Source of the DNA: Chitinophaga pinensis
GTDB lineage: Bacteria; Pseudomonadota; Gammaproteobacteria; Burkholderiales; Burkholderiaceae_C
Direction: 5' to 3'
Length of the DNA stretch: 64,000 bases
Assembly: GCA_943326015.2 (NCBI GenBank)
Contig: CALPRQ020000008.1
Location: 4,369 to 68,368, forward strand
In this document: positions 1 through 64,000 of the stretch, piece after piece
Position numbering within the stretch: the first letter of the stretch is position 1
Layout of the letters: every line of letters starts with the position of its first letter
Made by a program: the position numbers and the translations under genes
The notes under the pieces: generated by a model
Databases searched by the model: none
Told to the model about the DNA's origin: nothing
The model's input: only the letters and a program-made list of their open reading frames with translations

Positions 1-107
1 CCGGCCTCGGCCAGGGACAGGCCGGTGGCACAGGACAGCGAGGTCTTGCCCACCCCGCCCTTGCCGGTAAAGAACAGGAAGCGGGTCTGGGTCGATGGCA
101 GGGCCAT
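1..107 (-). CDS. arsA: Arsenical pump-driving ATPase ArsA, N-terminal fragment (runs off the window start)
   Basis: Not in the ORF track. Manual translation from ATG 107 gives MALPSTQTRFLFFTGKGGVGKTSLSCATG (deviant Walker A GKGGVGKT). GGAGG RBS at 112-116; directly follows arsD. Confidence 0.9.
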   Translation of the reverse strand, partial: MALPSTQTRFLFFTGKGGVGKTSLSCATGLSLAEA

Positions 108-119
108 GGCGCCTCCCGC

Positions 120-488
120 TCAGCAGCAGCCGGAGCCCGGCGTGCAACAACTGCCGAGCTTGATGCGCGGCTTCTCGGCCGTCGTCAGCGCGATGCCGAG
201 CTTTTGCGCCAACTGCTGACGCGACGGGTACATGCCGGTGGAGGCGATGTACCCGTCGATGGCGATGATGGGCAGGCGGTCCATGCCGCCTTCCATCTCC
301 TTGACCACGGCAGGGTTGGCCACGAAGGCTTGCGGCTGCTGGCCCAGGTTGTAGCGGGCCACTGCGACACCATGCTCCTCGACCCATTTGAGGTCGGCCG
401 CGAATTGCGCCAGTACCGGGTCCACGTCCACGCCGCAGACACCGGTCGAGCAGCACATGGCGGGGTCGAACACTTCCAGCTTTTTCAT
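120..488 (-). CDS. arsD: Arsenite metallochaperone ArsD
   Basis: MKKLEVFDPAMCCSTGVCG has the ArsD CC-x4-C site; C-terminal CC...CC; start moved to ATG 488 behind an AAGGAG RBS. Confidence 0.95.
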   Translation of the reverse strand: MKKLEVFDPAMCCSTGVCGVDVDPVLAQFAADLKWVEEHGVAVARYNLGQQPQAFVANPAVVKEMEGGMDRLPIIAIDGYIASTGMYPSRQQLAQKLGIALTTAEKPRIKLGSCCTPGSGCC

Positions 489-498
489 GACTTTCTCC

Positions 499-1575
499 TT
501 ATGCTTCTCGGGCTTCATACCAGCCCTTGGATTGATTGACAACCCTCACCACCAGCAACATGACCGGCACCTCGATGAGGACGCCGACCACGGTCGCCAG
601 CGCAGCGCCTGACTCGAACCCGAACAGGCTGATGGCGGCAGCCACGGCCAGCTCGAAAAAGTTCGAGGCCCCGATGAGTGCCGATGGACCCGCGACGCTG
701 TGCTGCTCGCCGACGACCTTGTTCAGCCAGTAGGCCAGTGCAGAATTGAAGAACACCTGGATCAGGATGGGCAGGGCCAGCAGCGCGATGACCAGCGGCT
801 GCTTGATGATGGCCTCACCCTGGAAGGCGAACAGCAGGACCAGGGTCGCCAGCAGCGCCGAAATGGACCAAGGGCCTATCCTGGCCATGGCCGCATCGAA
901 GGCTGCCTGCCCCTTTGCCAGCAGCGCCTTGCGCCAGAGCTGGGCCAGCATGACCGGAATCACGATGTAGAGGGCGACCGAGGTCAGCAGCGTTTCCCAG
1001 GGCACCGTGATGGACGAGATGCCGAGCAGGAAGGCCACCATGGGCGCGAAGGCAAAGACCATGATGGAGTCGTTCAACGCCACCTGCGACAGCGTGAACA
1101 GGGGGTCGCCGTTGCAGAGCCGGCTCCAGACGAACACCATGGCGGTACAGGGGGCAGCCGCCAGCAGGATCAGGCCGGCGATGTAGCTGTCGATCTGGTC
1201 GGCCGGCAGCAGCGGCGCAAACAGGTGGCGCACGAACAGCCAGCCCAGGAAAGCCATCGAGAACGGCTTCACCAGCCAGTTCACGAACAGCGTCACCCCG
1301 ATGCCACGGATGTGCTGCCTGACTTCATGCAGGGCGCTGAAATCGACCTTGACCAGCATCGGGATGATCATGACCCAGATGAGCAGGCCGACCGGCAGAT
1401 TGACCTGGGCGACCTCCATGTGGCCGATAGCCTGGAACAAGCCCGGTGCCACCTGGCCGGCCATGATTCCGGCGACGATGCAGAGAAAGACCCACACGGT
1501 GAGGTAGCGTTCGAAAACGCTCATGGGTGCGCCGGTAGCCGCCTTGGCGGTCGTTTCACATTGGACAGCAGACAT
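499..1575 (-). CDS. acr3: ACR3-family arsenite efflux permease
   Basis: FERYLTVWV N-terminus, APCTAMVFVW, GASNFFELAVA and VEVPVML-type Acr3 motifs; multi-TM; ars context. Confidence 0.95.
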   Translation of the reverse strand: MSAVQCETTAKAATGAPMSVFERYLTVWVFLCIVAGIMAGQVAPGLFQAIGHMEVAQVNLPVGLLIWVMIIPMLVKVDFSALHEVRQHIRGIGVTLFVNWLVKPFSMAFLGWLFVRHLFAPLLPADQIDSYIAGLILLAAAPCTAMVFVWSRLCNGDPLFTLSQVALNDSIMVFAFAPMVAFLLGISSITVPWETLLTSVALYIVIPVMLAQLWRKALLAKGQAAFDAAMARIGPWSISALLATLVLLFAFQGEAIIKQPLVIALLALPILIQVFFNSALAYWLNKVVGEQHSVAGPSALIGASNFFELAVAAAISLFGFESGAALATVVGVLIEVPVMLLVVRVVNQSKGWYEAREA

Positions 1576-1584
1576 GGCGCTTCC

Positions 1585-1992
1585 TCAGAGGCCCAGAGCT
1601 TCGCGGACGGCTGGTACCAGGCGGGCGCGGATGTCATCGCGCACGGCAACGAAGCTCTCCAGCGGCTCACCGTGCGGGTCATGGAAGCCGACATGGAGTC
1701 GCTGCACCGGCCCCGGGAAGATGGGGCAGCTTTCCTTGGCGTTGTCGCACACGCTGACGACCAGGTCAATCGGTTCGTGCATCACGTCCTCGACGGTCTT
1801 CGGATGCAGGCCGTCGGTAGGCAGATTCAGCAGCTGCAACGCCGCGATGGCGCCATCCGCCACCTTGGGCTGCGGCATTGTGCCGGCCGAAATGGCGCGC
1901 ACCTGACCCGCCAGTTCGTGGTTGAGGATGGCTTCGCCCATTTGCGAACGGCAGGAATTGCCGGTGCAGAGTACGAGTACGGTCTTGGTCAT
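1585..1992 (-). CDS. arsC: Thioredoxin-dependent (LMW-PTP fold) arsenate reductase
   Basis: P-loop CTGNSCRSQM and redox pair C-x6-C (VCDNAKESCP); ATGA overlap with arsR. Confidence 0.93.
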   Translation of the reverse strand: MTKTVLVLCTGNSCRSQMGEAILNHELAGQVRAISAGTMPQPKVADGAIAALQLLNLPTDGLHPKTVEDVMHEPIDLVVSVCDNAKESCPIFPGPVQRLHVGFHDPHGEPLESFVAVRDDIRARLVPAVREALGL

Positions 1993-2363
1993 GAGCAGGT
2001 CTTGCGGGAGGAGGTTTTCTGGAGACTGCCCCGCCGCTGCGTGGCGGTGGCCACGGCTTGCGTCTGCGGCAGGCAGCTGCTGCCCTGACAGCAGTTGTGG
2101 GTGAGAAATGCGATCAGGTCGTCCATCGTGCAGTAGTCGGTGCTGTAGCGGATGAAGCGGCCTTCCTTCTGCCCCCGGATCAAGCCGACTCGGCTCAAGT
2201 GCGCCAGATGAAAGGACAGCGTGGCCGGCACCAGTCCAAGCCGCTCGCCCATCACGCCCGGGAACAAGCCCTCGTCACCGGCTTCGACCAACAGGCGGAA
2301 GATGGACAGACGCGCCTCGTGTCCAAGGGCGGCCAGCAGTTCAGCAGCGTTGAGTGTTTCCAT
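1989..2363 (-). CDS. arsR: ArsR/SmtB-family As(III)-responsive repressor
   Basis: LAALGHEARLSIFRLLV and LSFHLAHL wHTH; C-terminal NCCQGSSC three-Cys site; start set at ATG 2363. Confidence 0.92.
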   Translation of the reverse strand: METLNAAELLAALGHEARLSIFRLLVEAGDEGLFPGVMGERLGLVPATLSFHLAHLSRVGLIRGQKEGRFIRYSTDYCTMDDLIAFLTHNCCQGSSCLPQTQAVATATQRRGSLQKTSSRKTCS

Positions 2364-2364
2364 G

Positions 2365-2382
2365 TTTTGAATAATATCAAAA
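2365..2382. promoter_or_regulatory. Probable ArsR operator overlapping the ars promoter
   Basis: Perfect dyad TTTTGA-ATAATA-TCAAAA in an AT-rich patch abutting the arsR start; its spacer reads TATTAT (-10-like) on the minus strand. Confidence 0.7.
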
Positions 2383-2577
2383 TAATGGGATTGCTTCATG
2401 ACATTGGTGTGGCAGCGGCCCGGGACTTGGTCTGAACCAAGCGCTGGCTACGGCGGCTGACATGGCGTACCGTTAGCCAGTACCGAACCGGCAGCCGGCC
2501 CATCCCCAAGGTGGTTGGACTGGCCTGCCGTGCCATCGACATGGGCGCTCACGCCTGAAGCGTGGCGAGCCAGAAGA

Positions 2578-4008
2578 TCACTGCGCGCGGCAGATCTTGA
2601 GCATGTTGGTGCCGCCCGGCGTGCCCATCGGTTCGCCGCAGGTGATGGCGTAGACGTCGCCGCTCTGCACGATGCCGCGTTCCTTGAGGTGCTGCTCGGC
2701 TTGCTGCAGCGCGGTGTCGCGCTCGGCGCTGGTGTCCATCAGCAGCGGGCGCACATTGCGGTAGAGCGCCATCTTGCGTTGCGCCGCGAGCTTGGAGGTG
2801 ACGGCGTAGATCGGCATCGCGACCTTGTGCCGGCTCATCCAGAGCGCGGTCGAGCCCGAGTCGGTCAGCGCGACGATGGCCTTGGCGCCCAGATGGCTGG
2901 CGGTGAACAGCGCGCCCATCGCGATGGTGTGGTCGATGCGGTCGAAGGTCTTGCCGGTGAAGTCGGATTCGAGCTCGTAGCTGTCGGCCTTTTCCGCTGC
3001 CAGGCAGATCTTGGCCATCTCCTGGATGGTCTGCAGCGGGTACTTGCCGGCGGCGGTCTCGGCGCTCAGCATCACGGCGTCGGTGCCGTCGAGCACCGCG
3101 TTGGCGACGTCGCTGACCTCGGCGCGGGTCGGCACCGGGTGGGTGATCATGCTCTCCATCATCTGGGTCGCGGTGATCACGACCTTGTCGTTGGCCAGCG
3201 CGAGCTTGATCATGCGCTTTTGCAGCGCCGGCACCGCGGCGTTGCCGACCTCGACCGCCAGGTCGCCGCGCGCGACCATGATGCCGTCCGAGACGCGCAG
3301 GATGTTCTCCAGCTCGGGGATGGCTTCGGCGCGCTCGATCTTGGCGATCAGGCCCGGCTTGTGTCCCGGGGGCGCCGCCACCAGGCACAGCTGGCGCGCC
3401 AGCTCCATGTCGGTCGCGGTCTTCGGGAAGCTGACCGCGACATAGTCGGCCTTCAGGCCCATCGCGGTCTTGATGTCGTCCATGTCCTTGCCGGTCAGCG
3501 CCGGCGCGGTCAGGCCGCCGCCCTGCTTGTTGATGCCCTTGTTGTTGGACAGCTCGCCGCCGATCACCACCACGGTGTGCACCGCCTCGCCAGCCACCTG
3601 GCTGACTTCGAGCACGATCAGGCCGTCGTTGAGCAGCAGCCGGTCGCCGGCCTTGACATCGCGCGGCAGGTCCTTGTAGTCCAGGCCCACGCCTTCGATG
3701 TCGCCCGGTTCGGTGCGGGCCGCATCGAGCACGAAGGCCGCGCCGTCCTCCAGCATGACCTTGCCCTCGGCGAACTTGCCGACCCGGATCTTGGGACCCT
3801 GCAGGTCGGCCATGATCGCGACCTCGACGCCGGCGCGGCGTGCCGCCGCCCGCACCATCTCAGCGCGGTCGATATGGTCCTGGGCCTTGCCGTGCGAGAA
3901 GTTCAGCCGCACGACGTTGACGCCGGCGCGGATCATCTGTTCGAGCAGGGCGGGGTCGCTGGAGGCGGGACCCAGGGTGGCGACGATCTTGGTGGCACGC
4001 TGAGGCAT
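2578..4008 (-). CDS. pyk: Pyruvate kinase
   Basis: True start MPQRATKIVATLGPAS; RLNFSHG, DLQGPKIR, MVARGDL and ATQMMESM motifs. The upstream part of the 734-aa track ORF is non-coding extension. Confidence 0.97.
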   Translation of the reverse strand: MPQRATKIVATLGPASSDPALLEQMIRAGVNVVRLNFSHGKAQDHIDRAEMVRAAARRAGVEVAIMADLQGPKIRVGKFAEGKVMLEDGAAFVLDAARTEPGDIEGVGLDYKDLPRDVKAGDRLLLNDGLIVLEVSQVAGEAVHTVVVIGGELSNNKGINKQGGGLTAPALTGKDMDDIKTAMGLKADYVAVSFPKTATDMELARQLCLVAAPPGHKPGLIAKIERAEAIPELENILRVSDGIMVARGDLAVEVGNAAVPALQKRMIKLALANDKVVITATQMMESMITHPVPTRAEVSDVANAVLDGTDAVMLSAETAAGKYPLQTIQEMAKICLAAEKADSYELESDFTGKTFDRIDHTIAMGALFTASHLGAKAIVALTDSGSTALWMSRHKVAMPIYAVTSKLAAQRKMALYRNVRPLLMDTSAERDTALQQAEQHLKERGIVQSGDVYAITCGEPMGTPGGTNMLKICRAQ

Positions 4009-4112
4009 GGGGTGGTTCCGGGAGAAAGGCGTTGGTCGAATGGTGTGCCGTTCCAGCGACGGCACGATGTCATTATCCGGCACGGATGTGACTGGCCGGT
4101 AACAGGCCGGAC

Positions 4113-5120
4113 TCAAGCGCCGTAGTAGCTCCGGTACCAAGCGACGAAGCGCTCGACGCCGTCCTTGAGCGGCGTGGCGGGCTGGAAGCCGACCCAGTCG
4201 CGCAGCGCGGTCGTGTCGGCGTAGGTGGCCTCGACGTCGCCGGGCTGGGCTGGCAGCATGCGCTTGTCGGCCTCGTGGCCCACCGCCTGCTCGATCGTGC
4301 TGACGAAGTCCATCAGTTGCACCGGGTCGGAGTTGCCGATATTGAACACGCGGTAGGGCGCGAAGCTGGTCGAGCAGCGCGGGGCCTGGCGGTCGAAGTC
4401 CGCATCGGCCGTCGCGGGCTTGTCGAGCACCCGCAGCGTCGACTCGACGATGTCGCCAACGTAGGTGAAGTCGCGCATCTGGCGACCGTAGTTGTAGATG
4501 TCGATGCCCTGGCCTTCCGAGATCGCCTTGACGAACTTGAACGGCGCCATGTCGGGCCGGCCCCAGGGGCCATAGACGGTGAAGAAGCGCAGGCCGCTGG
4601 TCGGGATGCCGTACAGGTGGCTGTAGGTGTGCGCCATCAGCTCGTTGGCTTTCTTGGTCGCGGCGTAGAGGCTGACCGGGTGATCGACCGGATGGTCCTC
4701 GCTGAACGGCAGCCTGGCGTTGGCGCCGTAGACGCTGGAGCTGCTGGCGTAGGCCAGATGCTCGACCTGCCAATGCCGGCACAGTTCCAGCACGTTGAGG
4801 AAGGCGACCAGGTTGGCCTGGGCGTAGGTGTGCGGGTGGTCGATCGAGTAGCGCACGCCGGGTTGCGCGGCCAGGTGCAGCACGCGCTGTGGCTGCCAGT
4901 CGCCCAAGGCGGCTTGCACGCCCGCCAGGTCGGCCAGGTCCTGCTCGATGAAGCGGAAGTTGGGGTAGCCGGTCAGCTGCGCGAGCCGGTCGCGCTTGAG
5001 CTGGACGTCGTAGTAGGGCGTCAGATTGTCGATGCCGACCACCTCGTCGCCGCGTTCGAGCAGGCGCAGTGCGGCGTGCATGCCGATGAAACCGGCACAG
5101 CCGGTGAGCAGAATCTTCAC
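4113..5120 (-). CDS. UDP-glucuronate 4-epimerase (extended SDR, CapI/LpsL-like)
   Basis: GTG start KILLTGCAGFIG (GxxGxxG), HLAAQPGVRYS, SLYAATKKANE (YxxxK), FFTVYGPWGRPDMA; AGGA RBS. Confidence 0.88.
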   Translation of the reverse strand: MKILLTGCAGFIGMHAALRLLERGDEVVGIDNLTPYYDVQLKRDRLAQLTGYPNFRFIEQDLADLAGVQAALGDWQPQRVLHLAAQPGVRYSIDHPHTYAQANLVAFLNVLELCRHWQVEHLAYASSSSVYGANARLPFSEDHPVDHPVSLYAATKKANELMAHTYSHLYGIPTSGLRFFTVYGPWGRPDMAPFKFVKAISEGQGIDIYNYGRQMRDFTYVGDIVESTLRVLDKPATADADFDRQAPRCSTSFAPYRVFNIGNSDPVQLMDFVSTIEQAVGHEADKRMLPAQPGDVEATYADTTALRDWVGFQPATPLKDGVERFVAWYRSYYGA

Positions 5121-5207
5121 GTCGAATCCTTTCAGGCGGCGATCCGCCGCAACTTGTGCCAGCGCCACAGGCGCCAGCGGGTCCAGCACGCGTGACGCGC
5201 TAGGCGC

Positions 5208-6758
5208 TCACGGCTGTGTTTCCTGTTTTTCCGCTGCAGGGCTTCCCTGAAGCAACCAGGCCTGCAGCTTGAGTCGGCCTGACTCCGCCTTTGCCAGCAG
5301 ACGAGACTGTGGATAAAGTGCCAGCAGTCCGGCTGGGGGCTCACCCTGGCCGAGGAAGACTGCGCCCTGCGGGGCCTGATCGGGCTGGAAGGGTTGCTTC
5401 CAGTCAAAATGGTGGTGTACCAGGCCATCCTCGCTCCAGGAGCGCAGCGTCGGCTGCAAGGCGCGCAGTTCGTAGCCGGTCTGCACCAGCAGCGTGCGGT
5501 CGTCGAGCACCCAAGGCAGCTCGCGCAGCGGTTGCAGTGCGGGCTGCAACGCGCCCAGCGCCTCGTGCCAGCCGCGCATGCGGCTCCAGATGTCCCAGGC
5601 TGGCTTGCCGGCCACCGCTGGGACGCCCACCCAGCGCTTGAGGTCGCCGCCGAGCGCGATCGCCGCCGACAGCGCCAGGCCGGCCAGCACCCAGGCCGCC
5701 AGCGTCTTGCAGGAAACCCGGCTGCGCACTGTCAGCCAGCCGGCCGCCAGGCAGACACCGAGCAGGGCCGGCAGCGCCCAGTTCACCTGCGCCTTGGCGC
5801 GCAAGGCCTGCAGCAGGCCGAGCGCGAGCAGCGGCCAGGCAAAAGCCCAGGCGTAGCACAGGGCGGACCAGAGGGCAGGCTTGCCGGCAGCCGGGCTTTG
5901 ATCGACCGGCTGCCAGCGGCGCTTCCAGGCCATTGCCAACATGGCCAGTCCGGCCGGGCCGAGCAGCAGCAGCTGTCCGAGGCTGAATTCGAGCGCCGAG
6001 CCCAGCTTGTGTCCCAGACCCGCGGTGCGGTCCGCGGCGCTCGCGGCACCGCCATGCACCGTGATGTCGAGCGTGTGGTGCAGCGTTGGCCAGCCGCTGT
6101 GCATGTTCCAGAACAGGTGCGGCAGCAGCAGCAGCGCCGCGATGCCGGCGGCCAGCGCCAGGCCGGCCAGCAGGCGGCTACGCTGCGTCGGCGGGCAGCG
6201 CCACAGCAGCCAGGGCACCGACAGGCTCAAGGCGCCGGCGGTGTACTTGGACAGCAGGGCCAGGCCGAGCGCGATCCCGGTCAGCGCCCACCAGCGCCAG
6301 GCGCTGGCTCCTTCAGCGTGTGCGGCGCGCCAGGTGCCCAGCATGACGAGCGACCAGAACAGCATCAGCACCGAGTCGGTGGTCACGCTCAAGCCGAGCA
6401 GGCCGGATGCGGTCGAAGCCGCCAGCAGCGCGGCAGCGGCCATGCCGGCGCGTTCGCTGCCCATCGCGGCACCGAGGCGCCAGAGCACCGCCGAGGCCAG
6501 CAGCCAGGCGACCATCGCCAGTGCCTTGACGCCGAGCAGGCTGTCGCCAAACAGTTCGGTCGAGAGCCGGATCAGGCCGACCAGCAGCGGCGGCTTGGAG
6601 AAATAACCCCATTCGAGCGCCTGCGACCAGTACCAGTACTGGGCCTCGTCGACATGCAGGCCGGCGCCGCTGTGCGCGACCTGCCAGAGTCGCCAGGCCA
6701 GCAGCAGCACGAGTGCGATCGGGACTGCCAGCACGGGGCGGAGCTTGAAGTCGTTCAT
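5208..6758 (-). CDS. ArnT/PMT-family (GT-C) polyprenol-phosphate-sugar transferase no. 2
   Basis: LHVDEAQYWYW...GYFSKPP periplasmic-loop motif, LALLSKYT, many TM helices; ATGA-coupled to the upstream ArnT-like gene. Confidence 0.82.
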   Translation of the reverse strand: MNDFKLRPVLAVPIALVLLLAWRLWQVAHSGAGLHVDEAQYWYWSQALEWGYFSKPPLLVGLIRLSTELFGDSLLGVKALAMVAWLLASAVLWRLGAAMGSERAGMAAAALLAASTASGLLGLSVTTDSVLMLFWSLVMLGTWRAAHAEGASAWRWWALTGIALGLALLSKYTAGALSLSVPWLLWRCPPTQRSRLLAGLALAAGIAALLLLPHLFWNMHSGWPTLHHTLDITVHGGAASAADRTAGLGHKLGSALEFSLGQLLLLGPAGLAMLAMAWKRRWQPVDQSPAAGKPALWSALCYAWAFAWPLLALGLLQALRAKAQVNWALPALLGVCLAAGWLTVRSRVSCKTLAAWVLAGLALSAAIALGGDLKRWVGVPAVAGKPAWDIWSRMRGWHEALGALQPALQPLRELPWVLDDRTLLVQTGYELRALQPTLRSWSEDGLVHHHFDWKQPFQPDQAPQGAVFLGQGEPPAGLLALYPQSRLLAKAESGRLKLQAWLLQGSPAAEKQETQP

Positions 6759-8326
6759 CGCTGCGGCTCCGCGAGTCGGCGCACGATCAGCAAACCGCGC
6801 TGCTCGAAAACGACTTCATGCGGATAGGGGAAATCGCCCAGCCGATGCCGCTTGACCAGTGCCAGTTCGCCTGCGGCCGGATCGCGCTGCACGGCCGGGA
6901 TGCCGCGGTAGTAGGCGAAGCTGGGCTGGTGCATCTTCCACTGGACCACGGTTTCGGAGCGACCTTGCGCCCACAGCCCGGCCGCCTTGAACGGCCCCTG
7001 CAGCGTGTCGGACAGCCAGGGGATGACCGCACCGACCCACAGCAGCGCGACCGCCAGCACGGCGGCGCCGAAGCGCTGGCCGAAGTCGAAGCGGCGCAGC
7101 AGCAGCGCGGCCAGGGCCAGCGCGCCGGCCAGTCCGGTCCACAGCGGCAGCAAGCCGGCGCCGGGCGCGGTCTCGAACAGGCCGCGTACCCAGGCATCCT
7201 TGACCTGGGGCGCCAGCGCCGGCAGCAGGATCGGCAGCGCGGCGGCCAGCGCCAGCTGCAAGGCCAGCACGGTCCAGAGCGCGGCGCGGCCGAAGCGGCC
7301 GAGCTCGCCCAACTGGCGCGCCATCAGCAGCGCCAGCGGCGCCACGCCGTACAGCATGTAATGCGGCAGCTTGGTGCCCGAGGCCGAGAACAGCGCGAAC
7401 ACGAAACCGGCCCACAGCAGCAGGAAGCGCGCCAGCGGATCGCGCCACAGCACCCGCGCCCTGGCCAGCACGGCGACCAGCAGCGGCGACCAGGGCAGCA
7501 GCAGCAGTGGCAGCACGACCAGGTAATAGGCGAAGCCGCCGCCATGGCCTTCGAGCGTGCCCGAGAAGCGCTCGACGTTGTGCTTCAGGAAGAAGCCATC
7601 GATGAAAGCCTGGCCGTGGCGCTGCAGCGCATAGAGGTACCAGGGCAGCGCGACGGCCAGCATGATCAGCCAGCCCAGCGGATTCCAGGCGGCGCGCAGC
7701 GCGCTGCGGCCGCGGTCGCTGAACAGCGACCACAGCGCAAAAGCGCCACCCGGCACGATCACCGCCACCGGCCCCTTGGCCAGCAGGCCCAGGCCGCACC
7801 AGAAATAGGCCCAATGCAGCGGCTTGCGCTCGCCGCTTTCGGCGAACAGCCAGAGCGAGAGCGAGATCGCGACCAGCAGCGCATTGAGCAGGCCGTCGGC
7901 GGTCGAGGCGCGCCCGATCGAGAGCAGGCCCAGGCCGCTGCCCAGCACCAGCGCGGCCAGCGCACCATTGGCCTGGCCCCAGCGTCGGGCAGCGAAGCGC
8001 CCCGCCGCCAGCGTGGCGGCCAGCACGCACAGCGCCGATGGCAGCCGCGTCGCCCATTCGTTGATGCCGAAGACCGCCATCGAGGCGGCCTGCAGCCAGT
8101 AGACCAGGATCGGCTTGTCGAAGCGGTCGGTGCCGTTGAGCGTGGTGTGGCCCCAGTCGCCCGAGCTCAGCAGCTCGCGCGTGGCCTCCGAGAAGGCGCC
8201 CTCGTCAACATCGAACAACGGCGCCGCGCCGAGCTGCCACAGGTAAAGCAGGACCAGCGCCAGCGCCACGGTCCAGAACCTGGGGGCGCCTCGCTCAGAC
8301 GGCCGCATCGGTCTTGTCCTGGCCAT
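6755..8326 (-). CDS. ArnT-family (GT83-like) lipid A/LPS glycosyltransferase no. 1
   Basis: LFDVDEGAF...RFDKPILVYW, LAKGPVA, KLPHY motifs of ArnT; alternative start 8308. Confidence 0.87.
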   Translation of the reverse strand: MARTRPMRPSERGAPRFWTVALALVLLYLWQLGAAPLFDVDEGAFSEATRELLSSGDWGHTTLNGTDRFDKPILVYWLQAASMAVFGINEWATRLPSALCVLAATLAAGRFAARRWGQANGALAALVLGSGLGLLSIGRASTADGLLNALLVAISLSLWLFAESGERKPLHWAYFWCGLGLLAKGPVAVIVPGGAFALWSLFSDRGRSALRAAWNPLGWLIMLAVALPWYLYALQRHGQAFIDGFFLKHNVERFSGTLEGHGGGFAYYLVVLPLLLLPWSPLLVAVLARARVLWRDPLARFLLLWAGFVFALFSASGTKLPHYMLYGVAPLALLMARQLGELGRFGRAALWTVLALQLALAAALPILLPALAPQVKDAWVRGLFETAPGAGLLPLWTGLAGALALAALLLRRFDFGQRFGAAVLAVALLWVGAVIPWLSDTLQGPFKAAGLWAQGRSETVVQWKMHQPSFAYYRGIPAVQRDPAAGELALVKRHRLGDFPYPHEVVFEQRGLLIVRRLAEPQR

Positions 8327-9323
8327 GCCAGCCCTCTCGAATAGCGCGCGGGTCGGGCCGCATCACCTGGTAGGAACGCGCGCCGGACTGGTCGAAGTAG
8401 CTGCGCATCAGGATCTCGGCCAGCACGCCGGTGGTCAGCATCTGCACGCCGGCGAGCACCGAGAAGAAGCCCAGCCAGAGCAGCGGCCGGCCGCCGACAT
8501 CCTCGCCGAGCAGCTTGAGCACGGCGAGATAGCCCAGCATCAGGCCACCGAGCGAGGACAGGATCAGCCCGAAGCCGCCGAAGAAATGGCCCGGGCGGGT
8601 GCCGAAGCGCAGGAAGTAATGCATCGCCAGCAGGTCGACGATGACGCGGAAGGTGCGCGAGATGCCGTACTTGGACTCGCCCATGCGGCGCGCGTGATGC
8701 CGCACCGGCTCCTCGGCCATGCGGCCCGGCGAGGTGACCGTGGCGAGCCAGGCCGGGATGAAGCGGTGCATCTCGCCGTACAGGCGGACCTGGCGCAGCA
8801 CGTCGCCGCGGAAGGCCTTCAGGCTGCAGCCCAGGTCCTTGAATTCCAGCCCCGAGACCTTGCGGATCAGCCGGTTGGCGATCATCGAGGGCAGCTTGCG
8901 CAGCAGGAAGCCGTCCTGGCGCTTCTGGCGCCAGCCCGCGACCATGTCGAGGTCCTCGGTCAGCAGGCGCGACACCAGCTTGGGGATGTCGCGCGGGTCG
9001 TTCTGCAGGTCGCCGTCCATGGTCACGATCACGTCGCCGCGTGCCGTGTCGATGCCGGCCTGCATCGCGGCGGTCTGGCGGAAGTTGCGGCGCAGCTCGA
9101 CGATGTGGACATGAGGCCCGAGCTCGGCGGCGCGCTGGCGCAGCTCGCGTGGCGTGCCGTCGGTGCTGCCGTCGTCGACCACGATCAGTTCCCAGGGTTG
9201 CGGGTAGTCCTGCAGCGCCTCCTGCACCGCATCGATCTGCAGCCGGGCGTTGTCTTTTTCGTTGTACATCGGCACCACCACCGACAGGCGGTGCGGCGGC
9301 AGGGGAAAGGTCAGCTCGGACAT
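8295..9323 (-). CDS. GT2 polyprenol-phosphate glycosyltransferase (ArnC/GtrB/RgtE-like)
   Basis: VVVPMYNE, VVDDGSTDGT, TMDGDLQNDP (DXD), GEMHRFIP; two C-terminal TM helices. Confidence 0.9.
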   Translation of the reverse strand: MSELTFPLPPHRLSVVVPMYNEKDNARLQIDAVQEALQDYPQPWELIVVDDGSTDGTPRELRQRAAELGPHVHIVELRRNFRQTAAMQAGIDTARGDVIVTMDGDLQNDPRDIPKLVSRLLTEDLDMVAGWRQKRQDGFLLRKLPSMIANRLIRKVSGLEFKDLGCSLKAFRGDVLRQVRLYGEMHRFIPAWLATVTSPGRMAEEPVRHHARRMGESKYGISRTFRVIVDLLAMHYFLRFGTRPGHFFGGFGLILSSLGGLMLGYLAVLKLLGEDVGGRPLLWLGFFSVLAGVQMLTTGVLAEILMRSYFDQSGARSYQVMRPDPRAIREGWHGQDKTDAAV

Positions 9324-9344
9324 GTGGTGATCTTGTTGCAGGTT

Positions 9345-10280
9345 TCAGGCCGGATCTTGTCCGGACGGGTGGCGGCGCAGGTCGCGGTGGCTCCAGCCCA
9401 GCAGGCGGGCAACGATGGAGGAGCCGACCGTGACGGCCAGCGCCAGCAGGTGCACGACCAGCGCGGCCAGCGCGATCTCGCTCCAGGGCGCATCGGCCGC
9501 GCTGCGAACTGCCGCGATGACGCCAGCCTCGTAGGGGCCGAAGCCGGCCGGCGGCTGCACCGGCAGCGCGGCAGCCAGTTCGCCGCCGGCCGCGCCCTTG
9601 AGCGCGGCGTCGAAGTCGATCGGCAGCAGGCTCAGCAAGGGCCAGGCGATGGCCGCGAGTTTAACGATCCAGTTCGAGACCGCATAGGCCCAGCTGGCCC
9701 AGGCCGGCGCTGGCAGCTGGCGGCCGCTCTCGCCGCTGCGGCGTGCGGCACGCTCCTGCACGATGAACCAGACCGCGGGCAGCAGCCAGATCGCCGCCAC
9801 CAGCATGGCCAGCAGCAGCAGCAGGCGCCAGGGCCAGCTGAAGGGTGCAAAGAGCGCGAGCGCCAGCACCGCGAGCACCGCCATGTCCTGCAGCCGCAGC
9901 CGCAGCAGGCTCAAGCCCGCCTGGCGCAACGGCACGCCGCCCTGGCGGTGCAGCGCCCAGACGTAGATCGCCTCGCCGCCGCGCATGGGAACGAGCACCA
10001 CCCAGGCGCTGTGGCGCACCATCAGGCCCCAGGCCTCGCGCCACCCCATGCGCAGCTGGCCGCGCCATTCGGCGCGCACCCGGCCGGCGCGCAGCCCATG
10101 GCTGGCAGCCAGTCCCAAGCCCGACAGCAGCCAGACCCAAGGCGGCACCTTGCCCCAGGTGATGGCAGCCTGTTGCCAGTCCACCTGACGCAGCATCCAA
10201 CCCAGCGCGACGACGGTCGCCAGCGTAACGAGGATGGTGATCCAGAATTTCTTGCCTGCTGGCTTGTGTTTGTTGCTCAT
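9345..10280 (-). CDS. LPG-synthase-TM/flippase-like membrane protein
   Basis: Start moved to MSNKHKPAGKK; LRAGRVR, VPMRGGEAIY and PPAGFGPYEAG resemble the YbhN/MprF-N/AglD2 flippase-like family. Confidence 0.7.
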   Translation of the reverse strand: MSNKHKPAGKKFWITILVTLATVVALGWMLRQVDWQQAAITWGKVPPWVWLLSGLGLAASHGLRAGRVRAEWRGQLRMGWREAWGLMVRHSAWVVLVPMRGGEAIYVWALHRQGGVPLRQAGLSLLRLRLQDMAVLAVLALALFAPFSWPWRLLLLLAMLVAAIWLLPAVWFIVQERAARRSGESGRQLPAPAWASWAYAVSNWIVKLAAIAWPLLSLLPIDFDAALKGAAGGELAAALPVQPPAGFGPYEAGVIAAVRSAADAPWSEIALAALVVHLLALAVTVGSSIVARLLGWSHRDLRRHPSGQDPA

Positions 10281-10318
10281 CGCTGCCTTGTGTCGCTCTC
10301 GGCCGCTGTCAGTCGCCA

Positions 10319-11143
10319 TCAGCCGCGGATGCGGCGTTGACCCAGACAGGTCGCCAGCCGCCAGCCGGCACTGGCCAGCGCGGCCAGGCCGAGCGCCCAT
10401 TGCAGGGCTTCTACCTCGGGGTAACCTTCGCGCGCCGTGAAGGTGGCCAGCGCGCCGAGCAACTCGACGATCAGCGGAACCCGGACCGACATCCAGCCGC
10501 CCTGGCGCAGCCAGCGGGCCTGCAGCTGCCAGCACAGCGCGGCGACCGCGAGCCCCAGGCCGGCACCCACCAGGATGTCAGCCGGCCAGTGCGCGCCGAC
10601 CGCGACGCGCGAGCAGGCCATCGCGGCCCCCAGCGCCCAGGCCAGCGCCTGCAGCCAGAGCGGCCTGCCGTCACGGCGCAGCAGGCAGGCCCAGAGCGTC
10701 GCGATGCTGAACGCGGCCAGCGCGTGGCCCGAAGGCATCGCGGGGCTGTTGAGCACCGGGCTGCCGATGAAATGCAATGCGCCCTCGGGCAGCACCAGCC
10801 CCGGCCTGGGCTGCGCGAACCAGAGCTTGAGCAGCTGCGCCAGTCCGCCACCGAGCAGGAAGGCCAGCAGCACGGCACGGCTGCCTTCGGCTCCGCGGTC
10901 GGCCGCGCTGACCAGGATCAGGGCCGACCAGCCGAAGGCCAGCAGCGTCAGCCCGGCCCAGACCGCATCGGGCAACAGTCCCAGGCCGTTGCCCCACAGC
11001 ATGGCGGCCTGGTTCCAGCGCGAGCCGTGCAGCAGCGCGCCGGCCACGACCAGTATCAGCGCCACCAGCCACCAGCTGCGGGGAATGGCCTGCGGCGCCT
11101 GGCCAGGGCAAGCGCTGGGCGCCGGTTTGGAGGGAGCGGGCAT
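10319..11143 (-). CDS. PAP2-family membrane phosphatase (LpxE/LpxF/UppP-like)
   Basis: All three PAP2 motifs present: K-x6-RP (KLWFAQPRP), PSGH, SR-x5-H-x3-D (SRVAVGAHWPAD); start uncertain (11143 or 11200). Confidence 0.88.
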   Translation of the reverse strand: MPAPSKPAPSACPGQAPQAIPRSWWLVALILVVAGALLHGSRWNQAAMLWGNGLGLLPDAVWAGLTLLAFGWSALILVSAADRGAEGSRAVLLAFLLGGGLAQLLKLWFAQPRPGLVLPEGALHFIGSPVLNSPAMPSGHALAAFSIATLWACLLRRDGRPLWLQALAWALGAAMACSRVAVGAHWPADILVGAGLGLAVAALCWQLQARWLRQGGWMSVRVPLIVELLGALATFTAREGYPEVEALQWALGLAALASAGWRLATCLGQRRIRG

Positions 11144-11216
11144 GGCAAGGCTGGCCAGAAAACGAGGGGAACTGATTTTATCCCTTGCCAGCTGTATCAT
11201 TTTTCAGCGGATCGCC

Positions 11217-12383
11217 TCAGTCGCTGCCGAACAGGTCGCGCGTGTAGACCTTGTCGCTCACATCGTCGAGATCGGCGGTCTGGCGGTTAGCGACGATCAC
11301 GTCGCATTCCTGCTTGAAGCCAGCCAGGTCGCGCACCACCTCGGAACCGAAGAAGTCGTCAGCTTCCAGCACCGGCTCGTACACCACCACCTTGACGCCC
11401 TTGGCTTTCAGCCGCTTCATCACGCCCTGCACGCTGCTGGCGCGGAAGTTGTCGCTGCCGGCCTTCATGACCAGGCGGTAGACGCCCACCACCTTCGGGC
11501 GGCGGCGCAGGATGTCGTCGGCGATGAAGTCCTTGCGCGTGCTGTTGGCGCTCACGATCGCGCTGATCAGCGTCTGCGGCACGTTCTGGTAGTTGGCCAG
11601 CAGCTGCTTGGTGTCCTTGGGCAGGCAGTAGCCGCCGTAGCCGAAGCTCGGGTTGTTGTAATGCGCGCCGATGCGCGGGTCCAGGCAGACGCCGTCGATG
11701 ATCTGGCGCGTGTCCAGGCCGTGGCTGGCGGCGTAGCTGTCGAGCTCGTTGAAATAGGCCACGCGCAGCGCGAGGTAGGTGTTGGCGAACAGCTTGATCG
11801 CCTCGGCCTCGGTGCTGCCGGTGAACAGCAGCGGGATGTCGGTCTTGATGGCGGCGGCCTGCAGCAGGCTGGCGAAGACGCGCGCGCGCTCGGAGTCTTC
11901 GCCCACCACGATGCGGCTCGGATACAGGTTGTCGTGCAGCGCCTTGCCCTCGCGCAGGAACTCGGGGCTGAAGATCAGCTGGTCCGTGCCGTACTGGGCG
12001 CGCGCCTTCTCGGTGAAGCCGACCGGCACCGTCGACTTGATCACCATCACCGCGTCCGGGTTGATCGCGAGCACGTCGCGGATCACGGCCTCGACCGATC
12101 CGGTATTGAAGTAGTTGGTCGCCGGGTCGTAGTCGGTCGGCGTCGCGATGATGACGTAGTCGGCGCCCTGGTAGGCCTCGCGCTTGTCGAGCGTGGCGCG
12201 CAGATTCAGCGGCCTGGTCGCGAGGTAATGCTCGATGTCCGCATCCTCGATCGGCGACTGGCGCGCATTGAGCTGCTCGACCTTGGCCGGGACGATGTCG
12301 AGCGCGACGACTTCGTGCTGCTGCGCGAGCAGCACGGCATTGGAGAGACCGACGTAACCGGTGCCGGCGATGGCGATTTTCAT
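11217..12383 (-). CDS. ugd: UDP-glucose 6-dehydrogenase
   Basis: [31 protein letters not shown] (catalytic Cys); 388 aa. Confidence 0.96.
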
Positions 12384-12484
12384 GCGGATCTGGGCTGGAT
12401 TGGCCCCCTAGTCTGGATGCGTCGATGTTAGCGCCGACCGGCGTCCTTGCTCACCTGATCGTCGTGCCCATGCGCCGCCGGCGC

Positions 12485-13132
12485 TCACATCAGGCCACCG
12501 ACCAGCCAGGCGGCGGTGCCCCACATCATGAGCGCGACCAGGCCGTCGATGGCACGCCAGAGCGCGGCTGATCCGAGCCGGCGACCGAGCCAGAAGGTCG
12601 CCGCGCCCAGCAGCGTGAACCAGAGCAGCGATCCGGTCAGCGCGCCGGCACCGAACAGCTGGTTGCCAGGCCGGCCCCAGGCCAGCGAGGCGGTGCCGAT
12701 CAGCACCGCGGTGTCGAGCCAGGCGTGCGGGTTGAGCCAGGAGAAGGCCAGCGCCGTGAGCACGGCCTGACGCCGCGTCATCGGCTGATTGGCGTTCGCT
12801 TCTGTACCCAGCGGCTGGTCCACGGCCGGCTGCCAGCAGCGCTGCCCTGCCTGCCAGCCATAGACCAGCAGGAACAGCGCACCGGCACCGACCAGCGCGC
12901 CCTGCAGCTTGTCGCTCAGGCCGCCGAGCTCGGCCAGCCCCAGCACGCCAAGCGCGATCAGCACGAAGTCGGCCAGCATGCTGATCGCGACGGTCAGCCA
13001 GAGATGCTGGCGCCGCAGGCCCATGCGCATGACATGCGCGTTCTGCGGACCAATGGCCATGATCAGCGACAGGCTCAGCGCCAGGCCGGCGCTGAAGGCT
13101 GGGGAAAGGATGGAGGGCAGGGCGATCGACAT
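12485..13132 (-). CDS. LysE/ArgO-family amino acid exporter
   Basis: IMAIGPQNAHV, WLNPHAWLDT; divergent from an ArgP-type LysR. Confidence 0.9.
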   Translation of the reverse strand: MSIALPSILSPAFSAGLALSLSLIMAIGPQNAHVMRMGLRRQHLWLTVAISMLADFVLIALGVLGLAELGGLSDKLQGALVGAGALFLLVYGWQAGQRCWQPAVDQPLGTEANANQPMTRRQAVLTALAFSWLNPHAWLDTAVLIGTASLAWGRPGNQLFGAGALTGSLLWFTLLGAATFWLGRRLGSAALWRAIDGLVALMMWGTAAWLVGGLM

Positions 13133-13204
13133 GACAGGGACTCCGGTTGCGCCGCCATCGACGCAGCGCCATCAGGAGTGTGCCGGCTGGCCGCATCAAT
13201 TAAA

Positions 13205-13249
13205 ATGATTCAAATAAAACTAGATTCACTCAAGAAAAACTTGAATCAT
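13205..13249. promoter_or_regulatory. AT-rich divergent argP/lysE control region with a 9-bp inverted repeat
   Basis: ATGATTCAA (13205-13213) and TTGAATCAT (13241-13249), 27 nt apart; the right arm overlaps the argP start. Confidence 0.5.
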
Positions 13250-14183
13250 GCTCGATGCCCGTCAGCTTGAGGCGCTCGTCGCCGTGCTCGAACAGGGCAG
13301 TTTCGGTGCCGCTGCCGAACAGCTGCACCTCACGCTGGCGGCGGTTTCGCTGCGCGTCAAGGCGCTCGAGGAGTCACTGGGGCAGCGCCTGCTGGTACGC
13401 GGCAAGCGCCTGCGCGCGACCGCCGCCGGTCAGGCCCTGCTCGCACATGCACGCCAGCTGCAGCTGATGGAGGCGGACTTGCTCGCGAGTCTGCCCGGTC
13501 ATGCGCCAGCCGCCGGCCGCGACTGGCAGCGGCTGAGCGTGGCGGTCAACGCCGATTCGGTCGCCGCCTGGTTCCTGCCGGGTGTCGCGCCGCTGCTGCG
13601 GCAACAGCGCTTGCTGCTCGACATCGTGATCGACGACCAGGATCACACCCACGACGCGCTCAAGAATGGCGAGGTCAGCGGCTGTGTCACGACGCTGGCA
13701 CAGCCGATGCGCGGCTGCGTTGCCGAGCCGCTGGGCGTGATGCGCTACCGCTGTGTCGCCTTGCCGGCGCTGGTGCAGCAATGCCGGACGGTGCGCGGCG
13801 CGGTCTCGCCGCACCGGCTGATCGCACTGCCGGCGGTGATCTTCAACCGCAAGGACGCGCTGCAGGATGCCTTCCTTGAGCGCCATTTCGGTCTGCGCCA
13901 GGCCGGCTACCCGCGCCACTTCTTGCCGGCAACCGACGCCTTCATGGCGGCGCTCGAGCTTGGCCTGGGCTGGGGCATGGTGCCCGAGCAGGAGCTCGCG
14001 CAGCGTGCCGGCCGCCCCGAGCTGGTCGAACTGCTGCCGGGTGCGACGGTCGACGTGACGCTCTACTGGCAGCATTGGCTGCGCGAACCGCCATCAGCGC
14101 AACGCCTGACGCAGGCGGTCAAGCAAGCCGCCAGCGAACAGCTCGTGCCCATGCCAGCTTCCGCGGGCCAGCGGGATGAATAA
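13248..14183 (+). CDS. argP: LysR-family regulator ArgP/LysG
   Basis: N-terminal LysR HTH, AVNADS motif, VTLYWQHW; divergent from lysE/argO. Confidence 0.9.
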
Positions 14184-14220
14184 GCCCAGCCGGGCGGTGG
14201 CAACCGTAGAATCCTCCTCC

Positions 14221-15894
14221 ATGCTCACCGTCAAAAACGAACTGCTCGCCGCCCTGGCTGCCGAGCTGGAAAAACTCTCCCCCGGCGCCGGCGCGAAAGC
14301 CGCTTTCGAAAACCCCAAGGTGGCCGCGCACGGCGACTACGCCTGCACCGCCGCCATGCAGCTGGCCAAGGCGCTCAAGTCCAACCCGCGCCAGCTCGCG
14401 CAGCAGCTGGTCGATGCGCTGCTGGCCACGCCGGCCTACGCCCAGTGGGTGGACGCGCTCGAAATCGCCGGCCCCGGTTTCCTCAACGTCAAGCTGAAAC
14501 CGGCTGCCAAGCAGCAGATCGTGCGCGAGGTGCTCGAAGCGGGTGCCTGCTTCGGCCAGCAACCCGCCAAGGATCAGCGCGTGCTGGTCGAATTCGTTTC
14601 CGCCAACCCGACCGGCCCGCTGCACGTGGGCCATGGCCGCCAGGCCGCGCTCGGCGACGCGATCTGCAACCTGTTCCAGACCCAGGGCTGGAACGTGCAC
14701 CGCGAGTTCTATTACAACGACGCCGGCGTGCAGATCCAGACCCTGGCCAACTCGACCCAGTTGCGCGCCCGGGGCTTCAAGCCGGGCGACGCCGAGTGGC
14801 CGGACGCCGCCTACAACGGCGACTACATCCAGGACATCGCCGATGACTTCCTGGCCAGGAAGACCGTCAAGGCCGACGACCGCGAGTTCAGCGCCAGCGG
14901 CGATGTCGAGGACCTCGACGGCATCCGCCAGTTCGCGGTCGCCTACCTGCGCCACGAGCAGGATCTCGACCTGAAGGCATTCGAGGTCAAGTTCGACCAT
15001 TACTACCTGGAATCCAGCCTCTACACCAGCGGCAAGGTGGAGGCGGCCGTGCAAAAGCTGCAGGCCGCCGGCAAGACCTACGAGCAGGACGGCGCGCTCT
15101 GGCTGCGCTCGACCGACTACGGCGACGACAAGGACCGCGTGATGCGCAAGTCCGACGGCGGCTACACCTACTTCGTGCCCGACGTCGCCTATCACATCAC
15201 CAAGTTCGAGCGCGGCTTCGGCAAGGTCATCAACATCCAGGGCACCGACCACCACGGCACCATCGCGCGCGTGCGCGCCGGCCTGCAGGCAGCCGGCATC
15301 GGCATCCCCGAAGGCTATCCCGACTACGTGCTGCACACCATGGTGCGCGTGGTCAAGGGCGGCGAGGAGGTCAAGATCTCCAAGCGCGCCGGTTCATATG
15401 TGACGCTGCGCGACCTGATCGAGTGGACCAGCAAGGACGCCGTGCGCTTCTTCCTGCTGTCGCGCAAGCCCGACACCGAATACACCTTCGACGTCGACCT
15501 GGCGATCCAGCAGAACAACGACAACCCGGTGTTCTACGTCCAGTACGCGCACGCGCGCATCTGCTCGGTGCTGGCGGCCTGGGGTGGCGATGCCGTGACC
15601 CTCAAGGAGGTCGACCTGTCGGCGCTGCAAGGCCCGCAGGCCCAGGCGCTGATGCTGCAGCTGGCCAAGTACCCCGAGATGCTGAGCGCCGCCGCCCAGG
15701 ACTTCGCGCCGCACGACGTGACCTTCTACCTGCGCGAGCTGGCGTCGAGCTACCACAGCTACTACGACGCCGAGCGCATCCTGGTCGATGACGAGGCCGT
15801 CAAGCGGGCCAGGCTGGCGCTGGTGGCGGCGACGGCGCAGGTGTTGCACAATGGTCTGGCCGTGCTGGGTGTCAGCGCGCCTCGGAAAATGTAA
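14221..15894 (+). CDS. argS: Arginine--tRNA ligase
   Basis: [12 protein letters not shown] (HIGH), [14 protein letters not shown]; start moved to ATG 14221. Confidence 0.97.
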
Positions 15895-16608
15895 ATGCCT
15901 ATGAAAAAGCACAAGGGGGGAACCCTGCTCGGATTCACCCTGGGTCTGCTGGTCGGCCTGGCGGTCGCGCTGGCGGTCGCGGTCTATGTCTACAAGGGGC
16001 AGGATTCGCTGTTCAAGCCGCTCCCGCAGCCCGGGGCGGTGCAGGACGCGAAGGAGCAGGAGCGCAACCGGGACTGGAACCCGAATGCGGGCCTGGCGAG
16101 CAAGAGCGTGCCCATGCCCAAGCCGGCCGAGGCGACTGCCCCGGCCGTACCGGCACCCTTGCCGGCTCCGGCTCCGGCTCCGGCTCCGGCCGCATCAGCG
16201 CCCGTGCCGGCTCCGGCCCCCGCCCCCGCCTCCGCTTCCATCGCCGAACCCGGCAAGCCGGTGCAAGTTGCCAAGCCTCAGCATCAGGCCAAGGATCCGA
16301 TCGGCGATCTGATCGAATCCCGGGCCGGAGCCAATTCCACGAACGGGGCCAAGACCGAGACCAAGGCCGACCCCTCCATCTATTTCCTGCAGGCCGGTGC
16401 CTTCCGCGCCCCCGAGGAAGCCGAGACCCAGCGCGCCAAGCTCGCGATGCAGGGCTTCGATTTCAAGGTCAGCGAGCGCGAGCAGGCCGGCCGGCTGGTC
16501 TATCGCCTGCGCCTCGGACCTTTCCGCAGCAAGGCCGAGGTCGATCAGGCGCAGCAACGCCTTGTGGACCAGGGCGTCGAGGTCGCGCAGGTGCGCAGCC
16601 AGCGCTGA
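15895..16608 (+). CDS. SPOR-domain (FtsN-like) cell division protein
   Basis: N-terminal TM, Pro/Ala linker, C-terminal LQAGAF...YRLRLGPF SPOR domain; argS-SPOR-dsbA order. Confidence 0.88.
   Translation: MPMKKHKGGTLLGFTLGLLVGLAVALAVAVYVYKGQDSLFKPLPQPGAVQDAKEQERNRDWNPNAGLASKSVPMPKPAEATAPAVPAPLPAPAPAPAPAASAPVPAPAPAPASASIAEPGKPVQVAKPQHQAKDPIGDLIESRAGANSTNGAKTETKADPSIYFLQAGAFRAPEEAETQRAKLAMQGFDFKVSEREQAGRLVYRLRLGPFRSKAEVDQAQQRLVDQGVEVAQVRSQR
16162..16190 (+). repeat. In-frame hexamer tandem repeat (CCGGCT)x4.8 encoding a Pro-Ala linker
   Basis: ccggct x4 + ccggc read directly. Confidence 0.9.
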
Positions 16609-16634
16609 CCTCCCACAGGATCAGGAGTTTTACC

Positions 16635-17270
16635 GTGATAGCACGTCGATCGTTCAACCGCACCCTGCTGGCTGGTTCTGCCCTGGCCGGTACCGGCCTG
16701 CTGGGTCTGCCCGCCCAGGCACAGTCCGCTTTCAAGGAGGGCAAGGATTTCCAGCGCCTCAAGCAGCCCGTGGCCGTCGATGCCCCGGCCGGCCAGGTCG
16801 AGGTGCTGGAGTTCTTCTCCTACGGCTGCATCCACTGCTTCCACTTCGAGCCCCTGGTCAAGGCCTGGCTCAAGCAGAAGCCGGCCCAGGTGGCGTTCCG
16901 GCGCGTGCCGGTGTTCGCCGAGCCGCTGCAGCGCGCCTACTACGCGCTTGAGGCCATGGGCCAGCTCGAAGCCGCGCACGACAAGCTGTTCGCGCTGTTC
17001 TTCACCGACTCGGTGCGCCCGGCCGGCAACAAGCCCGAGGCGGTGGCCGACTGGGTGGCCAAGGCCGGCGTCGACCGCGCCAAGTTCCTGGAGGCCTACC
17101 AGTCCTTCGGCGTCGCCGGCAAGGTCAGGCGCGCGACCCAGCTGGCCGACCTGTACCAGGTCGAGGGCACGCCGGCGGTCGGTGTCGCCGGTCGCTTCCT
17201 GGTGCCGGGACAGGCCGAGCGCACGCTGCCGATCGTCAATGCGCTGATCGCCGAAGCCCGCAAGGGCTGA
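16635..17270 (+). CDS. dsbA: Thiol:disulfide interchange protein DsbA
   Basis: GTG start with AGGAG RBS; EFFSYGCIHC (CXXC); VEGTP cis-Pro loop. Confidence 0.92.
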   Translation: MIARRSFNRTLLAGSALAGTGLLGLPAQAQSAFKEGKDFQRLKQPVAVDAPAGQVEVLEFFSYGCIHCFHFEPLVKAWLKQKPAQVAFRRVPVFAEPLQRAYYALEAMGQLEAAHDKLFALFFTDSVRPAGNKPEAVADWVAKAGVDRAKFLEAYQSFGVAGKVRRATQLADLYQVEGTPAVGVAGRFLVPGQAERTLPIVNALIAEARKG

Positions 17271-17292
17271 ACCGGGCCGGTCGAACTTCCAG

Positions 17293-17317
17293 AGCCTGCC
17301 GCCGTGCAGGCTTTTTT
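17293..17317 (+). terminator. Intrinsic terminator after dsbA
   Basis: AGCCTGC-cgccgt-GCAGGCT followed by a T-run. Confidence 0.8.
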
Positions 17318-17349
17318 GTCGCTGTTACACGCCAGAGCGCCTGCGGCGC

Positions 17350-17378
17350 GTGACCGGATCGCACCCAGTGACTACAAT
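17350..17378 (+). promoter_or_regulatory. Putative sigma70 promoter of lptA-lptB-rpoN
   Basis: GTGACC-N17-TACAAT. Confidence 0.5.
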
Positions 17379-17406
17379 GAATGCAAGTTCCGTGCCGATT
17401 TTGACC

Positions 17407-18023
17407 ATGTCCCAGACCTCACTCCTGCGTTCTCCGCTGACCGCCCTGCTGGCGCTGGCCTGTGCCTGCGCCACGCCGGTCGTGCTGGCCGAGCGCGCCG
17501 ACCGCGAAAAGCCCATGAACGCCGAGGCCGATGCGCTGCGCCATGACGATGCGAGTCAGACCAGTGTCTTCAGCGGTAGGGTCGTGATCACCAAGGGCAC
17601 GATCCAGATCCGCGGCGCCCAGGTCGAGGTCCGGCAGGACCCGCAGGGCCACCAGTTCGGTCTCGTGCTGGCCGGCCCCGGTCAGGCGGCCAGCTACCGC
17701 CAGAAGCGCGACGGCGTCGACGAGCATATCGAGGGCGAGGCACAGCGGATCGAATACGACGGCCGCGCCGACCAGGTCAAGTTCATCGGCCAGGCGGTGC
17801 TGCGCCGCTATCGGGGCACGACCCTGAGCGACGAGACCGCCGGCGCCGTGATCGTCTACGACAACCAGACCGAGGTGTTCCGCGTCGATGGCGGCCCGGC
17901 CAGCGCTTCTCCCGCCAACCCCTCGGGCCGCGTGCGCGCGACGCTGGCACCCCGCTCGCAGGCCGAGCCCCTGCCTGGCAAGCCCGTCACCTTGCAGCCG
18001 AGCGGCAGCATCGGGGGCAAGCC

Positions 18024-18027
<4 letters not shown>
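17407..18027 (+). CDS. lptA: LPS transport periplasmic protein LptA
   Basis: Signal peptide; OstA-like [12 protein letters not shown]...YRQKRDG...[11 protein letters not shown]; start set downstream of the promoter. Confidence 0.92.
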
Positions 18028-18779
<752 letters not shown>

Positions 18780-18786
18780 CGCACCC

Positions 18787-20385
18787 ATGTCCATGAAACC
18801 CGGCTTGTCGCTGCGCACCTCGCAGCAGCTGGCATTGACGCCGCAGCTGCAGCAGTCGATCCGCCTGCTGCAGTTGTCCACGCTTGAGATGGCGCAGGAA
18901 GTCGAGCAGATGCTCGACGAGAACCCCTTCCTTGAGCTGGAAGCCGAAACCGCCGAGCTGGAGGAGCCAGGTCCGGCCCGGGAGGAGGCACCGTCCAGTG
19001 AGGCTACGGAGCCGCCGCCGGGCCTGTCGGCAACGGCATCGGCGGCCAGCCCGGCGGACGAAACGGTGGCTGGCACAGCGCCCGAGCCCGGCACCGATGG
19101 CAGCGATGAGATCGGCGCGCTCGAACCCGACTGGGAGGGCGACGGCGCGGTCGACTTCAGCCCGGACGACGGCGAATGGGGCGGCGAGGCGCCGGCGCGC
19201 CAGGGCCCGGGCAGCGACGAGGAAGGTGCGAGCGCCATCGACCTTGCGAGCGAGTGGGTCACGCTGCAGTCCCACCTGCACCAGCAGTCGCTCTCCTTGC
19301 GCCTGAACGACGAGGAACGCGCCGCGCTCCATTTCCTGATCGAGTCGCTCGATGACGACGGCTATCTGGCCGATCTGCTGCCCGAGCTGGCCGAGGCCCT
19401 GCTGGCGCAGGAGGAAAGGGCGCGTGGCCTGCCCTGGCCCGATGAGCTGCGCCTGGAGCGTCAGGAGGCGCTGCAGCAGCTGTTGCAGACGGCATTGCAC
19501 TGGCTGCAGCACATGGAGCCTGCCGGCGTCGGCGCGCGCGACCTGGCCGAATGCCTGAAGCTGCAGATCCTTGAACTGCGCAACAGCCCGCTGGCGCGCG
19601 CCGCGCTCGCCATCTGCGAGCAGCCGCTCGAGCTGATGGCCAGGCGCGACCTCAAGCGCCTGGCCGCGCAATGCGGCATCGACGAGGCGCTGGTGCGCGA
19701 AGCACTGGCGCTGATCATGCGGCTCGAACCCAAGCCCGGCCGGCGCTTTGCCGATGTGCAGCGCAACATCGTCGTGCCCGACGTGCTCGTGAGCGCCGAG
19801 GGTCAAGGTTTCCAGGTCCGGCTCAACCCCGACGTCATGCCGCGCCTGCGCGTGCATGACATCTACGCCAGCGCGCTGCGCGGTCACAAGGGCGAGGCGG
19901 CCCAGGGCCTGCAGCAGCGGCTGCAGGAAGCGCGCTGGTTCATCAAGAACATCCAGCAGCGCTTCGACACCATCCTGCGGGTCTCGACCGCGATTGTCGA
20001 GCGCCAGCGCCGCTTCTTCCAGCAAGGCGAGCTCGCGATGCGTCCGCTGGTGCTGCGCGAGATCGCTGACGAGCTTGGCCTGCACGAGTCAACCATCAGC
20101 CGCGTGACGACCGCCAAGTACATGGCGACGCCTTTCGGCACCTACGAGCTCAAGTATTTCTTCGGCTCCGGCCTGGGCACCGAGACCGGGGTCAACGCCT
20201 CGAGCACGGCGGTGCGCGCGCTGATCAAGCAGCTGGTCGCCGCCGAGAACCCGAAGAAACCGCTGAGCGACAACCAGATCGCCGAGCTGCTCAAGGAGCA
20301 GGGCATCGAATGCGCGCGCCGCACCGTCGCCAAGTATCGCGAGGCGCTGCGCATCGCGCCGGCCAATCTGCGCAAGGCGCTCTGA
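18787..20385 (+). CDS. rpoN: RNA polymerase sigma-54
   Basis: LTPQLQQSIRLLQLS region I, HESTISR, RpoN box ARRTVAKYRE. Confidence 0.97.
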   Translation: MSMKPGLSLRTSQQLALTPQLQQSIRLLQLSTLEMAQEVEQMLDENPFLELEAETAELEEPGPAREEAPSSEATEPPPGLSATASAASPADETVAGTAPEPGTDGSDEIGALEPDWEGDGAVDFSPDDGEWGGEAPARQGPGSDEEGASAIDLASEWVTLQSHLHQQSLSLRLNDEERAALHFLIESLDDDGYLADLLPELAEALLAQEERARGLPWPDELRLERQEALQQLLQTALHWLQHMEPAGVGARDLAECLKLQILELRNSPLARAALAICEQPLELMARRDLKRLAAQCGIDEALVREALALIMRLEPKPGRRFADVQRNIVVPDVLVSAEGQGFQVRLNPDVMPRLRVHDIYASALRGHKGEAAQGLQQRLQEARWFIKNIQQRFDTILRVSTAIVERQRRFFQQGELAMRPLVLREIADELGLHESTISRVTTAKYMATPFGTYELKYFFGSGLGTETGVNASSTAVRALIKQLVAAENPKKPLSDNQIAELLKEQGIECARRTVAKYREALRIAPANLRKAL

Positions 20386-20458
20386 GCCGGCACTTGCGCT
20401 TACACTCCCCGGCCCGGGTTTGTCCCGACCCCTGTCCCATCGTTCACCGGAACCCGCC

Positions 20459-21814
20459 ATGAATGCTTTGACCCTGTTCCTGCCTTGCGCCGCCGGCGTC
20501 GAGGGCTATCTGGCCGCCGAGATCGAGCGCATCACGGGCCTGCCACAAACCAAAATGCTGGCCTCGCGCGGCGGCGTCGAGCTGCCCGGCAGCTGGCGCG
20601 ACGCGATGAAGCTCAACCTGCACAGCCGTCTGAGCCAGCGCGTGCTGGTGCGGCTGGCCTACCAGCCCTACCGCAGCGAGCATGACGTCTACGACATCGC
20701 GAGTGAGGTGGCCTGGGAGATCTGGTTCACGCCGCGCCAGACCATCAAGGTCGAGATCACGGCCCAGCACAGCCCGCTGCAGAGCCTGAACTTCGCCGCG
20801 CTGCGGGTCAAGGACGCGATCTGTGACCGCCTGCGCGACAAGCGCGGCGAGCGGCCGAGCGTCGACACCCTGCGCCCCGATGTGCGCATCTTCACCCACC
20901 TGACCCATGACGCCTGCACGGTCTACATCGACACCTCGGGCGAGCCGCTGTTCAAGCGCGGCTGGCGCGAGGACAAGGGCGATGCGCCGCTCAAGGAGAC
21001 GCTGGCCGCCGCCATGATCGCCGCCACCGGCTGGACTGGCGAACCGGGCCCGGACGGCCAGCCGGTGCCGCTCTACGACCCCTGCTGCGGCAGCGGCACC
21101 GTGCTGATCGAGGCCGCGCTGATGGCGCTGAACATCGCGCCCGGCGGCCAGCGCCGCTTCAGCTTCGAGAAGCTGCTGCCCTTCCAGCCTCATGTCTGGC
21201 AGGCGCTGAAGCAGGAGGCCAAGGACGCCGAGCGCCCGCTGCCGGCCCAGCCCTTCATCTTCGGCAGCGACATCGCCTTCCGCATGGTCGATTTCGCGCG
21301 CCGCAACGCCGAGCGTGCCGGCGTCATGCAGGCGCTCGAGCTGCGCGGCGGCGACGCGCTGCAGCGCATGCCGCCGACCCAGACCCCGGGTGTGCTGCTG
21401 CTGAACCCGCCCTATGGCGAGCGCATCGCGGCTGCCGGCGTCGCCGGCCAGCGCGCCGAGAGCCGCGCGGCCGGCCGTGGCGGCGCCCGTGTCTTCAGCG
21501 CCGGTGCCCCGGTCGAGACCATGCTGCGCGGGCGCGAGACCGCGCAGACTGCCGACGGACTCGAGAACAACGACTTCTTCGCCCAGCTCGCCTCGCACTG
21601 GAAGAAGCATTACGCTGGCTGGAGCGCCTGGTTGCTGACGCCCGACCTCAAGTTGCCGGGCAAGATGCGCTTCAAGGAATCGCGCCGGGTGCCGATGTGG
21701 AACGGTCCGATCGAATGCCGCCTGTTCCGCTTCGACCTGCTGGCCGGCTCGGCGCGCGGCAACCCGGCGGCTGGCAACGGCGCTGGCACTGACCACGCAG
21801 CAGGCCGGGCATGA
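20459..21814 (+). CDS. THUMP-domain 23S rRNA m2G2445 methyltransferase (RlmL-like)
   Basis: APLKETLAAAM, DPCCGSGT, NPPY; THUMP N-terminus; no RlmK half. Confidence 0.85.
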   Translation: MNALTLFLPCAAGVEGYLAAEIERITGLPQTKMLASRGGVELPGSWRDAMKLNLHSRLSQRVLVRLAYQPYRSEHDVYDIASEVAWEIWFTPRQTIKVEITAQHSPLQSLNFAALRVKDAICDRLRDKRGERPSVDTLRPDVRIFTHLTHDACTVYIDTSGEPLFKRGWREDKGDAPLKETLAAAMIAATGWTGEPGPDGQPVPLYDPCCGSGTVLIEAALMALNIAPGGQRRFSFEKLLPFQPHVWQALKQEAKDAERPLPAQPFIFGSDIAFRMVDFARRNAERAGVMQALELRGGDALQRMPPTQTPGVLLLNPPYGERIAAAGVAGQRAESRAAGRGGARVFSAGAPVETMLRGRETAQTADGLENNDFFAQLASHWKKHYAGWSAWLLTPDLKLPGKMRFKESRRVPMWNGPIECRLFRFDLLAGSARGNPAAGNGAGTDHAAGRA

Positions 21815-22227
21815 GCGCGCTGCCGCGCCTGGTCATCGACACCAACTGGCTGCTCGACCTCTGGGTCTTCGACGATCCGCGCGCGCAGCCGCTGCGCGCC
21901 GCGCTGGAAGCCGGCGAGCTGCGCTGGCTCGCGACGCCGCCGATGCGGATCGAGTTCGAGCGTGTGCTCGGCTACCCCGCAGTCGCGAAAAGGCTGCAGG
22001 CCGACGGCCGCGAGCCGGCCGCGCTGCAGGCCGAGTTCGAACGGCGGGTCGAGTGGGCCGAGCCCGCGCCGCGCGCGCCGGTGCGCTGTGCCGATCCGGA
22101 CGACCAGGGCTTCATCGACCTGGCGCTGCAGCAGGGCGCGACCCTGTTGAGCAAGGACAAGGCCGTGCTGGCCTGCCGCAAGCGCCTGCAGGCGCTCGGC
22201 GTGGCGGTCCAGCCGCATTGGCCCTGA
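21811..22227 (+). CDS. PIN-domain protein (VapC-like putative RNase)
   Basis: LVIDTN, EFERV, DPDDQGF, LSKD acidic residues; ATGA-coupled to the methyltransferase. Confidence 0.82.
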   Translation: MSALPRLVIDTNWLLDLWVFDDPRAQPLRAALEAGELRWLATPPMRIEFERVLGYPAVAKRLQADGREPAALQAEFERRVEWAEPAPRAPVRCADPDDQGFIDLALQQGATLLSKDKAVLACRKRLQALGVAVQPHWP

Positions 22228-22281
22228 AGTCGGCTTCAAACTGGCAGAAATACTCCTGAAATAATTTTTGTGTCAGATATG

Positions 22282-22309
22282 TTGACAATGGCGCCAGCTT
22301 GCCTATAAT
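22282..22309 (+). promoter_or_regulatory. Consensus sigma70 promoter with AT-rich upstream element
   Basis: TTGACA (22282-22287)-N16-TATAAT (22304-22309); both hexamers perfect. Confidence 0.85.
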
Positions 22310-22315
22310 TTATCT

Positions 22316-22422
22316 CAGGTTGTTTTGCGACAGCCTCCCGCTTTTCCTCCCTGAGCGGGCGCCTTAGTGTGTGACAGCAAAAAGGCTTCCCAGCCCCGGT
22401 CCTTTAGACCGGGGTTTTTTTT
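22316..22422 (+). ncRNA. Putative trans-acting sRNA (~105 nt)
   Basis: Lies between a perfect promoter and an intrinsic terminator; three hairpins; no plausible coding ORF; next gene is convergent. Confidence 0.7.
22394..22422 (+). terminator. Intrinsic terminator of the putative sRNA
   Basis: CCCCGGTC-cttta-GACCGGGG followed by T8. Confidence 0.9.
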
Positions 22423-22476
22423 CGTGTCGTTTTTCTAGCAGCGGCTGGCAAGAGAGAGCTTTGCGCCGCCGACCCC

Positions 22477-23217
22477 TCAATCGCGCCCACCGACCTGCAA
22501 CTGGTAGAGAAAGCGCTGCAGCAGCAACTGGTCACGCGGGTCCATGTCGACGAAGCGCGCGCCAAGCAGTTGCTGGCCGCTTGTTCTGCCGGCGTCCAGC
22601 CGGTTCTGCCACTGGAGGCCGAAGCGGATCGGTCCGAAGCCGGGCAGATCGAGCGAGCAATCCGGCAGCACGGTCCCCAGTTCCACCGGCAGGCTGGCCT
22701 GCGCGGGCAGGGCCAGGCACACGCCCCCGACGGAAATGTCGACCAGCCGCAGCGTCAGTCGGCTGAACTCGGCCTCGTCCCCGTCCGCCACGGCGCGGGG
22801 CAGCAGCAATTCGCAGAGCAGGGTGGCAGGACTCGGCACCCGAAAGAACTCGCGCCGCTGGACTCGGTGCACGCAGGGCGGCAGCCTGGCCGTATAAGCC
22901 AGCGCCTCGCCAGAAGCGTCAGGCTGCAGATGTTCGAGCAGAAAGCAGATCCGCGCGCTGGGGAGATTGGCCAGCACCATGACGGGATCGCCGGCTCGCA
23001 GCAGTCGCCTCGGAAGCGGCCCCGCAGCAAAGCGCAACACCAAGTCGCCGGATTCCCGGACCTCGGCGACGGTGGCCGCCACCGGCTCTGCCGGATCGCC
23101 CCAGCACTGCACGCTGGCCCGCCACCTGGCCAGATCCCGCATGATCTGGCGGACCTGCAAGGGAGAGTCGATCCAGAACGGATCTTCTGGCGGCGGCAGC
23201 AAACTGGAATGGGTCAT
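22477..23217 (-). CDS. Flagellar brake YcgR-like PilZ-domain c-di-GMP receptor
   Basis: QRREFFR (RxxxR) and DISVGG (DxSxxG); YcgR-like N-terminus; GGAAGG RBS before ATG 23217. Confidence 0.87.
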   Translation of the reverse strand: MTHSSLLPPPEDPFWIDSPLQVRQIMRDLARWRASVQCWGDPAEPVAATVAEVRESGDLVLRFAAGPLPRRLLRAGDPVMVLANLPSARICFLLEHLQPDASGEALAYTARLPPCVHRVQRREFFRVPSPATLLCELLLPRAVADGDEAEFSRLTLRLVDISVGGVCLALPAQASLPVELGTVLPDCSLDLPGFGPIRFGLQWQNRLDAGRTSGQQLLGARFVDMDPRDQLLLQRFLYQLQVGGRD

Positions 23218-23249
23218 GGTACCTTCCAATCGAGCAACTTTTCTAGCGG

Positions 23250-23257
23250 GTATCGGT
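23250..23257 (-). promoter_or_regulatory. Possible sigma28 (FliA) -10 element for the ycgR-like gene
   Basis: ACCGATAC versus consensus GCCGATAA; -35 poor; ycgR is FliA-dependent in E. coli. Confidence 0.3.
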
Positions 23258-23318
23258 CGACTTCACGATCTCATTCGTGCGCGACAGAGGCAGGGTCGCC
23301 GGCCCCGCCCGTTCACGC

Positions 23319-24509
23319 TCAGGCGCGCTTGGCCAGCACCTCGAAGGCCGGCAGGGTCTTGCCTTCCAGCACTTCGAGGAATGCGCCGCCGCCGGTCGAG
23401 ATGTAGCCGACATCGTCGGTGATATGGTACTTGGCGATCGCCGCCAGCGTGTCGCCACCACCGGCGATCGAGAACGCCTCCGAGTGCGCGATCGCCGACG
23501 CCATCATCTTGGTGCCGCCCGCGAACTGCGGGTACTCGAACACGCCGACCGGGCCGTTCCAGACGATGGTGCCGGCGTGCGCGATGATCTCGGTCAGCTT
23601 GGCCGAGGTCTTGGGGCCGACGTCCAGGATGCGGTCATGCGGGCCGACATCCTCGACCGGGATGCGGTTGGCGCGCGCCAGCGCCGAGACCTCGTCGGCC
23701 ACCACCACATCGACCGGCAGCGGCACTTCGGCGCCGCGCTCCTTCATGATGTCCATCACCTGTTGCGCCTCGCGCACCATCTCGGGCTCGGCCAGCGAGT
23801 CGCCGATGCGCTTGCCGGCCGCCAGCAGGAAGGTGTTGGCGATGCCGCCGCCGACGATCAGCTGGTCGACCTTGGACGCCAGGGTCTTGAGGATGCTCAG
23901 CTTGGTCGAGACCTTGGAGCCGCCGACGATCGCCACCAGCGGGCGCCTGGGTTCGAGCAGGGCCTGGGTCAGCGCGTCCATCTCGGCCGCCAGCAGCGGG
24001 CCGGCGCAGGCGACCGGAGCGGTCTCGGCGATGCCGTAGGTCGTGCCCTCGGCACGGTGCGCGGTGCCGAAGGCGTCGTGCACGAAGATGTCGCACAGCT
24101 TGCCCAGCTTGGCCGCCAGCTCGGGCTTGTTCTTCTTTTCGCCGACGTTGAGGCGGCAGTTCTCCAGCAGCACCAGCTGGCCCGGCGCGACGTCGAAGCC
24201 GCCGTCGACCCAGTTCGAGATCAGCGGCACCTCGCGTCCGAGCAGCTCGCCCAGGCGCTTGGCCACCGGAGCCAGGCTGTCCTCGGGCTTGAACTCGCCC
24301 TCGGTCGGGCGGCCCAGGTGCGAGGTCACCATCACGGCGGCACCGGCGTCGAGCGCCATCCGGATCGCCGGCAGCGAGGCGCGGATACGGGTGTCCTCGG
24401 TGATGTTGCCGTCATCGTCCTGAGGCACGTTGAGGTCGGCGCGAATGAAGACTCGCTTGCCGGCGGCCTGGCCGCTGGCGCAAATGTCGGAGAAACGCAG
24501 GAATTTCAT
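23319..24509 (-). CDS. pgk: Phosphoglycerate kinase
   Basis: [39 protein letters not shown]. Confidence 0.97.
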
Positions 24510-24733
24510 GGTCTTGGTGCAACAGCGTGGTAACCGTCTTATTGTAGGAGTCCATGCCTGTCGCCGAGCTTGCTCCAGCGCCCCATGCAGGTCTTCTCCT
24601 GTTTTTTCCGCGACCGGACCTGGGTCCAGCGTGGCGCGGGCTGACTGAAAAAATGGTCAGCACCCAGTGCCGGGCATGGCGAGCGAGCACGCTGCTACCA
24701 TGGGCGAAAAAACATCGACAGGGAGCAGGGTTA

Positions 24734-26482
24734 GTGACCGTATTTGAATCCTGGAAGACGCATCCAGTCACCGAGGAAAACCTCCGGACCATTCTCGACC
24801 ACATTCCGACACCGATTGTCTGCAGCGCGCTGGGCAAAGTGGTGCGCACGCTGTACATCAACCGGCAATTCGAGCGGACTTTCGGTTACCAGCTGGCCGA
24901 CATTCCCGGCGCGGGTGACTGGGCCCGTCGGGCCTACCCCGACGATGCCTACCGCTACAGCCTCATCGGCCCCTGGCAAGCCGCCTTGCATCGGGCCATG
25001 GCCGACGGCAGCCCGATCCCGCCGATGGAAGCCCGCCCGCGCTGCAAGGACGGCACCGTGCGCGATGTCATCATCCACACGGCAGTCTTGGGACGGATGT
25101 TGCTGCTGTCGTTCACCGACATCACCGAACACAAGCGCACGGAATCCCGTTACCGGCTGCTGACCGAGAGCATGCTGGACGTGGTGTGGGTGCTCAACGC
25201 TGAAACGCGGCGGTTTGTCTACGTGAGCCCGTCGGTGCAGGCGCTGCGGGGGTACACGCCCGAGGAGGTCATGGCCCAGCCGATCGATGCCGCCTTGATG
25301 CCGGAAAGCCGCCAGCCTGTGCGCGCACTGATGGCCGAGCGTCTGGCGGCGTTCCAGGCCGGCGAACTCACGCCCCAGGAACATTTCACCACGGTGCTGG
25401 CGCAACCCTGCAAGGATGGCAGTTCGGTCTGGACCGAGGTGGTGACCCATTACCACCGCAACGAAATCACGGGCCAGATCGAGGTCTACGGGGTGACGCG
25501 CAACATCACCCGGCGTTGGGAAGCCGAGGAAAAATTGCGCCTGAGCGAGCAACGCCACCGTTTGCTGGCGGAAAACGCGCGCGATGTGATCTGGACCATG
25601 TCGCCCGACGGACGCGCCACCTATGTCAGCCCGGCGGTGGAAGCCGTGCGCGGCTACACGCCCGAAGAAGCCATGCGGCAACGCCTCGGGGAAATTCTCA
25701 CCCCCGTTTCGCAGGCGGTGTCGCGGGCCTATTTCAGTCAGCTGCGCGCAGATGTGCAGGCCGGGCGCCCGCCGCAGAACTTCCGGGGTGAGCTGGAATA
25801 CCGCTGCAAGGACGGCTCCACCTACTGGACCGAGGTGTTCGTCTACCCCGTGCTCAATGCCGAGGGGGGGCTGGCAGAAATCATCGGCGTCAGCCGCGAC
25901 ATCGCCGAACACAAGCGCTATGCCCTGGCGCTGCAGCAGGCCAAGGAAGCCACCGAGTCCGCCAACCGCGCCTTGCAGGAAGCCAATGCCGAGCTGCACC
26001 GGATCGCGACCATCGATCCCCTGACAGGGGCCTGGAACCGGCGCCATTTCCAGCACCTGCTGGAGGTGGAAATGACCAGCTCGGCCCGCCATGAGACGCC
26101 GCTGTCGATGCTGATGTTCGATGTCGACCATTTCAAGACGGTGAACGACCGGCATGGCCATCTGGTGGGTGATCAGGTCCTGGTCAGGATGGTGCTTGTC
26201 ACGCAGCAACATCTGCGAACCGAGGATGCCCTGGCCCGTTGGGGTGGCGAGGAGTTCGTGGTGCTGTTGCCCCATTGCACGGCGGCCGAGGCCGTCCAGC
26301 TGGCCGAGCGCTTGCGGACGCTGCTGGAGGCTTGCCCGATGCCGGCTGTGGGCCGGGTGACCGCCAGCTACGGGGTGGCGCAATGGCGGTCCGGGGAAAC
26401 GTCGCACGACTGGTTCAAGCGCATGGACGAAGCGCTCTACCAGGTCAAGGCGGCGGGACGCAATCGCGTCCAGCTGGCTTGA
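24734..26482 (+). CDS. Cytoplasmic PAS-PAS-PAS-GGDEF diguanylate cyclase
   Basis: Three PAS/PAC repeats; RWGGEEF active site with RTED I-site; GTG start chosen from a GGAG RBS. Confidence 0.88.
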   Translation: MTVFESWKTHPVTEENLRTILDHIPTPIVCSALGKVVRTLYINRQFERTFGYQLADIPGAGDWARRAYPDDAYRYSLIGPWQAALHRAMADGSPIPPMEARPRCKDGTVRDVIIHTAVLGRMLLLSFTDITEHKRTESRYRLLTESMLDVVWVLNAETRRFVYVSPSVQALRGYTPEEVMAQPIDAALMPESRQPVRALMAERLAAFQAGELTPQEHFTTVLAQPCKDGSSVWTEVVTHYHRNEITGQIEVYGVTRNITRRWEAEEKLRLSEQRHRLLAENARDVIWTMSPDGRATYVSPAVEAVRGYTPEEAMRQRLGEILTPVSQAVSRAYFSQLRADVQAGRPPQNFRGELEYRCKDGSTYWTEVFVYPVLNAEGGLAEIIGVSRDIAEHKRYALALQQAKEATESANRALQEANAELHRIATIDPLTGAWNRRHFQHLLEVEMTSSARHETPLSMLMFDVDHFKTVNDRHGHLVGDQVLVRMVLVTQQHLRTEDALARWGGEEFVVLLPHCTAAEAVQLAERLRTLLEACPMPAVGRVTASYGVAQWRSGETSHDWFKRMDEALYQVKAAGRNRVQLA

Positions 26483-26580
26483 GCAGGCGGCTTGCAGCAG
26501 CGCATGTCACGCCATGCCCCGCGGTCCGCATCCCGGCTCTAGAATGGTCCGGTGTTGGCTCTGACCAGGAGGTGAGGACG

Positions 26581-27174
26581 ATGGATATTCGACGCTGGGG
26601 CATGGCCCTGACCTTGACCGCTGCGCTCAGCGGCTGTGGCTACAACGACTTCCAGCGCCTCGACGAGCAGACCAGCTCGGCCTGGGCCGAGGTGCTCAAC
26701 CAGTACCAGCGCCGCGCCGACCTGGTGCCGAATCTGGTCGCGACGGTCAAGGGCGAGGCGAACTTCGAGCAGGAAACGCTGACGCGCGTGATCGAGGCCC
26801 GCGCCCGTGCGACCGCGATCCAGCTCACGCCGCAGATGCTCGAAGATCCGCAGGCGATGCAGCGCTTCCAGGCCGCGCAGGGCCAGCTCGGCAGCGCGCT
26901 GAGCCGGCTGCTGGCGGTGTCCGAGCAATACCCCACCCTGAAGGCCAACCAGGCCTTCGGCGACCTGCGCGTGCAGCTCGAAGGCACCGAGAACCGCATC
27001 ACCGTCGCGCGCAACCGCTACATCCAGACGGTGCAGGACTACAACGTGCTCGCGCGCAGCTTCCCGACCAATCTGACCGCGATGGTCTTCAGCTACCGGC
27101 CCAAGGCGGGCTTCACCGTGGCCGACGAGGCCGCGATCAGCGCGCCGCCCCGGGTCGATTTCGGCAGCAAGTGA
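26581..27174 (+). CDS. lemA: LemA-family lipoprotein
   Basis: Lipobox LSGC, YQRRADLVPNLV, EGTENRI; AGGAGG RBS. Confidence 0.92.
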   Translation: MDIRRWGMALTLTAALSGCGYNDFQRLDEQTSSAWAEVLNQYQRRADLVPNLVATVKGEANFEQETLTRVIEARARATAIQLTPQMLEDPQAMQRFQAAQGQLGSALSRLLAVSEQYPTLKANQAFGDLRVQLEGTENRITVARNRYIQTVQDYNVLARSFPTNLTAMVFSYRPKAGFTVADEAAISAPPRVDFGSK

Positions 27175-28070
27175 TGACGCCGGCCCTGCGCTGGATCTGG
27201 GCCTGGCTGCTGTGCGCCCTGCTGGCCTGGCCGCTGGCGGGCTCTGCGCAGTCACTGCAGCCGCTGCAAGCCATTCCGCCGCTGAGCGCGCGCGTGATCG
27301 ACCAGACCGCCACCCTGACCGAGCCGCAGCGCCAGGCGCTGGAGGACAAGCTGGCCGCCTTCGAACGCGAGCGCGGCAGCCAGGTGGTGGTCCTGCTGGT
27401 GCGCACGACTGCACCGGAGGACATCTTCAGCTACACCCAGCGCCTGGGCGACACCTGGAAGATCGGCCGCAAGGAGGTCGGCGACGGCGTGCTGCTGGTG
27501 GTCGCCAAGGATGACCGGACCCTGCGCATCGCCACCGCCAAGGCGGTCGAAGGCGCGATCCCCGACCTGGCCGCCAGCCGCATCATCGAAGCGGTCATCA
27601 CGCCACGCTTCAAGCAGGGCGACTTCTATGTGGGGCTCGATGCCGGGGTGGACCAGATCCTGGCCCGGCTCAAGGGCGAGGCGTTGCCGCTGCCGGCCGC
27701 TGCGGTCGGAGCCGCTGACAGCGACTGGACCGGGCTGCTGGTGTTCCTGTTCGTCGCCCTGCCGCTGATCTCCACCGTGCTGCGGCGTGTCCTCGGGCGG
27801 CCGCTGGGCGGCCTGGCGTCCGGTGTGGTCGTCGCCGGTCTGGTGTGGGATTTCACGGCATCGGTCTGGCTGGCCGGGGGGGCAGCGCTGGCGGCCGCCA
27901 TCCTGAGCCTGCTGCTGCCCAGCCTGCCACTGCGCGGCGGTGGTGGACCACGCGGACCCGGCGGCTGGGGCGGTGGCCCGGGGGGAGGCGGCTCCAGCGG
28001 CGGGGGAGGAGGCTTTTCCTCGGGTGGTGGCGGCAATTTCGGTGGCGGCGGCGCTTCGGGGCGCTGGTGA
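27171..28070 (+). CDS. TPM-domain (YgcG/DUF477) membrane protein with Gly-rich tail
   Basis: VIDQTATL, GSQVVVL, GRKEVGDGVLL; tail FSSGGGGNFGGGGASGRW; follows lemA. Confidence 0.9.
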   Translation: MMTPALRWIWAWLLCALLAWPLAGSAQSLQPLQAIPPLSARVIDQTATLTEPQRQALEDKLAAFERERGSQVVVLLVRTTAPEDIFSYTQRLGDTWKIGRKEVGDGVLLVVAKDDRTLRIATAKAVEGAIPDLAASRIIEAVITPRFKQGDFYVGLDAGVDQILARLKGEALPLPAAAVGAADSDWTGLLVFLFVALPLISTVLRRVLGRPLGGLASGVVVAGLVWDFTASVWLAGGAALAAAILSLLLPSLPLRGGGGPRGPGGWGGGPGGGGSSGGGGGFSSGGGGNFGGGGASGRW

Positions 28071-28107
28071 AGGCGTGCAACACCGCCTGGCAGCAGATTG
28101 ACTCCGA

Positions 28108-28200
28108 TCAGTCGCCGTCGCGCACCACATCCCGCTGCTGCGGCGGGATCAGCCCCACCACGCTGCCGATGACCAACAAGGTCGGTGGCGTGGTGCTCAT
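28108..28200 (-). pseudogene. 30-codon remnant resembling the C-terminus of a CysG/CobA tetrapyrrole methyltransferase
   Basis: MSTTPPTLLVIGSVVGLIPPQQRDVVRDGD*; ATGA-coupled to the cbiH stop; PTLLVIGSVVGL resembles the CysG C-terminal PSLIIIGRVVGL (recalled, not aligned). Confidence 0.5.
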
Positions 28201-29201
28201 GCTTCGCTTTCTTCCAGGGTGTCGGGTGCTGCGGCTTCCAGCGGTTCCATCAGGGTCGCCCGGATGTAGTCCAGCGGCAGGCGGTGGCGTTCGGCCAATA
28301 CCTCGAAGCTGGCGCCTTCGGCATGCTCGGCCTGCAGTGTCTCCAGCCAGCCCAGCAGCCCGGTGGAGAGCGAGCGGCCGCGCTGTTCGCCGTCGCGCGT
28401 CTCGCCACCCTGCTCGATGTCGTACTTGTTGGCGTAGCCGCGCGGCGTCACCATCAAGCCGTGGCGCACGAAGGTGTTGCTGTTGCCGATCAGCACGGTG
28501 CTGAGCATGCCGATGTCGGCCTCGGCCATCTGGTCCAGCGTGGTGAAGACGATGTGCTCGCGGCGGCGGTAGGCGCTCTTGACGATGGCCACCGGCGTGT
28601 CCGGGCGGCGATGGCGCAGGAACAGGCGCTGCGCCTCCACGATCTGGCGCGTGCGCCGGCCGCTCTTGGGGTTGTAGAGCGCGACCACGAAGTCGGCCAT
28701 TGCCACCGCGTCGAGCCGGCGCGCGATGGTCGGCCAGGGGGTGAGCAGGTCGCTCAGCGAGATGGCGCAGAAGTCGTGCGTCAGCGGCGCTCCGACCAGC
28801 GCGGCGCAACTGTTGAGCGCCGAGGTGCCCGGCACGATCTCCACCTGCACCGGATCGTCCGGCGTCCATCCGGCCTGGAACAGCACCTCGTAGGTCGGGC
28901 CGGCCATGCCGTAGACGCCGGCGTCGCCGGAGGAAATCAGTGCCACCTTCTTGCCCTGGCGCGCCGCGTCCAGCGCGCTGATGGCGCGGTCGAGTTCCTC
29001 GGTCATGCTCTTGCGGATGACCTCCTTGCCGTCGAGCAGGTCGGCCACCAGCTTGATGTAGGTGACATAGCCGATCACCGTGTCGGCCTCCTGGATCGCG
29101 CTGCGCGCCCGCGCGGTCATGTGGGCCTCGTGGCCAGGGCCGATGCCGACCAGCATGATCTTGCCGGGTCGGGTGTCGCAGCTCGGGGAGGGAGAAGTCA
29201 T
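28197..29201 (-). CDS. cbiH: Cobalt-precorrin-3B C17-methyltransferase with C-terminal extension
   Basis: MLVGIGPG, ISSGDAGVYGMAG, HDFCAISLSDLLTPW, LYNPKS, TPRGY. Confidence 0.93.
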   Translation of the reverse strand: MTSPSPSCDTRPGKIMLVGIGPGHEAHMTARARSAIQEADTVIGYVTYIKLVADLLDGKEVIRKSMTEELDRAISALDAARQGKKVALISSGDAGVYGMAGPTYEVLFQAGWTPDDPVQVEIVPGTSALNSCAALVGAPLTHDFCAISLSDLLTPWPTIARRLDAVAMADFVVALYNPKSGRRTRQIVEAQRLFLRHRRPDTPVAIVKSAYRRREHIVFTTLDQMAEADIGMLSTVLIGNSNTFVRHGLMVTPRGYANKYDIEQGGETRDGEQRGRSLSTGLLGWLETLQAEHAEGASFEVLAERHRLPLDYIRATLMEPLEAAAPDTLEESEA

Positions 29202-29674
29202 CCTGGTGCCTGCCTTTCGTTCAATGGGTTGTCTGTCGATGGGAGCGGCGGAGCCATGCAGGCCACGGAGACGGTGGCATTCCGGCCATCGGCGCCGCGG
29301 CATTTGTGCTTTTCCACGCGCAGGGCCAGCAAGGAAGCCGGTTGGGCGGCATCGCCTGCGGCGAGCAAGGCGGCGGCTTCGCTGACCGATGGCGTGCCGG
29401 TGTGGCGGCGCACGGTCTCGCTCGGGTTGGGTACCGGCACCTGGGCCAGCTGCGCCGCCGGGAAGAATCGCAGCGGCCAGCCGTGCTGCCGCGCCAGTTC
29501 GTGCAGGCCGGCCTCGTCGGCCTTGATGTCGATGCTCGCGGCCATGGCCACATCCTGCGGACTGGCATCCACCAGGGCCAGTGCCTCCTGCACGGCACGC
29601 TGCAGCGTGGCGCAGGGCGTGCCACGGTCGCAGCCCAGGCCGAGCGCGTAGCGGGGGCGGGGTGGCGCGCTCAC
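29198..29674 (-). CDS. CbiG C-terminal domain / CobE-like protein
   Basis: GTG start overlapping the upstream stop; LGLGCDRG, SIDIKADEAGL, SVSEAAAL. Confidence 0.85.
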   Translation of the reverse strand: MSAPPRPRYALGLGCDRGTPCATLQRAVQEALALVDASPQDVAMAASIDIKADEAGLHELARQHGWPLRFFPAAQLAQVPVPNPSETVRRHTGTPSVSEAAALLAAGDAAQPASLLALRVEKHKCRGADGRNATVSVACMAPPLPSTDNPLNERQAPG

Positions 29675-30459
29675 GGTGAGCTGGCTTCCCGTGGCGGACG
29701 GTACACCACCAGCCGTTCGGCCCATTGGTCCCAGAAGGCGGGAGCGATGTCGGCGTGCGTCACCCACAGCACGGAACGGTGATGCTCCGGGCGCACCTGG
29801 TCGAAGCGGCTCAGCAGCTCGACGTTGGCGGGCAGCGGCGTCGGGCGGGTCCACCAGTGCGGACTGCCGGTTTCCTGCACGAAGGCTATCGCCTCGCCAT
29901 TGACCATGTCGGCCGAAACGCGGGTGATGTTGATCTTGGGCGCTTCCACGCGCCAGCCCAGGTGGCGACCCAGGATGTCCACGGGTATGGTCTTGCCGAC
30001 GTCGGACGCGGTGGTCAGCACCGGTGCGGCGCCGAGCAGATCGGCCACGCGCTCGCTCCATGCGTTGGCGCCGCCGACATGGCCCGAAAGCACCGGGATC
30101 ACATACTGCGCTGCGTCGTCCACCACGATCACGCCCGGGTCCTCGTCCTTGCTTTTCAGGTGCGGCGCGATCAGGCGCACCACGGCGCCGAGCGAGACGA
30201 AGAACACGATCTGGTCGTAGCGCTCGAACAACGGGCCGATCTCGTCGCGCAGCGCACCGGCGTAGGCATGCACCGGCTGCCGCAGGCCGCTGAAGGCGCT
30301 GGCGAACTTGGCCGAGGTGCAGACATGTGCCTGCGGCAGGTCGGCGGCCAGGCGGGCGGCCAGCGCGGCGCCATGCCTAGTGATGGCGACCAGGCAGACG
30401 CGCAAGTCGGCGGGTGCGGTGGCGGGGGCGGACAGGACCACCCGGCGGTCGGAACTCAT
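29671..30459 (-). CDS. cbiG: Cobalt-precorrin-5A hydrolase, N-terminal and middle domains
   Basis: SLGAVVRLIAP, KDEDPGVIVVD, LSGHVGGAN, TTASD. Confidence 0.9.
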   Translation of the reverse strand: MSSDRRVVLSAPATAPADLRVCLVAITRHGAALAARLAADLPQAHVCTSAKFASAFSGLRQPVHAYAGALRDEIGPLFERYDQIVFFVSLGAVVRLIAPHLKSKDEDPGVIVVDDAAQYVIPVLSGHVGGANAWSERVADLLGAAPVLTTASDVGKTIPVDILGRHLGWRVEAPKINITRVSADMVNGEAIAFVQETGSPHWWTRPTPLPANVELLSRFDQVRPEHHRSVLWVTHADIAPAFWDQWAERLVVYRPPREASSP

Positions 30460-31310
30460 GCTGCTGCGGCCTCTGCTGGTTCGGTGCGGGTTGAGATCTG
30501 CTTCAAGGCAGCTGGCTCGGCCAGGCCCGGGCCGCTTTTCTTCAGGCAGCCCTTGATGCGTTCGCCGCGCACGCGGTGCGGGTTCTTCACGATCAGCAGC
30601 GACAGGTAGCTGACCTTGCTGCCGCGCAGTGCCAGCAGTTCGTGGCCCGACAGGCGACGTTCGTCGAGCGCACCGACACGTTCGATGAAGTGTGCCCCGG
30701 CCAGCAGCTCGCGCGCTTGCAGCCAGTCCAGCAGATCCTCGATCAGCGGCTTGATCTTCATCAGCACCAGGGTGTCGAAATCACCGAGCAGCCGGTCGAT
30801 CGCGCTCACGCCGTAGGCGGCGGGAATGATGGCCACGGTATCGTCCTGTTCCGCGAAGGGCTCGCCCACTTCGGCGCAGGCGGCGGTGAAGGAATTGACG
30901 CCGGCCACCACCTGCACCGGCACATGTTCGTCCAGGCTGCGTACGGTGCGCGCCAGATGGCCGAAGGTGGCGTAGGTGCTGGCGTCGCCTTCGACCAGGA
31001 ACAGCACGTCGCGTCCGGCCTGCAGCCAGGGCAGCACGGTCTGCGCCGCCTTCAGCCAGGCGCGCGCCAGTTTCTCGCCGTCGTGTGTCATGGGAAACAG
31101 CAGCGGCAGGTGGATCTCGGGTGGCGCCAGTTCGGCGCGCTGCGCGATGTCGAGCGCGTAGCTCGGTGTCTTGCCGCTGCGCACCGGGTAGACCCAGACG
31201 GCGTCTTGCCGCTGCAGCGCGGCCCAGGCGGCGCGCGTGATCAGGCCCGGGTCGCCAGGGCCGAGCGAGAGGCCCCACAGCGTGCCGGTCTGGCGGGCAT
31301 GGTCAGTCAT
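30456..31310 (-). CDS. cbiL: Cobalt-factor II/precorrin-2 C20-methyltransferase
   Basis: GLSLGPGDPGLIT, LFPMT, EGDASTYATF, VAGVNS, YLSLL. Confidence 0.9.
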   Translation of the reverse strand: MTDHARQTGTLWGLSLGPGDPGLITRAAWAALQRQDAVWVYPVRSGKTPSYALDIAQRAELAPPEIHLPLLFPMTHDGEKLARAWLKAAQTVLPWLQAGRDVLFLVEGDASTYATFGHLARTVRSLDEHVPVQVVAGVNSFTAACAEVGEPFAEQDDTVAIIPAAYGVSAIDRLLGDFDTLVLMKIKPLIEDLLDWLQARELLAGAHFIERVGALDERRLSGHELLALRGSKVSYLSLLIVKNPHRVRGERIKGCLKKSGPGLAEPAALKQISTRTEPAEAAAA

Positions 31311-32643
31311 GGTTGCTCTCCTGGGTGTTGTCGCGCTGGTCTGGATCTGTGCCAGGGCTGGCGCAGACCAGCCAGACCGGGTTTTCCGCCGCCATGCGGT
31401 GCATGTGCAGGATGGGCTTGCTGCGCGAAGCCTGCAGTTGCAGTACGTCCCAGTCGGCGTTCAGGGTTTGCAGCGCCTGGGTGGCGGTCGCGAGGTTTTC
31501 CAGCGTGACGAAGTTCATCACCAGTCGGCCGCCGGGACGCAGCCGGCGCAGCACACTTGCGATCAGCCCGGCCAGCTCGCCGCCGGAGCCGCCGACGAAC
31601 ACCGCGTCCGGGTCAGGCCAGGCGTCCAATCCCTCGGGGGCCTTGCCGTGCTGCAGCGTGTAGTTGCTGACGCCGAAGGTCGCGTGGTTGCGCCCGGCAA
31701 TCGCGTGGTCGGCTTCATTCTTTTCGATCGCGTAGACATGGCCGCGCGGGCACAGTCGGGCCGCTTCCAGGCCGACCGAGCCGGAGCCGGCGCCGATGTC
31801 CCACACCACGCTGTCGGTGCGCAGTTGCAGGCGGGCCAGGCTGACGGCGCGCACTTCCTGCTTGGTGATCAGGCCCTTTTCGGGCTGGCGCTGCGCGAAA
31901 GCGCTGTCGGCCAGGCCGAAGCGCACCGGTTGCTGCGCCGCGCGGATGCGCCACAGCAGCACCACGTTCAGATCGGCAAAGCGCATCTGCGCCGCATCGG
32001 CCGGGTTGAGCTGCGGGTGGATGCGCTCACTGGCCTGCAGCAGGTTTTCCGCTACCGCCAGCTGGAAATCATCGCCCAATTCCTCGGCCAGCAGCAGGCG
32101 GGCGATGCGGTCCGGGCTGTTGGCTGGGCTGGTCAGCACCAGCAGTCGCTGTTCGGCGCGCAGTGCCTGCGCCAGCGCGTACAGGCCATGGGTCGGACGG
32201 CTGCCGCGTTCCCACTCGCCAGCGTCCTGGCTGTGCACTGAGACGATGCGCGCGTCCTGCCAGGCCAGACCGACACGGGCGCAGGCCAGTTGCAGCGTGG
32301 ACAGGTTGGGCAGGATCTCGATCGCGTCGAGGCACAGTTGCTGCGCGAGATAGGTCGCGATGCCATGGCACAGCGGGTCGCCGGTGGCCAGCACCACGCT
32401 GCTCTGGTGCGCGTCGCGCGCGCTGCGCACCCAGCCGGGCACGGCCTTCATCTGGCCGGTCAGGTCGCGTGTCACCGCGCCGGGCTTGAGTTGCTGCCGG
32501 AACAGCGCCAGCGTGCGTGCGGCGCCGATCACCACATCCGCCGTGCGCAGGTGGGCCAAGGCGGTGGCGCTCAAGCTGGCGGCACCGTCGTCGAGCACGC
32601 CGATCACGCGGCAGGGGTTGGGGTCTTTGACTCGGATGTCCAT
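31303..32643 (-). CDS. cbiET: Bifunctional CbiE/CbiT (CobL-like) methyltransferase/decarboxylase
   Basis: ATGDPLCHG (CbiE); ITKQEVRA, WDIGAGSGSV, FVGGSGG (CbiT). Confidence 0.92.
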   Translation of the reverse strand: MDIRVKDPNPCRVIGVLDDGAASLSATALAHLRTADVVIGAARTLALFRQQLKPGAVTRDLTGQMKAVPGWVRSARDAHQSSVVLATGDPLCHGIATYLAQQLCLDAIEILPNLSTLQLACARVGLAWQDARIVSVHSQDAGEWERGSRPTHGLYALAQALRAEQRLLVLTSPANSPDRIARLLLAEELGDDFQLAVAENLLQASERIHPQLNPADAAQMRFADLNVVLLWRIRAAQQPVRFGLADSAFAQRQPEKGLITKQEVRAVSLARLQLRTDSVVWDIGAGSGSVGLEAARLCPRGHVYAIEKNEADHAIAGRNHATFGVSNYTLQHGKAPEGLDAWPDPDAVFVGGSGGELAGLIASVLRRLRPGGRLVMNFVTLENLATATQALQTLNADWDVLQLQASRSKPILHMHRMAAENPVWLVCASPGTDPDQRDNTQESNHD

Positions 32644-32648
32644 GGCGG

Positions 32649-33851
32649 CTAGTCGGTGTCGAAATCGACGTGGTGCGTGTGGCCGATGCCGGTGCGGCCT
32701 GCGGTGGCGGGGCTTGGGCGCTGATCGGCTGGGACGGAGCAGACATCAGCTACCTTGTGGCCGGCGAAGTCGCATACCAGCACGCGCAACTGGAAGGCAT
32801 GACCGTAGCGCTCGGGCGCGGTCAGGGTGTCGATTGCGCGCTGCGCGAGCGCCCGGTGGAAGGCCGCGCCCAGGCCACGCTCCACCATCAGCTCGGCGCC
32901 GAAGCGCGCGGTCTCGGCGGCGACAATCGCAGCACAGTCATCGGCGCTGGCACCGATCTGCTGCGCAATCTCGGCCACCAGGTCGGTGTCCACCGCGTTG
33001 CGGTTGGCGTGGGTGATGGTCTCACCCTGCGCGATCTTGGTCAGCTTGCCCACCATGAGGCCCAGCACCACCTGCTTCAGGCCTTGGGCCACCACCTCGT
33101 CAAGCGCGTAGCGCAGGAAATCGCCCATCTGCACGAAGCAGGCGGCCGGCAGTTCCGGGCGTTCGGCGCGCAGCTCGGTCATGGCGAAGGTTTCGGTGCG
33201 CCCACCGGTGGTCAGCGCCACCACGCCATGGCCCAGCGTGGCCGCCACCTGGATGCCCTGCACCACGCTGGCGCGCCAGGCAGCGGTGGAATAGGGCTTG
33301 ACGATGCCCGTGGTACCCAGGATGCTGATTCCACCCAGTATGCCCAGCCGCGCGTTGGTGGTTTTCCTGGCCATCTCCTGCCCGCCGGGCACGCTGATGG
33401 TGACTTCCAGCCCGTGCTGCGTCAGCAGTTGCGGTGCGGCCTCAAGCAGGTTGTCGGCGATGTTCTGGCGCGGCACCGGGTTGATGGCCGGCCCGCCCAC
33501 GGCCAGTCCCAGGCCGGGCATGGTCACCATGCCCACGCCCTCGCCGGCGCGGTATTCGACCTGGCCGGCCTGCCCGGGCAGCAGGCGCAGGTCCACTGTC
33601 AGATGCGCGCCATCGGTGCAGTCCGGGTCGTCGCCGGCGAACTTCACGACCATGGCGTGCGCAGTCTGGCTGTCGCAGCGACCGTCATGCACGGCAAAGC
33701 GCACCCGGTCACCGTTGGGCAGCAGGCACTCTATTTCAGCGGGAACATGACCCGTCACCAGACCCAGGACCGCGGCGCGTGCTGCCGCGGCAGAACACAA
33801 GCCGGTGGTGAATCCGGTGCGCGTGCCGCGTGGGGTGTCTTTGTCCTTCAT
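32649..33851 (-). CDS. cbiD: Cobalt-precorrin-5B C1-methyltransferase
   Basis: GFTTGLCSAAAA, GDDPDCT, GVGMVT, AINPVP, GGISILGTTGIV. Confidence 0.94.
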   Translation of the reverse strand: MKDKDTPRGTRTGFTTGLCSAAAARAAVLGLVTGHVPAEIECLLPNGDRVRFAVHDGRCDSQTAHAMVVKFAGDDPDCTDGAHLTVDLRLLPGQAGQVEYRAGEGVGMVTMPGLGLAVGGPAINPVPRQNIADNLLEAAPQLLTQHGLEVTISVPGGQEMARKTTNARLGILGGISILGTTGIVKPYSTAAWRASVVQGIQVAATLGHGVVALTTGGRTETFAMTELRAERPELPAACFVQMGDFLRYALDEVVAQGLKQVVLGLMVGKLTKIAQGETITHANRNAVDTDLVAEIAQQIGASADDCAAIVAAETARFGAELMVERGLGAAFHRALAQRAIDTLTAPERYGHAFQLRVLVCDFAGHKVADVCSVPADQRPSPATAGRTGIGHTHHVDFDTD

Positions 33852-33858
33852 GGCTGGC

Positions 33859-34542
33859 TCAAGCGTCGGCGCCAGCTTTCTGCCGCGCCTCGGCCAACGC
33901 CAGCAGCGCGTGCAGCGCCGCCACCACCAGGGTCGAGCCGCCCTTGCGGCCACGGATCACGATCCACGGCACGCCACTTTCGGCCGCCATCAGCTCCTTC
34001 GATTCGGCGGCCGAGACGAAGCCCACCGGCATCCCTACCACCAGCGCCGGGCGGACGCCTTCCTCGCGGATCAGGCGCACCAGCTCGATCAGTGCCGTGG
34101 GCGCGTTGCCGATGCCGACGATGGCACCATCCAGCAGCCCCAGCCGGTGCGCCTTGCGCATGGCCTGCACGGCGCGCGTGGTGTTCTCGGCCTGGGCCTG
34201 TGCGATCACGTCGGCGTCGCTGATGAACTGGTGCGTGCGCATGCCGAAATGGGCCAGACGCGGTTGCGACAGGCCGGAGCAGATCATCTCCACGTCGGCC
34301 ACGATGGGGGTGCCGCCGCGCAGCATGGCAGCGAGGCCGGCGGCAACCGCCTCCGCATGAAAATCGGTCAGGCCGTTGAATTCGAAGTCGGCGTTGGCGT
34401 GGATCATGCGTCGCACGATCGGCCACTGCAGGGCGGTGTAACGGCAGGGGCCGGCCTCGGCGTCGATGATGGCGAAGCTGCTCAGCTCGATGGCCTGGCC
34501 GGCACGGGTGAGCTGTTCGGTGACGGTGTTGACGGTGCTCAT
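33859..34542 (-). CDS. cbiC: Precorrin-8X methylmutase
   Basis: RRMIHANAD, GNAPTAL, GMPVGFVSAAESK, GRKGGS. Confidence 0.94.
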   Translation of the reverse strand: MSTVNTVTEQLTRAGQAIELSSFAIIDAEAGPCRYTALQWPIVRRMIHANADFEFNGLTDFHAEAVAAGLAAMLRGGTPIVADVEMICSGLSQPRLAHFGMRTHQFISDADVIAQAQAENTTRAVQAMRKAHRLGLLDGAIVGIGNAPTALIELVRLIREEGVRPALVVGMPVGFVSAAESKELMAAESGVPWIVIRGRKGGSTLVVAALHALLALAEARQKAGADA

Positions 34543-35462
34543 GCGATCACCTCATCGGCAGCGTGGTGGACATGCACAGGGTCTGGCTTAGGGGCGGCCG
34601 GTGCATGGGTGTGTTCGTGCGAATGGCCGTGGCCCAGGTCATGCGCGATCTCGCGGTAGCTGCAGCCATCGCACGGCAGCTTGGCGCCGGGCACGCCGCC
34701 CAGCAGGTCGGCCACGCGCTGCTCCAGCAGCTCGCAGATTTCCTGCTCGAAGCCGAACTGCGTGCCGCAGGCGAAACGCAGCTGCGGATACTGCGCGCGC
34801 AGATGCGCCACCTGGCGCTGGATGCGCTGCATCAGCGTGCCGGTGTAGAGGTAATAGGGCAGCACCACGATCTGTGTCATGCCGAGCAGCGCCTGGCGCT
34901 GCACCACGCGCTCCAGGCGCGGCCAGGTGATGCCGGTGAAGGCCAGATCCACCAGTTCGTGATCACCCTCTTCCTGCAGCCAGCGCGCCATCTTGGCCAT
35001 CTCGCCGTTGGCGCCACGGTCCGATGATCCGCGCCCCAGCAGCACGACGCCGGTGGTGGTCGGGTCGGGCATGTCCAGGCTGCTCATCGCCTGGCGCAGG
35101 CGGCGCCTGAGGATGGCCAGGATCGGGTCGCAGGCCGTCAGGTGCGGGCCGTAATGGAACTCGACGTCGGGCAGGTGTTCGCGTGCGTGCTCGATCGCTT
35201 CCGGAATCTCCATCTTCACGTGGCCGGCCGCGTTCAGGATCAGCGGCAGCACCAGCACGCGGCGGGCGCCACGGGCGGCGGCCAGCAGGCCGTCGTGCAG
35301 CGAAGGCGGTGCGAACTCGATGAAGCAGACCTCGATGCGCCAGCCCGGCTGACGTGCCTGCCATTGTGCGACGAAGTCGCGGATTTCCTGGTTGCCGAAT
35401 TCCTCGCGCGAGCCGTGGCCCACTAGCAGGATGGTGGCATCGTTCGGGTGGGGGCAGTTCAT
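34539..35462 (-). CDS. cbiX: Long-form sirohydrochlorin cobaltochelatase CbiX with His-rich tail
   Basis: Two CbiX domains (LLVGHGSR...AAGHVK; LLGRGSS); CDGC; GHGHSHEHTH tail; ATGA-coupled to cbiF. Confidence 0.92.
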   Translation of the reverse strand: MNCPHPNDATILLVGHGSREEFGNQEIRDFVAQWQARQPGWRIEVCFIEFAPPSLHDGLLAAARGARRVLVLPLILNAAGHVKMEIPEAIEHAREHLPDVEFHYGPHLTACDPILAILRRRLRQAMSSLDMPDPTTTGVVLLGRGSSDRGANGEMAKMARWLQEEGDHELVDLAFTGITWPRLERVVQRQALLGMTQIVVLPYYLYTGTLMQRIQRQVAHLRAQYPQLRFACGTQFGFEQEICELLEQRVADLLGGVPGAKLPCDGCSYREIAHDLGHGHSHEHTHAPAAPKPDPVHVHHAADEVIA

Positions 35463-36271
35463 GTCTGGGGCTCCGAAGCCGGCACGCTGGCGCGGCGAAA
35501 ACGGTGAGTGAAACTGGCGTCGTACAGCTTGGATTTGCTCAGTTCCGGCCAGTGGCGCGCGCCCAGGGTCGGGCTGGCAATCACCATGGCCTGGCTCACG
35601 ATGCCGGCTTCGCGGCACAGTTGTCTGATGGTGGCCAGCGTGCCGCGCACGATGCGCTCCTGGCCCGGCCAACTGGCCTTGTGCACCACCAGCACGGGCG
35701 CATCCTCGGCCCAGCCGGCGGCGCGCAGCCCGGCTTCCACCTTGTGCAGCAGCGTGATGGACAGGAAGATGCAGAGCGTGGTGCGGTGTGCCGCCAGCGC
35801 TGCCAGATCCTCGCCGTCAGGCATGGGCGTGCGCCCTTCGACGCGGGTGAAGATGGTGGTCTGCGTCACTTCGGGCAGCGTGAAGCTCTCCACCGCTGCT
35901 GCCGCTGAAGCCATGGCCGACGAAACCCCGGGCACCACGGCCACAGGCACACCGGCTGCATCCAGTGGCTGCACCAGTTCAATCAGCGCACCGTACAGCG
36001 CCGGGTCGCCGGTTTGCAGGCGCACCACGGTGTCGCAGCGACCGGCCTGCTCGATCAGCCAGGCCGCCATCTGCTCCAGCGTCATGTCCTTGCTGTCGGC
36101 AATGACGCAACCGGGTGGCGCCCAGCGCGTGGTCGCCTCGTTGACCAGCGAACCGGCGAACAGGATGGCGCCGGCGCGCTCGATCAGCCCGCGCCCCTTG
36201 ACGGTGATGAGTTCAGGGTCGCCGGGGCCGGCGCCAACGAACCAGACGATGCCTTGGCGAAGAACGGTCAT
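35459..36271 (-). CDS. cbiF: Cobalt-precorrin-4 C11-methyltransferase
   Basis: FVGAGPGDPELIT, FAGSLV, RLQTGDPALYGA, GRTPMP. Confidence 0.94.
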   Translation of the reverse strand: MTVLRQGIVWFVGAGPGDPELITVKGRGLIERAGAILFAGSLVNEATTRWAPPGCVIADSKDMTLEQMAAWLIEQAGRCDTVVRLQTGDPALYGALIELVQPLDAAGVPVAVVPGVSSAMASAAAAVESFTLPEVTQTTIFTRVEGRTPMPDGEDLAALAAHRTTLCIFLSITLLHKVEAGLRAAGWAEDAPVLVVHKASWPGQERIVRGTLATIRQLCREAGIVSQAMVIASPTLGARHWPELSKSKLYDASFTHRFRRASVPASEPQT

Positions 36272-36290
36272 GCCGAGCTTGCTCCCGGGT

Positions 36291-36971
36291 TCAGGCGGCG
36301 GCGCTGTACAAGCGCTGCTCCAGCCACAGGCTGTCCTTCATGCCGTGGAACCACTTGGCGCCAGCCAGCACGGCGAGGTCGATCAGCGGTTCAACCAGCA
36401 CCACGGTCATGTAGGCAGCGCCAAAGCCGGCCACTTCTTCCAGGTTGGAAGCGCCCAGGCCACGACCATAGAGCGCCCAGAAAGCCACCCACAGCACGAT
36501 GCCGCCTTGGTAGGCGGTGCTCAGTTTCAGCGCCTGGGCGTAGCCGATGTCCACGTAGGCGGTGTCGGTCGGAATGATGCGGCGGGCCAGTGCGGCACAG
36601 GCAAACAAGGGCACCAGCAAGGTGGTGACATTCATGCCGTACTGGGGCAGGTCGAGCGGTGCGAAGAACAGGCCCTGGAGCAGCAGCCCGCCTGCCAGTC
36701 CGAGCGCGCCCGCGGCAGCACCAAAGATCAGCAACAGCGTCGATCCCAGGATGAGGTGGACCTCGGAAATGCCGATCGGGTGATGTGGCAGGACTTCAAA
36801 GAAACAGAACACCAGGGCCGTCGCCATGGCCGCGCGCAACAGCAGCGCTGTCAAGCCATCGCGCTTGACCGTGTCGAGTGCGAGCTTGGCTGTGAAGCCC
36901 AGGGCGCCAGCGGCGCTGGCGTAACTCAGGGCAATCTTGGCGCTGTCAACAATTCCAGGTTCCATATGCAT
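36291..36971 (-). CDS. CbiM-like cobalt transporter substrate component (stand-alone)
   Basis: N-terminal MHMEPG metal-binding motif, GISEVHLILG, GMNVTTLL; AAGGAG RBS. Confidence 0.85.
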   Translation of the reverse strand: MHMEPGIVDSAKIALSYASAAGALGFTAKLALDTVKRDGLTALLLRAAMATALVFCFFEVLPHHPIGISEVHLILGSTLLLIFGAAAGALGLAGGLLLQGLFFAPLDLPQYGMNVTTLLVPLFACAALARRIIPTDTAYVDIGYAQALKLSTAYQGGIVLWVAFWALYGRGLGASNLEEVAGFGAAYMTVVLVEPLIDLAVLAGAKWFHGMKDSLWLEQRLYSAAA

Positions 36972-37339
36972 GGCTGTGCTCCTTGTGCGAGGTCGGTAGG
37001 GGGTAATCAAGCTGAACGGCTCGTGCTGCGTGCCAAGCGACAAGGCTGGACCGGCACAAGACAGGTTTCGGGGTTTCGGGGTTCCCGGATCGAGAACCAC
37101 GCGCTGGTCTGGCACAGGCGCAGCTGTGCCCGCGCCATCACAGGGCGTCAGAAAGACCAGCGGACAGCACAAGGGCTGGCCACAGGTCAAGGCTGTGACG
37201 TCAGGTCAACAGGGCAGGAAGATGTGCGCGATGCGCACGAAGGCGGGCGATGCAAGCATGGAATATTCGGCGAAAAGTTCTGGCCACCTTCCCCGGTAGC
37301 GTTTGAACGATCAAGCCATGCGCTCTGCGCATGACTCTC

Positions 37340-37550
37340 CTGTTGGCCGGTATCCGGGCTGACGGACAAAACCTCCAGAACCTTCCCAGACGACGCAGCG
37401 TCCAGTGGCGAATAGGAGGCGGGTCGTGAGGCACGACCGTCCGCTTACCGTTGCGGGGGCAGCGCTGGTTGGACTCGCTCCAGTGAGGGCGAATTTCCCA
37501 GCTTCCCGTTTAACCGCGGCCACAGAAGCGGGCCGCGAGCACCAACGAGA
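37340..37550 (-). ncRNA. Cobalamin (AdoCbl) riboswitch
   Basis: Minus strand GGTGCTC...TTAAACGGGAA...GCTGCCCCCGCAACGGT...GCCACTGG...CTGGGAAGG...AGCCCGGATACCGGCC; P1 GTTGGT/GCCAAC; TAGAAT -10 at 37554-37559; upstream of cob genes. Confidence 0.92.
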
Positions 37551-37729
37551 AATATTCTAACTTAGGAAATGACCCGTCTGCTGGCTGCCAGCACTGGTGA
37601 ATCGGCAGGCGGCTACTGGGGTCAGCCACAGGTCCCGCTTTGACCATGGACTTGCTGCTGCTGCAATAATGCGCCATGGAGCTGGCCGCGCCATGCGGCA
37701 AGTCATTTCACCTGATGGAGACGATTCCC

Positions 37730-40051
37730 ATGCCGCAACAGGAAGACAAGCGCAACGAACTGCGCCGCGCCGCCCTTGAATACCACGAGTTCCCGACCCC
37801 GGGCAAGGTGGCGATCGCCGCCACCAAGCAGCTGACCAACCAGCGCGACCTGGCGCTGGCCTATTCGCCCGGCGTGGCGGCGCCCTGCGAGGAAATCGTC
37901 GCCGATCCGAATGCAGCCTTCAAGTACACCAGCCGCGGCAACCTGGTCGGTGTCATCACCAACGGCACGGCGGTGCTGGGCCTGGGCGACATCGGCCCGC
38001 TGGCCGCCAAGCCGGTGATGGAAGGCAAGGGCGTGCTGTTCAAGAAGTTCGCCGGCATCGACGTGTTCGACATCGAGATCAGCGAGAAGGACCCGGACAA
38101 GTTGATCGAGATCATCGCCGCGCTGGAGCCGACCTTCGGTGGCATCAACCTGGAGGACATCAAGGCGCCCGAGTGCTTCTACATCGAGAAGAAACTCAAG
38201 GAACGCATGAAGATTCCGGTCTTCCACGACGACCAGCACGGCACCGCGATCGTGGTCGGCGCCGCGCTGCTCAACGGCCTCAAGGTGGTCGGCAAGGACA
38301 TCAAGAGCGTCAAGCTGGTCACCTCGGGTGCCGGTGCCGCGGCGCTGGCCTGCCTGGGCCTGCTGGTCAAGCTCGGCCTGCCGCGCGAGAACATCTACGT
38401 GACCGACCTGGCTGGCGTGGTCTACCAGGGCCGCACCGAGCTGATGGATGCCGACAAGGCGCAATACGCGCAGCCGACCGAGGCGCGCACGCTGCGCGAA
38501 ATCATCGCGGGCGCCGACATCTTCCTCGGCCTGTCGGCCGGTGGCGTGCTCAAGCCCGACATGGTGGCCAGCATGGCCGAGCGCCCGCTGATCTTCGCGC
38601 TCGCCAACCCGACGCCCGAGATCCTGCCCGAGGAAGTCAAGGCGGTGCGTGACGACGCCATCATGGCGACCGGTCGCACCGACTACCCGAACCAGGTCAA
38701 CAACGTCCTGTGCTTCCCCTACATCTTCCGCGGTGCGCTCGATGCCGGCGCCTCGACCATCACCGACGAGATGGAAGTGGCCGCGGTGCGTGCCATTGCC
38801 GAGCTGGCGCAGGCCGAGCAGAGCGATGTGGTGGCGGCCGCCTATTCGGGCGAGACGCTGGCCTTCGGCCCCGAATACCTGATCCCGAAGCCCTTCGATC
38901 CGCGCCTGATGGTCAAGATCGCGCCGGCGGTGGCGCAGGCAGCGGTCGACAGCGGCGTCGCGCTGCGCCCGGTGCCGGACATGGATGCCTACCGCGAGAA
39001 GCTGCAGAGCTTCGTGTTCGCTTCGGGCACCATGATGAAGCCGGTCTACGCCGTCGCCAAGAAGGCCTTGCACAAGCGCATTGCCTACGCCGAGGGCGAG
39101 GAAGAGCGCGTGCTGCGTGCCTGCCAGGTGGTGGTCGACGAGGGCCTGGCGCGTCCGACCCTGATCGGCCGTCCGGCCGTCATCGAGCAGCGCATCGAGA
39201 AGTTCGGCCTGCGCCTGCGCGAGGGCCTGGACTATGACGTGGTCAACGTCGAGCAGGACGACCGCTACCGCGATTTCTGGCAGACCTACCACCAGCTGAC
39301 GGCGCGCAAGGGCGTGACCGAGCAGATGGCCAAGATCGAGCTGCGCCGCCGCCTGTCGCTGATCGGCGCCATGCTGCTGCGCAAGGGCGATGTCGACGGC
39401 CTGATCTGCGGCACCTGGGGCAACAACCCGATGCACCTGGACTACATCGACCAGGTGATCGGCAAGCGGCCCGGCGCGCATTGCTACGCCGCGATGAACG
39501 CGCTGATGCTGCCGGGCCGCTCGGTCTTCATCGTCGACACCCATGTCAACTACGACCCGAGCGCCGAGCAGCTGGCCGAGATCACGATGATGGCGGCGCG
39601 CAAGATCATGCGCTTCGGCATCACGCCCAAGGCGGCGCTGCTGTCGCATTCGAACTTCGGCAGTTCGGATCAGCCGTCGGCGGTCAAGATGCGCCAGACG
39701 CTCGAACTGCTGCGCGAACAGGCGCCCTGGCTCGAGGTTGACGGCGAGATGCACGGCGACGTGGCGCTCGATGCGCAGGCGCGCGCTGCCATCATGCCCA
39801 GCAGCACGCTGGCGGGCGACGCCAACCTGCTGGTCTGCCCCAACGTCGATGCAGCCAACATTGCCTACAACCTGCTCAAGACCGCGGCCGGTGGCGGCAT
39901 TGCGATCGGCCCAATGCTGCTCGGCGTGGCCAAGCCGGTGCATATCCTGACCGCGAGCGCGACGGTGCGCCGCATCGTCAACATGACCGCGCTGACGGTG
40001 GCCGAGGCCAATATCGGCTCGCGTGCCGTGGGTGCTGCCGCGCAGGCCTGA
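37730..40051 (+). CDS. maeB: NADP-dependent malic enzyme with PTA-like C-terminal domain
   Basis: [44 protein letters not shown]; C-terminal HSNFG. Confidence 0.96.
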
Positions 40052-40070
40052 CGCGCGACGCCCCGGTCCG

Positions 40071-40117
40071 ACCCTGGTGCGGTGCCATGTTGCGCTGCAC
40101 CAGGGTTCTTGCTTTTT
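40071..40117 (+). terminator. Probable terminator hairpin after maeB
   Basis: ACCCTGGTGC/GCACCAGGGT 10-bp perfect stem (extendable with G-U pairs) followed by T-rich sequence. Confidence 0.6.
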
Positions 40118-40397
40118 GGGACTGCTTCAGGCACACTAGCGCGCTTGAATTTCAGGGTTTACCCTCGCGATTGTCGTGGGGTTGATCCGTGAGCGAGAGG
40201 CATCGGAGTTCGGGCGCAGCCCTGGAGCTGGGCTTGGTTGCGCCCGATCAAGCGGGCAAGAAGCCCGCGACAAACCGCTGCAGCGCCAATATACCCGATC
40301 CTGTCGCCACCTCTCCGACCGCCGGCGCGAGCCTGAGCCGCAGCATAGTGCGAGCGGTCGCATCATCGACAACATTGAATTGGAAAGAGACTCGCGG

Positions 40398-40934
40398 ATG
40401 GACCAGCCACTTCGTAACGTGCGCAGCAACATCGTTCAATCGATCCGGGCTTTCACGGTCAAGGACCTGCAGGCAGCGGCCGAGCAACTCGGCAACCATT
40501 TCCTCTACGCCAATCTGGCGACGGCCACCAACAAGCAGGACGTGCTCGACCTGATCGCCCAGCAGTACACGCTGCCGTCGACCTTCGGCAAGAACTTCGA
40601 TGCGCTCTACGACTGCATGACCGACGTGGTGCACAAGTCGGGCCAGCAGACCGGCTTCATCGTCGTGCTCGAGCATATCCCGACCAGCCCGAAGTTCGAC
40701 AAGGAAGCGCGCGAGCTGCTGCTCGACATCTTCCGCGACATCGCCGACTACTGGAACGACCGCAAGGTGCCGTTCCGCTGCTTCTACAGCTTCTCGGTGG
40801 CCCGTGCGACCAAGGGCGCCGAACTCGGCGCCAGCGACGAGCCGACCCTGACCGACAAGCTGGTCGACGTCAGCCCGCAGGCGCTGCGCATGAGCAGCCC
40901 CTTCAACGCCGGCTACTGGCTCAGCGCGGCCTGA
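40398..40934 (+). CDS. Barstar-family ribonuclease inhibitor
   Basis: FGKNFDALYDCMTD barstar motif; start moved to MDQPLRNV. Confidence 0.85.
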   Translation: MDQPLRNVRSNIVQSIRAFTVKDLQAAAEQLGNHFLYANLATATNKQDVLDLIAQQYTLPSTFGKNFDALYDCMTDVVHKSGQQTGFIVVLEHIPTSPKFDKEARELLLDIFRDIADYWNDRKVPFRCFYSFSVARATKGAELGASDEPTLTDKLVDVSPQALRMSSPFNAGYWLSAA

Positions 40935-40991
40935 GTCCCGGCGGGCGGCCAGGACGACATCGCCCCGGCTGATCCGCTCTGATCCTGTCAG

Positions 40992-41020
40992 CCAAAGGCC
41001 CGTCGCAAGCGGGCCTTTGG
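40992..41020. terminator. Hairpin between convergent barstar and rsmA
   Basis: CCAAAGGCCCG/CGGGCCTTTGG 11-bp stem with a GCAA tetraloop. Confidence 0.65.
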
Positions 41021-41066
41021 TCCGTCTGGCGGGCCGGAAAAGCCGCACCTGCGCAGCAAGGCCGGA

Positions 41067-41846
41067 TCAGCTGGCCTGGCCGGCTTCACAGGCCTGGGCC
41101 AGCGCCACGTATTCGGCCACCGGCACTTCCTCGGCGCGGCGCTGCAGGTCGAACTGGCCGGCGAAGCCACGCGCTTCCAGCCAGCGGCCCAGGCTGTGGC
41201 GCAGCAGCTTGCGCCGCATCGAGAACGCGACCTGCACCAGCTCTTCCAGCAGCCTGGCATCGAGCAGCGGCGGCGTCGCCAGCGGCACCATGCGCACGAT
41301 CGCGCTGTCGACGCGCGGCGGCGGGTCGAAGCTCTCGGGCGGCACGAACAGCACGTTTTCCATCTCGTAGCGCCACTGCAGCATCACGCTCAGGCGGCCG
41401 TAGTCGGCGCTGCAGGGCCGGCCCACCATGCGGTCTATCACTTCCTTCTGCAGCATGAAATGCTGGTCCTGCACCACATCGGCGACGCCGAGCAGGTGGA
41501 ACAGGATCGGGGTCGAGATGTTGTAGGGCAGGTTGCCGACCACGCGCATCGGTTCCGGCCGGCTGGCGGCCAGCGCACGGAAGTCGACCTTGAGCACGTC
41601 GGACTCGATCACGGTCAGCTGCGGGTGCGCGCGCAGGCGCACCGCGAGGTCGCGGTCGAGCTCGACCACGGTCAGCTGGCCGAGGCGCTCGACCAGCGGC
41701 TGGGTCAGCGCGGCGAGGCCGGGGCCGATCTCGACCACGAACTGGCCGGGCCTGGGGGCGATCGCATCGACGATGGCTTCGATGATGGACTGGTCGGACA
41801 GGAAATGCTGGCCGAAGCGCTTGCGCGCCTTGTGGGGTGCGTTCAC
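41067..41846 (-). CDS. rsmA: 16S rRNA adenine dimethyltransferase
   Basis: [22 protein letters not shown]; GTG start overlapping the surA stop. Confidence 0.96.
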
Positions 41847-43207
41847 TGGGGAGGCTCGCGGTATTCGATGTAAGCCCGGCCGCGCAACTCGCGCGCCCAG
41901 GTCTCGTAGGTTTGTTCGGCTTTCTGTTCGCGCAGCAGGTTGCGCACCCATTCGCGCAGCTCGCGTGCGCTCACGGGTACCTGGCGGCGTTCCTGCACCT
42001 GGATCAGGTGCACGCCGAAGCGCGACACCAGCGGCTCGGACAGCTGGCCGGGCGCGAGCTGGTTCATGACCTGCTCGAACTCGGGCACGAACATGCCGGG
42101 CTTGGCCCAGCCGAGGTCACCACCGGCGGCGGCCGAGCCGTCCTGGCTGTGCTGGCGTGCCAGCTCCTCGAAGCGGGCCGATCCGGCGCCGATGCGCTGG
42201 CGCATCTCCTTGAGCCGCGCGACCGCGGCCTCCTGGCTCAGCTGAGTGCCCGGGCGCAGCAGGATATGGCGCACGCGCGTCTGCGTGACCACGGCCTCGG
42301 GCAGGCCGCCGCTGCGCTTGTCGAGCAGCTTGAGCACATGGAAGCCGGCGCCACTGCGTACGACGTCGGCGACCTGGCCGGGCAGCAGCGAGCGAGCGGC
42401 ATCGACGAAGAGGGCGGGGTAACGGTCGATGCCGCGCAGGCCGAGCTCGCCGCCCCTGGCCTTGTCGGCCGCGTCGGAGGACTCGCGCACCAGCGCGGCG
42501 AAGTCGGCGCCGGCACGGGCACGCTGGGCCAGCTGCTCGGCGCGCTGGCGCAGGCCTTCGACCGCGGCGTCGTCGGCGCCCTCGGGCACCCGGACCAGCA
42601 ACTGGGCCAGGTTGATCTCGGCCAGCTCGGGGCTCTGGCGCTCGTTCAGGTAGGCATCGATTTCCGGCTCACCGATCCTGATCCGGTTGTCGATCTCGCG
42701 TTCGCGCAGGCGCTGCAGCAGCATCTCGTTGCGCAGCTCGGCGCGGAAGCTGTCGGCGTCCTGGCCCGTGGCCTTGAGGCGCGCGCGCAGTTGCTCCACG
42801 TTCAGGCTGTTCTGGCGCGCGATATTCTCTTCGGCCTGGGCCAGCGCCGCGTCATCGATCCTGAGCCCCTGTTCGGCCGCTGCCTGCAGCATGGCGCGCT
42901 CCAGGATCAGCCGCTCCATGACCTGGGTCAGCAGTTCGGCGCGCGGCGGCAGCTGGGCGCCGGCAGGCGGCTGCAGTCGCGCCAGGCGGGCCAGCACCTC
43001 GTGGTTGGTGATCGGCTCGGAATTGACCAGCGCCACCACATGGTCGGCCGACAGGGCCGGTTGCTCCGGCGAGGCGGGAGTTGCCGCGGCTGCGGCGGTC
43101 TTGCTCGCAGCCGGTATGGCCTTGGGCGCCGGTTTCTTCTGGGCAGGTGCCGCAGCCAGGCTGCCGGACAGCAGCAGCGCAGCCGCCAGGGCAAGGGATT
43201 TATTCAT
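41843..43207 (-). CDS. surA: Periplasmic chaperone/PPIase SurA
   Basis: Signal peptide, [10 protein letters not shown], two parvulin domains (GGELG, GGDLGW, FGVHLI). Confidence 0.94.
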
Positions 43208-45665
43208 AACGCTCGAACCGGCTGGGCGGGTTGATTTCTTCACGCAGGTATTGATAGCGAGGCACATTGTTGCGCAGGGACTGCAGCGGGCTCGAGCCGA
43301 TGCGGGTGAAATCCGAGAACTCGAGCTGGAACATGATGCGCTGGTTGGCAGTGGTGGTGCTGTTCTGCAGCCGCTCGACCACGATCCGTCCGATCCAGCA
43401 GCCCGCATCGTATTCGAAGCCCGCCAGCAGATCGACGATCCGGCTTTCGGGCAGACTGTAATTGATCCGGCCCACGCTGTACCACTGTTGCGGACCGAGA
43501 CCGCGACCCGCCACGCCAGCTGGCGCCTGGTCGAACAGGGCCTGCAGTGGCCATTGCCAGCCCAGGTCGAGCTGGCGGCTGGCCTCGCTGGCCGATTGCT
43601 GCGACTGCTGCTTGACGCGGTAGGCAGCGTTGAGCACCCGGTAGGGTCCTGGCATGTAGCGCAGGCCCAGCGTGCTGCGGGTCGACTCGCCGCTCTCGGG
43701 GTTGTACTGCAGTTCTGCGCTGGCCGACCATTGCGGCGTCCAGTGCATGCGTGCGCCCAGCAGCAGGTCGGTCAGGCCGGATGCGACAGTCGATTCGCCA
43801 GGCAGTGTGACCCGCTGCTCGCGGAAGCGGTAGCGCTGTGCGATTCCCAGGCTCAGCAGCTCGGCGCCGGTCTCGGGCTGCAGCAGCCGGGTCGTGGCAC
43901 CCAGCGTCAGCGCGTTGAGGTCGGCGACGCGGTCATTGCCGGCGTACAGGCTGGGCAGGTAGACGGTGGACAGGTTGAAGTCGAACGGGGCGCTGTCGTA
44001 GCTCGGCAGATAGCCCTGTTCGCGGTAGGGTGTGCGCGAGTAGTAGAACCGCGGCTCCAGGGTCTGCACCAGCTCACGGCCGAAGAAGCTCGCGTCGCGC
44101 TCGAAGAACAGGCCGCTGTCCAGGCTGAGCGTCGGCAGCGCCAGGCCCACGCTGGCTTGCCCGTTGTCCAGCGCCTGGTCGAACTGGTACTGGCGTGCAT
44201 GCAGCTGCACTCCGGGCTTGATGAACCAGCCCGGCGCCTGCCAGGTCTTGCTCAACTGGGCGACCACGAGGGCGCGGTCGCCACCGAGAACCGTCGCGTC
44301 CTGCACGCTCTTGCCGTCACCGATCTTGACCTGTCGGTCGGTCGCGAAGCGGGTCAGCTCGGTCTGCAGCGAGCCTTCCCAGCCCGCGCTGCCCAGCAGG
44401 CTGAAGGGCGCCGGAGCCAGGCGGGCCGCCAGCGAAGGCACGCGATCGTAGGGCGAGGTGATCTGTGCCGCCGGTGCCGGATCCTGCAGCGTCTGCCAGC
44501 TGTAGCTGCCGGCCGAGAACGACCAGTCGCCGCTGCCCCAGTTCAGCACGGCCTCGCTCGGCAGCAGGCGCTGGGTCAGCCCCAAGCCCTTGCCCGCATG
44601 TGGAAAATCGCGCCAGTAGTCGTCGTCGCTGACCCGGTTCAGGTTCAAGCGCAGTCCCAGCTGGTCGACGCCCGGCACACTGGTGAAGCTCTGCCGATGC
44701 TGGATGGACGCACTCCAGCGGTCGGCGTCACGCAGCTTGTCGCCGGGCATGTAGGCACCGCGCAACTCGCCGCTGAAGTCGGATTCGAAGTAGCGGAACT
44801 CGCCGCCCAGGTCCAGCCCGCGCTTGCTCATCAGCGTGGGGGTCAGCGTCGCGTCGCGCTGCGGCGCGAGGTTCAGGTAGTAGGGCAGCGCAACCTCGAC
44901 CCCGCTCTGGGTCGCGATGTTGAGGCTGGGCGGCAGCAGTCCCGAGCGCCGCTGGTCGGACAGCGGGAATTCCACATAGGGCGCCCCCAGTATCGGCAGC
45001 CCCTTGAAATGCAGCACGCCGCCGTGCGCGGTGCCGGTGTCGGTCGCGGTGTCGAACTCCATCCGGCTGGCAGACAGCCACCAGTCGGGCTTCCAGGGGC
45101 CCGAATCGGGGCGTGAGCAGGTCGAGTAGACCGCGCGCTCGGCGCTGGACTGGTTCGGTCCCAGGAAGTCCAGCCGGCTCGCCTCGCCCTGGCCACCGTT
45201 CTTGAGCAGCGTGAAGCGGGGCTGGAGGAAATAGCCCTCGTTGCTGTCGAGCTTGAGCTTGAGCTCGCTGCCCTGGTAGAGGTTGCCGAGCCGGTTGACA
45301 CGCACCCCGCCGCTGGCGTGCACGGTATCGTTGGCCGCATCGTGTTCGAGCCGCTCCGCCTTGAGCACCAGATCGTGGCGGCGCAGTTCGGCATGGCCCT
45401 CGACCAGGGTCTGCACATCGGTCTGACCCTCGATGTGGTCGCCGAACAGGAAGGTCGGTCCCGCCAGCTCACGACCGCCGGGCAGGCGCTGCTGCAATTG
45501 CAGGCTGGGTTGCAACGCCAGCCCAGACTCGGCGCCACCGGACTGCGCGGCAGCCGGGCCCAGCAGCGCACCGCCAGCCGCCAGCAGCAGGACGCTGCGC
45601 ACAGCGGCGCTGAGGGGGCACAGGGGGATCTGCAGCGGGGCGGCGGTGTGGGGCTCTGGTGGCAC
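43200..45665 (-). CDS. lptD: LPS-assembly outer-membrane protein LptD
   Basis: OstA-like N-terminus, PYYLNLAPQRDAT, C-terminal YDAGCW and QLEF; start uncertain (GTG 45665 chosen; ORF extends to 45755). Confidence 0.92.
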   Translation of the reverse strand: MPPEPHTAAPLQIPLCPLSAAVRSVLLLAAGGALLGPAAAQSGGAESGLALQPSLQLQQRLPGGRELAGPTFLFGDHIEGQTDVQTLVEGHAELRRHDLVLKAERLEHDAANDTVHASGGVRVNRLGNLYQGSELKLKLDSNEGYFLQPRFTLLKNGGQGEASRLDFLGPNQSSAERAVYSTCSRPDSGPWKPDWWLSASRMEFDTATDTGTAHGGVLHFKGLPILGAPYVEFPLSDQRRSGLLPPSLNIATQSGVEVALPYYLNLAPQRDATLTPTLMSKRGLDLGGEFRYFESDFSGELRGAYMPGDKLRDADRWSASIQHRQSFTSVPGVDQLGLRLNLNRVSDDDYWRDFPHAGKGLGLTQRLLPSEAVLNWGSGDWSFSAGSYSWQTLQDPAPAAQITSPYDRVPSLAARLAPAPFSLLGSAGWEGSLQTELTRFATDRQVKIGDGKSVQDATVLGGDRALVVAQLSKTWQAPGWFIKPGVQLHARQYQFDQALDNGQASVGLALPTLSLDSGLFFERDASFFGRELVQTLEPRFYYSRTPYREQGYLPSYDSAPFDFNLSTVYLPSLYAGNDRVADLNALTLGATTRLLQPETGAELLSLGIAQRYRFREQRVTLPGESTVASGLTDLLLGARMHWTPQWSASAELQYNPESGESTRSTLGLRYMPGPYRVLNAAYRVKQQSQQSASEASRQLDLGWQWPLQALFDQAPAGVAGRGLGPQQWYSVGRINYSLPESRIVDLLAGFEYDAGCWIGRIVVERLQNSTTTANQRIMFQLEFSDFTRIGSSPLQSLRNNVPRYQYLREEINPPSRFERYE

Positions 45666-45791
45666 GGATGGGCGTACTGGATGGGGCGCGCGGCGCCGTT
45701 CGTAGAATAGCTGGACAATTATCCACGAGGCCCGCACCGCGGGTCGTTGTCGCAAGCGCCGGCCTGCGGCGCGCCAGATCCCAGCTTATAC

Positions 45792-46898
45792 ATGTCACCA
45801 GCCCATCCCGCCCATCCGCCTTCCATTGCCTGGACCGATCCGCAACGCCAGGCCGCCTTCGAGGCCTGGCTGGGCCAGGCCGCCGCCGCCCACGGGCTGC
45901 TGCCGGCCAGCCTGCGCCTGGCCTCGGCCGACGCCAGTTTCCGGCGCTATTTCCGCATCGACTCGGCCGCTGGAACGCGCGTGATCATGGACGCCCCGCC
46001 CGAGCAGGAGAACTGCCGCCCCTTCGTCCAGGTCGCCGCCTTGCTGCGCGAAGCCGGCGTGCGCGTGCCGGCCGTGCTGGACTGGGACCAGCCGCAGGGC
46101 TTCATGCTGCTCGACGACCTCGGCGACCGGACCTTGCTGACCGTGCTCGACCCGAAGCAGCCGGATGCCGCGCTGCCCTATTTCAAGGATGCCACCACGG
46201 CCCTGCTGGAGCTGCAGCGCATCGCGCGCCCGGACTGGCTGCCGGCCTACGACGCGGCGCTGCTGCAACGCGAGCTGCAGCTCTTTCCCGACTGGTACCT
46301 GATCCGGCACAAGGGGCTCGCGATCGATGACGCGATGCGCGCCACGCTGGACAAGACCTTCGCGCTGCTGGTCGAGCGCAACCTGGCCGCGCCCAGCGTG
46401 CTGGTGCACCGCGACTTCATGCCGCGCAACCTGATGCTGCCGCGTGAGGGCTTCGAGCCCTCCGATCCGGCCCGCCGCCTCGGCGTGCTCGACTTCCAGG
46501 ACGCGGTCTGGGGTCCCATCACCTACGACATCGCCTGCCTGACGCGCGACGCCTTTCTGAGCTGGGAGGAGGACTTCGTGCTCGACGTCACGATCCGCTA
46601 CTGGGAGCGCGCGCGCAAGGCCGGCCTGCTCGACTTCGACGGCTGGAGCGGCGATTTCGGCGCCTTCTACCGCGCGGTCGACTGGATGGCGCTGCAGCGC
46701 CACCTCAAGGTGGCCGGCATCTTCGCGCGCCTGACGCTGCGCGACGGCAAGCCGCAATACCTGGCGGACGCGCCGCGCTTCATCCACTACATCCGCAGCA
46801 CCGCGCTGCGCTACCGCGAGTTGACCCCCCTGCTGCGCCTGATCGACAAGGTCGAGGGCTGGGAAGCGGCGACCGGCTTCGCCTACGGCAGGACCTGA
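45792..46898 (+). CDS. amgK: APH-family MurNAc/GlcNAc anomeric kinase (AmgK-like)
   Basis: ADASFRRYFR, HRDFMPRNLM, LDFQDA; divergent from lptD as in Pseudomonas. Confidence 0.85.
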   Translation: MSPAHPAHPPSIAWTDPQRQAAFEAWLGQAAAAHGLLPASLRLASADASFRRYFRIDSAAGTRVIMDAPPEQENCRPFVQVAALLREAGVRVPAVLDWDQPQGFMLLDDLGDRTLLTVLDPKQPDAALPYFKDATTALLELQRIARPDWLPAYDAALLQRELQLFPDWYLIRHKGLAIDDAMRATLDKTFALLVERNLAAPSVLVHRDFMPRNLMLPREGFEPSDPARRLGVLDFQDAVWGPITYDIACLTRDAFLSWEEDFVLDVTIRYWERARKAGLLDFDGWSGDFGAFYRAVDWMALQRHLKVAGIFARLTLRDGKPQYLADAPRFIHYIRSTALRYRELTPLLRLIDKVEGWEAATGFAYGRT

Positions 46899-46901
46899 GC
46901 C

Positions 46902-47633
46902 ATGCCGCGCATCCACCAGCCCATGCCGCTGCAAACCGGCCTGCAGCTTGAACTCACGCCCGAGGGCGCGCGCCATGTCCAGGTGCTGCGGCTGCAGCCG
47001 GGCGACATCATCACGCTGTTCGGCGACCCGGTCTGCGGCGGTGAGTGGGACGCCACCGTGCTCAAGATGGGCCGCAGCAGCGTCGAGGTCGAGATCGGCA
47101 CCCACCATGCGGTCGAGCGCGAGCCGGCGCGCGCCGTGCATCTGGCGGTCGGCATGCCGGCCAACGATCGCATGGACTGGCTGGTCGAGAAGGCGACCGA
47201 GCTCGGCGTCGCCAGCCTCCAGCCGCTGATGACCGAGCGCAGCGTGCTGCGCCTCAAGGGCGAGCGTGCCGACAAGAAGCAGGCGCACTGGCAGGCGGTC
47301 GCGGTCGCGGCCTGCGAGCAGTGCGGTGGCAACCGCGTGCCGCTGATCCATCCGGTGCGAACGCTCGACGACTGGCTGCGCGATCCCGCGCCTGCGGGAA
47401 TGCTGCGCGGCGTGCTGTCGCTGGCGCCGGGTTCCAGGCCGCTGCTGCAGGTCGCGGCGACCGATCCGACCGCGCCGCTGCTGCTGGTGCACGGCCCCGA
47501 GGGCGGCCTGTCACCGCAGGAGGAGCAGGCGCTGCTGGCGCAGGGCTACGCGCCGCTGACGCTGGGGCCGCGCGTGCTGCGCGCCGAGACCGCGGCGATC
47601 GCCGCGCTGGCCGCGATCGCGCTCAATCCCTGA
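46902..47633 (+). CDS. rsmE: 16S rRNA m3U1498 methyltransferase
   Basis: HVQVLRL, EKATELG, GPEGG, LGPRVLRAETA. Confidence 0.95.
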   Translation: MPRIHQPMPLQTGLQLELTPEGARHVQVLRLQPGDIITLFGDPVCGGEWDATVLKMGRSSVEVEIGTHHAVEREPARAVHLAVGMPANDRMDWLVEKATELGVASLQPLMTERSVLRLKGERADKKQAHWQAVAVAACEQCGGNRVPLIHPVRTLDDWLRDPAPAGMLRGVLSLAPGSRPLLQVAATDPTAPLLLVHGPEGGLSPQEEQALLAQGYAPLTLGPRVLRAETAAIAALAAIALNP

Positions 47634-47636
47634 CCT

Positions 47637-48197
47637 TTACTTCCAGCGTGTCGCTTCCAGGCTCACGCTGCCCTTGTCGCTGCTCAGGGTGAGCACCTGG
47701 TCGTGGATGGTGGCCTGCAGCTGCATGCTGCGCTCGGCCAGACCTTCGAGTTCCTGCGCCGCCTCGGTCGGCAGGCGCCAGACCTGCAGCTTGTCGAGCC
47801 GGCTCAGCTTGCTTTCCATGCCCTTCCACCAGATATCGGCCTGGTGCGCGTAGACATAGAGCCGCACCGCGTCGGCCTGGCTGCAGGCTTTCAGCAGCGG
47901 CTTGTCCTCGGGCTGGCCGACCTCGATCCAGAGCCGCTTGCGGCCGGTGAAGTCGGTCAGATGCACATCCGGGTCGGTCACGTCGGACAGGCCGGCACCG
48001 AAGGCCAGGGTGCCGTCGCCGCCGCAGATATCCTGCAGCTCGTGCGCGTTGAGCGCCAGCGCGACCAGCCGCACCATCATGCGCTGGTCGGTCTCGCTCG
48101 GGTGGCGCGCCAGCGTCAGGCTGTGGTCGGCGTAATAGCCGTGGTCGATGTCGGCGATCTGCAGGTTCGCCTTGAAGATGGTGGACTTGATGGCCAT
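47637..48197 (-). CDS. yaeQ: YaeQ-family protein
   Basis: MAIKSTIFKA, ARHPSETDQRMMVR, WIEVGQP. Confidence 0.92.
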   Translation of the reverse strand: MAIKSTIFKANLQIADIDHGYYADHSLTLARHPSETDQRMMVRLVALALNAHELQDICGGDGTLAFGAGLSDVTDPDVHLTDFTGRKRLWIEVGQPEDKPLLKACSQADAVRLYVYAHQADIWWKGMESKLSRLDKLQVWRLPTEAAQELEGLAERSMQLQATIHDQVLTLSSDKGSVSLEATRWK

Positions 48198-48207
48198 CGG
48201 ATTTCCT

Positions 48208-48684
48208 TTATGCGGTGACCGACGGATCGGTGTGAATCAGTTCGAGCGGATAGCGGCGCCCGGCCAGGTGGTCCTCGATGCACTGCAGCACCAGCGGGCT
48301 GCGGTGCAGTGCGCGGCTGGCGCGCAGTTCGTCGGGCGTCAGCCAGAGCGTGCGCACGATGCCCTGGTCGAGTTGGGCGCCCGGCACTGCGTCGCCGAGC
48401 CGGCCGCAGAAGGCAAAGCGCATGTAGGTCACGTCGCCGGCATCGCCCGCCAGCACCGAGCGCGACAGGTAGATGCCGACCAGCGCCTCGGGCTCGAAGG
48501 CATGGGTGGTTTCCTCCAGCGTCTCGCGCCGGCAGCCCTGCACCGGGCTTTCGCCAGGGTCGAGGTGGCCAGCCGGGTTGTTCAGCCGCAGGCCATCCGG
48601 GGTATGTTCTTCGACCAGCAGGTAGCGGCCGTCGCGCTCGATGATCGCGGCCACCGTGACGCTGGGTTTCCATCTCTTGTTCAT
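48208..48684 (-). CDS. Nudix hydrolase (NudJ-like)
   Basis: WKPSVTVAA, NPAGHLDPGES...RETLEET Nudix box. Confidence 0.9.
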   Translation of the reverse strand: MNKRWKPSVTVAAIIERDGRYLLVEEHTPDGLRLNNPAGHLDPGESPVQGCRRETLEETTHAFEPEALVGIYLSRSVLAGDAGDVTYMRFAFCGRLGDAVPGAQLDQGIVRTLWLTPDELRASRALHRSPLVLQCIEDHLAGRRYPLELIHTDPSVTA

Positions 48685-48802
48685 GGCCCGATTATCGCCA
48701 GCGCGCAGAAGAGGCCGTCGCGGCACTGCAGCAGAGCAAGAAAGAACCCGGCCGCAGCCGGGTTGTCGATCGTCCAGGGCCGATGCAGGCCGCTGGCCGC
48801 GG

Positions 48803-49318
48803 TCAGAACTTCATGCCGACGCCGATCGTGAAGCCATCGGCCTTGACGTCGTCCTTGTCGTAGGAGCGCAGGTAGTTGGCGCCCAGATAACTGTTCCGGT
48901 CGAAATAGTAGTTGGCCCCCACGCCGTAGGCCCAGTCGCCGTCGCCGCCGCGCAGCGATCTGTAGCCCGGGGCCGAGGTCTTGAGCTTGCTCTCCACGTA
49001 ACCGAGGCGACCGAACAACTCGAAGTTGGGGCTCAGCATGACGCGCGGCTTGGCGAACAGGCCGTAGGCGTGTTCGAGCTCGACCTTGTTGGCGCCGACC
49101 TTGTCGTCCTTGACGCCGAAGGCCAGCATGCCCTCTACCGCGAGGTTCGGATGCACGCCATAGCCGACGACTCCAGTGAGCATACCGAGGTTGACGTCGG
49201 ATAGGTTGCCGTCGACATTCACGGCCGAATAGCCGAGCTCGCCGTACATCTGGGCCTGCGCGTCGACGGCGGCAAAGGCCAGGGCTGCGATCGCAGCAGT
49301 TCTTGCGATGACTTTCAT
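48803..49318 (-). CDS. Small outer-membrane beta-barrel (OmpA-TM/porin family)
   Basis: Signal peptide AQA/Q, alternating amphipathic strands, C-terminal Phe; GGGAG RBS. Confidence 0.82.
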   Translation of the reverse strand: MKVIARTAAIAALAFAAVDAQAQMYGELGYSAVNVDGNLSDVNLGMLTGVVGYGVHPNLAVEGMLAFGVKDDKVGANKVELEHAYGLFAKPRVMLSPNFELFGRLGYVESKLKTSAPGYRSLRGGDGDWAYGVGANYYFDRNSYLGANYLRSYDKDDVKADGFTIGVGMKF

Positions 49319-49453
49319 AATCTCCCTTTCAGTACATGACAGAAGCTCCAGTCTAGCCATGAGGTGGGGATTATTGTTGGATCGTTTACATCATTGTTGC
49401 TCCATGGCAACGACAGGAGGGAGTCGGCGCAATCTGGCCGGATGGTTCGCTCT

Positions 49454-50869
<1,416 letters not shown>

Positions 50870-51006
50870 CAGGCGAATCTAGCAAATTCCACCGGAAAAA
50901 ACCGGTAGCCCGCGCACTGGCACGTGGCGATAATGAACTGCGCCAGCGTCCGGCCTGCCGGATCAGGCGGGGCTCGCTCAAGCTTGCACGAGATACCGGA
51001 GACGAC

Positions 51007-52725
51007 ATGGCCATCACCGCCGCCGACCGCCCCTGGCTGGCCCATTACCCGCCCGGCATGCCGGCCGACATCGATCCCGGCCAGTACCGTTCCCTGGCCG
51101 AGCTGCTGGAGCACAGTTTCGTCCGCTACGCGGACCGCCAGGCCTGCAGCTTCATGGACTGCGATTTCAGCTATGCCGAGCTCGACCGCCATTCGCATGC
51201 GCTGGCGGCCTGCCTGCAGGGCCTGGGCCTGCGGCGCGGCGAGCGGGTCGCGGTCATGCTGCCCAACCTGCCGCAGTATCCGGTCGCGGTGGCCGCCATC
51301 CTGCGCGCCGGCTGCGTGCTGGTCAACGTCAACCCGCTCTACACGCCGCGCGAGCTCGAACAGCAGCTGTGCGATGCGGGCGCCAGCGCCATCGTCGTGC
51401 TCGAACAGTTCGCCGCCACGCTGCAGGCCTGCCTGGCCAACATCCCCGTGCGGCATGTCTTGCTGTGTGCCGTCGGCGACATGCTCGGGCCGTTCCGGGG
51501 CAGGGGGATCGATTTCGTGCTGCGCCATGTGCACAAGCGGGTACCGCCTTACCAGTTGCCACAGGCGCTGCGCTTCAACGACGCGCTGGCGCTGGGTCGC
51601 CGCCTGCCGCTGCAACGTCCCGAAATCGGTCCGGACGATCCGGCGCTGCTGCAGTACACCGGCGGTACCACCGGCGTTCCCAAGGGGGCGCTGTTGCTGC
51701 ACCGCAACCTGGTCGCCAACCTGCTGCAGTCCGGCGCCTGGAACGCACCGGCCTTGCGCCGCCTGCCGCCCGGCGAGCAGGTCTGCTACGTCTGCGCGTT
51801 ACCGCTGCACCATATCTTCGCCTTCACGATCTGCATGATGCTGTGCCTGCACGACGGCGGCCGCTTCGTGCTGATCCCGGACCCGCGCGAGCTGCGCGCC
51901 ATGATCCGGGTGCTGAAGCAGCAGCGCGTCCACATCTTTCCGGGCGTCAACACGCTGTTCCGGGCGCTGCTCGACCAGCCGGATTTCGATCAGGTCGACT
52001 GGAGTCGGCTGCTGGTCACGGTCGGCGGTGGCATGGCGGTGCAGGCCGAGGTGGCGCGCCGCTGGCAGGCGCGCACCGGCTGCCCGCTCTGCGAGGGCTA
52101 CGGCCTGTCCGAGGCCAGCCCGACGGTCAGCTGCCAGCCGGTGGTCGGCGCGGCATTCGACGGATCGATCGGGTTGCCGTTGCCGGGCACCCAGATGATG
52201 TGCATCGACGACGCCGGCACCGAGCTGCCGCCTGGTCAGCCCGGCGAGATCGCGGTCCGCGGACCCCAGGTCATGGCGGGCTACTGGCAGCGCCCGGACG
52301 AAACGGCGCAGGTCATGCTGCCGGGCGGCTGGCTGCGCACCGGTGACATCGGCATCATGGACGAAAGGGGCTTTTTCCGGCTGGTCGACCGCAAGAAGGA
52401 CCTGATCCTGGTCAGCGGCTTCAAGGTCTATCCCAACGAGGTCGAATCTGTCGTGGCCGAGCTGCCCGGCGTGCTCGAGTGCGCGGCGGTCGGCCTGCCC
52501 GATCCGCATTCGGGCGAGCTGGTCGGGCTGTTCGTCATCCGGCGTGATCCGCAGCTCGACGAGCAGCAGATCCGCGAGCATTGCCGCACCCGCCTGACCG
52601 GCTACAAGCGGCCGCGCCGGATCGAATTCCGCGACGCGCTGCCCAGGAACCCGCTCGGCAAGGTGCTGCGGCGCGCGCTGCGCGACGCCGACCCGGGCCG
52701 GTCGAGGCCGGGCCAGGCGCAATAA
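51007..52725 (+). CDS. Long-chain fatty acid--CoA ligase (FadD-like)
   Basis: YTGGTTGVPKG, EGYGLSE, WLRTGDIG, VDRKKD, LGKVLRR. Confidence 0.9.
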   Translation: MAITAADRPWLAHYPPGMPADIDPGQYRSLAELLEHSFVRYADRQACSFMDCDFSYAELDRHSHALAACLQGLGLRRGERVAVMLPNLPQYPVAVAAILRAGCVLVNVNPLYTPRELEQQLCDAGASAIVVLEQFAATLQACLANIPVRHVLLCAVGDMLGPFRGRGIDFVLRHVHKRVPPYQLPQALRFNDALALGRRLPLQRPEIGPDDPALLQYTGGTTGVPKGALLLHRNLVANLLQSGAWNAPALRRLPPGEQVCYVCALPLHHIFAFTICMMLCLHDGGRFVLIPDPRELRAMIRVLKQQRVHIFPGVNTLFRALLDQPDFDQVDWSRLLVTVGGGMAVQAEVARRWQARTGCPLCEGYGLSEASPTVSCQPVVGAAFDGSIGLPLPGTQMMCIDDAGTELPPGQPGEIAVRGPQVMAGYWQRPDETAQVMLPGGWLRTGDIGIMDERGFFRLVDRKKDLILVSGFKVYPNEVESVVAELPGVLECAAVGLPDPHSGELVGLFVIRRDPQLDEQQIREHCRTRLTGYKRPRRIEFRDALPRNPLGKVLRRALRDADPGRSRPGQAQ

Positions 52726-52732
52726 TCGCGCC

Positions 52733-53488
52733 ATGGGACAAAGAATCGCGATCATCAGCGCGCTGCATGAGGAACTGGCCGAGCTGCTGGCCCTCATGCC
52801 CGACGAACACCGGACTGGCGTGGCGGGCCGCCAGTTCTGGCGCGGCCACCTGCACGGGCACGAGGTGATCGCGGTGCTGTCGGGCATCGGCAAGGTGGCG
52901 GCGGCCACCACCACCGCGGTGCTGCTGGAGCGGTTCCGGCCGCAACAGGTCATCTTCACCGGCGTCGCGGGCGGCATCGGTGACGGCGTGGCGGTCGGCG
53001 ACATCGTGGTCGGCAGCCGCTACCTGCAGCACGACATGGACGCCTCGCCGCTGTTCCCGCGCCACGAGCTGCCGGGCTACGGCCGGTCGCGCTTCCCGGC
53101 CGATCCGGCCTTGGTGCGGGTACTGCAGCAGGCTGCCGAGGACGCCGTCGCCTGGCTGCCCGGCCAGCTCGACGCGGCCACGCGCGCGGCCTTTGGCCTG
53201 CATTCGCCGCGTGTGCACAGCGGCAAGATCGTCACCGGCGACCGCTTCGTCGCCACCGAGGCCGAGAGCCGCGCACTGCGCGCCGAACTGCGCGAGGCGC
53301 TGGCGGTCGACATGGAAAGCGGCGCGGTGGCGCAGGTCTGCCATGACTACGCCGTGCCTTTCTGCGCCGTGCGTACCATCTCGGACCGCGCCGATGACCA
53401 GGCCCATGTCGACTTCCCGGCCTTCCTGCAGCAGGTCGCGCGCCACTACAGCGGGCATGTCATCAGCGGGGCGCTGCGCCGGCTCTGA
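52733..53488 (+). CDS. mtnN: MTA/SAH nucleosidase
   Basis: SGIGKVAAA, FTGVAGG, TGDRF, DMESGAVAQV, RTISDRAD. Confidence 0.93.
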   Translation: MGQRIAIISALHEELAELLALMPDEHRTGVAGRQFWRGHLHGHEVIAVLSGIGKVAAATTTAVLLERFRPQQVIFTGVAGGIGDGVAVGDIVVGSRYLQHDMDASPLFPRHELPGYGRSRFPADPALVRVLQQAAEDAVAWLPGQLDAATRAAFGLHSPRVHSGKIVTGDRFVATEAESRALRAELREALAVDMESGAVAQVCHDYAVPFCAVRTISDRADDQAHVDFPAFLQQVARHYSGHVISGALRRL

Positions 53489-53520
53489 GCCGGTTCCACA
53501 ACCCCGGGAGCCCGCTGGCC

Positions 53521-54513
53521 TTACCTCAGCCAGCCCTTCTTGGCGAAGTACCACATCGGCACGGCGGCGCTGGCAATCATCAGCGCGACCACGTAGGGGT
53601 AGCTGGCGATGGGGCCCAGCCATTGCAGTTCCGGGAACTGCAGGTTCATGCCGTAGATGCTGGCGACCAGCGTCGGCGGCAGCAGCGCAACGCTGGCAAC
53701 CGAGAAGATCTTGATGATCTTGTTCTGGTTGATGTTGATGAAGCCGACCGTGGCATCCATCAGGAAGTTGATCTTGTCGAACAGGAAGCCGGTGTGGCTG
53801 TCGAGCGAATCGAGGTCGCGCAGGATCTGGCGCGCATCCTCGAACTGCTCGGCGCCCAGCATGCGGGTGCGCATCATGAAGCTGACCGCGCGTCGGGTGT
53901 CCATCACGTTGCGCCGGATGCGGCCGGCCATGTCCTGGTGGCGCGCGATCGCGGCCAGCGCCTCGCCGGCCATCTCGTCGCTCACGTTGCCAGCCAGCAC
54001 CTTGCGGCTGACCTCGTCGAGCTCGTCGTAGATGCCCTCGACCGTGTCGGCGCAGTATTCGGCATCGGTGTCGAACAGGCTCAGCAGCACGTCCTTGGCA
54101 TCGGCGATCAGGCCCGGCATGCGGCGCGCGCGCAGGCGCAGCAGGCGGAACACCGGCACGTCCTCGTCGTGGATCGAGAACAGCACGCCGTGGCTGTTGA
54201 GCTCGGGGTTCTGCTGGTTCAGGATGAAGGCCACCCGCACCGAGCGCGGCTTTTCCTCGTCATCGATCAGGAAGTCGGAGCGGATATGCAGCTCGCCGTT
54301 GTCTTCCTCGAAGAAGCGCGCCGACTCCTCGATGTCCTCGTCCATCGCGTCCTCGGGGATCGAGAGGCCGAAATGCTGGCGCACCCAGCGCCGCTCCTCG
54401 GGCGTGGGCGATTCGAGGTCGACCCAGATCGGCTTGAAGCGGGTCAGTTCCTCCAGGGATTCGATTTCTTCCTGGAACAGGCGGCCATTGGCCAGGGTGA
54501 AGATGTTGAGCAT
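53521..54513 (-). CDS. corA: Magnesium/cobalt transporter CorA
   Basis: IEESARFF, PPTLVASIYGMN (GMN signature), two C-terminal TM helices. Confidence 0.95.
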   Translation of the reverse strand: MLNIFTLANGRLFQEEIESLEELTRFKPIWVDLESPTPEERRWVRQHFGLSIPEDAMDEDIEESARFFEEDNGELHIRSDFLIDDEEKPRSVRVAFILNQQNPELNSHGVLFSIHDEDVPVFRLLRLRARRMPGLIADAKDVLLSLFDTDAEYCADTVEGIYDELDEVSRKVLAGNVSDEMAGEALAAIARHQDMAGRIRRNVMDTRRAVSFMMRTRMLGAEQFEDARQILRDLDSLDSHTGFLFDKINFLMDATVGFININQNKIIKIFSVASVALLPPTLVASIYGMNLQFPELQWLGPIASYPYVVALMIASAAVPMWYFAKKGWLR

Positions 54514-54695
54514 GGGTGGGCTCCCGGGGTATGTGGGGGGAGGCGAACAGCGTTCGCGAGGGCGGCGAGGTGCTTTCAGCCGCCAGCCCGGCCCCCAGAC
54601 CGGCCCTAGCCGGTGTCAGGAGCGCAGCGCCGGCACTGAAAGCAAGCGACTGGGGCTGCTTTCCATGAGGTTTTCCGGTGGTGAGTTCAACCCGG

Positions 54696-54704
54696 ATTAT
54701 GGCA
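54696..54704 (-). promoter_or_regulatory. Putative extended -10 promoter of corA
   Basis: TG-C-CATAAT on the minus strand, ~180 nt upstream of the ATG. Confidence 0.4.
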
Positions 54705-54805
54705 TCTGAGTCGGCGCTTTTCCGGGCCTGGCCGACCCGTCACGCAAGGAATCCGATCTGGGTCAACGGTCATGAAAATGGCGATCGAAAAAAGGGGAAA
54801 CCCGC

Positions 54806-54834
54806 TTGTCAGCCCCGGCCCAAGCCGGCATAGT
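54806..54834 (+). promoter_or_regulatory. Putative sigma70 promoter of hpf
   Basis: TTGTCA-N17-CATAGT. Confidence 0.45.
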
Positions 54835-54907
54835 GGAGTCGGAAATCGCGATTTCCGCCGCTGTCCCAGAATGGCGGCATGGTCAATCCGAGCATAGGAG
54901 TTTCTGT

Positions 54908-55240
54908 ATGAACCTGACGATCAGCGGTCATCACCTCGAAGTCACGCCAGCCTTGCGCAACTACGTTGCCGAAAAACTCGACCGCATCACCCGACATTTC
55001 GATCAGGTCGTCGACATCAAGGTCCTGCTGTCGGTGGACAAGCTCACCGAGAAGGACCTGCGCCAGAAGGCCGAATGCAACATCCACATCAAGGGCAAGG
55101 ACATCCACGCCGAGAGCACGCACGCCGATCTCTACGCTGCGGTCGATGAACTCGCCGACAAGCTCGACCGCCAGGTGCTGCGCCACAAGGACAAGCTGCA
55201 GGAGCATCACCACGAGAGTGCCAAGCGCACCCTGCAGTGA
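54908..55240 (+). CDS. hpf: Ribosome hibernation promoting factor
   Basis: [24 protein letters not shown]...KLDRQV; AGGAG RBS. Confidence 0.95.
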
Positions 55241-55274
55241 GTTCTGGCCCGCTGTGGCACAATGCCCATAGCGC

Positions 55275-55307
55275 AAAAAGCCGCTTGACGCCTCAAGCGG
55301 CTTTTTT
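55275..55307. terminator. Bidirectional-type intrinsic terminator after hpf
   Basis: AAAAAGCCGCTTGA-cgcc-TCAAGCGGCTTTTTT. Confidence 0.85.
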
Positions 55308-55370
55308 CGTTTTTCCGCGTCTGCTTGATGTGGTTAGGCATAATTTCCGCTTCTCCCCCGAGGCTGTCAC

Positions 55371-55841
55371 ATGAATCGACTCTCTGTCATATTGCCTGCT
55401 GACCAAGTCCTGGTGGCTGTCGACGCCACCAGCAAGAAACGTGCGTTCGAGGAAGCGGGTCTGCTGTTCGAAGCGCTGCATGGCCTCAATCGGGCCCTGG
55501 TCACCGACAGCCTGTTTGCCCGCGAGCGCCTGGGCTCGACCGGCCTGGGCCATGGCGTGGCGATTCCGCATGGCCGCATCAAGGGCCTCAAGCAGCCGCT
55601 GGCGGCGGTGTTCCAGCTGGCGCACCCGATCGGCTTCGACGCGCCCGACGAGCAGCCCGTCAACCTGCTGATCTTCCTGCTGGTGCCCGAGGCTTCGACC
55701 CAGAAGCACCTGGAGATCCTGTCCGAGATCGCCGAGCTGCTCAGCGACAGCGTGCTGCGCGAGCGCATGAAGAGCAGCGGCGACGCGGCCGGGTTGCACC
55801 AGCTGATCGCCAGCTGGCAATCGGTCCACAGCGCCGCCTGA
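55371..55841 (+). CDS. ptsN: PTS EIIA(Ntr)
   Basis: [19 protein letters not shown] with the phospho-His. Confidence 0.94.
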
Positions 55842-55851
55842 GGCCAGCCCG

Positions 55852-56805
55852 ATGAAACCCAAGGTCATCAGCGCCGACGCACTGTTCGAGGACCATCGTG
55901 AAAGCCTGGGCTGGCAGTGGCTGGCCGGGCAGAGCGCCTCCGAGCGCCGCTTCGACGAGGTCGCGATCCAGCAGGCGCGTTCGAGCGCCGACCTGGTCGG
56001 CCACCTCAACTACATCCACCCCTACCGCATCCAGGTGCTGGGCGAGCGCGAGGTGCGCTATCTGGTCCACTCGGGCCAGGATGACTGCCGGCGCCGGGTC
56101 TCGCGCATCGTCACGCTTGAGCCGCCGGTGCTGGTGGTGGCCGACGGCCAGCCGGCGCCCGATGCGCTGGTCTCGATGTGCGAGCGCGCGCATATTCCGC
56201 TGTTCTCGACCCAGGGTTCATCGGCCCATGTGATCGACGTGTTGCGCGCCTATCTGGCGCGCCATTTCGCCGAGCGCGCCACGCTGCACGGTGTCTTCAT
56301 GGACATCCTGAGCATCGGCGTGCTGATCACGGGCGAGTCCGGCCTGGGCAAGAGCGAGCTCGGTCTCGAGCTGATCTCGCGCGGCAACGGCCTGGTGGCC
56401 GATGACGCGGTCGACCTCTACCGCGTCAACCAGAACACGATCGAAGGCCGCTGCCCCGAGCTGCTGCAGAACCTGCTCGAGGTGCGCGGCATCGGCCTGC
56501 TCGACATCAAGGCCATCTTCGGCGAGACCGCGGTACGGCGCAAGATGCGGCTCAAGCTGATCGTGCACCTGGTGCGCAAGGAGACGATGGAGCGCGACTA
56601 CGAGCGCATGCCGTCCGAGCCGCTGTATCAGGATGTGCTGGGGGTGCCGGTGCGCAAGGCCGTGATCCAGGTCGTGGCCGGCCGCAACATCGCGGTGCTG
56701 GTCGAGGCCGCCGTGCGCAACACCATCCTGCAGCTGCGCGGCATCGACACCTACGCCGAGTTCGCGCAGCGCCAGCGCGAGGCGATGGAACGCGGCCTGC
56801 GCTGA
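55852..56805 (+). CDS. hprK: HPr kinase/phosphorylase
   Basis: GESGLGKSE Walker [16 protein letters not shown]. Confidence 0.95.
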
Positions 56806-56827
56806 AGCGCTCCCGCCGAGGCCGGTT

Positions 56828-57265
56828 TCAGCGCCGGCTGCGACTGCGGTGCTCGCAGTCTGGCTTGTTGCAGCTGGCGTATAGCGACAGCGCGTGTTCC
56901 TGCAGCTTGAAGCCGCGCTCCTGCGCGATCTGGTGCTGGCGCTGCTCGATCTCGGGGTCGTAGAACTCCTCGACCCGGCCGCAGTCCAGGCAGACCAGGT
57001 GGTCGTGGTGCTGGCCCTCGTTGAGTTCGTAGACCGCCTTGCCCGACTCGAAGCTGCTGCGCGTCAGCAGGCCGGCCTGCTCGAACTGCATCAGCACCCG
57101 GTAGACGGTGGCCAGCCCGATGTCGGAGCGGCCTTCGAGCAGCACGCGGAACACGTCCTCGGCCGTCATGTGGCGCTGGCGGCTGTTCTGGAACACTTCC
57201 AGGATCTTGAGGCGCGGCAGGGTGGCTTTGAGTCCGGTGCTTTTGAGTTCTTCGATGTTGGACAT
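56828..57265 (-). CDS. fur: Ferric uptake regulator
   Basis: [28 protein letters not shown], CxxC; start MSNIEEL. Confidence 0.96.
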
Positions 57266-57415
57266 GGGTGGCTGACTCGGAGGAGGGCGCTTCGGCCCGC
57301 GCCCGGCAAGGGTAATGGCCGGTGCCAGCCCCGCCATGCCCCAAGGGCTACAATGCCCCGGATCATATCGCCATGCGCCTCCGGCCGCGCAGGTTCACCT
57401 ATTGACCGCAGAGAC

Positions 57416-57988
57416 ATGATGTTCAAACCTCGCACCATGCGCACCGCCTTGACCGGCGCCACCGTGCTCGCCGTTTCGGCCCTGCTGGCTCTCTCCGGCT
57501 GCTCCAGCGCGGACAAGGTCGGTACCGCCGTCGGTTCGCTCGGTGGCGTGCTGACGCCCTACAAGAGCGATGTGCTGCAGGGCAATGTCGTCACGCGCGA
57601 GCAGGTCCAGGCCCTGCAGCCCGGCATGCCGCGCGAGCAGGTGCGCAGCATCCTGGGCACGCCGCTGCTGGCCAGCGCCTTCCACGCCGACCGCTGGGAC
57701 TATGTCTTCACCTTCCGCCGCCAGGGCCAGCTGCCACAGCAGCGCAAGGTGACCGTGTTCTTCCGCCAGGATGCGCTCGAGCGCGTGCAGGCCGACGAAC
57801 TGCCTTCCGAGCAGGAGTTCGTCTCGTCGCTCGATGTGCGACGCAAGGGTGACCAGGTGCCGCCGCTGCAGGCGACCGAGGCTGAACTCAAGGCTTTCGC
57901 CGACAAGAACCGCCAGCCGGCCGAGCCCGAGCAACCCGCCCCGGCCGCCGCCCCCGCGGCGAGCTACCCGCCCCTCGAATCCCGTTAA
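57416..57988 (+). CDS. bamE: Outer-membrane assembly lipoprotein BamE
   Basis: Lipobox LSGC, QGNVVT, GMPREQV...LGTPL, RWDYVF; divergent from fur. Confidence 0.93.
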
Positions 57989-57994
57989 TCCGCC

Positions 57995-58804
57995 ATGAGC
58001 AACCACCAACTTCGCGTCTGCATCGCAGGCGCCAGCGGCCGCATGGGCCGCATGCTGATCGAAGCCGTCCAGGAAGCCGACGACTGCCAGCTGAGCGCCG
58101 CGCTCGACCGGGCTGGCAGCCCTGCGCTGGGCCTGGATGCCAGCGGCTTCATGGGCCAGGCCAGCGGCGTGGCCATCGCGTCCGACCTGGACTCGATCGC
58201 CGGCAGCCAGTACCTGATCGACTTCACCCGTCCCGAGGGCACGATGGAGCATCTGCGCGCCTGCGTCCGGCATGGCGTCAAGCTGATCATCGGCACCACC
58301 GGTTTTACCGACGAGCAGAAGGCCGAGATCGCCGAAGCCGCCAAGACCATCTCGATCGTGATGGCGCCGAACATGAGCGTCGGCGTCAACGTCACGCTGA
58401 AACTGCTCGAAATGGCGGCCAAGGCGCTGAGCACGGGCTACGACATCGAGATCGTCGAGGCGCACCACCGCCACAAGGTCGATGCGCCCAGCGGTACCGC
58501 GCTCAAGATGGGCGAGGTGATCGCCGACGCGCTGGGCCGCGACCTCAAGGACTGCGCGGTCTACGAGCGCTACGGCCACACCGGCGAGCGCGATCCGTCG
58601 AGCATCGGCTTTGCGACCGTGCGCGGCGGCGACGTGGTGGGCGACCACAACGTGATGTTCCTGGGCACCGGCGACCGGATCGAGATCACGCACAAGTCCA
58701 GCAGCCGCGCCACCTATGCCCAGGGCAGCCTGCGCGCCGCGCGCTTCCTGACCAACAAGCCCAACGGCCTGTACGATATGTTCGACGTGCTCGGCCTGCG
58801 CTGA
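57995..58804 (+). CDS. dapB: 4-hydroxy-tetrahydrodipicolinate reductase
   Basis: [31 protein letters not shown]. Confidence 0.96.
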
Positions 58805-58842
58805 GGCAAGCCCGGGCAGTTCACCAGACTGCAGAGCACCGC

Positions 58843-61800
58843 ATGAACCTATTCGGCATTGGGCAGGGCCAGGGCAGTCAGCTGGACGACGGCAATCGAC
58901 ACGAGCTGACCGGCTTGTGGGTGTTTCTTTCGCTGGCGCTGGCGATCATGGCGCTGGCGCGCACCGAGCATTACCTGCTGTTCCACACGATGGCCGAGAT
59001 CATCGCCATCATGGTGAATTTCTCGGTGTTCTCGCTCGCCTGGGCCACTCGCCGCCACCTGCCCAACGGCTATCTGATCTTGCTGGGATCGGCCTATGGT
59101 GCGATCGGCGTGGTCGATATCTTCCATGCCCTGACCTTCCAGGGCATGACCCTGCTGCCGGGCGTCACGGCGAGTCACCCGTCCCAGTTCTGGTTGATCG
59201 CCCGTTCGATCGAGGCGCTTGCCGTCGTGCTGGCGCCACTGGTCATCCGCCGTCAAGTGGATTTCCTGCGCCCGGCCCTGGCGTTCGGTCTGGTCGCTGG
59301 CATCGGTGTGCTCTCGGTGCTCAAGGGCTGGTTTCCTGAAACCTTCGAGGACGGGGTAGGCCTGACGAACTTCAAGATCGTCGTGGAATACCTGATCATC
59401 GACCTGACGCTGGTCGGCTTGTTGCTGCTGTGGCGCAGCCGGGACTGCTTTTCGAAAAAGGTCTTCCACCTGCTCGTGGCCTCGCTGCTGGCGGCGGCGA
59501 TCACGGAATTTTGCTTCACCCGGTATGTCAATTTCTACGACTTCGCGAACGAAGCCGGACATTATTTTCGCCTCTTCTCCGTCGTCTTCGTCTACCTGGC
59601 GATCGTTGCCACCGGCGTGCGGCAGCCGGCCAAACGGCTCTTTGCCCAGCTGAAGGCGAAGGAACAGAGCCTGCAGGATGCGAACGCCCGTTTGCTCGAA
59701 ACCAGCAAGCAACTCAAGCAGGCGCAAGCCATTGCCCATCTCGGCAGCTGGTATCTGGACATTCCGAACCACCAGCTGATCTGGTCAGAAGAGACCTACC
59801 GCTTGTTTGGTGTCGCGCAGGGTGCGCCGGTGAGCGTGGAGCTGTTCTTTTCCTACGTTGCGCCGGAAGACCGGTCTGCCGTATCCGAAGCCTGGGCTGC
59901 CGCGCTGGCGGGTGCTAGGTACGACATCGAACACCGCATCGTCGTGGCGGGCGAGACACGCTGGGTCCGGGAGCGGGCCGAGATCAGGCGCAGCGCCACC
60001 GGTGCTCCACTCGAGGGCGTGGGCACCGTGCAGGACATCACCGAGCGGGTGCAGACGGAGCGTATCCTGCGCGAAAGCGAGGACCGCCTGCGCGCGATCA
60101 TCGATGCCTCGCCGGTACCGATGGCCATCAACAGCGCGCAGCAGGTGACCTCCGTGAACCAGGCTTTTGTCAAGGTGCTGGGATACACCACCGATGACGT
60201 TCCGACCGTCGAGGCTTTCCGGATCCAGGCTTATCCCGATCCGGACTATCGCCAGCAGGTGACCGAGGCGTGGCGGGCCCGTCGCGCCAAGGTCATTCGC
60301 GACGGCACACCGTTCGAGCCGATCGAATTGCGCATCCGTTGCAAGGACGGCAGTTTCAAGACGGTGCTCGGTGAATCGGCCCTGCTGCCAGGGCTGGACC
60401 TGCATCTGGCCACGCTGGTGGACATCACCCCGCAAAAGAATGCCTTGGCACGCATGGAGGTCCTGCTGGAGACGGCTACCGATGGCATCCATATCCTCGA
60501 CGAGGTGGGCAATCTGGTGGAATGCAGCCCGTCCTTTGCGCGCATGCTGGGCTACGCGGAGCAGGAAATCCGTGGCCTGAATGTGGCCGACTGGGACAAC
60601 CTGCTGCCCAAGGACAGCTTGATGGTCGAGATCCGCAACCTGATGAAGCAGCCGGCTGTCTTCGAAACCCGCCATTGCTGCAAGGATGGCTCGATCTTGG
60701 AGGTGGAGATCAGCGCCAAGGGCATCCTGCTCGACGGTCATCCCTATCTGTATGCCTCGAGCCGCGACATCACGGAGCGCAAGCGCCTGGAGTCGGGCCT
60801 GGTGGTCGCCAAGGAGGCAGCCGAAGCGGCCAACCTGGCCAAGAGCCAGTTCCTGGCCACCATGTCGCACGAAATCCGCACGCCGATGAACGGCATCCTC
60901 GGCATGGCGCAGCTGCTGTTGCCGCCCACGCTGCCGGATGCCGAACGGATCGACTACGCCCGCACCATTCTCAATTCCGGCCAGACGCTGCTGACGCTGC
61001 TGAACGACATCCTCGACATGGCCAAGGTCGATGCGGGCAAGCTGGTGCTTGAGGCGACTGTCTTTGATCCGGTCCAGATGCTGGGCGAGCTCCAGTCGCT
61101 TTTTGCCACCTCGGCGCACAGCAAGGGGCTGACCATCGAATGCCGCTGGCACGGAGAGGCCAGGCACTATCGTGGCGATCCGCATCGGCTGTTCCAGATG
61201 GCGTCCAATCTCATCACCAATGCCATCAAGTTCACGCCACAGGGTTCGGTCCTGGTCGAGGCCGGCGAACAGGCCTCGCAGGATGGCAGGACCCTGGTGA
61301 AGTTCAAGGTCTCGGACACGGGCATAGGCGTTCCGGCCGACCGACTGCCCTATCTGTTCACCCCCTTCACCCAGGCCGACAGTTCGATGACCCGCAAGTA
61401 CGGCGGCACGGGCCTGGGCTTGTCGATCGTCCGCAGCCTGGCTCAACTGATGGGCGGCCAGGTCGGGGTGGAGAGCGAAGTCGGCCAAGGTTCCAGCTTC
61501 TGGTTCGAGATCTGTCTGGAAAAGGTTGGCCAGGTCGAGGAGCGTCGCCGGAATGCGCGGGCCGGCGTTGCCAATGAAGGCGGGGACCAGGTCGAGCGGC
61601 TGACGGGCCGCATCCTCGTCGTCGAGGACAACGCCACCAATCGCCTCGTCATTCATTCCATGCTGAGAAAGATGGGACTGGAAGTCGCGATCGCGGAGGA
61701 CGGGCTGCAGGGTGTCGCGGCGGTGCAGGACAGCCCAGCCTTTGACCTGGTCATCATGGACATACAGATGCCGGTGATGGATGGCCGTTCCGCCACCCGG

Positions 61801-61986
61801 GCCATCCGTGAATGGGAGTGCCGCGAACAACGCGCCCGCCTGCCCATCATCGCCTTGACCGCCGACGCCTATGAAGCCGACCGCCAGCAGGCCCTTGCTG
61901 CGGGCATGGACGACTTCCTGGCCAAGCCGGTCATCTACGAGGCTTTGCGCACGGCCTTGCTGCGCTGGCTGCCCAAGCGGGGCTGA
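58843..61986 (+). CDS. MASE3-PAS-PAS-PAS hybrid histidine kinase with REC
   Basis: Membrane N-terminus [10 protein letters not shown] (MASE3-like), three PAS domains, [31 protein letters not shown]. Confidence 0.87.
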
Positions 61987-62035
61987 GGCCAGTCGCTGCA
62001 GGGTTCAGTGCAGCGCCATGCGGACAACGGCCTAA

Positions 62036-64000
<1,965 letters not shown>

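What the first reader, a model, noticed from the sequence alone, without database searches (positions are those of the whole stretch)
4113..12383. Candidate galacturonic-acid-for-phosphate lipid A/LPS modification system (Rgt/LpxE-like) in a betaproteobacterium
Seen: seven co-oriented, mostly overlapping genes: ugd, PAP2 phosphatase with all three catalytic motifs, flippase-like membrane protein, ArnC-type GT2, two different ArnT-like GT-C transferases, and UDP-glucuronate 4-epimerase. Known: Ugd plus this epimerase make UDP-GalA. In rhizobia RgtE (GT2) makes polyprenyl-P-GalA, the ArnT-like RgtA-D/RgtF transfer GalA to core or lipid A, and LpxE/LpxF (PAP2) remove lipid A phosphates. Amino-sugar systems (Arn, Bordetella Lgm, Francisella Flm/NaxD) need a deformylase or deacetylase, and Arn also needs ArnA/ArnB; none is in this cluster. 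Inference: a self-contained pathway that dephosphorylates lipid A and adds GalA at one or two sites, which I do not know from Burkholderiales. It could spare phosphate or alter peptide and phage susceptibility. The PAP2 could instead recycle undecaprenyl-PP.
Basis: partly seen in the sequence, partly recalled or inferred. Interest (0 to 1): 0.72.

Follow-up and report, generated by a model that had tools for sequence, protein, structure and literature searches.

The report
Predicted lipid A phosphate-to-galacturonate operon
A seven-gene operon in a Malikia-type freshwater betaproteobacterium most likely makes a lipid-linked galacturonic acid, flips it outward, removes a phosphate from the lipid A anchor of the outer membrane and adds the acidic sugar in its place; this chemistry is known from rhizobia and Aquifex but has not been described in this clade.

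Summary
Window 4113-12383 (minus strand) carries seven co-oriented, tightly packed genes: ugd, a PAP2 phosphatase with all three motifs, a UPF0104/MprF-flippase-like membrane protein, an ArnC-like GT2, two unrelated ArnT-fold GT-C transferases, and a UDP-glucuronate 4-epimerase-family enzyme.

The genome has no ArnA, ArnD, ArnE/F or EptA. It has no other GT-C of this type, no other ArnC-like GT2 and no other true Ugd.

I compared 80 related Burkholderiales loci:
- The GT2/GT-C1 core is almost always linked to PAP2 phosphatases.
- It is linked to the epimerase in at least four independent arrangements.
- PAP2 is fused to GT-C1 in at least three protein lineages.

Relatives carry an eighth gene, an LpxF-like PAP2, after GT-C2. 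In this genome it has been deleted, leaving a scar of about 70 nt at 5121-5207.

Aquabacterium splits the system into PAP2a-GT-C1 at one locus and flippase-GT2-GT-C2-PAP2b at another. This shows two phosphatase/transferase modules sharing one donor module.

Best reading (about 0.6): an Rgt/LpxE/LpxF-type replacement of lipid A phosphate by GalA, reduced here to one complete module.

Nothing chemical is shown. Orthology to the Rgt proteins could not be tested. No Pho box was found here. I class it as a new member of a known kind, of moderate interest.

The parts
11217..12383 (-). ugd, UDP-glucose 6-dehydrogenase (388 aa). It is the only true Ugd in the genome.
   Evidence: Pfam UDPG_MGDP_dh N, central and C domains; NCBIfam PRK15057 696 bits. 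The other dehydrogenases in the genome are only 22-25% identical.
10319..11200 (-). PAP2a, a polytopic PAP2 phosphatase (293 aa). Proposed lipid A phosphatase, probably acting at position 1, that prepares the acceptor for GT-C1.
   Evidence: Pfam PAP2 8e-24, with all three catalytic motifs. The only PDB hit is Aquifex LpxE 6EBU at 1e-8. The best NCBIfam hits are generic (SepP, PgpB, YbjG type), all far below cut-off. It lies next to GT-C1 in 35 of 44 complete loci. PAP2-GT-C1 fusions: P0052, P0241, P0309.
9345..10319 (-). UPF0104 / LPG_synthase_TM (PplT) membrane protein. Proposed flippase for polyprenyl-P-GalA. The start is ATG 10319 or ATG 10280.
   Evidence: Pfam PF03706 49.5 bits. AlphaFold model pLDDT 87.6; its six best PDB fold matches are all MprF, TM 0.50-0.55. 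Linked to the GT2 in 32 of 44 complete loci.
8295..9323 (-). ArnC/RgtE-like GT2 (342 aa). Proposed polyprenyl-phosphate galacturonosyl synthase.
   Evidence: Pfam Glycos_transf_2 2.6e-33. ArnC structures 2e-44 over residues 9-320. Two C-terminal TM helices. NCBIfam ArnC 163 bits against a cut-off of 529, so not an ArnC ortholog. It is the only such GT2 in the genome. It is 61-96% identical across the 80 loci.
6755..8326 (-). GT-C1, an ArnT-fold glycosyltransferase (523 aa). Proposed GalA transferase to the position freed by PAP2a.
   Evidence: PMT_2 5.6e-19. ArnT 5EZM 4.8e-22, with the ArnT D55, K85, D158 and K203 equivalents kept (D41, K71, D144, K184) and R58 replaced by an invariant Ala. 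NCBIfam ArnT 157 bits against a cut-off of 567. Forms a clade apart from E. coli ArnT.
5208..6758 (-). GT-C2, a second and unrelated ArnT-fold glycosyltransferase (516 aa). In relatives it is paired with the LpxF-like PAP2b. Its acceptor in this strain is uncertain.
   Evidence: PMT_2 1.9e-21. No PDB sequence hit. AlphaFold model pLDDT 87.9; best fold match is ArnT 5F15/5EZM, TM 0.60. dN/dS 0.27-0.29 against relatives, so still constrained. GT-C2 is followed by PAP2b in 10 of 14 complete loci and in the split Aquabacterium loci.
5121..5207 (-). Deletion scar of the LpxF-like PAP2b gene. The last ~70 nt of its coding sequence survive between GT-C2 and the epimerase.
   Evidence: Alignment with Malikia L004/L005: about 640 bp are missing and the 3' end is retained. 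No PAP2b anywhere in the genome. PAP2b of relatives matches NCBIfam LpxF at 1e-30.
4113..5120 (-). UDP-glucuronate 4-epimerase-family SDR (335 aa, GTG start). Proposed to make UDP-GalA.
   Evidence: Pfam Epimerase 9e-52. PDB: 5U4Q 2.5e-139, then B. cereus UDP-GlcA 4-epimerase 6ZLA 3e-45 and MoeE5; these rank above GalE, WbpP and UXS. Linked to the GT2 cluster in 20 of 35 complete GT2-containing loci, in at least four arrangements.
12425..12430 (-). Possible -10 hexamer (TAACAT) of the operon promoter, 42 nt upstream of the ugd ATG. Weak evidence.
   Evidence: A similar hexamer (TAATAT / TAGAAT) sits at the same place upstream of ugd in L005 and in the Limnohabitans loci. The consensus scan found no promoter here.

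Best explanation
The operon is an Rgt/LpxE/LpxF-type system that replaces lipid A phosphate with galacturonic acid.

Proposed steps:
1. Ugd oxidises UDP-glucose to UDP-GlcA, and the epimerase converts that to UDP-GalA. The family assignments are shown; the substrates are inferred.
2. The ArnC-like GT2 transfers GalA to undecaprenyl phosphate on the cytoplasmic face (inferred).
3. The MprF-flippase-like UPF0104 protein moves Und-P-GalA to the periplasmic face (inferred).
4. PAP2a removes a lipid A phosphate, probably the 1-phosphate, and GT-C1 puts GalA on the freed hydroxyl. This is inferred from linkage and fusion.
5. In relatives, a second module acts at the other position, probably 4'. It consists of GT-C2 and an LpxF-like PAP2b.

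In this genome PAP2b has been deleted. Only one complete phosphatase/transferase module remains. GT-C2 is still under purifying selection, so it either works without a dedicated phosphatase or has another acceptor.
For: Parts list.

Whole-genome context:
- Only two PMT_2 GT-Cs, both in this cluster.
- One ArnC-like GT2 and one true Ugd.
- No ArnA, ArnD or ArnE/F and no EptA.
- BacA/UppP is present, so Und-PP recycling is already covered.

Synteny across 80 loci. In the 44 loci with full flanks: PAP2a in 35, any PAP2 in 36, GT2 in 35, UPF0104 in 32, epimerase in 20, PAP2b in 21, GT-C2 in 14. The epimerase or ugd is attached in at least four different arrangements.

Coupling of phosphatase and transferase:
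- PAP2-GT-C1 fusions occur in three lineages.
- PAP2b is LpxF-like in 12 of 12 members, best E 1.6e-35.
- One genome has the order GT2-GTC1-PAP2a-GTC2-PAP2b.
- Aquabacterium splits the system into PAP2a-GT-C1 and UPF0104-GT2-GT-C2-PAP2b.

Folds: GT-C2 is ArnT-like and the UPF0104 protein is MprF-like.

Precedent: an rgtE-lpxE-rgtF cluster in Oligotropha and other alphaproteobacteria (PMC7663294).
Against: - There is no chemical or expression evidence.
- PAP2a's best family hits are generic Und-PP/PGP phosphatases; only 7 of 24 family members touch the LpxE model.
- All curated equivalog scores (ArnC, ArnT, LpxF) are far below cut-off, so specificities are not established.
- Orthology to RgtD/E/F and LpxE/F could not be tested.
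- The epimerase is absent from 15 of the 35 complete GT2-containing loci, although it may lie elsewhere in those genomes.
- GT-C2 occurs without PAP2b in 4 of 14 complete loci, so its acceptor may not need dephosphorylation.
- The genome has three PF01522 deacetylases elsewhere, so an amino-sugar route cannot be formally excluded.
Confidence: 0.62

Rival explanations
1. The pathway makes Und-P-GalA, but the GT-Cs decorate the LPS core (Kdo or another inner-core sugar, as RgtA-C do in Rhizobium) or another periplasmic glycan. PAP2a is then a general lipid phosphatase (Und-PP or PGP type), or it removes a core phosphate.
For: PAP2a's best NCBIfam hits are SepP, PgpB and YbjG-type phosphatases in 20-24 of 24 family members. 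GT-C2 occurs without PAP2b in 4 of 14 complete loci and stays constrained here after PAP2b was lost. RgtA-C set a precedent for ArnT-like GalA transfer to the core (own knowledge; Brown et al. 2012).
Against: ArnT-type GT-Cs release Und-P, not Und-PP, so a recycling phosphatase has no job in this pathway, and BacA is present anyway. PAP2-GT-C1 fusions and stand-alone PAP2a-GT-C1 pairs point to an acceptor-side role. The second phosphatase of the system is LpxF-like in all 12 members.
Confidence: 0.17
2. The lipid-linked sugar is not GalA. It could be GlcA, or an amino sugar made with a deacetylase encoded elsewhere, as in Bordetella Lgm or Francisella Flm/NaxD. On this reading ugd and the epimerase serve another polysaccharide and are only co-transcribed.
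For: GT2 specificity cannot be read from sequence; the ArnC model scores 163 bits against a cut-off of 529. Three PF01522 deacetylases and three DegT aminotransferases exist elsewhere in the genome. Fifteen of the 35 complete GT2-containing loci lack a nearby epimerase.
Against: The epimerase or ugd is joined to the GT2/GT-C core in at least four independent arrangements across lineages. ugd here is the only true Ugd, and there is no ArnA or UXS-type consumer of UDP-GlcA. No deacetylase lies in any of the 80 loci near the core, and no arnD-like hit was found there.
Confidence: 0.1
3. The cluster does not act on LPS. It glycosylates a membrane phospholipid, a protein or another envelope polymer, with the UPF0104 protein flipping a glycolipid as proposed for GpgF and HexF.
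For: UPF0104 proteins sit in glycolipid operons such as gpgSDF and hexSDF (PMC12713373). The PMT_2 family also contains protein mannosyltransferases.
Against: Both GT-Cs are closest to ArnT (sequence for GT-C1, fold TM 0.60 for GT-C2) rather than to Pmt (TM 0.3-0.43). The GT2 has ArnC/GtrB architecture, not the GT4 of GpgS. PAP2b is LpxF-like.
Confidence: 0.07

Closest known systems
Rhizobium leguminosarum / Mesorhizobium loti / Oligotropha carboxidovorans lipid A GalA pathway (LpxE, LpxF, RgtE, RgtD, RgtF; rgtE-lpxE-rgtF cluster in Oligotropha, PMC7663294)
   Same: It has the same parts: PAP2 lipid A phosphatases, a GT2 that makes polyprenyl-P-GalA, ArnT-like GT-C transferases, and a UDP-GalA supply from Ugd plus a 4-epimerase. 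GT2, PAP2 and GT-C are also clustered.
   Different: This is a different clade (Burkholderiales). Everything, including the sugar-nucleotide genes, sits in one operon. There is an added UPF0104 flippase-like gene. PAP2-GT-C fusions exist. Orthology to the Rgt proteins is untested. This strain has lost the LpxF-like gene.
Arn (Ara4N) pathway of E. coli, Salmonella and Burkholderia (ArnBCADTEF plus Ugd)
   Same: Ugd feeds the pathway. An ArnC-type GT2 loads undecaprenyl phosphate, the product is flipped, and an ArnT-fold GT-C transfers it to lipid A.
   Different: ArnA, ArnB, ArnD and ArnE/F are missing. GT2 and GT-C1 score far below the ArnC and ArnT equivalog cut-offs. ArnT adds to the phosphate, whereas here phosphatases are part of the system. 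The lipid A-phosphate-orienting R58 of ArnT is Ala in GT-C1 and Gln in GT-C2.
Francisella Flm/LpxE/LpxF/NaxD and Bordetella LgmABCD amino-sugar systems
   Same: A GT2 and an ArnT-like GT-C modify lipid A. Francisella also uses LpxE and LpxF phosphatases.
   Different: Those systems need a deacetylase and add cationic GalN or GlcN to phosphate. This cluster has no deacetylase and instead carries ugd and a uronate epimerase, which predicts an anionic sugar.
Helicobacter pylori LpxE-EptA operon
   Same: A PAP2 lipid A 1-phosphatase and the transferase that then modifies the same position are genetically coupled.
   Different: In H. pylori the transferase is a phosphoethanolamine transferase, not a GT-C glycosyltransferase.
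MprF flippase domain and stand-alone UPF0104/PplT proteins (GpgF of P. aeruginosa, HexF of C. difficile)
   Same: Same Pfam family, and the fold matches MprF. These proteins are encoded next to the enzyme that makes a modified lipid in the cytoplasmic leaflet.
   Different: The proposed cargo here is a polyprenyl-phosphate sugar rather than a modified phospholipid or glycolipid. None of the stand-alone members has a demonstrated flippase activity.

Membership tests
Rgt/LpxE/LpxF lipid A galacturonylation system | UDP-GalA supply: UDP-glucose 6-dehydrogenase plus UDP-glucuronate 4-epimerase | tested here: met
   ugd scores 696 bits on the NCBIfam Ugd model. The epimerase's best characterised PDB relatives are the UDP-GlcA 4-epimerases 6ZLA and MoeE5, which rank above GalE and UXS. 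The assignment is at family level; the activity was not assayed.
Rgt/LpxE/LpxF lipid A galacturonylation system | RgtE-type GT2 that makes polyprenyl-P-GalA | tested here: inconclusive
   The GT2 has ArnC/GtrB architecture and two C-terminal TM helices. Donor specificity and orthology to RgtE (RL1470) could not be tested because no reference sequence was reachable.
Rgt/LpxE/LpxF lipid A galacturonylation system | ArnT-like GT-C transferases orthologous to RgtD (4') or RgtF (1) | not testable with these tools
   Both GT-Cs are ArnT-like. GT-C1 is sister to GT-C+GT2 pairs of another class rather than to E. coli ArnT. No RgtD or RgtF sequences were available, and a plasmid tblastn gave no rhizobial hit.
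Rgt/LpxE/LpxF lipid A galacturonylation system | LpxE-type lipid A 1-phosphatase | tested here: inconclusive
   PAP2a has all three motifs, and its only PDB hit is Aquifex LpxE at 1e-8. NCBIfam, however, ranks SepP, PgpB and YbjG-type models first, and only 7 of 24 family members hit the LpxE model. Fusion and linkage to GT-C1 support an acceptor-side role.
Rgt/LpxE/LpxF lipid A galacturonylation system | LpxF-type lipid A 4'-phosphatase | tested here: not met
   It is absent from the window and from the whole genome, leaving a deletion scar at 5121-5207. It is present in 6 of 9 genomes of the genus and in 21 of 44 complete loci, with LpxF as best hit in 12 of 12 members though below the equivalog cut-off.
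Rgt/LpxE/LpxF lipid A galacturonylation system | Product: GalA glycosidically linked to dephosphorylated lipid A | not testable with these tools
   This needs mass spectrometry or NMR of lipid A.
Arn (Ara4N) pathway | ArnA, ArnB, ArnD and ArnE/F present, with ArnC and ArnT at equivalog level | tested here: not met
   A tblastn of the E. coli Arn proteins against the whole genome found no ArnA, ArnD or ArnE/F. The ArnB-like hits lie in O-antigen-type clusters. ArnC scores 163 against a cut-off of 529 and ArnT 157 against 567. No Arn genes lie next to the core in any of the 80 loci.
Amino-sugar lipid A systems (Lgm, Flm/NaxD) | A deacetylase that acts on the polyprenyl-P-N-acetylhexosamine and is linked to the GT2 and GT-C | tested here: not met
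   No deacetylase is in the cluster. The three PF01522 proteins of the genome are on other contigs.
Undecaprenyl-diphosphate phosphatases (BcrC, PgpB, YbjG, SepP) | Equivalog-level match, and a pathway that releases Und-PP | tested here: not met
   Scores are 42 against a cut-off of 250, 26 against 261 and 24 against 229. BacA/UppP is present elsewhere. ArnT-type transfer releases Und-P (established knowledge).
Protein O-mannosyltransferases (PMT) | Closest relatives are Pmt-type enzymes | tested here: not met
   GT-C1's only PDB sequence hit is ArnT. The GT-C2 model matches ArnT at TM 0.60 and Pmt1/2/4 at 0.31-0.43.
MprF-type flippase domain (PF03706 / UPF0104 / PplT) | Pfam match above the gathering score, and an MprF-like fold | tested here: met
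   PF03706 scores 49.5 bits against a gathering score of 33.4. The six best PDB fold matches are all MprF, TM 0.50-0.55. Flippase activity and cargo were not tested.

The most novel reading that the evidence does not exclude
The system is modular. A shared donor unit (GT2 plus a UPF0104 protein that is the missing flippase for polyprenyl-P-GalA) serves two independent phosphatase/GT-C modules, one for each end of lipid A. Freshwater Burkholderiales (Malikia, Limnohabitans, Aquabacterium, Polaromonas, Ideonella, Zoogloea) gain, lose, split and fuse these modules. Closely related strains would then differ in lipid A charge and phosphate content, for example as a response to phosphate scarcity, phages or grazers. 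GT-C2 in this strain would have a second acceptor that needs no dephosphorylation.
Probability: 0.28. Interest if true: 0.65.

Novelty: new member of a known kind. Interest (0 to 1): 0.5.

Why it matters
If the prediction holds, a sizeable share of Burkholderiales (about 11% of sampled genomes in 23 of 168 genera) build lipid A with galacturonate in place of phosphate. That share includes abundant freshwater bacterioplankton such as Limnohabitans. This would change what we expect of their outer-membrane charge, cation binding, susceptibility to peptides and phages, endotoxic activity and phosphorus budget.

The operon also offers a compact, testable candidate for two open points in the Rgt-type pathway. 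One is which protein flips polyprenyl-P-GalA (the UPF0104 protein). The other is which phosphatase serves which transferase (PAP2a with GT-C1, LpxF-like PAP2b with GT-C2).

Natural variants make ready-made genetic controls: this strain lacks PAP2b, a related MAG lacks GT-C2 and PAP2b, and cultured Malikia granosa and M. spinosa carry all eight genes.

Tried and rejected
- Phylogeny against RgtA-F, LpxE and LpxF was not possible. No reference sequences were reachable. A tblastn of GT-C1 against PLSDB plasmids returned only Cupriavidus, Pantoea and similar ArnT-type hits, and no rhizobial ones.
- Arn hypothesis rejected. E. coli ArnA, ArnD, ArnE and ArnF have no homolog in the genome, and none lies near the core in the 80 loci.
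- Phosphate control was tested because of an earlier scan note on a similar operon. The best Pho-box match upstream of ugd or lysE in the window has 5-6 mismatches out of 14, which is background level. Matches with 3 or fewer mismatches occur in 6 of 58 relatives' upstream regions against 1.5% background, mostly in one clade (L049, L052, L054, L066).
- A 759-aa open frame around the LpxF-like gene in a congener (G403) looked like a GT-C2-PAP2b fusion. It is only a GC-rich frame extension; the two genes are in different frames.
- The GT-C2 homolog search gave 174 relatives, all unnamed or generically named, with no fusions.
- The C3 contig region holding DegT, a deacetylase and an SDR was checked as a possible hidden arn cluster. 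It is an LPS core/O-antigen region with hldD and msbA.
The PAP2b deletion could therefore not be checked against reads, and transcription could not be examined.
- Literature searches for GalA-lipid A in Comamonadaceae, Burkholderiales or Betaproteobacteria found nothing relevant in the open library.

Full report
**1. What is there**

Window 4113-12383 carries seven genes on the minus strand, all with clear family assignments:
- ugd, 11217-12383: all three UDPG_MGDP_dh domains; NCBIfam Ugd 696 bits.
- A PAP2 phosphatase, 10319-11200, here called PAP2a: Pfam 8e-24. The motifs K-x6-RP, PSGH and SR-x5-H-x3-D are readable in the translation.
- An LPG_synthase_TM/UPF0104 membrane protein, 9345-10319.
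- An ArnC-like GT2, 8295-9323.
- Two PMT_2-type GT-C transferases: GT-C1 at 6755-8326 and GT-C2 at 5208-6758.
- An extended SDR epimerase, 4113-5120.

Two starts need correction. The UPF0104 gene begins at ATG 10319 (one-base overlap with the PAP2a stop) or at ATG 10280, not at the long GTG ORF. The epimerase begins at GTG 5120, as in relatives.

Gene junctions are small gaps or overlaps: 16-nt gap, 1-nt overlap, 21-nt gap, 32/14-nt overlap, 4-nt overlap, 87-nt gap. The scan found no convincing internal terminator: the minus-strand terminator-like hits are weak 5-7-pair stems inside the GT2 and PAP2a coding sequences, and their number is what shuffled sequence gives (5 found, 3.3 expected). 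The arrangement is consistent with one operon.

The cluster lies between pyruvate kinase (2578-4020) and a lysE/argP pair (12485-14183). Its nearest named relatives are Malikia granosa P1 and M. spinosa 83, with GT-C1 92% identical.

**2. Identity of the parts**

- **Epimerase.** Its best solved relatives are 5U4Q from Klebsiella (2.5e-139, deposited under a generic name), then the biochemically characterised UDP-glucuronate 4-epimerases of Bacillus cereus (6ZLA family, 3e-45) and MoeE5. These rank ahead of UDP-GlcNAc/UDP-Glc 4-epimerases and UDP-GlcA decarboxylases.
- **GT2.** It aligns over residues 9-320 with ArnC structures (2e-44) and has the two C-terminal TM helices of polyprenyl-phosphate glycosyltransferases. 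It scores far below the ArnC equivalog cut-off (163 against 529).
- **GT-C1.** It matches Cupriavidus ArnT (5e-22) and keeps the ArnT D55, K85, D158 and K203 equivalents. R58, which helps orient the lipid A phosphate in ArnT (as summarised in PMC8306577), is an invariant Ala in the GT-C1 family and Gln in GT-C2. This fits a hydroxyl acceptor rather than a phosphate acceptor, but I treat it only as a hint.
- **GT-C2.** It has no significant similarity to GT-C1 and no PDB sequence hit. Its AlphaFold model (pLDDT 87.9) matches ArnT best (TM 0.60), ahead of AglB, Pmt4 and AftA.
- **UPF0104 protein.** Its model (pLDDT 87.6) has MprF as its six best fold matches (TM 0.50-0.55). Stand-alone UPF0104/PplT proteins are predicted but unproven lipid flippases in glycolipid operons such as gpgSDF and hexSDF (PMC12713373; bioRxiv 10.1101/2022.03.11.483950).

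**3. Whole-genome context**

The assembly is 3.26 Mb and 98.9% complete.
- Its only two PMT_2 GT-Cs are the ones in this cluster.
- It has one ArnC-like GT2 and one true Ugd.
- E. coli ArnA, ArnD, ArnE and ArnF have no homolog. The ArnB-like aminotransferases sit in O-antigen/core-type regions.
- There is no EptA.
- BacA/UppP is present, so undecaprenyl-PP recycling does not need PAP2a.
- The only other PAP2 is a small secreted-type protein on contig C1, with a weak hit to an LpxE model.

This operon is therefore the only recognisable system for modifying the lipid A head group, and UDP-GlcA has no other evident consumer.

**4. Comparative genomics**

A profile of GT-C1 retrieved 80 loci from named Burkholderiales genomes: Malikia, Limnohabitans, Rhodoferax, Polaromonas, Ramlibacter, Ideonella, Aquabacterium, Sphaerotilus, Zoogloea, Azoarcus and others. 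I built HMMs from the clustered neighbours and rescanned all loci.

Counts in the 44 loci with complete flanks:

| Gene near GT-C1 | Loci (of 44) |
|---|---|
| PAP2a | 35 |
| Any PAP2 | 36 |
| GT2 | 35 |
| UPF0104 | 32 |
| Epimerase | 20 (20 of the 35 loci with GT2) |
| Second PAP2 (PAP2b) | 21 |
| GT-C2 | 14 |
| ugd | 6 |

The epimerase or ugd is attached in at least four different ways: flanking the operon, divergently upstream, as an upstream epimerase-ugd pair, or downstream. The more divergent epimerases (37-48% identity) still have UDP-GlcA 4-epimerases as best solved relatives. No Arn gene lies near the core in any locus. GT-C1 orthologs (E below 1e-60) occur in 46 of 401 evenly sampled genomes of the order, in 23 of 168 genera.

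**5. Coupling of phosphatases and transferases**

- PAP2a and GT-C1 form stand-alone adjacent pairs in Aquabacterium, Polaromonas and others.
- They are fused into one protein in at least three lineages: P0052 (757 aa, a genuine single ORF), P0241 (796 aa) and P0309 (708 aa). All three carry PAP2 plus PMT_2.
- PAP2b is a different PAP2; only the third motif aligns with PAP2a. Its best NCBIfam hit is the lipid A 4'-phosphatase LpxF in 12 of 12 members (best 1.6e-35), followed by the 'PAP2 family lipid A phosphatase' model. All these scores are below the equivalog cut-offs.
- PAP2b follows GT-C2 in 10 of 14 complete loci.
- One genome has the order GT2-GTC1-PAP2a-GTC2-PAP2b.
- Three Aquabacterium genomes with a stand-alone PAP2a-GT-C1 pair carry UPF0104-GT2-GT-C2-PAP2b at a second locus.

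This gives a consistent picture: one donor module (GT2 plus UPF0104) and two acceptor modules (PAP2a/GT-C1 and PAP2b/GT-C2).

ArnT-type GT-Cs release undecaprenyl monophosphate, so a phosphatase fused to one has no recycling role. The simplest job for it is to prepare the acceptor. With an LpxF-like partner in the same system, that acceptor is most likely lipid A.

**6. What is special in this window**

Malikia granosa, M. spinosa, a related MAG and Limnohabitans have PAP2b between GT-C2 and the epimerase. This genome does not. About 640 bp are missing, and the last ~70 nt of the PAP2b reading frame remain at 5121-5207.
- The LpxF model finds the gene in 6 of 9 species genomes of the genus. 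It does not find it here or in two incomplete assemblies.
- A related MAG (L001) has an independent, cleaner deletion. Another (L002) lacks both GT-C2 and PAP2b.
- GT-C2 in this genome is intact, with dN/dS 0.27-0.29 against relatives (baseline 0.23). This is similar to PAP2a and the UPF0104 gene, so it is still constrained.

The strain therefore has one complete module. The role of GT-C2 without its usual phosphatase is open.

**7. Weak points**

- PAP2a's sequence affinities are generic. SepP, PgpB and YbjG-type models come first, and only 7 of 24 family members touch the LpxE model. Its only PDB hit is Aquifex LpxE.
- Assigning PAP2a/GT-C1 to position 1 and PAP2b/GT-C2 to position 4' is inference.
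- GT2 donor specificity is inferred from linkage only.
- I could not place the GT-Cs, GT2 or PAP2s in trees with Rgt, LpxE or LpxF references, because none were reachable. A limited tree shows GT-C1 as sister (97/88) to GT-C+GT2 pairs from another class, with E. coli ArnT outside and GT-C2 far apart.
- No Pho box precedes the operon, so the phosphate-sparing idea has no support here. Pho-box-like repeats do occur upstream in some relatives.

**8. Comparison and novelty**

The closest known system is the alphaproteobacterial and Aquifex GalA-lipid A pathway: LpxE/LpxF, RgtE, RgtD/RgtF. It includes an rgtE-lpxE-rgtF cluster in Oligotropha (PMC7663294).

This cluster works like that system. It differs in four ways:
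- It occurs in a different clade.
- It is consolidated into one operon together with the sugar-nucleotide genes.
- It has a dedicated UPF0104 flippase candidate.
- Some lineages carry phosphatase-transferase fusions.

The open literature searched contains no report of GalA-lipid A in Comamonadaceae or Burkholderiales.

I rate it a new member of a known kind. It is a coherent, testable prediction with useful natural variants, but it is not mechanistically surprising.

Noticed in passing
window 499-2399 (minus strand): An arsenic-resistance trio lies just beyond pyruvate kinase: an ArsR-type regulator (1989-2399), a thioredoxin-type arsenate reductase (1585-1992) and an ACR3 arsenite efflux transporter (499-1575; NCBIfam acr3 389 bits, above cut-off).
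   Followed up: partly
window 12485-14183: A LysE-family exporter (12485-13132, minus) and an ArgP/LysG-type LysR regulator (13248-14183, plus) form a divergent pair directly upstream of ugd. lysE is co-oriented with the operon and ends 101 nt before the ugd ATG, so read-through transcription is possible.
   Followed up: no
own genome, contig C1:132330-132554 (outside the window): This is the only other PAP2 protein of the genome. It is a 176-aa protein with a signal-peptide-like N-terminus, and its sole NCBIfam hit is a weak match to lipid A 1-phosphatase LpxE (PRK09597, 1.6e-7, 31 bits against a cut-off of 177). It lies about 8 kb from an O-antigen-type cluster. It might substitute for a lost lipid A phosphatase.
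   Followed up: partly
L049, L052, L054, L066 (intergenic region between the divergent epimerase and PAP2a); L008, L009 (upstream of ugd): Pho-box-like direct repeats occur upstream of the cluster in some relatives, for example TATTCATGACACTGTCAT and CTGTCGTGCCTTTGTCATCAAACTGCC. Six of 58 upstream regions have 3 or fewer mismatches, against 1.5% of random windows. The window itself has none.
   Followed up: partly
L114-L116 and L024, L036, L038 (Aquabacterium genomes G794, G795, G797): The system is split into two distant loci: PAP2a-GT-C1 alone, and UPF0104-GT2-GT-C2-PAP2b. This natural separation of the two acceptor modules would be useful for genetics.
   Followed up: yes
L088-L106 (genomes of another class, family code f94, 1.5-3 Mb): A large group of small genomes carries a GT-C that scores 200-264 bits on the GT-C1 profile, above ArnT-type hits. 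It is always adjacent to a GT2 (about 370 bits on the GT2 profile). No PAP2, epimerase or UPF0104 gene was detected within about 9 kb in the three loci examined. The identity of these genomes is unknown.
   Followed up: partly
window 2515-4125(+), 8325-10340(+), 10437-12431(+), 6818-8344(+): Long ORFs (508-671 aa) run antisense to the real genes. The one tested (2515-4125) has no Pfam or NCBIfam match. They look like shadow frames typical of 68-72% G+C DNA, not genes.
   Followed up: partly
L082 6350-8455 (G403, same genus): A 701-759-aa open frame surrounds the LpxF-like gene and mimics a GT-C2-PAP2b fusion. The two genes are in fact in different frames. Open-frame lengths in GC-rich genomes should be read with care.
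   Followed up: yes

Follow-up and report, generated by a model that had tools for sequence, protein, structure and literature searches.

The question raised by this locus is what a perfect housekeeping promoter transcribes where it has no protein-coding gene to serve. In a window of 64,000 nucleotides (the whole stretch of DNA analysed here), such a promoter is followed by a short stretch of predicted hairpins, which an initial annotation had read as an orphan small RNA (sRNA) of unknown family with an anti-Shine-Dalgarno loop. We find that the RNA at 22316/7-22422 (+) is the Malikia orthologue of anti-hemB (Rfam RF02837, 'Burkholderia RNA 7'), which is ncS04 of Burkholderia cenocepacia. It is an element already described, which a routine Rfam scan annotates as anti-hemB/ncS04, and not a new sRNA; overall, we consider it probable that it is a trans-acting RNA whose second hairpin (SL2) pairs through its loop with Shine-Dalgarno regions. 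The features on which this reading builds are, along the window:

20420-21814 (+): rlmL-like methyltransferase gene
21811-22227 (+): PIN-domain gene (Pfam PF13470, 5e-16)
22257-22281 (+): AT-rich tract 5′ of the -35 hexamer, UP-element-like (sequence reading)
22282-22287 (+): -35 hexamer TTGACA (sequence reading)
22304-22309 (+): -10 hexamer TATAAT, separated from the -35 hexamer by a 16-nt spacer (sequence reading)
22316/7-22422 (+): predicted sRNA of about 106-107 nt, orthologue of anti-hemB/ncS04 (from the position of the -10 hexamer, the ncS04 start, the U8 tract and RF02837)
22317-22336 (+): SL1, a 5′ hairpin of 8 bp with a 4-nt loop (folding; outside the Rfam RF02837 model)
22337-22359 (+): SL2, with the stem CCCGCU/AGCGGG (folding and RF02837 alignment)
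22343-22353 (+): loop of SL2, 11 nt, UUUCCUCCCUG (folding)
22346-22350 (+): CCUCC in the SL2 loop, the putative anti-Shine-Dalgarno seed (sequence and folding)
22361-22386 (+): SL3, a helix of GCCUU (22361-22365) with AAGGC (22382-22386) and a 16-nt apical region, AGUGUGUGACAGCAAA (folding)
22392-22422 (+): intrinsic terminator, a 10-bp stem at 22392-22416 followed by U8 to 22422 (folding)
22477-23229 (-): PilZ-domain (YcgR-like) gene, convergent with the sRNA (Pfam PF07238)
23319-24509 (-): pgk (Pfam PF00162)

The promoter scores 12/12 against the sigma-70 consensus, and it is unique: a search for TTGACA-N16-18-TATAAT on both strands of the 3.26-Mb genome (66% GC) returns this single occurrence, where base composition predicts 0.044. 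Across the Malikia genus, the 16-nt spacing is constant and the letters of the spacer vary; among the eight distinct sequences, the -35 hexamer reads TTGACA in seven and TTGATA in one, and the -10 hexamer deviates once, to TATACT. The AT-rich tract upstream is kept as TGAAATAATTTTTGTGTCAGATATG in the loci of the genus and, judged from its composition and place, may act in the manner of an UP element. The folded stretch of about 106 nt begins 7 bases after the -10 hexamer; we set the predicted 5′ end from the position of this hexamer and by comparison with ncS04, whose mapped start precedes SL1 by 1 nt, and the 3′ end from the U8 tract.

For the predicted RNA, folding gives four hairpins and a minimum free energy of -47.2 kcal/mol (z = -4.9), a stability that none of 200 shuffled sequences reached. 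Much of the initial annotation stands at this level: the perfect promoter with its AT-rich upstream tract, the two 5′ hairpins, the display of CCUCC in the 11-nt loop of the second, and the convergent orientation of the next gene, which encodes the PilZ-domain protein, are all as it had described. The segment that it took to be unpaired is instead the apex of a third hairpin, SL3, which is closed by GCCUU/AAGGC and belongs to the family consensus, and of its '8-bp GC terminator with U8' the U8 tract holds, the stem being one of 10 pairs, seven of them G-C. Its view that no coding frame lies inside the RNA agrees with our own search, where the sole closed frame consists of 15 codons from a TTG at 22320 and no reading frame is conserved across the homologues, none being common to more than 35 of the 142. 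The locus therefore carries, as proposed, a small non-coding RNA with its own promoter, a terminator at its end and CCUCC in a hairpin loop.

What does not stand is the orphan status. In a covariance-model scan of the window against Rfam 15, RF02837 matches 22334-22422 (+) with 65.9 bits against a gathering score of 49.5, at E = 3.6e-13 for the 64-kb window, and the alignment spans the full length of the model (positions 1-81 of 81). SL2 equals the family consensus exactly, save at variable loop positions, and carries CCUCCCUG in its loop; the GCCUU...AAGGC hairpin and the U-tract terminator of the family follow in their places. Directly before SL2 lies the 5′ hairpin, as in the mapped 105-nt ncS04. 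Since the initial annotation had itself named a match to a characterised family as the finding that would remove novelty, the RNA is not novel by its own measure.

Other assignments were considered and rejected. The Betaproteobacteria toxic sRNA family (RF02278), which the initial annotation had singled out for an Rfam check, scores only 22.3 bits where 50 are required, and its first stem, as aligned, contains five non-canonical pairs. The remaining Rfam matches over 22150-22550 at E ≤ 1, to ylbH (on the opposite strand), suhB/mmgR, GadY and the Trp leader, are at chance level and involve models that contain a terminator, and the models for ErsA, sX13 and Spot 42 gave no match in this interval. 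MtvR is a different sRNA, of 136 nt and confined to the B. cepacia complex, and no link was established to the sigma-E sRNA of Neisseria (74 nt, between NMB1826 and dnaE). Elsewhere in the window, the same Rfam scan placed a cobalamin riboswitch (RF00174) at 37328-37561 (-), with 85.4 bits against a cut-off of 31.5.

The family to which the RNA belongs has a substantial record. Comparative genomics with CMfinder yielded the anti-hemB motif in 2007, and the RNA was judged to be probably non-coding, with a terminator at its end (Weinberg, PMC1950547). In B. cenocepacia J2315, ncS04 is a 105-nt RNA with a northern signal, whose start was mapped by dRNA-seq and whose 3′ end was confirmed by RACE; across seven conditions followed by qPCR its level showed no significant change, and it is reported there, citing Ramos 2013, to bind Hfq (Sass 2017, PMC5688073). 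Its published sequence shows the same order of SL1, SL2, SL3 and terminator as found here, and it lies between a divergent hemB and a convergent engB. A 2026 preprint proposes control of heme synthesis by the family, and also reports copies unlinked to hemB (10.64898/2026.09.01.748597).

The RNA is widespread, and we regard the family as a near-universal, mostly single-copy sRNA of its betaproteobacterial order. RF02837 exceeds its cut-off in 31 of 41 relatives and in 211 of 301 genomes drawn evenly across the order, mostly in a single copy; with the limit set at E ≤ 1e-6, 111 of 143 genera have it, and a second copy is rare. An exact pattern covering SL1 and SL2 of the window recurs in Malikia spinosa strain 83 and in a metagenome-assembled genome of a Malikia sp., which assigns the window to a Malikia of the Comamonadaceae. 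A scan of named genomes recovered the core pattern in, among others, Dechloromonas, Thauera, Aromatoleum, Methylovorus, Thiobacillus, Sulfuricella, Vogesella, Paraburkholderia, Pandoraea, Hydrogenophaga, Hydrogenophilales and Oxalobacteraceae.

Two further loci of the same genome, both outside the window, resemble sRNAs of these families. On contig C21 (61627-61693, +; L002 1501-1567), a divergent second copy matches RF02837 with 32.7 bits, below the cut-off; it comprises a small 5′ hairpin, GGGAUUCGUCCC, and a hairpin with the loop UUACCUCCCUG, after which come a short GCC/GGC helix and a terminator. Its neighbours are purC and, at the end of the contig, an IS200-type transposase gene, both named by eye from their translations. 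At least five more genomes of the genus contain RF02837 matches in this score range (about 30-33 bits), and the C21 copy may be a sibling sRNA. On contig C27 (32936-32994, -; L003 1501-1559), a locus resembling the toxic sRNAs (RF02278, 45 bits against the cut-off of 50) combines a TTGCAA-N17-TATACT promoter with a 5′ UGUCUCCUC stretch and a strong terminator.

The part of the RNA that is most strictly kept is SL2. In a set of 30 unbiased homologues, which represents 17 families of the order, about 28 retain its CCUCCCUGAG, and in some lineages its stem changes from CCCGC/GCGGG to CCUGC/GCAGG, a compensatory substitution. SL1 behaves differently: the 142 homologues show 136 distinct sequences, yet in 138 of the 142 a hairpin of 4 bp or more directly adjoins SL2, with a median free energy of -8.3 kcal/mol and a median z of -2.4 in per-sequence folding. 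As it keeps its pairing while its sequence varies, SL1 probably serves to protect the 5′ end. When 24 diverse homologues were aligned with MAFFT, consensus folding yielded only SL2 and the terminator, because SL1 and SL3 differ in length among them, and the conservation of SL1 and of the four helices was therefore measured by per-sequence folding and on an alignment of close relatives. In the 11 close relatives aligned, 99.3% of the cells are paired over all four helices, and six pairs have changed on both sides in a compensatory way, half of them in SL1 and half in the terminator. Neither 500 shuffles nor slid registers came near this combination. The helix and apical sequence of SL3 are invariant in these 11 relatives, and its place is taken in other families by a hairpin of different sequence.

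The rlmL-like and PIN-domain genes precede the sRNA in all 12 Malikia-genus loci; in the window, the start of the second overlaps the stop of the first (ATGA, 21811-21814), so that the two are probably co-transcribed, reading towards the sRNA promoter. Downstream, pgk is found in 11 of the 12 loci, the twelfth showing rlmL and PIN only, and the PilZ-domain gene in only three. As pgk follows about 150-440 nt past the sRNA in most of the loci that have no PilZ-domain gene, we read the latter as a recent insertion or loss.

How the RNA would act can be put forward from these features. It would be transcribed on its own from the consensus sigma-70 promoter and the AT-rich tract and end at the intrinsic terminator, leaving a U8 tail suited to the binding of Hfq, with SL1 as the probable shield of its 5′ end. 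The SL2 loop, CCUCCCUG, would pair in trans with the G-rich Shine-Dalgarno regions (...CAGGGAGG...) of mRNAs from other loci and so block ribosome binding, probably with the help of Hfq. The Hfq dependence suggested in the initial annotation is plausible: an hfq gene is present in this genome, and Hfq binding is among the properties reported for ncS04, there by reference to earlier work (PMC5688073).

Target prediction brought out no conserved target. The best candidates for pairing with the SL2 loop among the translation-start regions of this genome, named from their translations only, encode Hsp70-like, ComM/YifB-like, lysozyme-like, LivG-like ATPase and VgrG-like proteins and a GroEL paralogue, and share no common theme. 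In a cross-genome screen for the exact 8-mer before ATG starts in five genomes, the 44 genes with a perfect CAGGGAGG-N4-10-ATG included no orthologues between genomes. Judged by crude gene calls and a home-made heuristic, 18% of the 50 targets predicted to bind the SL2 loop best begin with a signal-peptide-like N-terminus, compared with 6% of the genes that have a Shine-Dalgarno sequence (p = 0.003); the best binders of the 16S anti-Shine-Dalgarno tail, at 2-5%, show no such excess. This two- to three-fold enrichment is a weak hint that would fit an envelope-related regulon.

Three other readings of the locus have to be set against trans-acting pairing. The family name, together with the preprint on heme synthesis (10.64898/2026.09.01.748597), invites the view that the RNA is a cis-acting or antisense regulator of hemB, and gene order elsewhere is in line with it: hemB lies immediately upstream, in divergent orientation, in 106 of about 154 homologous loci, these 106 reading hemB-sRNA-engB with a convergent engB. 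In 18 more loci hemB alone remains, upstream of the sRNA; those of the 18 that come from unnamed relatives belong to other members of the window's bacterial family. This neighbourhood, from which the name derives and which is no part of the Rfam definition, is lacking here. The sRNA lies on contig C8 among the PIN, PilZ and pgk genes, hemB on C12 (61230-62189) and engB on C36, and no leftover RF02837 match was found near hemB or engB of this genome. As the sRNA is not beside hemB, antisense or cis action on it is excluded here, and for the window this reading, scarcely credible as a whole, is already refuted by the gene positions. Moreover, the hemB-linked copies are transcribed away from hemB, and the hemB starts are not complementary to the loop, whose complementary motif occurs in only 3 of 125 hemB start regions. 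Action on hemB or engB in trans was likewise rejected, the median for their start regions being -8.5 kcal/mol against -9.6 for shuffled sequences (about 120 loci). The name anti-hemB is misleading, because the RNA does not run antisense to hemB and is not predicted to pair with it either. Also very improbable is that there is no sRNA at all, the hairpins serving to terminate the rlmL-PIN operon and the convergent PilZ-domain gene, with the promoter a product of chance, or with a micro-protein as the product. A terminator between convergent genes and the 15-codon TTG frame from 22320 are what this account would use; it is contradicted by the above-cut-off family match, by a conservation of SL2 and SL3 across the order that goes well beyond a terminator, by promoter hexamers kept across the genus and unique in the genome, by the lack of a conserved reading frame and by the homologue ncS04 being a verified discrete RNA.

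The more serious competitor accepts the family and differs in what SL2 is for: as a structured decoy it would mimic the 3′ tail of 16S rRNA, titrating a protein that binds this tail or competing broadly for Shine-Dalgarno sequences. SL2 is nearly invariant in stem as well as loop over 17 or more families; pairing by a seed would not require so fixed a stem across the order, and recognition by a protein would fit it too. Many homologues read UCACCUCC in the SL2 loop, which we take to be the sequence of the 16S 3′ end; in the window, however, identity with 16S stops at CCUCC, and the base before it varies between A and U. The decoy could also draw on the lack of a conserved mRNA target, both at the hemB and engB starts and in the five-genome screen, and on the ancestral neighbour engB, the gene for a ribosome-assembly GTPase. 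That screen was nevertheless narrow, being confined to an exact 8-mer, ATG starts and five genomes, Hfq binding as reported second-hand for a homologue of the family (PMC5688073) is typical of pairing sRNAs, and anti-Shine-Dalgarno seeds borne in loops with conserved stems are known in ordinary pairing sRNAs, such as RcoF1/2 (PMC5449619). Balancing these points, we consider the decoy unlikely, and keep to an RNA that represses in trans by pairing through its SL2 loop.

Such a trans-acting RNA would, in much of the order, be made under different control than here. In other families, the promoter of most homologues is of the sigma-E type and stands at a constant distance from SL1: the strict form, GGAACTT-N16/17-TCTNA, is found at the right distance upstream of SL1 in 57 of 142 homologues, against 0.15 in shuffled sequences, and a looser motif in 95 of the 142. 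The window's copy shows neither this promoter, which would place it in the class of sigma-E-dependent sRNAs, nor a GAAC motif. The sRNA promoters of its bacterial family are all sigma-70-like or of the extended -10 type, with the perfect consensus in the Malikia genus. Given a housekeeping-type promoter in place of the sigma-E type, the RNA is probably constitutive here and not made upon envelope stress.

The regulator itself follows the same divide. We examined the rpoE regions of 14 genomes (loci L160-L173) and found a sigma-E-type motif (GAACTW-N16-TCTNN) 96-206 nt upstream of rpoE in 10 of the 11 from other families, as would be expected of a self-regulated sigma-E promoter, and in none of the three tested from the family of the window. 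RpoE of this family scores 242-251 bits or gives no match at E ≤ 1e-40, against 298-328 bits elsewhere. Divergence of RpoE and absence of the motif together suggest, at the level of sequence, that the whole sigma-E circuit has been remodelled in this family. We found no description in the literature of a sigma-E-dependent sRNA of the anti-hemB family, and a 2026 preprint on B. cenocepacia states that no RybB counterpart is known there. It is conceivable, and we put it forward as a tentative proposal that we would not favour over its opposite, that anti-hemB is the non-coding arm of the RpoE envelope-stress response in betaproteobacteria, uncoupled from sigma-E in the Comamonadaceae, including Malikia. 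The divergent RpoE, the missing rpoE motif and the relocated Malikia gene with the strongest possible housekeeping promoter all fit such an uncoupling. If it is true, a stress-induced brake on the synthesis of exported proteins became constitutive.

Among known systems, the toxic sRNAs of RF02278 (ncS03, ncS05, ncS27 and ncS62 of B. cenocepacia) resemble the RNA in being short, with a CU-rich, anti-Shine-Dalgarno-like sequence and a strong terminator, and in their proposed action, occlusion of the ribosome binding site; they differ in being double hairpins of about 60 nt with two CU-rich stretches, one of them at an unpaired 5′ end. RcoF1 and RcoF2 of Neisseria meningitidis, paralogous, Hfq-associated siblings with the target prpB (PMC5449619), are likewise betaproteobacterial and present their anti-Shine-Dalgarno sequence in a pyrimidine-rich hairpin loop, but no homology to them was detected and their genomic context is another one. 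The likeness to envelope-stress sRNAs is one of regulation. Sigma-E- or AlgU-dependent sRNAs of this kind include MicA, RybB and MicL in enterobacteria and ErsA in Pseudomonas aeruginosa. With these, the family shares the sigma-E-type promoter of most homologues outside the window's bacterial family, and by analogy those homologues may repress envelope proteins post-transcriptionally; the window's copy departs from them in its sigma-70 promoter, and shows no likeness to them in sequence or covariance models at E ≤ 1.

Closest is anti-hemB/ncS04 itself, with SL1, SL2 and its CCUCCCUGA loop, SL3 and terminator in the same order; both are non-coding and about 105 nt in length, have a promoter of their own and are U-rich at the 3′ end. 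The window's copy sits between the PIN-domain gene and PilZ/pgk, away from hemB and engB, and has a perfect sigma-70 promoter in place of the GGAACTT-N16-TCTNA found in most betaproteobacterial homologues and the TGGTATATGATA of Burkholderia. The apex of its SL3 has a sequence of its own, GUGUGUGACAGCAAA, common to the close relatives aligned, and its terminator loop, CCUUUAG in Malikia, does not contain UCCCCUUU, a second conserved C-rich motif that this loop carries in many sigma-E-promoter lineages (L004-L006, L014, L015, L020, L037 and others). The relocation, and the replacement of a sigma-E-type promoter by a consensus sigma-70 one, vary this theme modestly and in a manner specific to the lineage. 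The difference between the promoters, sigma-E-type in most lineages and sigma-70-type in Malikia and its family, offers a simple experimental handle: the same invariant loop should act on the same kind of target, linked to stress in one lineage and constitutively in the other.
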